From positions 2,250,001-2,282,000 of the forward strand of contig NZ_LN885086.1 in NCBI RefSeq assembly GCF_001458695.1: DNA of 32,000 bases, read 5' to 3'. The DNA is from Candidatus Nitrospira inopinata (lineage in GTDB: Bacteria; Nitrospirota; Nitrospiria; Nitrospirales; Nitrospiraceae). The position numbers were made by a program, and so were the translations under genes. Shown piece by piece: positions 1-32,000 of the stretch (position 1 is the first letter of the stretch; each line of letters opens with the position of its first letter). The notes under the pieces are model-generated. The model saw nothing but the letters and a program-made list of their open reading frames with translations. It searched no databases and was not told the DNA's origin.

Positions 1-752
1 CGCTGGAGGATGTCTCCCGTCCGAATGCCGATTTTCTCATAAAAACTGGCGGGAGCCATGTAGTCGATCCGAAACCCGTTGATGGCGCCGTTGACCATGT
101 AGGGAACCGCGCGGGCCTGGGTCAGAAGTTTGGGCAAATCGCTCATGGCGTGATCCACTTCCCGTCGGTCGATGACTTTTTTCATCGACGAGGTCGGCAG
201 GGCCGCGGCCGGGGGAGGAGACATTACGCCGGGATTTGAGACAAGCGGTTGTTCCGACAAGGTCAATTCCACTAGTTCCTCAAGATTTCCCTGTCGAACC
301 ACGATGCCGTTCCGCCGAATGTCTGCAACCTCTCCGACGTCGGGAATATAATCGTGAAGCCGATACAGCGTCTGGTTCTTGGAAGCCCGTTCCTCCACAA
401 TGGCGAAGACTCCTTCTCGGTCTCCCATTACGACTCCGATCAGGCTTATCTTTGCGGCTGCCCCCAATGAAGCCCGAACCGGCGTGGAGGGCGATCCATC
501 TGAGTTCTCTTGCTCCTGTCTGGAGGGCAAGGCAAACAAACCACTGGATCGAACGTCGTCAGCGTAACGTGTCGGGGAATAAGACGCCGTCACCCCGACT
601 CCTGACCCATTGGGCGGTTGGGATACGGCGGCCGCAAGGGGAGCAACCTGTAATGCGTCGGCCACGAACGCATTGATCGAGTGAGCGGCCAGAAGACCAC
701 CCCCGACGATGCAAATCAACATACCGATCGGTCGCAAGGACTGACTGTGCAT
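1..752 (-). CDS. Type II secretion protein C (GspC)-like protein with PDZ domain; C-terminus lies beyond the window edge
   Basis: This ORF is absent from the track because it has no stop inside the window. Hand translation of the minus strand from ATG 752 (an in-frame stop lies just upstream at 759-761) gives MHSQSLRPIGMLICIVGGGLLAAHS, an N-terminal TM helix. It continues with ISLIGVVMGDREGVFAIVEE...LYRLHDYIPDVGEVADIRRNGIVVRQG, which is GspC HR-like. It then reaches GFRIDYMAPASFYEKIGIRTGDILQ, the start of a PDZ domain. There are no stops through position 1. Confidence 0.55.
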   Translation of the reverse strand, partial: MHSQSLRPIGMLICIVGGGLLAAHSINAFVADALQVAPLAAAVSQPPNGSGVGVTASYSPTRYADDVRSSGLFALPSRQEQENSDGSPSTPVRASLGAAAKISLIGVVMGDREGVFAIVEERASKNQTLYRLHDYIPDVGEVADIRRNGIVVRQGNLEELVELTLSEQPLVSNPGVMSPPPAAALPTSSMKKVIDRREVDHAMSDLPKLLTQARAVPYMVNGAINGFRIDYMAPASFYEKIGIRTGDILQ

Positions 753-982
753 GCGTGTTCAACGGATCGTATTTTGAACGAAGCTTATAGTACCTGCTCA
801 TGGTGTCTTATGCAAATGGGAGGCGATTTGACGCCCTTGGCGGATAGCGGGGGGTGATTGATTGACCGTGCCGTCTTCAAATAATCGTCATCGTTCGTTA
901 AACATTTGTTGCCGTCCGGCAATGAAACGGAAATCTGATGAAAGCCAGAGTCTCGGAGGCTCCTTTGCCAGCGTGATCCGAG

Positions 983-1010
983 ATTGATGCTGTTCCATTG
1001 ATGCTGTTCC
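983..1010. repeat. Perfect tandem direct repeat, 2 x 14 bp (ATTGATGCTGTTCC)
   Basis: Read directly: 983-996 and 997-1010 are identical. It lies in the 440 bp divergent intergenic region between the GspC-like gene and the TPR gene. Confidence 0.95.
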
Positions 1011-1167
1011 AAAGTGGTCGGGGATTGCCAAGAACTGTGTCGGTCGTCTTTGTGTATAAGAATTCTCCATGCGGAAATGAGGGAAGAAGAAATCTAGAAC
1101 GAATTGATTTCTAAAATGATTCTGCTCGTTCATACCGGGAGATTCTAAAAGCCGGCCTCGTTTTGAC

Positions 1168-1183
1168 TGGCATGAATTCTGCT
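1168..1183 (+). promoter_or_regulatory. Candidate sigma-54 (-24/-12) promoter
   Basis: The sequence TGGCAT-GAATT-CTGC matches the consensus TGGCAC-N5-TTGC. GG sits at 1169-1170 and GC at 1181-1182, which is the exact 12-nt register. It lies directly upstream of the TPR ORF. This is a motif match only. Confidence 0.3.
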
Positions 1184-1193
1184 CGATCTTAAA

Positions 1194-1748
1194 ATGCACA
1201 AGAGTCATGAGAAGAAACGTTCTTTATGGCATGGACTTATTAGGATGATAGAGGCACAAAGGCCGGGCGAAACAGGACAAGCGGGTGTTTCAGCGGCGGA
1301 GCGGTACGAACGGGGGCTGGCGCTGAAAAATGCCGGATTGTATAAGGCGGCGATCGATCAGTTCGAGCTGGCCGTGGCCGATCCCGGTTTTGCGGTCAAG
1401 GCCTATGCGCAAATCGGGCTGTGTTTAAAGGTCAACGGTATGTGCGAAGAGGCGGTGGCGGCCTTCCGCAAGGCCCTTGCCTGTTCGACCGGCTCTCCCA
1501 AAGAAACCGTTCAGGTACTGTATCTCTTGGGCCGGACCCTCGAGTTCTTGGGGAGAATGGAAGAAACCCTCGAGGCCTATCGCTGGATCAGGCGGGAGGA
1601 TCCCGGCTACCGCGACGTGGCCGCTCGCATCGAACAGTTGAGTGCTCGACGACCAAGTCCGTCCGGCAGAAAAGGTCGAGCGGACGAAACCGGTCCAACG
1701 GGTGGTTTCTTGAACATTCGACAAACGCTGCTTGGAACTTCCAAATAA
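1194..1748 (+). CDS. TPR-repeat protein
   Basis: Track ORF of 184 aa. TPR-like helical repeats are visible: YERGLALKNAGLYKAAIDQFELAV, AYAQIGLCLKVNGMCEEAVAAFRKAL and YLLGRTLEFLGRMEETLEAYRWI. Third codon positions are GC-rich. The start is uncertain; an alternative ATG is at 1245. Confidence 0.6.
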   Translation: MHKSHEKKRSLWHGLIRMIEAQRPGETGQAGVSAAERYERGLALKNAGLYKAAIDQFELAVADPGFAVKAYAQIGLCLKVNGMCEEAVAAFRKALACSTGSPKETVQVLYLLGRTLEFLGRMEETLEAYRWIRREDPGYRDVAARIEQLSARRPSPSGRKGRADETGPTGGFLNIRQTLLGTSK

Positions 1749-1898
1749 GGTGTGATCACCGGCTCTTCACGGCTCGAAGCGCGCCGGCCGATTGCCGAGC
1801 CATGTTCCAACCCCTGCCATGTCGCCCTCTTCCCTGACCGACGGTGATTCAGATACACTGCGCTCGCCATAGGGGATAACTGCCGGAGGGGACGATCG

Positions 1899-2408
1899 AT
1901 GGACTGTCTATTGATCCGTCATGGAATTGCCGTGAGCCCTGAAGAATGGGAAGGGGGTGAAGACAAGCGTCCGTTGACCCCGAAGGGGAAAAAGCGAGTG
2001 CTCAGAGCCGCCGCCGGTCTCGCGGCTCTGGATTGCAAACCGTCTCACCTGATCAGCAGTCCGTTCGTTCGGGCCCATGATACGGCGAAGCTGATACGAT
2101 CCGTCTTATGCCCCTCTATGAAAGTGGAAACGCGCGAGGAACTGACGCCGGGCTCGATGCCGGAGCGGATCGTCGCGCTCTTGTCGTCGCTGCAATCGGC
2201 CTCGACCGTGATCTGCGTGGGGCACGAGCCGCTGCTCGGCGAAACGGCCGCTCTCTTGTTGTGCGGGAAAGTAACCAAAAGCTTTCCCCTAAAGAAAGCC
2301 GGGGCCGCGTTGATTCATCTGCCGGACAGTGTCAAGCCGGGCCAGGGGGTGCTTCGCTGGTGGCTTGAGCCGATGCACTTGCGGACGTTGGGAGGGAGCG
2401 AGCCGTAG
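1899..2408 (+). CDS. sixA: Phosphohistidine phosphatase SixA (histidine phosphatase superfamily)
   Basis: The N-terminal RHG motif (LLIRHGIA), SSPFVRAHDTA and the downstream GHEP histidine are the SixA-type signature at ~170 aa. A GGAGGGG Shine-Dalgarno sits 6 nt upstream of the ATG. Confidence 0.75.
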   Translation: MDCLLIRHGIAVSPEEWEGGEDKRPLTPKGKKRVLRAAAGLAALDCKPSHLISSPFVRAHDTAKLIRSVLCPSMKVETREELTPGSMPERIVALLSSLQSASTVICVGHEPLLGETAALLLCGKVTKSFPLKKAGAALIHLPDSVKPGQGVLRWWLEPMHLRTLGGSEP

Positions 2409-2431
2409 GGCGATGAGATGAAGCTCGTCTG

Positions 2432-3154
2432 TTAGGCTCCGGTAGGCTGCAAGGTTGTCGTTCGTTTGGAATTCCGCAACACGGGCAGGATGTAGCTTCG
2501 CAGCTCTTCCTGGATCTCTTCGGGCGACTTTCTGGCGTCGACGACGTTAAAGCCGAACTCCTCCGCCATTTTGTCGAACTCTTCGATCATCAGGGACTGG
2601 TATTTTTTGAAACTGTCGTACAGATCGGCGCCGAGTCTCAAGTCCATACCGGATTCCCAGTAGTTCATGCCGGTGGTTTCGATCACCCGCAGCGCGAGGG
2701 TGTCGACGTCGATGCGAAGATAGCACACGAGGTCCGGAATCAGCGCGAACCCGAAGACGTCGCGAATCCATTTCCGGTCTCCGCTCCGCACGACGTCGCG
2801 CGCGAAAGCGGTATAGATGTACCGATCCGACAGCACGACGAAGCCGGACCGCAGCGCCGGGATGATCTGATGCTCCAGACGATCGGCGAAGTCGGTCGCA
2901 TAGAGCAGGCTGAGGGACCAGCGATCGAGGATGTTGCCCGCCTTGGCCGCTTCGATGGTCTTGGACATGAGGTTCGATCTTGTCCAGCCGGTCGTCACCA
3001 CGCCGTAGCCCTGCACCTCCAGCCATTCCTGCAGCATCTCGACGTGCGTCGACCGTCCGACGCCGTCCGTTCCTTCGATGGCGATGAGTTTCCCTTTCAG
3101 GTCACTCGGATCGAGGTACGTCAAACCGTCGCCAAAATAACGTGCGTCGCCCAT
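2432..3154 (-). CDS. Thymidylate kinase-like P-loop protein, paralog B (Walker A Lys replaced by Arg)
   Basis: KGKLIAIEGTDGVGRSTHVEML is a Tmk-type P-loop; the R is codon CGG, verified on the reverse complement. LSDRYIYTAFARD is a DRY-type motif. I chose ATG 3154, which has a GAGGAA SD 5 nt upstream, rather than the track TTG at 3196. The gene overlaps the 3' end of paralog A by 53 nt. Confidence 0.7.
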   Translation of the reverse strand: MGDARYFGDGLTYLDPSDLKGKLIAIEGTDGVGRSTHVEMLQEWLEVQGYGVVTTGWTRSNLMSKTIEAAKAGNILDRWSLSLLYATDFADRLEHQIIPALRSGFVVLSDRYIYTAFARDVVRSGDRKWIRDVFGFALIPDLVCYLRIDVDTLALRVIETTGMNYWESGMDLRLGADLYDSFKKYQSLMIEEFDKMAEEFGFNVVDARKSPEEIQEELRSYILPVLRNSKRTTTLQPTGA

Positions 3155-3851
3155 AGGTTCCTCGTCTGGGTTTATAGCCCCGCAGGGCGTCTTCAACCAG
3201 CGTTCTCATCCGTTCCTGTTGCGTCTCAATGTCTTCGGTCGCGTCCATGGTCAGCAGGCCGAACTCATCGACGATCTTGTCGTACTCGGCGAGGATGCGC
3301 GACTGAAACAATCTGAAGCTTTCCGTGATGTCCGGACTGAGGTTCAGATCCATGCCGGCCTCGTAATATTTGAACTGGCCGCGCGTCCCGTGCACAAGCC
3401 GGGAGATCGCCACCTCGATCGGGACGTTGTAATAAAAGGCCATGTCCGGCTTGATGGCGAACGCGTAGAGCTTTCTGATCCATTCCCTCGACACGCCTCG
3501 GACCACGTCTCGCGCGAACGCCGTATACATGTAGCGGTCGGCCAAGACGAGCATGCCGGCCTTCAGCGGAGGGAGAATGTGATGATAGAGCCGGCTCGCG
3601 AAATCCGCGGCGTGGAGCAGGCTGAACGTCGTCGGCGTGAGGCTCTTCGTCTTTTTGCCCCGCTTCGTCGTGTCCTTGACCAGATCAGACGAATTCCACT
3701 CGGTGAAAAACACCTTGTGGCCCTTCGCCTCGAGCCACTTGTGCAGGAGGAGTAACTGCGTGCTTTTCCCCGACCCATCGATACCCTCGACGATGATGAG
3801 TTTCCCGGGATAGGGGTGGGGGGAAGATTTCGCCTGCTCTTGCATCGTCAT
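3102..3851 (-). CDS. Thymidylate kinase-like P-loop protein, paralog A
   Basis: PGKLIIVEGIDGSGKSTQLLLL is a canonical Tmk Walker A, and LADRYMYTAFARDVV follows. It is clearly paralogous to the downstream gene. Its ATG overlaps the ppx stop (ATGA at 3848-3851). Confidence 0.75.
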   Translation of the reverse strand: MTMQEQAKSSPHPYPGKLIIVEGIDGSGKSTQLLLLHKWLEAKGHKVFFTEWNSSDLVKDTTKRGKKTKSLTPTTFSLLHAADFASRLYHHILPPLKAGMLVLADRYMYTAFARDVVRGVSREWIRKLYAFAIKPDMAFYYNVPIEVAISRLVHGTRGQFKYYEAGMDLNLSPDITESFRLFQSRILAEYDKIVDEFGLLTMDATEDIETQQERMRTLVEDALRGYKPRRGTYGRRTLFWRRFDVPRSE

Positions 3852-5401
3852 CCGAGGGGCACTCCTTGCGGGACTTCAGAAAACCGGACGGGGCGACGGA
3901 AGACCTGTTCGAACAAATCGGAACGGTTCTTGGCCGCCCAGAGCTCCATTTCCGCGTCGCCCAAGATCGTGGCTTCAATCGACGCGGTTTTCCCGAGCTT
4001 GACGTTCAAAGTGTGAACAACAGAGAAATGGGTTCGATCGAGTCCGTCCGCGATGCGCAGCAAGGAGGACAGGATCTTCACCACGCGGCGCAGGGCGGGG
4101 GACAGGCTCTCGAATCCCTGGTGCTTGATGGAAGGCAGGGCGCGGCGGTGATAGCGGGCGACGTTGGCCATGACCTCGATTTCGGAGGCGGTAAATCCTT
4201 CCAGGTCGCTGTGTCTGATCAAATAATAGGCGTGCTTGTGATGTTGGCGCGCGTTGATCAGATAGCCGATATCGTGCAGCATGGCGGCGTACTCGAGCCA
4301 ATCGCGTTCCTGTTGCCCCAGCCGATGCCACGGTCGCGTTTGATCGAAGAGGCGAAGGGCCAGCGCCGCCACTTGAAGCGAATGAACCTCGGGCGCTCGA
4401 CAACGCCGGACCAGTCGCATCACGCTTCGGCGGCGGACGTCCGGGATCTCCCGCTCGGCTTCCAGCCCCTCACGATGGCGGACGATGAAATCGTAAATCA
4501 CGCCTTCGCGGATGGCCTTGTCGCACAGCGTCATTTCGTTCAGTCCCAGCAGTTCCATCAGGCATCGGAGCACGACGGCCGCCGGCAGCAGCGTGTCGGC
4601 GCGTTTGGGGTCCAGGCCTGGGAGCGCCAATCGCGCCCTCAGCGAAGACCGTGCTAATTCCGTTTCCAACGATCGCAGATCTTTGAGCGAGACCGTGGCG
4701 AGATTGTGCTGGGGCAGCGGCCGTCCGGTTTGTTTGAGGTGAATCACTTCGGCGAGATTGCCGGCCATGCCGGAGGTCGCCACCAGCCAATCAAATTGTT
4801 TGGTTGGAAACGTGTCGATCGCCGCCCGAATCTGATTCGTCACCGTCTCTTCGAGCACGCGCATCATGGGGGCGGGAGGGGGCGTTTTTGAAAGAAACTG
4901 ATCCGCTAATCGGATGGCGCCCAATTTGAGGCTTTTGGCGTGCAGCATTCTTTCTCGATTGCCCGCGATCAGCTCCACCGAGCCGCCTCCGACGTCGATG
5001 ATCAGCGCCGGCTTCTCCGGAAGAGCGATGCTGTTCTTGACTCCCAAGTAAATCAGCCTCGCCTCCTCCGTTCCGCTGATGACGCGGACGGTCAAGCCGG
5101 TATGTTCCTCGACCATGCTCACGAACTCGCCGCCGTTGCGCGCCTCGCGCACCGCGCTGGTCGCGACCGCCACCATCCGGTCGAATCCTTTGTTGCGGGC
5201 GAGGGTGACGAGCGTTTTGAGAATCGACAACGCCCGCGCCATCGCCTCGTCGGACAGTCGTCTCGCGGCGAAGGCGCCGTCGCCCAGGCGGGTGACGTCT
5301 TTAAAACGATCGAGGATTTTGTACCCGGCGTCCGGCAGGATTTCGGCCAGCACCATGTGGATGGAATTGGTCCCGATGTCGATGACGGCTAGTTTAGCCA
5401 C
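3848..5401 (-). CDS. ppx: Exopolyphosphatase / guanosine pentaphosphate phosphohydrolase (Ppx/GppA family) with C-terminal HD domain
   Basis: The N-terminus AVIDIGTNSIHMVLAEI and IIDVGGGSVEL are ASKHA/Ppx-GppA motifs. The C-terminal LHDIGYLINARQHHKHAYYLI is an HD domain. The product is 517 aa. The start codon is GTG. Confidence 0.9.
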   Translation of the reverse strand: MAKLAVIDIGTNSIHMVLAEILPDAGYKILDRFKDVTRLGDGAFAARRLSDEAMARALSILKTLVTLARNKGFDRMVAVATSAVREARNGGEFVSMVEEHTGLTVRVISGTEEARLIYLGVKNSIALPEKPALIIDVGGGSVELIAGNRERMLHAKSLKLGAIRLADQFLSKTPPPAPMMRVLEETVTNQIRAAIDTFPTKQFDWLVATSGMAGNLAEVIHLKQTGRPLPQHNLATVSLKDLRSLETELARSSLRARLALPGLDPKRADTLLPAAVVLRCLMELLGLNEMTLCDKAIREGVIYDFIVRHREGLEAEREIPDVRRRSVMRLVRRCRAPEVHSLQVAALALRLFDQTRPWHRLGQQERDWLEYAAMLHDIGYLINARQHHKHAYYLIRHSDLEGFTASEIEVMANVARYHRRALPSIKHQGFESLSPALRRVVKILSSLLRIADGLDRTHFSVVHTLNVKLGKTASIEATILGDAEMELWAAKNRSDLFEQVFRRPVRFSEVPQGVPLG

Positions 5402-5558
5402 TGAGGGAACAGCCTCTACGATGACGTCGGCACAACCGTGCCCGGACCATAAAGAACGGGCGCCCGCCTGTCAAGCACGGACACATTAAGGTTGTGTTAC
5501 AAGCGGGCGCACTCCGAGGAGACGGTTCGAGCGGATCGGCCGTGACCCGGCGAAGGCG

Positions 5559-6107
5559 CTAGTCCTTAACGACGAAGCGAACGCTCCGGTTTCTCTGCAT
5601 GCATTCGCTCGTGTGTTCAACACACAGGGGACGATCCTTCCCGTAGCTCGTGGTTTTGAGATCGACGGCCAGCCCCAATTCCTGGAGATAGTTTTTCACG
5701 CTTCTGGCCCTGCGCTCTCCCAAGACGAGATTATAGGCGGATGTTCCCACTTCGTCGCCACGGCCTTCGAGCACGACGTGGGCGACGCGGTCTTGTTTCA
5801 GCCGTTTGGCGTTCGAATCCAACGCGGTCAGCGCATCCGGTCGCAGGACGTCCCGATCAAAGTCGAAGAGAATGTCCAGCAGGGATTCGCGGGATGAGCC
5901 CGACGTACCTTCCCCCGCCAAGTCGCCCTGGCTTGCCTTGGCGGCCAGGCCGCGATCGACTTCTTTGATCGGCTGCTGTGCGATGCGCTCCGCGCGGCCC
6001 GCGCGGTCGGCGCCCTTTCCCGACCCTGATCGACTGGCGCAACCCGATGCGAACAGCATGGCGATGATCACCGTTCCGACTGTTCCGACGTATCCCGCGT
6101 GCCGCAT
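5559..6107 (-). CDS. pal: Peptidoglycan-associated lipoprotein (Pal / OmpA-family)
   Basis: A signal peptide with lipobox (LFASGCAS) is present. The OmpA_C motifs are ILFDFDRDVLRPDA, LEGRGDEVGTSAYNLVLGERRARSVKNYL, YGKDRP and NRSVRFV. A GGAGGGAGGG SD precedes the ATG. Confidence 0.85.
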   Translation of the reverse strand: MRHAGYVGTVGTVIIAMLFASGCASRSGSGKGADRAGRAERIAQQPIKEVDRGLAAKASQGDLAGEGTSGSSRESLLDILFDFDRDVLRPDALTALDSNAKRLKQDRVAHVVLEGRGDEVGTSAYNLVLGERRARSVKNYLQELGLAVDLKTTSYGKDRPLCVEHTSECMQRNRSVRFVVKD

Positions 6108-6140
6108 AAACCCTCCCTCCTCGTTAAAACGGCATGGTGT

Positions 6141-9100
6141 TTACTGGATGGACATGGATTTGAGCTGTTGATACACCGCTCGGCTGCCCGAGAACCGTTC
6201 CCACTTGAGTACCTCGAGAGAATCATCGACGTATTGCGGTGTTCGCATGCCGTTTAAGACGCACGTGACGCCCGGCGTGCCGGCCGTGATCCAGAGCGCC
6301 TTGCGCGAGAGAGATTCGGAGCGCCGACTCTCCGGTATCAATGGGTCGGTGGCCCGCGCGATTGCGGCGGCCCTCGATCGGCTTCGTTCGGTCGCCTCTT
6401 TGCGCAGGCCGCGCAAGAGAACGTTCAGTTCCTCCGCGTACCGATCACGCCACGACGTCCATCGTTCGGCGAAACTCTCCGCCACGCGCTGCGACACCAG
6501 TTGCACCGCTCGGTTGATTTGCGGAATGACGCCCTGCTGCTCAATCTGTTCCCACTCTTCCAGCCCGCGGATCAGCGGGCGCAGGCGCCGTAATTCCTGA
6601 GACCAATTAAACAAGTCCGCCGGCATCGCGCCTTGGCCGGTTGATTGGAGCAGCGGTGCAATCGAGTCGCGGTATTCTTGCTCGATTGTGCCGACAGCGT
6701 CAAGCCGTTGGTCCACGTCGACATCGGAGCCATGGAGGGGGAGGTCCGCCAATCGCACGAGGCCCCCCCGCGGAGTCGGCACGGCGTTAAGGGGACGGTT
6801 GACGAGCACGGCAAGGCCGGTCTCTTGAGCCAGTTCCAGGACTGTCTGCCCATTGGATGGGCCTGTATTTGGTGTCAGAGTTCCGCCGGACTCAAACAGG
6901 TTCATCGGGAATTGAATAACCCGAAAATGGTGCGTTCGGGAGCCGATCGAATGGGCCGCGGCCTGCGCGGCCTCCAGCAGGGAAGCCTGGGAGACTGCTT
7001 CAAGCTCATCGGGAGGGGATGTCAGCGTGTTCGAAGAAACCCCGTACCACTGGAGGCGGCCCGCCGCCACTTGTGATTCCAAATAAACGAAGGCCTGTTG
7101 AATCCGGCTGTAAAACGTCTTGCGCAGTGACGTCCGGTCACGTTCCCCTCGTCGCGCCGCGTCCAACAAAAAATATTCCGGATTGTGCAACAGACACACG
7201 TCCAAGGTGGACAAGCCCAGACGATCCAATGACAGAGTCAATTGATCGGCCAGGAATTCCGGATGGATCGAGTGCCAAATACCCTCGCCATATTTCACCA
7301 TGTCGGGGTAGGGACGGCCTGACCGCTCTCGGATCTCGGCGTATTTCAACGTGTGTCCTTGGACGTAGCCGATTTTGGAGGCGACGATCACTTCTTCCCG
7401 TCGCAAGTCTCCCGCCGCGATCAGCTCCGCCAGGACGGACCCCACCAGCCGTTCACTGTCACCGTCCATATAATTGGTCGAGGTGTCGATGAGATTGCAC
7501 GAGGTCCGCAAGGCCTTTTTGAGGGCTTCTCGATGGTCGGGTTCCTGGGTGTGAACCCGGTAGGTGCCGAATCCCAGGCGCGTCACCGTGAGTCCCGTGG
7601 CGCCGAAGGAAGTGAACCCATTGGCCAATGATGAGTCGCCGGTTCGCCCGACGACGCGAGCCGCGTATGACGCGGTCCCTTCGACGGTGGCGCAACCGGC
7701 CAGAGCGGCGGCCTTCAGGATTTTGGGTTCGCGGCTGTGTCGTTCGGTCGCGCCCCCGGACGACTCCACGGTATCGCGAACGTCGCGCGGATCCGTGATC
7801 GGTGCAAGACAACTGAAATAGCGGCAGACATAGAGGGCCGGTTTGCCGTCAACAAGACGCTTGCCCTGAAGCAGCGGTAACGAAGAGGTGGCGCCGGGAG
7901 CGAGTGTGGCGATGATGCGATTGGGGAGATAGATTTCGGCCACGGCTTGGCGAAGGGCGCGGAACCCTTCCTGGTGTTCTTCGCCGACAAACGCCAGCTC
8001 CACCGGTCCGTCGGTCAAAAAATCGACGACCGACAGGGTTTTGGCGAAGGCCTTGGGATAGCGGGAGATTTGCCGTCCGTAGGCGCGGATGGCCCCGACG
8101 GCCGCTTCGCGCCAGTCCTGCCGGTCGAAGTGAAACGACAGGCGGGCCAGGGCCGAGGCGGCGACCGCGTTGGCGCTGGGAGTCGCGCCGTCATGTCCTT
8201 CTCGGGTCCGAAGGATCAGAGATTCATGCTCCCTCGCCGTGGTAAAGAATCCGCCCTGCGTGTCGTCATGGAAATCCTCCAAAATAAAATCGGCCAACCG
8301 TGCCGCCGCTCGGAGATACCGAGCGTCGGCCCCCGCTTCATAAAGGTCGAGCAATCCTTCCGCCAGATAGGCATAGTCCTCCAGATAAGCGTTCAAATGC
8401 GCGCGCCCGGCCCGGGACGTTCGCAGGAGCCGGCCGTCCGGTTTGGTGTGGGTCCGAAGAAGAAAATCCGCCGCCCGCTCGGCCGCTTCCCGGTAACGGA
8501 GGTTTCCGAACACCCTGGCCGCCTCGGCGAAGGCCGAGAGCATCATTCCGTTCCAAGCGGTGATGACCTTGTCGTCCAGCGCCGGCGGGATGCGCCGTTG
8601 GCGGGCTTGATAAAGAACCGGCTTCACGCGAGCCGCCGTCTCCAGTAATTCATCCGGGGTCATGTTCAGCTGCTTGGCCACGTCTTCGATGGGGCGAAGG
8701 CGGTTGGGGATGCTCTTGTGTTCCCAGTTGCCCTCGTCGGTGATGTCGTAGAGGGCGCAGAATCGTGCGGCGTCCTCCCGGTCCGCGACCGCCGCGGAGA
8801 TCTCCGCCGGCGTCCAGACGAAGAATTTCCCTTCGACTCCCTCCGAATCGGCGTCGGTCGCGGAGTAAAAACCTCCTTCGGGATCGGTCATCTCTCGGAG
8901 GATGTAGTCAAGAACTTCCGCGGCCACTTGACGGTAGAGGGATTTGCGGGTCACCTGGTAAGCTTCGACATAGACCCGGGCGAGCAGCGCATTGTCGTAC
9001 AGCATCTTCTCGAAGTGCGGCACGAGCCACCGATTGTCGGTCGAATAACGGGCGAACCCTCCGCCGACGTGGTCGTAGATCCCTCCGGCCGCCATCATAT

Positions 9101-9821
9101 CGAGCGTTTTGGTGACCATGGCCAGAGTCTGTGCGTCCCCCGATCGGCGGTGGCTGCGCAGAAGGAGGGACAGCCCCGTAGCGGGTGGAAATTTCGGCGC
9201 GGCACTGAAGCCTCCGTAGGTCTTATCGAACTCTTCTTTAAATTGCGCGACGGCTTCCTCCAGGGCCGTTTCACCGACGGAAATCGGAGGGGGAACCCGG
9301 CCGGCTTGCTTCAACCGTTCCGTCAACGTTCGGGCTTGGGCGTGAATGTCCGCCGAATCGGTTTTCCAGGCCTCGGCGATATGCTTGAGCACGGTGCCGA
9401 AACCCGGTCGTCCCCATCGATCTTCCGGCGGAAAGTAGGTGCCGGCAAAAAACGGTTCTTGATCGGGGGTCAAAAAGACGGTCATCGGCCATCCGCCGTT
9501 ACCGTGGTTCATGGCGACGGTGGCCTGCATGTAGATCTCGTCCAAATCGGGTCGCTCTTCGCGATCGACCTTGACGCAGATGAATTCTCGGTTCATCACC
9601 TCGGCGATGGCTTCGTTCTCGAACGACTCCCGTTCCATGACGTGGCACCAGTGGCAGGAGGAATAGCCGATCGAGAGGAGGATGGGCCGGTTCGTGTCCT
9701 TGGCGGCTTTGAGCGCCTCCGGACTCCAAGGGTACCAATCCACAGGGTTATAGGCGTGTTGAAGGAGGTACGGGCTGGTTTCGTGAATGAGGCGATTAGG
9801 CCGTTTCGAGCTCGATGACAT
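6141..9821 (-). CDS. Fusion protein: YyaL/DUF255 thioredoxin-like plus six-hairpin domain (N-terminal ~680 aa) joined to an aldo/keto reductase domain (C-terminal ~490 aa)
   Basis: The N-terminus reads [17 protein letters not shown]...[21 protein letters not shown]...[12 protein letters not shown], the DUF255/YyaL signature. From about aa 757 of the track ORF the sequence is AKR-like: [16 protein letters not shown] (Asp, Tyr), VASKIG (Lys), LLHNPE (His). I chose ATG 9821 ([20 protein letters not shown]) rather than the track GTG 9887. Confidence 0.85.
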
Positions 9822-9973
9822 GGCGCACCCTAGCACCGTGACGGGAACAGCGTCAATGAGGGGAGGCGGCCCTCTGTACCCTGTCACAGGAGGATACCAC
9901 GATCGATGACCATTGACTGATGACCGAGCCTTGATGGGACTCCCTCAGAGCATCACCTTGATTGCCTTGGTTT

Positions 9974-11461
9974 ATGGTAGGCTTGACGAGAAAACAGGGA
10001 GGCAGGGCCCCGGTGATCGACGACGATCTCTCCTCCAACTACCGCCTCACCGTCAGGCTGGAATTGGCCAACCAACCCGGTGTCTTTGCCCGAGTGGCGA
10101 CGCTCTTGGCCGAGGAGCAAGCGAACCTGGGGGCCGTCGATCTCGTGTCGGCGACCAAAGCCCGCCTGGTTCGCGACGTCACCTTCGACGTGCAAAACGA
10201 GGCGCACGGCGAACGGGTGTTGAATCGGCTGCGTCTGTTGCCGGACGTCGAGGTGATCTCGGCGTCCGATCGTATTTTCTTGCTCCATCTCGGCGGAAAA
10301 ATTCGGGTAGAGGGCAAGGTGCCCGTCAAAACCAGGCATACCCTTTCGATGGTGTACACGCCGGGAGTGGGCCGCGTCGCCGCCGCCATCGCGCAGGACC
10401 CGGCCAAGGCCTACGTCTTCACGAGCAAAGGCAACAGCGTGGCGGTCGTGACGGACGGCTCGGCGGTGTTGGGGCTGGGCAATCTCGGTCCGGAAGCGGC
10501 GCTCCCTGTGATGGAAGGCAAGGTGATGTTATTCAAGGAATTGGCCGGTATCGATGCCTGGCCCCTGTGTCTCAAGACGCAGGATCCGGACGAGATCGCC
10601 CGTATCGTGGAAGGCATCGCGCCCGGTTTCGGCGCCGTGAACTTGGAGGACATCAGCGCGCCCCGTTGTTTCGAGATCGAACGGCGGCTCAAGCAATCGC
10701 TTGAGATCCCGGTCATGCACGACGATCAACACGGCACGGCCGTTGTCGTGCTGGCGGCGTTGACCAACGCGTTGCGGGTGACAGGAAAACGATTGGAGGA
10801 CGTGCACATCGTCGTGAACGGATTGGGGGCTGCCGGCATGGCCTGTTGCCGCATGTTGCTGGCGGCCGGCGTTTCGCATCTTGTGGGGTGCGACAAACAA
10901 GGAATTATTCTGAAGGGTGATGCCGCTACGTTGCAGGGGTGCCGGGACGACCTTGCCGCTTGTCTGACTCCGAACAGTCCCCAAGGGTCTTTGCGTGACG
11001 CGTTGAAGGGCGCCGATGTCTTTATCGGCGTATCAGCGGGAAATATCCTGAGCGCCGAGGCCCTTGACATCATGGCGCCGGATCGGATCGTGTTCGCCAT
11101 GGCGAATCCCGATCCGGAGGTTCCACCCGAACTCGCCCGGTCGCATTGCCGTATTTTCGCCACCGGCCGATCCGACTTCCCCAATCAAATCAACAATGCG
11201 CTCGCCTTTCCCGGTATCTTCCGGGGAGCCCTCGACGTCCAAGCTCGCGAAATCAATGAAGCCATGAAGCTGGCTGCCGCCCATGCCATCGCCGGAGCCG
11301 TTCCCGAGGGGGCCCTGGGCGAGGAATACATCATCCCCAGCCTCTTTGACAAAACGGTCGTGCCAAGAGTGGCGCGCGCCGTGGCCATTGCCGCCAGACA
11401 GACGGGTGTTGCTAGGAGGCGCGCTAAGATCGGCGACGAGCCCGATTCCGGTACGGTGTAA
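9974..11461 (+). CDS. NAD(P)-dependent malic enzyme with N-terminal ACT domain
   Basis: An ACT-like N-terminus (LTVRLELANQPGVFARVATLLAEEQANLGAVDLVS) is followed by malic enzyme motifs: LSMVYTPGV, VVTDGSAVLGLGNLG, MEGKVMLFK, EDISAPRCFEIE, HDDQHGTAVV, VNGLGAAG and ANPDPE. The track ORF starts at TTG 9962. The first ATG is 9974. An alternative GTG at 10013 has a GGGAGG SD 11 nt upstream. Confidence 0.9.
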   Translation: MVGLTRKQGGRAPVIDDDLSSNYRLTVRLELANQPGVFARVATLLAEEQANLGAVDLVSATKARLVRDVTFDVQNEAHGERVLNRLRLLPDVEVISASDRIFLLHLGGKIRVEGKVPVKTRHTLSMVYTPGVGRVAAAIAQDPAKAYVFTSKGNSVAVVTDGSAVLGLGNLGPEAALPVMEGKVMLFKELAGIDAWPLCLKTQDPDEIARIVEGIAPGFGAVNLEDISAPRCFEIERRLKQSLEIPVMHDDQHGTAVVVLAALTNALRVTGKRLEDVHIVVNGLGAAGMACCRMLLAAGVSHLVGCDKQGIILKGDAATLQGCRDDLAACLTPNSPQGSLRDALKGADVFIGVSAGNILSAEALDIMAPDRIVFAMANPDPEVPPELARSHCRIFATGRSDFPNQINNALAFPGIFRGALDVQAREINEAMKLAAAHAIAGAVPEGALGEEYIIPSLFDKTVVPRVARAVAIAARQTGVARRRAKIGDEPDSGTV

Positions 11462-11580
11462 GTCTCTCATCGGTTTGACCGTTTCTCCCTGTCGGCGTGT
11501 CGGATGGATGAGGCCGAGCCGGTCCTTCAGGACCTCCTTCCCGCTGTGCTACAATGCACCCGCCACCGGTGAGCTGAGCG

Positions 11581-12216
11581 ATGCCGTTTTCAATGAGCAA
11601 ATACCTTAAATTCCGTCAGGGGATGCAGAACCGGATCGGGTCGCTGCGCTCCAAGACGGAAGAAAGTTTGGACGTTGCCGTCGACGTCATGATGGAAGAG
11701 CGGGTCGATGGGTTTTTTCGGGTCGAGCAAGGGCTGGAGGAGATCATCCGATCCCTCGCCGAAATTGAAGAGGAGTTGGACGCGATCCGGGACCTGTCCG
11801 GAGCGATGCGTCTGGAGTCACGGCTGGAATTCGTTGAAGACCGCTGGGATGAGTTCGACAGTGAGATCAGGGAGCGACCCAGGCGACGGCGAAAAAGGCT
11901 CAACCTTGCCGATATTTTGAAAGCTTCAAGCGGAAACAGCGGAGCGGTCTCGGACCATTCCGGGGGCGGTATTCATACGGCCATGGACGCCTATGCCGTC
12001 ATGGGGCTGGAATTCGGCAGTTCCCTCGCCGACGTGACGGCCGCGTTTCGAACGAAGGCGAAGCAGTTGCATCCCGACGCCAACAACGGCGATCGCAGCT
12101 CCGAGCCGGAGTTGCGCCGCATGCTGGAAGCGTATCAATTTTTGAAAGAGTATTTGAGTTTGAGCAACGTCGATCCTCTGCGTCCGCCCGATCGTCCCTA
12201 CAATCCATCCGAATAA
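11581..12216 (+). CDS. J-domain (DnaJ-like) protein with uncharacterised acidic/coiled N-terminal region
   Basis: The C-terminal J domain reads DAYAVMGLEFGSSLADVTAAFRTKAKQLHPDANNGD...MLEAYQFLKEY and includes the HPD tripeptide. No Zn-finger or G/F region is present. Confidence 0.7.
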   Translation: MPFSMSKYLKFRQGMQNRIGSLRSKTEESLDVAVDVMMEERVDGFFRVEQGLEEIIRSLAEIEEELDAIRDLSGAMRLESRLEFVEDRWDEFDSEIRERPRRRRKRLNLADILKASSGNSGAVSDHSGGGIHTAMDAYAVMGLEFGSSLADVTAAFRTKAKQLHPDANNGDRSSEPELRRMLEAYQFLKEYLSLSNVDPLRPPDRPYNPSE

Positions 12217-12228
12217 CGTCACGGGCTC

Positions 12229-13437
12229 ATGGCGATACACCCCCCCTATTACATTGCGAACGCCAAAGCGTTGCGCGAGTTCTGCGAGCGATTGCAGGAC
12301 AGCCCCCGGCTCGCCCTTGATACCGAATTCGTCGGCGAAGACAGTTTCGTGCCCAAGCTCGAGCTGATTCAGGTCGCCACGGACGACGTCGCCGCGGTGA
12401 TCGACTTTCCCGCCGTTCAAGCCGACAACGCGCTGGATCTCTTCTGGGAAATCCTCTGCGACCCGGACATTGAAAAGGTCGTGCACGCGGGCCGGCAGGA
12501 TTTGGATCTGTTCGCGGTCCACGCCGGGCGCATCCCGAAGCCGTTTTTCGACACACAGATCGCCGCCGCGATGGTGGGGTACGGGGCGCAGGTCGCCTAT
12601 GCCAGTCTTGTTCAGCGGGTTCACGGCGCCAAGCTGGACAAGGCGCACACGTTCACGAATTGGAGCGCCCGTCCTCTGTCCCATGATCAACTGGCCTATG
12701 CGCTCGACGACGTGACCTATCTGCTGGCGATCTATGATCATCTTCGCGCGCGGCTCTCCAAATTCGGCAGACTTGAGTGGGCCGTCGAAGAATTTTCCCG
12801 TCTGGAGTCGGCCGTCGGAGACATGCGGCGGGATTCTCACGCGCGCTATCAGCGGGTGCGGGGGTGGGACACCCTCAAGCCCAAGTCGGCGGCCGTGCTC
12901 CGGGCCTTGGCGGCTTGGCGGGAAGACGAGGCCAAACGCCGCAACAGCCCGAGAAGCCGGGTGATGCGGGACGAGGTCTTGCTTCAGTTGGCGCGGCGTC
13001 CCCCGAGCACGGTTCAGGAACTGCGGAGCGTCCGTGGCATGCACGAATCGGAAGTCAACCGAAACGGTGAGACGCTGTTGGCCGTCATCGGCGCGGCGTT
13101 GGCGCTGCCCTCTTCCGAGTGGCCTGAGGTCCCGAGAGAACGGAAGCCCGAGCCGGAATCAGCCGGGCTGTTGGAATTGCTGCAGGCGGTGCTCAAGGCC
13201 CGTGCCGCGCAGGAAGACATCGCTCCCGCCATGTTGGGAACGACGGCCGACTTGCAGGCTTTGGCCGAGGCAAAGACGAATCGCGCGACGATGGATCTTC
13301 CTCTGCTCAAGGGGTGGCGGAAATCGTTGGTCGGTGATCTGCTCCTTGATGTGTTGGATGGAAAGCTGGCCGTGAAGACCGATCCCCTTACCGGAGTGGT
13401 GTCTTGGGTCCGGATATCGACGGAGAACAGAGGGTGA
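12229..13437 (+). CDS. rnd: Ribonuclease D (DEDD 3'-5' exonuclease plus HRDC domain)
   Basis: LALDTEF, LIQVAT, HAGRQDLDLF and YALDDVTYL are the Exo I-III motifs. The HRDC-like segment is LRALAAWREDEAKRRNSPRSRVMRDEVLLQLA. Confidence 0.9.
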   Translation: MAIHPPYYIANAKALREFCERLQDSPRLALDTEFVGEDSFVPKLELIQVATDDVAAVIDFPAVQADNALDLFWEILCDPDIEKVVHAGRQDLDLFAVHAGRIPKPFFDTQIAAAMVGYGAQVAYASLVQRVHGAKLDKAHTFTNWSARPLSHDQLAYALDDVTYLLAIYDHLRARLSKFGRLEWAVEEFSRLESAVGDMRRDSHARYQRVRGWDTLKPKSAAVLRALAAWREDEAKRRNSPRSRVMRDEVLLQLARRPPSTVQELRSVRGMHESEVNRNGETLLAVIGAALALPSSEWPEVPRERKPEPESAGLLELLQAVLKARAAQEDIAPAMLGTTADLQALAEAKTNRATMDLPLLKGWRKSLVGDLLLDVLDGKLAVKTDPLTGVVSWVRISTENRG

Positions 13438-13658
13438 GCTCGAGTGAGTTCAACGTGTTTTTATGCAATTCGCGGCAGGAGTTTCTTCCGGTGTGCCGCA
13501 CTCGCGTCCGTCGTCTTGACGAGCGGCACTGCGCCGGTTCCTTGATGGTCTGAACGGCGCGTGCAGCGGTCGGGATCGGTTTCTCGGCAATTGTCGAAAC
13601 GGAAAAAGCCGACCGGTACTTTTTCACCTCCGCTGTGCCAAGGAGAATAAGCCCGCCC

Positions 13659-14009
13659 TTACAGTAATTTCTTGATTGATTCAGCAGGCCTGGCGAGGAT
13701 CGCCTCGTCGCCTTTTTCGACGAGCGGGCGTTGGATCAAATCCGGGTGCTTCACCATCAGCTCGATCAACTCATCGTCCGTGAGAGTTTTCTTGGCCAAT
13801 CCGAGCTCCTTGTACACATCCTCTTTCGTCCGCAGCACGTCCTTCGGAGACAGTCCCGCTTTGTTGAGAAGGGCCTTGAGCCGTTTTTTGTCAAACGGCT
13901 GTTCGTAGTAGTTGATCGCCGTAAAGGATTCGCCGCTGTCTTTGAGAAGCCCTATCGCTTCCCGGCAGGTGCTGCAGGTCGGTTTGTGATAAATGGTGAT
14001 CTTGGCCAT
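13659..14009 (-). CDS. ArsC/Spx-family protein (CxxC type)
   Basis: MAKITIYHKPTCSTCREAIGLL... then LIQRPLV... in 116 aa is the typical ArsC/Spx fold signature. An AAGGAG SD lies upstream of the ATG. Confidence 0.85.
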   Translation of the reverse strand: MAKITIYHKPTCSTCREAIGLLKDSGESFTAINYYEQPFDKKRLKALLNKAGLSPKDVLRTKEDVYKELGLAKKTLTDDELIELMVKHPDLIQRPLVEKGDEAILARPAESIKKLL

Positions 14010-14064
14010 GGATGACTCCTTGGTGAATGGTCCGTCTTGACGGATTTTTGACGGCTGTGCTTAG

Positions 14065-14481
14065 ATGCTCCCGCATTCGATTGTAAGCACCGACCGTGTC
14101 GAGATTTGGCGCATGCCGTGGGCCGGAACCAGTTCATCAGGTCGATATTCCTGCGCGACGTCGTCGCAGCATACGCTCAAAGACCTCCGCATCAAACGCA
14201 AAGGCCAGCCGGTTTTTGTGCTCGGTCACCTGCTCAATCGGCGGGGACAAGAAGCCATTTTTGAAGGCTTCAACGATCGGATCGCCCTCGTCAAGTTCGG
14301 CGACGGGGGAATCGTCGGCTATGATCCGATCGAACTCTTGCTCCCCACTGAAATCGATGAGCGGGGCGTGGCCTATTTTGAAATTCGTCCCTGCCGCTCC
14401 TGCGAGATGTTGTTTCCGCTGACCAGAGAAGAGGCCGATTCCGACCAAGAACCGGCTCTCTGTCCGGAATGCAGACGTTAA
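14065..14481 (+). CDS. Hypothetical protein with C-terminal CxxC...CxxC zinc-ribbon-like motif
   Basis: Third codon positions are GC-rich throughout this frame. The C-terminus reads RPCRSCEMLFPLTREEADSDQEPALCPECRR. The start is uncertain (ATG 14065 or 14113). The antisense ORF 14137-14523 looks like a shadow. Confidence 0.4.
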   Translation: MLPHSIVSTDRVEIWRMPWAGTSSSGRYSCATSSQHTLKDLRIKRKGQPVFVLGHLLNRRGQEAIFEGFNDRIALVKFGDGGIVGYDPIELLLPTEIDERGVAYFEIRPCRSCEMLFPLTREEADSDQEPALCPECRR

Positions 14482-14897
14482 TCCACAAAAGGGGCGATCT
14501 CCAGCGCTTTTTTCAATAGACAATCTCCCGCAACTCCTTGCAACACCATCGGCAGCATCGCGCTGTCAAGGACTCGCACCCAGGTGACGTGAAACCCCTC
14601 CTTGAGCCTGCGCCCTTCCAGTTTCAAGGCGTGGCAGATCTCCAGTTTTTTCCAAATCGGATTGGAGAGAATCTGGTCCGTCGGGAGAAGCACAAGGTCC
14701 TCTACGGAGTTTTCGATCGAGATCTTGGCCGCGATACGCGTCTTGTCCGTCGGGGGGGCCATGACCACGGCAAACGCCAGCACGACCTCTTGTTCTTGCG
14801 CAAAACCAAGGGAGACGCCCTGTCCCGCGAACTGCGCCGCCAGCAGCCAGCAGAAAACGGCGGCCATCCCTCTTTTCTGCCGCATCCTCTTCATCAT
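14478..14897 (-). CDS. Hypothetical exported protein
   Basis: The N-terminus MMKRMRQKRGMAAVFCWLLAAQFAGQGVSLGFAQE looks like a signal peptide. I recognise no family. Confidence 0.45.
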   Translation of the reverse strand: MMKRMRQKRGMAAVFCWLLAAQFAGQGVSLGFAQEQEVVLAFAVVMAPPTDKTRIAAKISIENSVEDLVLLPTDQILSNPIWKKLEICHALKLEGRRLKEGFHVTWVRVLDSAMLPMVLQGVAGDCLLKKALEIAPFVD

Positions 14898-15035
14898 TGT
14901 CGCTCAAGTCGGAGTATGCCAACTGCCATGATTCATTTGCAAGAATTCCCTCCACCGCGCTCTTCTCGATTCATGGTAGGCTTGGCATGACAATGGAAGG
15001 AAATCGTCAACCGCTCATTAGTATGAGGTGCGATC

Positions 15036-16169
15036 ATGCCACATGATTTCATGCCCGGATTGGCCGGAGTTCCCGCCGCCACGTCTTCAATCAGCGATGT
15101 CGACGGCCAACGCGGGGTGCTCGAGTATCGCGGAATCAGGGTAGAGGAGCTCTGTGCGAAATCTTCTTATCTCGAGACCGCGTATCTGCTGTTGTTCGGC
15201 CGTCTTCCGACAAGGGCGGAGCTTCATCGGTGGACGGCCGACGTGACGCATCATCGGCGCGTGAAATTTCGCATCGTGGACCTGCTCAAGTGTCTGCCCG
15301 AACAGGGGCATCCCATGGACGCGTTGCAGGCGGCGGTTGCGGCGCTGGGCATGTTCTATCCAGGGCGAAACGTCAAGGATGCCGACAACAACTATTGGTC
15401 GGCGGTGCGGTTGGTCGCCAAGCTTCCGACGATCGTGGCGGCATGGGCGCGTATTCGTCGTGGCGACGATCCGATCCCTCCGCGCGATGATCTCGGATTC
15501 TCCGAAAACTTTCTGTACATGCTGACGGAAACGGCGCCGCCGCCTTTGTGGAGCGAGGTGTTCGACGACTGTTTGATCCTGCACGCCGAACATACGATGA
15601 ACGCGTCCACGTTCGCCGGTCTGGTGACGGCCTCGACGCTCGCCGATCCTTACACGGTCGTCGCGTCGTCGATCGGTGCCTTAAAGGGCCCCTTGCACGG
15701 AGGGGCCAACGAAGAAGTGGTTCAGATGCTGATCGAGATCGGCTCGCCGGATCGCGCCAGAACGTACGTGGAGGAAAAGCTGCGCGCCAAGCAAAAACTG
15801 ATGGGGTTCGGTCATCGCGTGTACAAGGTCAAGGATCCGCGCGCGACGGTGCTCCAGGAATTGTGTCGGCGTCTGTTCACCGAGAGCGGCCCGTCTCCTT
15901 TCTATAACATTGCGTTGGAGGTTGAGCGGGCGGCCGGAGAGCGGCTCGGTGACAAGGGCGTCTATCCCAACGTCGATTTTTATTCGGGTATCATTTACGA
16001 CAAAATGGGCATAGAGATGGATCTCTTTACGCCGATTTTTGCCATGGCGCGTGTGGCGGGTTGGTTGGCCCATTGGTTGGAGCAGCTGGGTGAAAACAAG
16101 CTGTTTCGCCCCGATCAAATTTATTCCGGCGAGCACAATCGACCATATGTGCCGATCGATCAACGATGA
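15036..16169 (+). CDS. gltA: Citrate synthase (short, ~377 aa type; could also be 2-methylcitrate synthase)
   Basis: Canonical motifs are GALKGPLHGGANEEV, GFGHRVYKVKDPRA and PNVDFYSG. An SD (GAGGTG) precedes the ATG. Confidence 0.93.
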   Translation: MPHDFMPGLAGVPAATSSISDVDGQRGVLEYRGIRVEELCAKSSYLETAYLLLFGRLPTRAELHRWTADVTHHRRVKFRIVDLLKCLPEQGHPMDALQAAVAALGMFYPGRNVKDADNNYWSAVRLVAKLPTIVAAWARIRRGDDPIPPRDDLGFSENFLYMLTETAPPPLWSEVFDDCLILHAEHTMNASTFAGLVTASTLADPYTVVASSIGALKGPLHGGANEEVVQMLIEIGSPDRARTYVEEKLRAKQKLMGFGHRVYKVKDPRATVLQELCRRLFTESGPSPFYNIALEVERAAGERLGDKGVYPNVDFYSGIIYDKMGIEMDLFTPIFAMARVAGWLAHWLEQLGENKLFRPDQIYSGEHNRPYVPIDQR

Positions 16170-16204
16170 ACGCCGGTACTCGGGTTCCATAGAAAAGATT
16201 CCAC

Positions 16205-16232
16205 TTGACTCAAGCGGCGGTGGATTTATCTT
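16205..16232 (+). promoter_or_regulatory. Candidate sigma-70 promoter of the hsp20 gene
   Basis: TTGACT (16205-16210), a 16-nt spacer, then TATCTT (16227-16232), about 60 nt upstream of the hsp20 ATG. The -35 element is embedded in the 11-bp palindrome CTTGACTCAAG (16204-16214). Confidence 0.35.
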
Positions 16233-16294
16233 CCTCGCAACGGTCGGACCGTGGAAGTGAAACCAATTCCGCTCTAAAAACGAGGAGGTTGACT

Positions 16295-16744
16295 ATGTCA
16301 CTCGTCCGCTGGGATCCGTTCCGTGAGTTGGAAGATATGTCAGAACGGCTGAACCGGGTGTTCGCCCGTCCGTCGGTTCGTGCAACGAGCACGAAGGAAC
16401 ATTTGACGGTCGCTGATTGGATACCGACCGTCGATATCAGCGAAACCGATGATGAGTACTTGATTAAGGCCGAGCTTCCCGAGGTCAAGAAGGAAGACGT
16501 CAAGGTCACGGTGGAAGACGGCGTGCTGACCATGCACGGGGAGCGGCGCCAAGAGAAAGAAGAAAAAGGCAGGAAATATCATCGAGTCGAGCGGTCGTAC
16601 GGAAGTTTTGTGAGGAGCTTTACATTGCCTGAATCGGTTGATGAAACGGGTGTCAAGGCCGAGTACAAGGATGGTGTCTTGAATTTGCACCTTCCGAAAG
16701 TGGAGAAAGTCAAGCCCAAAGCCATCGAAGTGAAAGTGGGCTAG
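16295..16744 (+). CDS. Small heat shock protein (Hsp20 / alpha-crystallin family)
   Basis: MSLVRWDPFRELEDM..., then the alpha-crystallin core DISETDDEYLIKAELPEVKKEDVKVTVEDGVLTMHGER...ERSYGSFVRSFTLPESVD...AEYKDGVLNLHLPK. A GAGGAGG SD lies 5 nt upstream of ATG 16295. The track ORF start at 16205 is an upstream extension. Confidence 0.95.
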   Translation: MSLVRWDPFRELEDMSERLNRVFARPSVRATSTKEHLTVADWIPTVDISETDDEYLIKAELPEVKKEDVKVTVEDGVLTMHGERRQEKEEKGRKYHRVERSYGSFVRSFTLPESVDETGVKAEYKDGVLNLHLPKVEKVKPKAIEVKVG

Positions 16745-16800
16745 GAGGTTAAGAACCGAAACCGATAAGCACAGCCAGTAGGCTATGCTCTACATCGAGA

Positions 16801-16829
16801 GGGCCCACCGAAGGTGGGCCCTTTTGTTT
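16801..16829 (+). terminator. Rho-independent terminator after hsp20
   Basis: A perfect 9-bp GC-rich stem GGGCCCACC / GGTGGGCCC has a GAA loop and is followed by TTTTGTTT. Confidence 0.85.
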
Positions 16830-16857
16830 CCACGGCGAGCTGGTGACGGATCATCAC

Positions 16858-16995
16858 CTATTTGGAGGTACGCTCGATCCCGGCTCTTAGATCATCGGCC
16901 GGAGGTACAACGCTTTTTACTGAATTGAGGACGACCAGCGCCCCTACCACGAGAGCAACGAGGATTCCCCCGACATACAACCAGACCTTGTCCAT
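16858..16995 (-). CDS. Small single-TM membrane protein (45 aa)
   Basis: The internal ATG at 16995 is preceded by AAGGAGGA. The product is MDKVWLYVGGILVALVVGALVVLNSVKSVVPPADDLRAGIERTSK. The longer 98-aa track version has an implausible Arg/His-rich N-terminus. Confidence 0.5.
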   Translation of the reverse strand: MDKVWLYVGGILVALVVGALVVLNSVKSVVPPADDLRAGIERTSK

Positions 16996-17197
16996 AACAT
17001 CCTCCTTTGGTTGAAGGTTGTTCCGGCCGTGAGGCCTATGTTGAGCATGCACATTGGCCACACTTCTTACGGCTAGGAAAAGCCGGTGTCTGTGGGTAAG
17101 TCGCTCTTCACGCCGACAAATTCCAGCCTGGGAAGCTGCCAGGTGACGGCTCAAGTTTAATCATGAAAGGCACGTTTGAAAATTAGATAAATATACT

Positions 17198-17218
17198 AAA
17201 TAATAATACTTATTATTT
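17198..17218. promoter_or_regulatory. Perfect AT-only inverted repeat AAATAATAA-TAC-TTATTATTT (candidate operator or nucleoid-protein site)
   Basis: Read directly. It lies inside a 40-nt stretch (17181-17220) with only 4 G/C, in an otherwise GC-rich window. Confidence 0.5.
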
Positions 17219-17415
17219 GATCCAGGCCAGTCCGAAGAGTGTCGGCTGCAAAAAAATAGATAGCGGGAGACTGGCGCCAAGCTTCTTGCGGTTAGCCTGG
17301 TTGTCGATAGGTCATGAATTGCCGGGCGTACTTTTATCGCTTTCGCTCGTTTAAGAACGTATTTCTGTCAAGAGAGTGGCCGTGGGGCACTCATCGAACG
17401 ACTCAAACTAATACT

Positions 17416-17453
17416 AATGCCTGCAATGGATGCGCAAGGCATTGTTTTTGTTT
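17416..17453 (+). terminator. Intrinsic-terminator-like hairpin in a non-coding region
   Basis: AATGCCT (17416-17422) pairs with AGGCATT (17437-17443). Inner GCA/TGC pairing is also possible. The hairpin is followed by GTTTTTGTTT. No convincing CDS ends here. Confidence 0.45.
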
Positions 17454-17688
17454 GTATATCTATCCTGATTCGTCGGAATTCTGGTGATCCAAACTGATGC
17501 AGGAATAGCGTCACTTGGCAGGATTCCAGCTCTGTGTTCAAGGGTGGAAGGGAGGGAGAGAATTGAGTACAATGAAGGTTCTTGATCGGGTTACCTCTCA
17601 GAGCAAGGACAAAGGGGATGAAAGGGGATGATGTGTCCATCAGCGTCGGCTCTGTGAGGGGAAAAAGGAATGAAGGAGGAATGGGACC

Positions 17689-18030
17689 ATGCTGGGTACC
17701 GATATTCGCGGCATCATGGCGGAAGAAGAGGAAGTCCAACGCCGGCAAGAGGCTCTGAAGTCGCTGATGATCATGCGAACCAAGAAGTTGCGGGAATCAT
17801 TGGATCAGCGGATCAAGCGAGCCAGGAGTCGCGGTGATTGGATGATGCTTTCCAAAGCGGAGTGCGCGGATCTCCATAAACAGGAGAAGGCCTATCTCCG
17901 TTCTCAGTTGGAACAGTTGCGGTTTGAGCAAAATCGAACGAAAGGAAAACTCACGGCGTTGAAGCGCGCAAAGGCCAGGGCCCAGCGTATTCGCGCTGCC
18001 GAGGCCGAGGCTGAGCGCAGACGGCGCTAA
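17689..18030 (+). CDS. Hypothetical highly charged coiled-coil protein (113 aa)
   Basis: A GAAGGAGGA SD lies 8 nt upstream of the ATG. The composition is Lys/Arg/Glu-rich and heptad-like (LRSQLEQLRFEQNRTKGKLTALKRAKARAQRIRAAEAEAERRRR). I recognise no family. Confidence 0.5.
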   Translation: MLGTDIRGIMAEEEEVQRRQEALKSLMIMRTKKLRESLDQRIKRARSRGDWMMLSKAECADLHKQEKAYLRSQLEQLRFEQNRTKGKLTALKRAKARAQRIRAAEAEAERRRR

Positions 18031-18044
18031 ACGTCGATCATGTC

Positions 18045-18893
18045 TTGGGATGCCACGATGCAGGTCCAGCCAAACGACCGGGGACTCGATCGTTGTCTCT
18101 TCGTACGTTGACTCGTCGCCAAAGCGCATTGATTCGGCGACTGCTCCGTGATGGCAAAACACGCGCAAGGGAAGGCGCCTTCGTAGTGGAAGGGGCCAAA
18201 TCCTGCGAAGAAGCGATACGCCATCGTCCCCAAACGGTCGTAAGCCTGATTCTGTCGCCGCAGTATTTGCACATGGAAGACGATGTGGGACGAACGGCAC
18301 GAGTCGGGCTGACGGTCCCCCAGTTCGTCTGTTCTGACGCGACGTTCGCCACCCTGTCCGACGTGCCTGCGCCCCAAGGCATCATGGCCGTGATTTGCCA
18401 ACCGCGATGGGATGAAACGCGGGTGCTGGAGCAACCGAAACTTATGGGAATCTTTGGGGACCGGCTTCAAGACCCGGCCAACGTCGGAGCTATCATTCGG
18501 ACGGCCGCGGCGCTTGATCTGACGGGAGTGTGGTTGAGTCCGGATTCCGCGGATCCATTCGGTCCCAAAGCCGTTCGCGCGGCCTCCGGCGCGGTCTTGA
18601 GTCTCCCGGTTTTTCGAGAGGCGGACATCCGAGATTTGGCGAGGCATCGTTGCTCGATCTATTCCGCGTTGGTGCCGTCGCCGGACACTGTTTCTCTCCG
18701 AAGTCTCCGAGCCGTTCCCTCCCGTCTGATGATTGCCGTCGGCAACGAGGGGGAGGGGTTGGCGCAAGATATTGTCCGCCTTTCCACCGTCAAGTTCACC
18801 ATTCCGCTCTCCAAAGGGGTTGAATCGCTGAACGTCGCCGCGACGGCGGCGATCGCGGCATTTTATCTGAGCACGCTTCAAGCCAACATATAA
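18045..18893 (+). CDS. TrmH/SpoU-family RNA 2'-O-methyltransferase
   Basis: SpoU motifs are LQDPANVGAIIRTAAA, AVGNEGEGL and IPLSKGVESLNVAATAAIAAFYL. An N-terminal substrate-binding-like segment reads LIRRLLRDGKTRAREGAFVVEG. The track start is a TTG, so the exact start is uncertain. Confidence 0.85.
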   Translation: MGCHDAGPAKRPGTRSLSLRTLTRRQSALIRRLLRDGKTRAREGAFVVEGAKSCEEAIRHRPQTVVSLILSPQYLHMEDDVGRTARVGLTVPQFVCSDATFATLSDVPAPQGIMAVICQPRWDETRVLEQPKLMGIFGDRLQDPANVGAIIRTAAALDLTGVWLSPDSADPFGPKAVRAASGAVLSLPVFREADIRDLARHRCSIYSALVPSPDTVSLRSLRAVPSRLMIAVGNEGEGLAQDIVRLSTVKFTIPLSKGVESLNVAATAAIAAFYLSTLQANI

Positions 18894-19070
18894 CGTTGCG
18901 AATGGAAACAGTGAAAATGAGAGGCAACGCTTCTCCCGGAAGGCCTGGTTATGGCGGTCATTTATTAAGTCGTTACGATCGGGGCGATCGAATCGACAGA
19001 TCGGATCGGCAACGAGGCGGACTCCTCCCGATTCCATTGAAAATCTTGGGCGGTCTCTCTATAGTGCGGC

Positions 19071-20447
19071 ATGGATCGTATGGAAAATGACGATCCACAC
19101 CGTAAAATTGTGTATCCGGTTGCTCGCCGCCCGAGAGGGTCTGCCCATCCTCGTTTAATGGCCATGTTGTTCTTTTTATCGCTGCTGTGGTTTTCCTGTC
19201 TCCCGATCTCTTTGTTTTCCATCACAGAGGAGGAATCCGCGGCGTTTGCCGAATCTCCTCGCGTTTACACGTTGGATACCATCGTCGATCTGGCGTTGGC
19301 CAAGAACCCGCTGGTCTTTTCCGCCGAAGGCCAAATCGAAGCTCAGCGCGGTTTGCAGACGGCGGCCGGCGCCTATCCCAATCCGACGATCGCCGGTTTG
19401 GGCGGGCACGGCATGTTGCGAGACGCGGGTCGCGCCGGTCTCGGCTCATTCTCAGGTCGTGAGTCTCTGACCGAATACAACGTCACGGTCGGCCAACCCT
19501 TTGAGTGGCCCATGATGCGTGAGGCGCGCCAGCGCGTGGCGGACCTTGGGCTTTCGACGGCGAATGCCGGCCTCATGGAGACGCAACTGAATTTACGATC
19601 ACAGGTCAAAGTGGCCTTCTACGGCCTCCTGCTGGCCCGACAGGACGCCGCGCTGGCCAGACAAAACCTGGGAATCGTCGAGGGAGTCGAACGGATCGTC
19701 AAAGCGAGGGTGAAATCGGGCGAGGCGCCGCAGTTTGAGTTGATCAAGGCCGAGGTCGAGGTTCTGAAAGCCCGACAACAGCTCGCGCGCGCGGAGAATG
19801 TCGTCCGGATCAACCGGGTGGTCATGGATACTCTGACGGGCGGGGCGTTGGGAACCGAGTACGACATCGAGGGGGACTTCATGGCGTTCCCTTCCCGCTT
19901 GCGCGTTGAAGAGTTGATGAACCGGATGATGGAGCGCCATCCCACCATCCAACGGCTGATGAAATCGGTCGAACAATCGGATTGGAAGATCGAGTTCGAG
20001 CGGCAAATGCGGATGCCGACCGTCACGGTCAACGGCGGCTTTTGGCGTGAAATGGACAGAGAAGCCTATCAAGGGGGACTGTCGATTCCATTGCCCTTGT
20101 GGTATCGCCGCGAGGGAGAGATCGCTTCGTCGATGGGAACGAAGCGCAGAGAAGAGGCGGAACTGCTGCGGGTGCGCAACGAGTTGACGATGGCGATCCA
20201 CCAACATTACCAGGACGCCAGGACCACGGCCGAACTGATCGAGGTTTTCGACAAGGGATTGCTCAAACAAGCGCAGGAAGCGCTCCGGCTGGCTCAGTTC
20301 AGTTTTCAGCAGGGTGCCTCCAGCCTGCTCGAAGTGTTGGACGCGCAACGAGTGCAGCGACAAATTCAATTGGACTATGCCGAAGCGCGTCACAACCTCT
20401 CGGTTTCACTGGCCAAGCTGGAACAGGCCGTCGGGGGGGGATTTTGA
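19071..20447 (+). CDS. Outer-membrane efflux factor (TolC family; CusC/CzcC-like) of the RND system
   Basis: OEP-family two-repeat coiled architecture is visible: LDTIVDLALAKNP, QIEAQRGLQTAAGAYPNPT and ASSLLEVLDAQRVQRQIQLDYAEARHNL. The more likely start is ATG 19158, which gives the signal peptide MAMLFFLSLLWFSCLPISLFS. Confidence 0.88.
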   Translation: MDRMENDDPHRKIVYPVARRPRGSAHPRLMAMLFFLSLLWFSCLPISLFSITEEESAAFAESPRVYTLDTIVDLALAKNPLVFSAEGQIEAQRGLQTAAGAYPNPTIAGLGGHGMLRDAGRAGLGSFSGRESLTEYNVTVGQPFEWPMMREARQRVADLGLSTANAGLMETQLNLRSQVKVAFYGLLLARQDAALARQNLGIVEGVERIVKARVKSGEAPQFELIKAEVEVLKARQQLARAENVVRINRVVMDTLTGGALGTEYDIEGDFMAFPSRLRVEELMNRMMERHPTIQRLMKSVEQSDWKIEFERQMRMPTVTVNGGFWREMDREAYQGGLSIPLPLWYRREGEIASSMGTKRREEAELLRVRNELTMAIHQHYQDARTTAELIEVFDKGLLKQAQEALRLAQFSFQQGASSLLEVLDAQRVQRQIQLDYAEARHNLSVSLAKLEQAVGGGF

Positions 20448-21691
20448 TGACGGGACGACCCGAACGTGATCTCTTCCGGATGCTGAACCGCGCGGCGGGC
20501 ATGCGCGCACGCTCGTTGCTCTCAGTCGCGTTGGGGGCCGCGCTATGCGGATTGGCGGCATCGGAATGGGGCTGCGAGAAAGCCCAACACGACGCGATCG
20601 CCGACAATCCTCCCAGCGTTTCGACGCCTCCCGGAGTGGTGACCCTGTCGGCCGAGGAGGCGTCTCGCATCGGGCTGGTTGTTCAACCCGTCGCCAAAAG
20701 CGATTTCCGAACCCATCGCGACTTTCCGGGCATCGTGCAGCCCAACCAGCGCAATATGGCCGAAATCACGGCGCTGGTAAGAGGGCGGGTGATCGAGGTA
20801 TACGCGGATCTCGGCCAGGAGGTCAAAGCCAATCAACCGCTGGCCATTTTGTACAGCAGCGAATTAGGACTGGCTCAGTCCGCCTATCTGAAGGCCAAGG
20901 CGAAGTTGAACCTGGCGGAACAGTCGTACTCACGCGCCCAGTTTCTCCTTGAAGAGAAGGTGATCGGCGAGGCGGAGGCCCAGCGGCGGCAGGCAGAGCT
21001 CTTGAGCATCCAGGCGGAAGCCAACGAAGCGCACGATCGGTTGAAGCTGCTTGGGATGACGCCGGAGGAATTTAAGCGATTGGAGCAAAGCAGGGAAATC
21101 CGGTCCGTCGTGCCGATCGTGGCGCCCTTCGCGGGGCGCGTCATCTCCCGCAAGCTGACGCGGGGAGAGGTCGTCGAAACGACCGAGAACCTCTTTGTCA
21201 TCGCGGATCTGTCGGAAGTATGGGTGTTGGCCAATATTCCCGAAAAAGACATCCCCTTCGTGCACGCCGTTCACGCGTCCAAAGGCACCAAGGCGGAGGT
21301 GCGCGTGAACGCCTATCCGGGCGAAGTATTTCATGGCACGATCACCTACGTGGGGGACGTGTTGGACCCCTCGACCCGCACCATGCAACTGCGCATTGAA
21401 TTGCCCAATTCGGACGGGCGATTCAAACCGGAGATGTTCGCGACGGTTCGCCTCTTCTCCGAACCGCAGCTGGATCGCTTGGCCGTGCCGGACGCGGCGT
21501 TGCAGCATGATCAAGGCAAGACGTTCGTCTTCGTCCAGCGCAAAGCGACCGAATACGAAGTGCGAGAAGTCGAAGTCGGCGAGTCCAACGGCGCGCTGAC
21601 GTCGATTCTCGCCGGTCTCGATGAAGGAGAACGGATCGTCACCCACGGCGCCTTTCTGTTGAAGTCCGAGCTGCTGAAAAAACAGGTCTGA
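20447..21691 (+). CDS. RND efflux periplasmic adaptor (membrane fusion protein, CusB/CzcB-like)
   Basis: The start ATG overlaps the upstream stop (TGATG at 20445-20449). The N-terminus has a signal or lipobox-like segment (ALCGLAASEWGC). HlyD/MFP features are ITALVRGRVIEVYADLGQEVKANQPLA, a coiled hairpin, and IVAPFAGRVI. The 348-nt upstream extension in the track ORF overlaps the OMF gene and is rejected. Confidence 0.9.
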   Translation: MTGRPERDLFRMLNRAAGMRARSLLSVALGAALCGLAASEWGCEKAQHDAIADNPPSVSTPPGVVTLSAEEASRIGLVVQPVAKSDFRTHRDFPGIVQPNQRNMAEITALVRGRVIEVYADLGQEVKANQPLAILYSSELGLAQSAYLKAKAKLNLAEQSYSRAQFLLEEKVIGEAEAQRRQAELLSIQAEANEAHDRLKLLGMTPEEFKRLEQSREIRSVVPIVAPFAGRVISRKLTRGEVVETTENLFVIADLSEVWVLANIPEKDIPFVHAVHASKGTKAEVRVNAYPGEVFHGTITYVGDVLDPSTRTMQLRIELPNSDGRFKPEMFATVRLFSEPQLDRLAVPDAALQHDQGKTFVFVQRKATEYEVREVEVGESNGALTSILAGLDEGERIVTHGAFLLKSELLKKQV

Positions 21692-24600
21692 TGGTCTCTC
21701 GTCTTCTCGATGTTTCTCTTCGCCAGCGGCTGCTGATCGTCCTGCTCTCGCTTCTGATCGCCGGCGGAGGGCTCTATGCGTTCAGGACCATTCCCATCGA
21801 CGCGTTTCCGGACGTGACGAGCGTGCTGGTGCAGGTCGTGACCAAAGCGCCCGGTCTCTCGCCCCCCGAGGTCGAACGGTTGGTGACCTATCCGATTGAA
21901 TTGCAACTGACCGGCGTGCCCGCCGTCACCGAGATGCGATCTCTGACGAAAGTGGGGCTCTCGCTGGTGACGATCGTGTTCGACGATTCGATGGACATCA
22001 ATCTCGCGCGCCAACTGGTGCTCGAGCGGCTTCTTGAAGTGGAGGAATTGCTCCCCCCCGGCGCCGAGCCGATGTTGATGCCCAACAGCACGGGACTCGG
22101 CGAGGTGTTTCAATACTATCTGGATGGGCCGAGCAATCCGCCGACGGACGACGCGGAGGAGTATCGACGACTCATCGATCAACGCACGATCCAGGATTGG
22201 GTCATCCGCCCCCTGTTGAAGGGCACGCCCGAGGTGATCGACGTCAATTCGATGGGGGGCTACGTCAAGCAATATCAAGTGCTGGTCGAGCCGGCCATGC
22301 TGCGGAAGTACAACCTCTCGTTGCGCGAAGTATTCGAGGCCGTGGCCAGAAACAACGCCAACGCCGGCGGCAATATTTTGGAGAAACACGCCGAGAAGTA
22401 CATCGTGCGGGGGCGCGGCCTGATCCGTTCGCTTGAGGACATCGAGCGCATCGTCGTCAAAGAAGTCGGGGGGACGCCGGTGTTCGTGGGAGACATCGCC
22501 AACGTCGTGATCGGACACGCCGTGCGCCATGGGGCGACGCTGCTCAACGGCGAGCGCGAAGTCGTGAGCGGAATCGTTCTGATGTTGCGAGGGGGGAACG
22601 CCAGAGACGTGGTGGAAGGCATCAAATCGCGCATCGAGGACATCCATGCCAAGGAGCTGTTGCCGAACGGAATGCGCATCGTGCCGTTCTATGACCGGAT
22701 CGAGCTGATCACCGCCGCGCTGAACACGGTGTACAAGGCTCTCGCCGAAGGCGTGACGCTGGTCGTCGTCGTGTTGTTTCTGTTTCTGGGCAATATTCGC
22801 AGCGCGCTGATCGTCGTGGCCACGTTGATACTCGGTCCGTTGGCTACGTTTATCGTGATGGGGCAGGTCGGATTAACGGCCAATCTCATGTCGCTCGGAG
22901 GCTTGGCCATCGCCATCGGCATGATGGTCGATGGATCGGTCGTGGTGGTGGAAAACGTCTATCGCCACCTGTCGCACCAATCGTCCGCCGGTGTCTCCAA
23001 ATCAGAGCTCATCAGAGAGGCGGTCAAAGAAGTCGGCCAACCGGTGGTGTTCGGCATTCTCATCATCATCGTGGTGTTTCTGCCTCTGCTTTCCCTGCAA
23101 GGGATGGAGGGCAAGATGTTCAAACCCCTTGCCTATACCATCATGATTGCTCTGTTGGTTTCGCTGGTGCTCTCGCTCACGCTCTCTCCGGTCCTCTGCT
23201 CGTTGGCGTTGACACGCGGATCGGAGGACGATCCGTGGATCGTGAGAGCCGCCAAAGGGTTGTATGCTCCGGCGCTGCGATGGGCGCTGGGGCATCGTCT
23301 TGTCGTGGTGACGCTGGCGGTCGGCGCGTTGGTCGGCAGCCTGGTGTTGGTCCCCTTTTTGGGGAGCGAATTCATTCCCATTTTGAACGAAGGAGCCATG
23401 GCCCCCCAAACGATCCGACTGCCGAGCGTGTCGCTGGAAGCCTCCCTTGCCATCGAGAAACGAGCGCAACGGGCGATCATGGAGTTCCCGGAAGTCGAGA
23501 TGGCGGTCTCGAAGATCGGTCGCACGGAGTTAGGCAACGATCCTCAGGAGCCGAACGAGAGCGATCCCGTCGTCAGGCTGCGCCCGCTCGATCAATGGAC
23601 GACGGCGAAGACGATGCCGGAGTTGATGCAGAAGGTCAGAGAACGGCTCTCGCAGGTGACGGGCGCGACGTTTTTGATCAGCCAACCTATCCAACAGCGG
23701 GTGGACGAGTTGATTTCCGGGGTCAGAACCGAGGCGACGGTCAAGTTGTTCGGCGACGACTTGGAGGTGCTCCGAACCAAAGCCGAGGAAATCGCCGCCG
23801 TGCTTGGAACCGTGCGCGGCGTTCGCGACATCAAGGTCGAGCAATTGTTCGGTCAACCCTATCTCACGATAGATATTGATCGTGGCAAGATCGCGCGGCA
23901 TGGGTTGAACGTGGCCGACGTGCGGCAGATCATCACGACGGCGATCGGCGGCGAAGTAGCGACGCGGGTGTTTGAAGGTCAGCAACGCTTCGATCTCGTC
24001 GTTCGATTTCCGGAACAGTATCGGGACGGGATGGAGGCCATCAGCAACATTTTGTTGATGGACCAGACCGGGGCGCTGATTCCCTTGGCGGATCTCGGCA
24101 CGATCAAACTCGAAGAAGGACCGGGTCGGATCAGCAGGGAGCGCCTTCAACGGTATGTTTCGATTGGCTTCAACACGTTGGGCCGCGACATCGGCAGTCT
24201 GGTGGCCGAGGCGCAACGCAAAATCGCGCAGCAAGTCGTGCTTCCCACCGGCTATACGGTGTCATGGGGCGGCTCGTTCGAGAACATGGAGCGGGCCATG
24301 TCAAGGCTGCGCGTCATTGTTCCGGTGACGATCGGGCTGATCTTTTTATTGCTCTATTCGACGTTCGGCTCCCTTCGCCAGGCCGTGCTCATCATTCTCA
24401 ATCTTCCCTTCGCTTTGATCGGCGGAGTGGTGGCGCTGTGGATCACGGGCGAGTATCTGAGCGTGCCGGCGTCCGTCGGGTTCATCAATCTCTTCGGCGT
24501 TGCCGTCTTAAACGGTATCGTGTTGGTGTCGTACATGAACAAGCTCCGTGAAGACGGGTATGGTCTGGACGACGCCGTGATGTCGGGCGCGTTGTTGCGG

Positions 24601-25236
24601 TTGCGGCCCGTGCTGATGACGGCCTTGGTAGCCTTGCTCGGTCTGGTGCCACTGGCTCTGGCGAACGGTATTGGATCGGAAGTGCAGCGTCCGTTGGCGA
24701 TCGTCGTCATTGGAGGTTTGGTCACCTCCACGTTGTTGACGTTGATTCTCTTGCCCGTGCTCTATCGATGGATAGAAAGCCGACCGAGCGAAACCGGTTC
24801 GACTGCACGACGAGAGGCAATGGTCAACCGGCTTGAAACCGGCGCGGTCGTCACTCATGGGGCGGGCAGTGGTGGGACGGTCATGATCGCGATGATCCTC
24901 GGCGCATCGCTGGTGCTTGGAGTCGTCCTGGGTGGAGGGGGAGCAGCAGTGGTGGAAGGCCGGGAAAAGCCGGCAGAGGCAAGAGCCGATCGGGGGAGGA
25001 AGATCTATCTGAAGTACTGTGCCGGCTGCCATGGTGTCGAAGGAAAAGGCGATGGCTACAAGTTGCTAGGTGCCGATCCCGCCGCGTTGGCTGCTCCCTC
25101 GACCCAGAGAAAGTTCGACACGACGTTGCTGAAGACTATTCACGAGGGCAAAGCCGCCATGCCGCCTTGGAACGTTCGCCTCTCCGAGCAAGAAGAGCGG
25201 GACGTGCTCGCCTACATTCGGACGTTGCATCAGTAA
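21691..25236 (+). CDS. Heavy-metal-efflux RND inner-membrane pump (CusA/CzcA family) fused to an extra TM helix and a C-terminal c-type cytochrome domain
   Basis: The start overlaps the MFP stop (TGATG). The RND core runs from MVSRLLDVSLRQRLLIVLLS to LLPVLYRWIE. The TM4 motif is LGGLAIAIGMMVDGSVVVVEN. After about aa 1040 there is a linker. A hydrophobic helix VMIAMILGASLVLGVVLGGGGAAVV follows (nt ~24880-24954). Then comes KIYLKYCAGCHG (CAGCH at nt 25018-25032) ...GKAAMPPW...AYIRTL. The reading frame is continuous with no stop. Confidence 0.9.
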   Translation: MVSRLLDVSLRQRLLIVLLSLLIAGGGLYAFRTIPIDAFPDVTSVLVQVVTKAPGLSPPEVERLVTYPIELQLTGVPAVTEMRSLTKVGLSLVTIVFDDSMDINLARQLVLERLLEVEELLPPGAEPMLMPNSTGLGEVFQYYLDGPSNPPTDDAEEYRRLIDQRTIQDWVIRPLLKGTPEVIDVNSMGGYVKQYQVLVEPAMLRKYNLSLREVFEAVARNNANAGGNILEKHAEKYIVRGRGLIRSLEDIERIVVKEVGGTPVFVGDIANVVIGHAVRHGATLLNGEREVVSGIVLMLRGGNARDVVEGIKSRIEDIHAKELLPNGMRIVPFYDRIELITAALNTVYKALAEGVTLVVVVLFLFLGNIRSALIVVATLILGPLATFIVMGQVGLTANLMSLGGLAIAIGMMVDGSVVVVENVYRHLSHQSSAGVSKSELIREAVKEVGQPVVFGILIIIVVFLPLLSLQGMEGKMFKPLAYTIMIALLVSLVLSLTLSPVLCSLALTRGSEDDPWIVRAAKGLYAPALRWALGHRLVVVTLAVGALVGSLVLVPFLGSEFIPILNEGAMAPQTIRLPSVSLEASLAIEKRAQRAIMEFPEVEMAVSKIGRTELGNDPQEPNESDPVVRLRPLDQWTTAKTMPELMQKVRERLSQVTGATFLISQPIQQRVDELISGVRTEATVKLFGDDLEVLRTKAEEIAAVLGTVRGVRDIKVEQLFGQPYLTIDIDRGKIARHGLNVADVRQIITTAIGGEVATRVFEGQQRFDLVVRFPEQYRDGMEAISNILLMDQTGALIPLADLGTIKLEEGPGRISRERLQRYVSIGFNTLGRDIGSLVAEAQRKIAQQVVLPTGYTVSWGGSFENMERAMSRLRVIVPVTIGLIFLLLYSTFGSLRQAVLIILNLPFALIGGVVALWITGEYLSVPASVGFINLFGVAVLNGIVLVSYMNKLREDGYGLDDAVMSGALLRLRPVLMTALVALLGLVPLALANGIGSEVQRPLAIVVIGGLVTSTLLTLILLPVLYRWIESRPSETGSTARREAMVNRLETGAVVTHGAGSGGTVMIAMILGASLVLGVVLGGGGAAVVEGREKPAEARADRGRKIYLKYCAGCHGVEGKGDGYKLLGADPAALAAPSTQRKFDTTLLKTIHEGKAAMPPWNVRLSEQEERDVLAYIRTLHQ

Positions 25237-25441
25237 TCCTACCTTTTGACGCACCTGACTACAGCGGCTCCTGGGAGCTCCTTTCGTCGCCGGTCGCACT
25301 TTCAAGGCGAGCGGATGTGATGGCGAGAGGACTGATGAGCGGACATATCCTGGAGCTCGATCATGATGGCGGAGGAAGGCTGAGCGATGGCGTGCTTCCC
25401 TCTGGTCTGCCCATAGCTTGAACGGAGGGAGGCGTTGGTGT

Positions 25442-25490
25442 AACATTATGATGTATTGCAAGTCATTTGCATTTGATCAAGCATAACGTT
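25442..25490. promoter_or_regulatory. Nested AT-rich inverted repeats (candidate metalloregulator operator)
   Basis: The outer arms are AACATTATG (25442-25450) and CATAACGTT (25482-25490), complementary at 8 of 9 positions. The inner element is a perfect TGCAA-gtcat-TTGCA (25457-25471). It lies between the RND operon and the downstream ribosomal-paralog cluster. Confidence 0.35.
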
Positions 25491-25592
25491 GCTTCGTCTC
25501 AAAACGACGTCTTCGGGATCGAAAGGATCAGAGAAGTTGGTCGTAGAGCCCTGGCAAGAAGCTGACCGTACGATGAAGAGGCGGGGCGGCCG

Positions 25593-25901
25593 ATGAAGAG
25601 CCGGTCGATCAAGCTGATGGTCATCATCGTCATCGCGATTGCATACGCGATGGTTGCGCTTCCTTTGCCATACTTGCTGCTCGATCACTCTGCCGCCATG
25701 CAGGCGGGTGATGCGCATCATTCCGACCGTGATGTACATGCCTGGCTTGAATGGGCCGCTAGTTCCTCGCTGACCGAGTCTCCGCCTCCCTTGCCCGCTT
25801 CGCTCGCCCCGTTGCCGGCACCACCTGTTCCATCAGTTATGGTGCGTGCCGTTCTGCCCGATCTCGCCAGCCATTTGCGCGGTCCGCCCGCGTTTGCCTG
25901 A
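25593..25901 (+). CDS. Hypothetical small membrane-anchored protein with His-rich and Pro-rich extracytoplasmic tail
   Basis: The N-terminal TM segment is IKLMVIIVIAIAYAMVALPLPYLLL. It is followed by DHSAAMQAGDAHHSDRDVHAWLEW and a Pro-rich segment. Codon bias is fair. I recognise no family. Confidence 0.4.
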   Translation: MKSRSIKLMVIIVIAIAYAMVALPLPYLLLDHSAAMQAGDAHHSDRDVHAWLEWAASSSLTESPPPLPASLAPLPAPPVPSVMVRAVLPDLASHLRGPPAFA

Positions 25902-26022
25902 TATCACCGTTGTGCCGGCTGTTGATGGAGTGACCGGGCCGTTCAGCGCTGGTGCGCCCCACTGATGCTCTTCGCGGGCAAGGGTGTCACGGAGACTGAA
26001 TCATAATCGAGGAGGAACCATC

Positions 26023-26253
26023 ATGGTTGAAGAACAACGTCGTCGCGTGATCGACGACACTACACCGGTGGATTGGAAGAATGTGGAATGGTTGCGCAAG
26101 TTTCTGACCGAACACGGGCGGATCCTGCCTCGTCGTCTCACGGGCAACAGTTGGCAACGACAACGGGAGATCGCTCGCGCGATCAAACGTGCGCGACACA
26201 TGGCGCTGTTGCCGTTTGGTGGACGGCTGAATGCCGACCGAAACAGAATCTAA
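26023..26253 (+). CDS. rpsR: 30S ribosomal protein S18, Cys-free extra copy
   Basis: [50 protein letters not shown] is the S18 core. A GGAGGA SD lies 6 nt before ATG 26023. The track start 25984 is a GTG extension. There are no cysteines. Confidence 0.9.
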
Positions 26254-26277
26254 GCCCCAGGAGATCAGGAGGTTCTC

Positions 26278-26583
26278 ATGGCGAAACTCAGCAGCGTGTT
26301 GCGCAACGAAAAACGCAAACAGTTGGTCGCCAAGTATGCCGAACAGCGTAAGGCGCTCAAGGCGATCATTAAACGGCACGACAGCACTCCGGAGGAAAAA
26401 CGACGAGCTCAAGACGCACTCAACCGTCTGCCGCGCAACTCATCACCGGTACGGGTGCGGAATCGCTGCGCGCTATCGGGCCGCGTGCGGGGCTACCTGC
26501 GGCGGTTCGGCATCTCACGCATTGACTTTCGATTGCTGGCGCTCAAGGGGGAAATCCCCGGCGTCAGGAAATCGAGCTGGTAA
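26278..26583 (+). CDS. rpsN: 30S ribosomal protein S14, long (101 aa) non-zinc-ribbon form
   Basis: [24 protein letters not shown]...[51 protein letters not shown] is the canonical long S14. It has no CxxC pairs. A CAGGAGG SD is present. Confidence 0.95.
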
Positions 26584-26609
26584 ACCAGGCGAAGCGAAGG
26601 GAGGCACCG

Positions 26610-26864
26610 ATGAAGCCGGGTATTCATCCGACGAACTACCGTCCCGTCGTCTTCCATGACGTGGCGATCGACAAACGGTGGATCATGATGTCCACCGTTG
26701 AGACTCACGAAACGACGGTCTGGGAAGACGGCCGAACCTATCCACTCTACAGAGTGGAAACGTCCATGTACTCGCATCCGCTGTACACGGGGACCCAGCG
26801 GATTGTCGATGCCGAGGGGCGGGTTGAGAAATTCAACAAGAAGTATCGTCTTCACCGAACATGA
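26610..26864 (+). CDS. rpmE2: 50S ribosomal protein L31 type B (zinc-independent paralog type)
   Basis: MKPGIHPTNYRPVVFHD...YPLYRVETSMYSHPLYTGTQRIVDAEGRVEKFNKKY matches the L31 type B pattern and lacks the CxxC motif. An AAGGGAGG SD is present. Confidence 0.95.
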   Translation: MKPGIHPTNYRPVVFHDVAIDKRWIMMSTVETHETTVWEDGRTYPLYRVETSMYSHPLYTGTQRIVDAEGRVEKFNKKYRLHRT

Positions 26865-26964
26865 GCAAGCCGCAGGATCAAGTCTGCCTGAAGAGCAGGC
26901 GGCGAGCATTGAGCGACGGATTCCACCATCGAGCGGTGACGAGCAATGGAAAGGGAGCCTGTTG

Positions 26965-28149
26965 ATGCACAAAGTGAGCGTGATCGTGGTGTCGGGATTT
27001 GTCGGCGCCGGAAAGACCACTCTAGTGGGCCATCTTGTCCAAGAATTGGGTCCGGCACGAACCGCCGTCATGGCGGAAGCTGGTTCAGTCTGGGTCCCAG
27101 AGGAGGTGGAAGCCAATCTGTCGTGTGATCGGCATGGTGCCCGTGATCCTTGTTCGTTTCGGCGGCGTCTTGCCGACGCGATCATGGAGGCGGCCCGCTT
27201 CGGGCGGTGCGAGACCATTCTGATCGAAAATTCCGGTGGGACGGATCCGCTGCTTGTCGCCAATCTGTTCGAGGCACACACTCCCGATGGCGACGCGCTG
27301 TCCATGGTCGCCCGGCTTGATCATCTGATCACCGTCATCGATGCCGAGCGGTTCTGGCTGGATTATGAATCGGGAGACACGCTGGGGGAGCGGGGAGTCA
27401 GGTGGGGGCCGGATCGTGACCGGGCTGTGGCCGAACTCCTCGCCGACCAGGTGGAATGTGCCACGGCGCTTGTGCTGAACAAGTGCGATCGCGTGACGCA
27501 GGACGAACGGCTGCGTCTTGAGCGGTTTCTGCGATTGGCCAATCCCGATGCGGCTTTGGTGACCGTGTCATCGGGAAGACCTGGATCAATCGCGAGTTCG
27601 CTTCCGGCTGGCGGGAGCAGTGATATCAAGCCGGGATGGATGCAACTGCTGAGCGGCGATCTTTTGGCCGATCATCAATGTGCCATGGACGGTCTGTTGG
27701 TGTACCGAGCGAAGCGTCCTTTTCATCCGATGCGATTCTGGCAGTTCATTCAGGATGAGTGGCCGGGCGTGATGCGCTCCAAGGGATACTTCTGGATCGC
27801 CTCGCAACCCAAGACTTGTTACATGTGGTCGCAGGCCGGGGCCAACTGCCTTTACGAGCGGTTGGGCCGCTGGTGGGTGGCGATTCCGGATCAGCACTGG
27901 CCGAAGGGAGAAGGGGCGCTCGAGGAGCTGCGGAAGGTGTGGGATCTCGAATTCGGGGATCGCCGGATCGAGCTGGCCTTTATCGGGGAACACATGGATC
28001 GTTCCGCTTTGACGAGACGACTGGATGAGTGTCTCTTGACGAGGGACGAACTGTGCCTGGACGAAGAACTCTGGCGTGCATTTCGAGATCCCTTCAAAAA
28101 AGCGAGCTGGGAGAAACGGCATGGTCGATCGGAATGGCGGCATCGCTGA
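26965..28149 (+). CDS. COG0523-family (CobW/YjiA/ZigA-like) P-loop GTPase, putative metallochaperone, lacking the canonical CxCC motif
   Basis: The start is chosen at ATG 26965 (MHKVSVIVVSGFVGAGKTTL, Walker A). Other motifs are ILIENSGGTDP (switch/Walker B region), LNKCD (NKxD), and a CobW_C-like C-terminus (RSKGYFWIASQP...GDRRIELAFIG). The track ORF start at 26698 overlaps the L31 gene and is rejected. Confidence 0.88.
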   Translation: MHKVSVIVVSGFVGAGKTTLVGHLVQELGPARTAVMAEAGSVWVPEEVEANLSCDRHGARDPCSFRRRLADAIMEAARFGRCETILIENSGGTDPLLVANLFEAHTPDGDALSMVARLDHLITVIDAERFWLDYESGDTLGERGVRWGPDRDRAVAELLADQVECATALVLNKCDRVTQDERLRLERFLRLANPDAALVTVSSGRPGSIASSLPAGGSSDIKPGWMQLLSGDLLADHQCAMDGLLVYRAKRPFHPMRFWQFIQDEWPGVMRSKGYFWIASQPKTCYMWSQAGANCLYERLGRWWVAIPDQHWPKGEGALEELRKVWDLEFGDRRIELAFIGEHMDRSALTRRLDECLLTRDELCLDEELWRAFRDPFKKASWEKRHGRSEWRHR

Positions 28150-28191
28150 CGGCCGCCTTGACGGGTCAGCGAAGCTCGAAAGGAGGAGATC

Positions 28192-28428
28192 ATGGGACAA
28201 TATTGTCAAGTGACGGGCAAGCGACCGGTGTTCGGCAACAATGTAAGTCACGCGAACAACAAAACCAGGCGGCGCTTTCTACCGAATCTGCAGCGGAAAC
28301 GCTACCTCTTGAAAGACGAGAACCGCTGGATCACCCTGACCGTCTCCACCCACGGGATGAAGATCATCGACAAGAAGGGCCTCGCCAGGGTCGTAGCCGA
28401 GATGCGGGCGGCTGGAGAGAAGGTTTAG
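28192..28428 (+). CDS. rpmB: 50S ribosomal protein L28, extra copy
   Basis: [38 protein letters not shown]...[17 protein letters not shown] is the canonical L28 core. An AGGAGGAG SD is present. Confidence 0.9.
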
Positions 28429-28449
28429 CTGAGACAAGGGAGGGGCATC

Positions 28450-28611
28450 ATGCGTGAGGTCATTGCGATCGCTTGTATCATCGGCTGCGACACACCGGGC
28501 AAGTCGATCTATTGGACGACGAAGAATAAGAAAAATGATCCGGACCGGATCGAACTGAAGAAATATTGTTCCTTCTGCCGCAAGCACGCGGTGCACAAGG
28601 AAAAGCGGTAA
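28450..28611 (+). CDS. rpmG: 50S ribosomal protein L33 (53 aa), extra copy retaining four cysteines
   Basis: This ORF is below the track size cutoff and was hand-translated: [79 protein letters not shown] is the L33 signature. A GGGAGGGG SD lies 4 nt upstream. The stop is TAA at 28609-28611. Confidence 0.85.
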
Positions 28612-28745
28612 GAGCGCTATAAGGGCTCCTCGACTCCACAGCCTCTTGGCGACCGATGATTCGCTTCTCTGGCTTCGCCAAAGGTGTGGGTCTTCGTTCT
28701 CCGATTTTTGATGGCGATGTGAGGAGAGAGACACCTCTGGCTCGA

Positions 28746-28928
28746 TCACCCACGAGGTTTCGTTTGGTTCGACGATGCGTGGGTGTGAATGAGCCGATGG
28801 GCTCTCTGGATCAAGCGCTGCCGGCGGGCCAGGCGGGACGCATACACCAATTGGCTGCCGCAAGCCAACCACAAAAATGGGGGAGCAAAGATGCCGATCG
28901 TCACGAGTAGCAATAGTTTCGTGAGCAT
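28746..28928 (-). CDS. Hypothetical small membrane protein (60 aa)
   Basis: A GGAGG SD lies 6 nt upstream of the ATG. The N-terminal helix is MLTKLLLLVTIGIFAPPFLWLA, followed by a basic tail. It has no recognisable family and is divergent from the kinase gene. Confidence 0.35.
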   Translation of the reverse strand: MLTKLLLLVTIGIFAPPFLWLACGSQLVYASRLARRQRLIQRAHRLIHTHASSNQTKPRG

Positions 28929-29046
28929 GAACGCCTCCGCTTGATGAAGGTGCTGAACTCTTATCGGTCGGCCAAGAGAAAAGATTGAGCCTGCCGGTCA
29001 TGCCCGCCATGTTCGGCTTATTGGATAAATCGACCGTTAGAAGAGC

Positions 29047-29074
29047 GTGAACCGGCCGTTCATGGATGAACCGT
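29047..29074 (+). promoter_or_regulatory. Direct repeat (G/A)TGAACCG(G/T) x2, candidate LytTR-regulator binding site
   Basis: TGAACCG occurs at 29048-29054 and 29067-29073, 19 bp start to start. The palindrome GTTCAT-GG-ATGAAC lies between and overlaps them. The repeats sit about 90-110 nt upstream of the kinase start. Confidence 0.3.
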
Positions 29075-29159
29075 TGAGCTCTTGGTGCAGCTGCTGAATA
29101 CTTCGCCACCAGGCAAACGCCCAACCAATCGACTCAACAAGAGAGGAAATCATCGCGTG

Positions 29160-31208
29160 ATGGTGGACCTTGCCACGGATATCGCCCATCAGATCGGGTT
29201 TTTGACGGGGATGGTGCTCTACGCCGTGTTGCTGGCCATGGTGCTGGCGAAGTCGGTCTCGGTTTCTGCGGAGGGAGGGACGACAAGACGTTGGCATGAG
29301 CGGTTGCCGATTCCCCTCGCGATCGCCGTCCTCGGGTTGCTCTGGAACCTGGCCGGCCTCGCCTCGGGGCTGGTGCCGGCCCACACGCCCGTCGTCACTC
29401 CGGCTTTGTTGTCGTTCGTGGCCGTGTCAACGTTGAGCGGGCTGCCGGCGTTGGCGCTCCATTCCGTGTGGCAGGCGGCTGTTGGAGAGATGAGAAGACT
29501 GCTGGGTTTGGTGGTGCTGGGCGGTTACGGATTAAGTGTCGCGACCCTGTTGTGGAACGGCTGGGCGCTGGCATCCGGCGATCCGGTTCCTGATCCCGAT
29601 GCATGGCGGATGCTCACCGGAGGGTTTCTCTTTTTGTTTTGCGCCTTGCTCGTGATCATGAAACAGGCCTTGACCGGTCACAGCGGACTTGTGCTGGTCC
29701 TGCTGGCTGTCTGTTCGGTTGCGGCATTGCCGATCAGTCACCATTCCACGGACGGACTGCCCTGGTGGCTGGATTTTCTGGGCCACCATGCATCCCTTCC
29801 CATTGCCGTCGCCGTGCTCTATCGCGATTACCGATTTGCTTTCGTCGATAGGTTTATCAGCAAAGCCCTGTCGTTCTTGTCGCTGGTTAGCGTCACGGTC
29901 GGCTGCCATGTCTTGCTTGTGGCTGTAGCTCCCTGGGTTGATGGTGGTACGACGCCTCGTTTTTCACCAGTGATCTCCGCCTTGATGATTTCATTGTGGG
30001 TTGCGACGGCCTTGGGATATCCCTGGTTGGAACGGAAGGTGACGTGGCTGATTGATCGGTTCATCCTTGAGCGGCCTGACTATCAGGGATTGCGTCGCCG
30101 GTTGGGCTCCCGCTTGGATGAATTGGACACGGTGGAAGCTGTGTTGGGGGAACTGTGTCAGACGTTGCAACAGGCACTACGGTCTCGAGAAGTTCAATGG
30201 GAGCAGGTTGCGACAATTCCTTCGTTGCCTCGTCTGGCCGAGGGCCATTGCAAGACTGATGGAGGGCAAAAGCGTGCACCAGTCGAGCAAGAGATTCCCA
30301 TTCTCACGACCCAGGGAAGTCTGATGATGATTGTGCCGACGTGGGAGTCGCCCCGTTACCGCGTGATAGTGGCTGCACGTGAAGATGGGCACCGGTTTCT
30401 CTCGGAAGAATTGACGCTGGTGGAAGAGGCGGCATTGCTTGCCGCGCGGCGGATCGACGTGCTACGCACGAGCCATGAACGATGCGAAATTGCTCTTCGG
30501 GAGCAAGAGATGCAAAAACTCGCCACCGAAGCGGAATTGCGGGCACTGCGCGCGCAGGTGAATCCCCATTTCTTGTTCAACGCGCTCAACACCGTCGGCT
30601 ATCTCATTGATACGGCGCCAGCCCGGGCCGCCGCCACCTTGCGGGATCTCACGTATCTGCTACGAAACATTCTCCGCCGGATGGAAGACAACTTCACTAC
30701 GCTGGGCGAGGAACTCGATCTGGTACGCGCCTATCTCGACATTGAACGGGCGCGATTCGAAGAGCGCTTATCCGTTCAGATCGAGGTGCCTCGGGAGCTG
30801 CACAGAACGACGGTCCCGGCACTGGTGCTTCAACCGCTGGTGGAAAATGCCGTCAAACATGGCATCCAGCCGTCGATGCGTGGTGGAGCAATCCGCATCA
30901 CTGCCTGGCTGACGCCCCAGTCGGCCATGCAGGGCTGTCCCCGCCTGTCGCCGCAATTGCTCTGTTTAGAGATTGCTGATACGGGCGTAGGCGCCTCCGA
31001 AGAGGCCTTGAAGCGAGGCCGGGAGCGGGGGATCGGTTTATCCAACGTGGAGAACCGACTTCGATGCCTCTATGGAGCCTGGGCCTCATTGCGGATTGTC
31101 AGCACGTCGGGCGTGGGCACGACGGTCACGGTTCAACTTCCCGTCGATGAGCCGGCGGTGCCGTCGGTATCATCCACCTCCGTGGCAGTGGGGAGAGGGG
31201 TGGCATGA
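29160..31208 (+). CDS. LytS/AlgZ-type sensor histidine kinase (His_kinase plus HATPase_c) with a large polytopic N-terminal domain
   Basis: LRAQVNPHFLFNALNTVGYLI is the PF06580-type phosphoacceptor signature. HATPase motifs are LVLQPLVENAVKHGI, IADTGVG and GIGLSNVENRL. The N-terminal ~330 aa contains about 8 hydrophobic helices. The start is ATG 29160 or GTG 29157, after a GAGAGGAAA SD. The track start is TTG 29082. Confidence 0.85.
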   Translation: MVDLATDIAHQIGFLTGMVLYAVLLAMVLAKSVSVSAEGGTTRRWHERLPIPLAIAVLGLLWNLAGLASGLVPAHTPVVTPALLSFVAVSTLSGLPALALHSVWQAAVGEMRRLLGLVVLGGYGLSVATLLWNGWALASGDPVPDPDAWRMLTGGFLFLFCALLVIMKQALTGHSGLVLVLLAVCSVAALPISHHSTDGLPWWLDFLGHHASLPIAVAVLYRDYRFAFVDRFISKALSFLSLVSVTVGCHVLLVAVAPWVDGGTTPRFSPVISALMISLWVATALGYPWLERKVTWLIDRFILERPDYQGLRRRLGSRLDELDTVEAVLGELCQTLQQALRSREVQWEQVATIPSLPRLAEGHCKTDGGQKRAPVEQEIPILTTQGSLMMIVPTWESPRYRVIVAAREDGHRFLSEELTLVEEAALLAARRIDVLRTSHERCEIALREQEMQKLATEAELRALRAQVNPHFLFNALNTVGYLIDTAPARAAATLRDLTYLLRNILRRMEDNFTTLGEELDLVRAYLDIERARFEERLSVQIEVPRELHRTTVPALVLQPLVENAVKHGIQPSMRGGAIRITAWLTPQSAMQGCPRLSPQLLCLEIADTGVGASEEALKRGRERGIGLSNVENRLRCLYGAWASLRIVSTSGVGTTVTVQLPVDEPAVPSVSSTSVAVGRGVA

Positions 31209-31996
31209 CGGAGCCGGCGACGAAACTCCGTGTCATCGTCGCGGATGACGAGCGGCCGGCGCGCGCCGTCTTAATCAAACTGCTCGGATCATTTTCCGAT
31301 GTCGAGCTGGTGGGCGAAGCGGAAAACGGGCCGGCAACAGTCGAACTGATCAACCATGCCAATCCCGACCTGGCCTTGATCGATCTCCAAATGCCAGGGC
31401 TAGATGGGCTGGGCGTGGCGCGAAAATTCAAGACCGCGGATCGTCCATTAATCGTGTTTGTCACCGCCTACGATGAATATGCAGTGGGGGCGTTCGAAGT
31501 GGACGCGATGGATTATCTGTTAAAACCGGTGGACCGCAAACGATTGGCCGAGACATTGGCACGGGCCCGTACAAGACTTGAACAATTGGCCCTGACCGAC
31601 GGCGAGGCGCCTGATCTGGAGCCGGCTCGGGCGGAGGAGTCCCCCAACGGGATGCCGTGCTTTCTCGAACGGATCCCCGTCCGTCAAAAGGACGACATCA
31701 TTCTCTTGCCGGTCAATCAGATTGCCTCGGTCGTGGCCGACGGCGAGTTGTTGTATCTGACGACAATCCGGAAAGAACGGCATGTGATCAACTATCGCCT
31801 CAAGGCCCTTGAGCGGCGATTGGATCCCCGACGATTCATTCGAATCGACCGTGGTTCGATCATCAATATCGAATGTCTCAGTCGCGTCACCCCCATGCCG
31901 GGCGGCGTCTTTCTGGTCACGCTCGCGAACACTCAACAGCTCAAAGTAAGCCGCGCCCAGTCGCGCCTGCTGCGCAAGCGGCTGCTCAGACTGTAA
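31205..31996 (+). CDS. LytTR-family response regulator (REC plus LytTR DNA-binding domain)
   Basis: The REC domain shows RVIVADDERPAR...PDLALIDLQMPGLDG...VFVTAYDEYA..A...DYLLKP. The LytTR domain shows IPVRQKDDIILLPVNQIASVVADGELLYLTT...LKALERRLDPRRFIRIDRGSIINI. Its ATG overlaps the kinase stop (ATGA at 31205-31208). Confidence 0.9.
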   Translation: MTEPATKLRVIVADDERPARAVLIKLLGSFSDVELVGEAENGPATVELINHANPDLALIDLQMPGLDGLGVARKFKTADRPLIVFVTAYDEYAVGAFEVDAMDYLLKPVDRKRLAETLARARTRLEQLALTDGEAPDLEPARAEESPNGMPCFLERIPVRQKDDIILLPVNQIASVVADGELLYLTTIRKERHVINYRLKALERRLDPRRFIRIDRGSIINIECLSRVTPMPGGVFLVTLANTQQLKVSRAQSRLLRKRLLRL

Positions 31997-32000
31997 AGCG

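Follow-up and report, generated by a model that had tools for sequence, protein, structure and literature searches.

The window analysed here, a stretch of 32,000 nucleotides from Candidatus Nitrospira inopinata, carries an operon of the outer-membrane factor, membrane-fusion protein and RND pump (OMF-MFP-RND) type, in which the pump gene continues in frame into a cytochrome c domain. The outer-membrane factor (its public gene call begins at 19080, and it has 455 aa in the identical contig L002) and the membrane-fusion protein (assigned to the BSH_CzcB and CzcB_C families in the gene call of L002) lie directly upstream, and the stop codon of the latter overlaps the start codon of the pump. Scanning for terminators and promoters around the operon gave nothing better than shuffled controls. 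The fused product, CUQ67302.1, is named in public annotation only as a 'CusA/CzcA family transporter', and its cytochrome domain has been missed. The features considered below are the following.

19071 to 20447, plus strand: outer-membrane factor (TolC/CzcC-like), first gene of the operon (Pfam OEP, 151 bits)
20447 to 21691, plus strand: membrane-fusion protein, a CzcB-like adaptor of 414 aa (Pfam HlyD_D23, 199 bits)
21691 to 25236, plus strand: fused pump-cytochrome ORF, ATG start, 1181 aa, one open frame
21691 to 24777, plus strand: HME-RND pump core with 12 TM helices, aa 1-1029 (from ACR_tran, TIGR00914, ZneA and hydropathy)
22912 to 22956, plus strand: TM4 proton-relay motif AIGMMVDGSVVVVEN, aa 408-422, read as AIG-MMV-DGS-VVV-VEN
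24456 to 24755, no strand: approximate mosaic (recombination) breakpoint, from sliding-window identity
24778 to 24879, plus strand: linker, aa 1030-1063, with no stop codon (alignment to the relative L001)
24865 to 24885, plus strand: relic RBS (GGTGGGA) and ancestral cytochrome ATG at 24883, in frame (homology to the L001 start)
24880 to 24954, plus strand: hydrophobic helix 13, aa 1064-1088, a former Sec signal peptide with a small-residue cleavage-type site, GAA/VV
24955 to 25233, plus strand: class I monohaem cytochrome c domain (CcoP/c552/c6-like), predicted periplasmic (Pfam, PDB profile, AF2/Foldseek)
25018 to 25032, plus strand: haem c attachment motif CAGCH, aa 1110-1114, with Cys, Cys and His invariant
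25159 to 25161, plus strand: Met1157, presumed sixth (axial) haem ligand, in an invariant MPxW motif (alignment column M127)
26023 to 28149, plus strand: zinc-free paralogues of S18, S14 and L31 and a COG0523/CobW GTPase, then L28 (Pfam, Cys counts)

A preliminary description of this locus had reported a single uninterrupted frame of 1181 aa, and both this frame and all the nucleotide coordinates that it gave, including those of the hydrophobic helix and the haem motif, proved exact. It had also ended the pump core at the motif LLPVLYRWIE, which is indeed present (aa 1020-1029), although the position given for it, about aa 1035, was slightly high; the linker that follows, taken to be some 28 aa long, has 34.

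It could be argued that a missed stop codon or a frameshift merged two genes in the reference genome, considering that all 120 of the closest homologue clusters have unfused representatives, and that the only other apparently fused match retrieved by a junction-spanning search (P0271) had to be rejected, as it sits on a contig of 0.93x coverage with the pump gene split into four gene calls. On the other hand, gene calls on 11 contigs give precisely this 1181-aa product, the DNA of the six loci retrieved, which come from runs in four accession series, matches the window with 100% identity across the junction, and the closed genome of Ca. Nitrospira inopinata (3.295 Mb) contains the same fused sequence; furthermore, a diverged second lineage, assembled from two sources, possesses the same gap-free fused frame. 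With one and the same frame recovered from at least six sequencing runs, an artefact is excluded, and this explanation, to which we leave practically no probability, is essentially refuted and was dropped: the fusion is a demonstrated property of the organism.

Pump core and metal context

The first 1029 residues form a complete pump of the heavy-metal RND family. ACR_tran (Pfam) covers aa 7-1028 with 960 bits, and TIGR00914 (NCBIfam, CusA/CzcA) yields a full-length family match of 1149.7 bits over aa 1-1036, far above its curated cut-off of 701.45 bits. A Kyte-Doolittle scan, which is a crude hydropathy method, recovers the 12 TM peaks of an RND pump, arranged as expected (1+6 / 5+...) and leaving two large loops for the periplasm at about aa 35-345 and 565-868, as well as a 13th peak at aa 1058-1090 that with a value of 2.42 equals genuine TM helices in strength, in agreement with the 13 spans anticipated earlier.

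The proposal that the pump and its TM4 relay motif are CusA-like did not withstand comparison. Only the first residue of the motif, an Ala at the position of the first Asp in CzcA and ZneA, resembles CusA, and the AIG-DGS-VEN type is common to about 128 Nitrospira homologues and two proteobacterial pumps and marks the whole pump clade. Among solved structures the best match is ZneA (753 bits over aa 1-1034), with CusA lower at 635 bits, while identity to SilA is only about 34-35% and that to plasmid pumps annotated as CzcA is 41-55%. The Met triad of CusA, M573, M623 and M672, aligns with Q573, E623 and E673 of the pump, in a mapping whose numbering was checked against the Met letters of the CusA chain. 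D602, E610 and D654, which we take to be the metal-site residues of ZneA, correspond by hand mapping to D617, D625 and Q669. The operon contains no CusF-like gene. These comparisons indicate that the pump is not CusA-like and probably represents an uncharacterised ZneA/CzcA-related HME-RND subgroup.

The genes downstream of the operon lie outside the fusion and bear on its metal context. With its zinc-free ribosomal protein paralogues and COG0523/CobW GTPase, this cluster is of the zinc-starvation type. Nothing convincing in the way of a Zur-box-like palindrome was found upstream of either the operon or the ribosomal paralogue cluster. Similarity to ZneA and the adjoining cluster are a hint that the substrate may be Zn(II), in which case there would be no obvious redox step for a cytochrome to serve. 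Both the missing Cu(I) triad and this zinc-related context, which has no obvious call for redox chemistry, argue against the reading put forward in the preliminary description, namely a redox-coupled or redox-sensing exporter in which a tethered haem changes the oxidation state of copper or another redox-active substrate, or gates the pump; we regard it as rather improbable, and return to it below.

The cytochrome domain

The tail of the protein matches Cytochrome_CBB3 (PF13442; aa 1097-1176, 49.0 bits, cut-off 27) and Cytochrom_C (PF00034; 37.2 bits, cut-off 21.3), the two matches together spanning aa 1097-1179, so that the expected combination of ACR_tran with a cytochrome c domain is found in one product. 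In a profile search of the PDB its closest solved relatives are CcoP haem domains (E 1.6e-18). The AF2 model has a cytochrome core with pLDDT of about 70-92 in which N- and C-terminal helices are present, and Foldseek comparison with the PDB retrieved exclusively class I cytochromes c, at a TM-score of about 0.5 (target-normalised) and weak E-values of at least 0.03. The downstream Met noted earlier in GKAAMPPW (aa 1153-1160) is residue 1157, and the C, C, H and M ligands are all invariant in a family alignment of 16 sequences. Profiles and model agree in identifying a true class I cytochrome c, as had been suggested, and one of the ordinary electron-carrier type; the family alignment contains neither an extra metal-binding motif nor conserved metal-binding residues, which is a further point against haem-driven metal chemistry at the pump.

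Following the cytoplasmic end of TM12, the additional hydrophobic span of the hydropathy scan would place the cytochrome domain in the periplasm, where haem could be attached, as the preliminary description had reasoned. This predicted topology sets the haem domain next to the periplasmic entrance of the pump, and in that respect it favours a redox-assisted exporter.

Origin, distribution and persistence of the fusion

What had been described as a 13th TM helix, VMIAMILGASLVLGVVLGGGGAAVV, is certainly a hydrophobic span, modelled by AF2 as an isolated helix, but not a purpose-built membrane segment: its homologues are the signal peptides with which 22 free-standing orthologues begin, and it is what remains of the Sec signal peptide of a once separate downstream cytochrome gene. 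The ancestral arrangement is seen in a 97%-identical relative (L001), where a TAG stop separates pump and cytochrome. An 18-nt gap occurs there, and the cytochrome gene that follows has an RBS, a start ATG and the signal peptide MTTRIIGAALLLLAVLLGERSAMA, with its predicted cleavage point before GEE. Alignment to this locus traces the linker to the variable cytoplasmic tail of the pump plus the former intergenic region, and the L001 start, GGTGGTGAAGTC-ATG, is the positional counterpart of the relic RBS and ATG of the window. A breakpoint within the pump gene gives the locus a mosaic character, since upstream of it the sequence resembles unfused L001 and downstream of it fused L088, a member of the second lineage; the 93%-identity BLAST match of the locus to L001 stops at 24771.

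Of about 71 Nitrospira species loci, 22 have the cytochrome as a separate gene directly behind that of the pump, and a fusion is seen in none. In related Nitrospira the free-standing gene starts about 20-40 nt past the pump stop codon, and all 22 proteins carry AxA-type Sec signal peptides. An exhaustive search with the tail alone, which is blind to fused relatives inside clusters with unfused representatives, returned as long matches only tandem multihaem proteins, all devoid of an ACR_tran domain. The fusion is derived, rare and young, confined to N. inopinata and one sister lineage. This second lineage (P0393, comprising L088 and L089) has the same fusion, is 90% identical and aligns free of gaps through the tail. 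Divergence between the two fused lineages amounts to a dS of about 0.9, and over this distance the 151 tail codons have acquired no indel or stop. Measured against L088, omega is lowest in the pump core (0.054) and rises through the cytochrome domain (0.115) and the linker (0.31) to 0.68 in helix 13. The cytochrome is therefore under purifying selection in the fused lineages, and the fused gene has demonstrably persisted under selection, while the value for helix 13 and the small substitution counts of the linker are weak evidence of constraint on the junction itself.

The association between pump and cytochrome extends beyond the fused genes. In the nearest pump clade the pair occurs at about 19 of 32 loci with tight, operon-like spacing, and the pairing recurs with distant paralogous pumps (L070, L073 and L085; 56-61% identical) and with a second pump in L088; a Mantel correlation for the link gave an r of 0.37, a value reached in 76 of 2000 permutations. 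At the same time the partner is missing from all 28 middle-clade pump loci and from about 40% of the nearest clade, and this patchiness implies that the pump clearly works without a cytochrome. The closest pumps outside Nitrospira, from Methylomagnum and Ralstonia, have no adjoining cytochrome, one of them being followed by a PII-type gene.

These data have to be weighed against neutral read-through, whereby the cytochrome would be an unrelated operon passenger and the loss of the stop codon merely tolerated, a scenario that we consider unlikely, albeit less so than a redox-coupled exporter. It is consistent with the rarity of the fusion (two lineages, and no case among the 22 species with the gene pair), with the patchy occurrence of the cytochrome, which is then not needed by the pump, and with its generic electron-carrier type. 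Moreover, the internal signal peptide would still export the domain, and either signal peptidase, for which a cleavage-type site is kept in both fused lineages (GAA/VV and AVA/EG), or initiation at the ATG at 24883, which is intact in the window together with its RBS, could give the same free soluble cytochrome. However, the presence of the same cytochrome family beside paralogues and the second L088 pump makes chance adjacency unlikely, and the fused allele has been kept over the whole divergence of the two lineages even though the start signals were lost in L088. There, both RBS and ATG have decayed (GGCGGGACAGTC-ATA) and both internal ATGs are gone, so that the cytochrome is probably made only as a fusion. 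The omega of the linker, although based on small counts, is likewise below neutral.

Possible roles of the cytochrome and comparison with known systems

On the current view, transport by RND metal pumps is driven by protons alone and involves no redox cofactor, and a haem domain on such a pump would point to an unrecognised accessory role, for instance in conditioning the oxidation state of the substrate. The locus is a lineage-specific fusion of operon neighbours, and probably one in which the cytochrome is an accessory of the pump, whether the product remains tethered or is cleaved. In the fused allele the stop codon has been lost and the variable cytoplasmic tail of the pump continues in frame across the old intergenic region, so that the old signal peptide has become an internal hydrophobic span of N-in/C-out orientation. 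This span would carry the cytochrome across the membrane to the periplasmic side, the one on which haem attachment is possible. Pump and periplasmic cytochrome may then stay tethered to each other; alternatively, as a signal-peptidase-type site persists at the end of helix 13, the product may be a precursor from which the usual soluble cytochrome is freed, and in N. inopinata only the intact relic RBS and ATG may in addition permit separate translation. From the recurrence of the pair in the clade, its presence beside paralogues and the fusion itself we infer that the cytochrome assists the pump in its function and does not adjoin it by chance; most plausibly, it would exchange electrons, in either direction, with a redox-active substrate or partner at the periplasmic face of the pump. 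The retained cleavage-type site, together with the start signals in N. inopinata, means that the fusion as such could be functionally silent.

It is quite doubtful, in our view, that the cytochrome stays tethered to the RND trimer as a working part of the exporter. If so, a redox-active metal such as Cu, Fe, Co or Mn might be oxidised or reduced by the periplasmic haem where it enters the pump, or transport might be gated by the periplasmic redox state. The fusion and the conserved adjacency do suggest a physical or functional interaction, and a precedent is provided by CopM of Xanthomonas/Stenotrophomonas, which has a cytochrome c domain, is encoded in the copLAB-MGF copper-resistance cluster, contributes to resistance and is needed for full copper resistance in Xanthomonas (PMC10924375). 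Like the Nitrospira protein, CopM is small, of cytochrome c type and the product of a gene within a metal-resistance cluster (PMC10924375), but it is part of a copper system and stands apart from any pump, and its likeness to the Nitrospira cytochrome is one of description. In addition, tethering is no requirement, given that the Nitrospira cytochrome is ancestrally, and still usually, free and soluble. Were the tethered form nevertheless the functional one, it would represent a new class of redox-assisted RND efflux systems, and the operons of other Nitrospira, in which czcCBA and cytochrome are split, would be its two-component counterpart.

The recurrent partnership of pump and cytochrome in Nitrospira is a more meaningful pattern than redox coupling. 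In annotation the small cytochrome of the relatives is an unremarked neighbour, and the natural fusion serves as a 'Rosetta stone' that links proteins otherwise seeming to be mere neighbours. Even a silent fusion would be a clean case of stop codon loss converting a signal peptide into an internal TM/export segment. Nitrospira are globally important nitrifiers and N. inopinata is a complete nitrifier; its availability in pure culture makes the prediction directly testable by haem staining and membrane proteomics. The literature searched contained no expression, haem-staining or proteomic report on the fused protein and, in keeping with the preliminary description, which knew of none, no characterised fusion of an RND pump with a cytochrome c.

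Among known systems, the pump most resembles the ZneA/CzcA-type exporters (Zn/Co/Cd; PDB 4K0E), with which it shares the operon layout, the 12 TM helices, the lack of a Met triad and acidic residues at the positions of D602 and E610 of ZneA. It differs from them in the C-terminal linker, helix and cytochrome c, absent in characterised members, and in its AIG-DGS-VEN motif, the first Asp of the HME1/HME2 (CzcA, CnrA, NccA type) signature DFG-x3-DGA-x3-VEN being replaced by Ala (PMC3637150). With E. coli CusA and plasmid SilA (HME4, Cu(I)/Ag(I)) it has in common the superfamily, the fold and, for CusA, the Ala at the first TM4 position, and it is set apart from them by the absent three-Met site and by lower scores and identity. 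As regards the cytochrome, CcoP of cbb3 oxidase and subunit II of caa3 oxidases likewise combine a membrane anchor with a periplasmic class I cytochrome c domain. These are respiratory complexes whose haem feeds a catalytic centre, whereas in the fusion the haem is joined to a transporter that protons drive and for which no redox centre is known.

The nearest counterpart of the fused tail is the free-standing partner cytochrome of other Nitrospira (about 117-140 aa, e.g. L001 9189-9542), which is 55-82% identical to it and shares the invariant CAGCHG...GDGY...IHEGK..MPxW pattern and the position right after the pump gene. In those species a separate RBS and start codon serve the cytochrome gene, and its product begins with a charged n-region and a cleavable signal peptide, whereas in the window all these elements are embedded in the pump reading frame. 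For the junction, the cytochrome b-c1 polyprotein fbcH of Bradyrhizobium, whose internal signal peptide is reportedly cleaved after insertion, involves different partner proteins, and processing of the Nitrospira protein is a prediction only. The two have in common a polytopic membrane protein fused upstream of a cytochrome c with an internal signal peptide, and fbcH may thus be taken, by analogy, as a precedent for release of the cytochrome by signal peptidase.

Domain architecture of the fused protein

A standard-type OMF-MFP-RND operon occupies 19071-25236 of the window, and its third gene is a single open frame. All features that the preliminary description had read from this frame, namely an RND pump followed by a thirteenth transmembrane helix and a cytochrome c domain, were found in it, with every nucleotide coordinate exact.

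Parts of the fused open reading frame
21691-25236 (+): complete fused frame, 1181 aa
aa 1020-1029: end of the pump core, LLPVLYRWIE
aa 1030-1063: linker, with EAMVNR and LETGAVVTHGAGSGGTV among its predicted tryptic peptides
aa 1064-1088, nt 24880-24954 (+): hydrophobic stretch (helix 13), VMIAMILGASLVLGVVLGGGGAAVV
aa 1110-1114, nt 25018-25032 (+): haem c motif CAGCH
residue 1157: Met downstream of CAGCH, in GKAAMPPW

Both anticipated domains were recovered by Pfam in the fused product, ACR_tran at aa 7-1028 (960 bits) and Cytochrome_CBB3 plus Cytochrom_C at aa 1097-1179, the latter two above their own gathering scores, and the NCBIfam CusA/CzcA family covers aa 1-1036 (1149.7 bits vs a cut-off of 701). 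A hydropathy scan returned the 12 RND transmembrane peaks and the expected 13th at aa 1058-1090, equally hydrophobic to the genuine ones.

The identification of the C-terminal domain as a cytochrome c is supported by Pfam, profile comparison and structural modelling. The family alignment, with the signature CAGCHG.EGKGDGYKLLGADPA...LLKTIHEGK..MPxW...VLAYIRTL, has invariant Cys, Cys, His and Met residues, and a profile built from it matches the CcoP haem domains of cbb3 oxidase (E 1.6e-18) and also Kuenenia c552, actinobacterial QcrC and cytochromes c6. Modelling of the tail with AF2 reached moderate confidence (mean pLDDT 66; about 70-92 in the cytochrome core), and the model comprises an N-terminal helix leading into CxxCH, short middle helices and a long C-terminal helix, with the hydrophobic segment as an isolated helix; its Foldseek matches are exclusively class I cytochromes c, at a TM-score of about 0.5 relative to the target and with weak E-values. 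No extra conserved metal-binding motif was seen in the family alignment, and the cytochrome is of the ordinary electron-carrier type. We infer that helix 13 inserts N-in/C-out and that the cytochrome domain is periplasmic and receives haem.

Persistence of the fusion and its origin from two genes

The fusion is real, it arose from two separate genes and has persisted under selection, and the identity of both its domains is confirmed. The exact 1181-aa protein (CUQ67302.1 / WP_082633759.1) belongs to the closed genome of Candidatus Nitrospira inopinata (3,295,117 bp) and is called on 11 contigs. Six loci were retrieved, each assembled independently from its own sequencing run (six runs, four accession series), and their DNA matches the window at 100% identity; they represent one strain re-sequenced and do not count as independent lineages. 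Because these six re-sequencings agree, with no frameshift or stop splitting the frame into two genes, an assembly or sequencing error is in practice excluded, and an artefact as the source of the fused frame is extremely improbable also in view of a diverged second fused variant, P0393. The latter has 1181 aa, is 90% identical to the window product and gap-free across linker, helix and cytochrome, and was found on five contigs, which come from two sources and differ in their downstream genes (loci L088 and L089). Between the two fused lineages dS is about 0.9, with 0 indels and 0 stops in 151 tail codons.

Omega by region (Nei-Gojobori, window vs second fused lineage)
Pump core: 0.054
Cytochrome domain: 0.115
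Linker: 0.31
Helix 13: 0.68, hydrophobicity kept

These values, together with the gap-free and stop-free tail, indicate that selection maintains the cytochrome part as coding sequence inside the fused frame.

Another apparent read-through, P0271, was rejected as an independent case: its locus (L090; ERZ2470813 NODE_3237) has 0.93x coverage and a pump gene in four pieces, and the apparent fusion is most likely a sequence error, which calls for caution with fusion counts from metagenomes.

The cytochrome domain is absent from the representatives of all 120 best homologue clusters (1033-1079 aa, 81-97% identity, all Nitrospira). Orthologous loci do carry a stop codon between pump and cytochrome: in the unfused relative L001, at 97% identity, the pump stops at TAG, followed by 18 nt with GGTGGTGA and then the ATG of a separate 117-aa cytochrome c, which begins with a Sec signal peptide of textbook form, MTTRIIGAALLLLAVLLGERSAMA↓GEE. 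A scripted junction analysis of species-representative genomes covered about 71 loci in which the 3' end of the pump is intact, and in 22 of them a separate cytochrome gene directly follows the pump. Among these 22 the two genes stand in all three possible frames relative to each other and none is fused; in the other loci no cytochrome lies within 3 kb of the pump. All free-standing cytochrome orthologues begin with signal peptides with AxA-type ends, to which helix 13 of the window aligns. The "13th TM helix" is thus a signal peptide that was recruited from a once-independent gene, and the "linker" consists of the hypervariable cytoplasmic tail of the pump plus the old intergenic region.

Start signals of the cytochrome
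L001, separate genes: upstream GGTGGTGAAGTC; start ATG
Window, fused: upstream GGTGGGACGGTC; ATG at 24883, in frame, intact
L088, fused: upstream GGCGGGACAGTC; start codon now ATA

The second Met is also replaced by Leu in L088. Since the start signals are intact in the window and decayed in L088, N. inopinata could produce some amount of free cytochrome by internal initiation, an ability that the sister lineage has probably lost. A small-residue cleavage-type site is kept past helix 13 in both fused lineages (GAA↓VV, AVA↓EG), so it is possible that signal peptidase frees the cytochrome from the fused precursor. Comparable signal-peptidase processing occurs in the Bradyrhizobium fbcH b-c1 polyprotein.

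Sliding-window identity of the window to L001 and to L088
19071-24455 (OMF gene to most of the pump): 90-97% vs unfused L001; 65-87% vs fused L088
about 24456 through linker and helix: drops to 60% vs unfused L001; 81-88% vs fused L088

The locus has a mosaic structure, with a recombination breakpoint at about 24456-24755, near the 3' end of the pump gene, the 5' 5.4 kb being nearer to the unfused lineage. Because identity switches in this way, the fused 3' junction is an allele common to the L088 lineage, which would reflect either recombination or ancestral retention with replacement in L001. Each of the three genomes has a different set of genes downstream.

The cytochrome as pump partner, and the genomic surroundings

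Downstream cytochromes by pump clade, in order of distance to the window pump
Nearest clade: about 19 of 32 loci
Middle clade: 0 of 28 loci
Distant paralogous clade: 3 of 15 loci

Cytochrome presence tracks pump phylogeny only partly, and the correlation of pump and cytochrome distances is modest (Mantel r 0.37, reached in 76 of 2000 permutations). A further copy follows the second pump of L088, where, at 8885-13546, a second MFP-RND pair lies directly downstream and precedes a homologue of this small cytochrome c (62% identity, cut by the locus end). No other conserved gene separates pump and cytochrome in loci with larger gaps. The recurrent adjacency with paralogous pumps, the tight spacing and the actual fusion argue for pump and cytochrome as functional partners, and the patchy distribution of the cytochrome shows this partnership to be accessory rather than essential. 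The fusion itself is young and perhaps silent, and the main rival reading, a neutral read-through fusion with a passenger gene functionally unrelated to the pump, is in our judgement rather unlikely. As to its structural and evolutionary core, the preferred reading, in which the cytochrome serves pumps of this clade as an accessory in the periplasm, is considered probable; the fusion would then tether the cytochrome to the pump or supply it in the form of a precursor that can be cleaved. The specific idea of redox assistance of the pump by the cytochrome has a loose precedent in CopM of Xanthomonas, a cytochrome-c-domain protein required for full copper resistance (PMC10924375), and is regarded as distinctly improbable.

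Neighbouring features in the window
6141-9887 (-): 1248-aa ORF with a DUF255/thioredoxin-like N-terminus (Thioredox_DsbH, 257 bits), a six-hairpin glycosidase-like middle and an aldo/keto reductase domain
25593-25901 (+): 102-aa ORF past the fused gene, with a hydrophobic segment at its N-terminus and a tail rich in Pro
26023-28430 (+): paralogues of S18, S14, L31 and L28 and a COG0523/CobW GTPase (394 aa), directly downstream of the operon
29082-31996 (+): LytS-type histidine kinase (His_kinase + HATPase_c) and LytTR response regulator, about 4 kb downstream

The S18, S14, L31 and L28 paralogues are zinc-free forms (0-1 Cys; S14 of the long 101-aa type), and with the COG0523 gene they make up a zinc-starvation-type cluster of the classic Zur-regulon type, whose place beside a ZneA-like pump operon hints at zinc homeostasis. 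This adjacency is not conserved among relatives, and no operator-like palindrome was found at the cluster or the pump operon. The 102-aa ORF has no Pfam match; its gene is called in the identical contigs and absent in L001 and L088. The 1248-aa ORF is a multi-domain arrangement of unusual length.

Pump type and comparison with known systems

Literature searches turned up no publication dealing with this protein or with an RND-cytochrome c fusion, and in the single Nitrospira paper found to mention the pump family it figures as a generic metal pump (PMC7078480). The public-database name of the fused protein does not mention the cytochrome. The combination of RND pump and cytochrome c appears to be new, is seen here in two closely related lineages, though others may carry it elsewhere, and joins parts of known kinds: C-terminal cytochrome c domains on membrane proteins are familiar from respiration, and HME-RND pumps are well known too. 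The fusion draws attention to a pump-cytochrome partnership that is recurrent and unexplained, in an important nitrifier, and that is testable since the organism is cultured.

The TM4 motif AIG-x3-DGS-x3-VEN (22912-22956) fails the HME1/2 signature DFG-DGA-VEN (PMC3637150) and is a clade-wide signature, common to about 128 Nitrospira homologues and two proteobacterial pumps. These two pumps lie on Methylomagnum and Ralstonia plasmids, neither with an adjoining cytochrome; a PII-family gene comes after the Ralstonia pump, as is also reported for a cobalt-induced Geobacter czc operon (PMC7726332). Compared with annotated plasmids, the window pump is 53-55% identical to two uncharacterised proteobacterial pumps, 41-44% to CzcA-annotated pumps and 34-35% to SilA. 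CusA residues M573, M623 and M672 align to Q573, E623 and E673, and the three-Met site for Cu(I)/Ag(I) is thus absent. The CusA resemblance proposed initially rests on one residue and is not upheld. Structure scores, identities, the Met triad and the TM4 motif together place the pump in an uncharacterised HME subgroup closer to the divalent-cation pumps, and among solved structures the Zn-exporting ZneA scores best (753 bits), ahead of CusA (635 bits).
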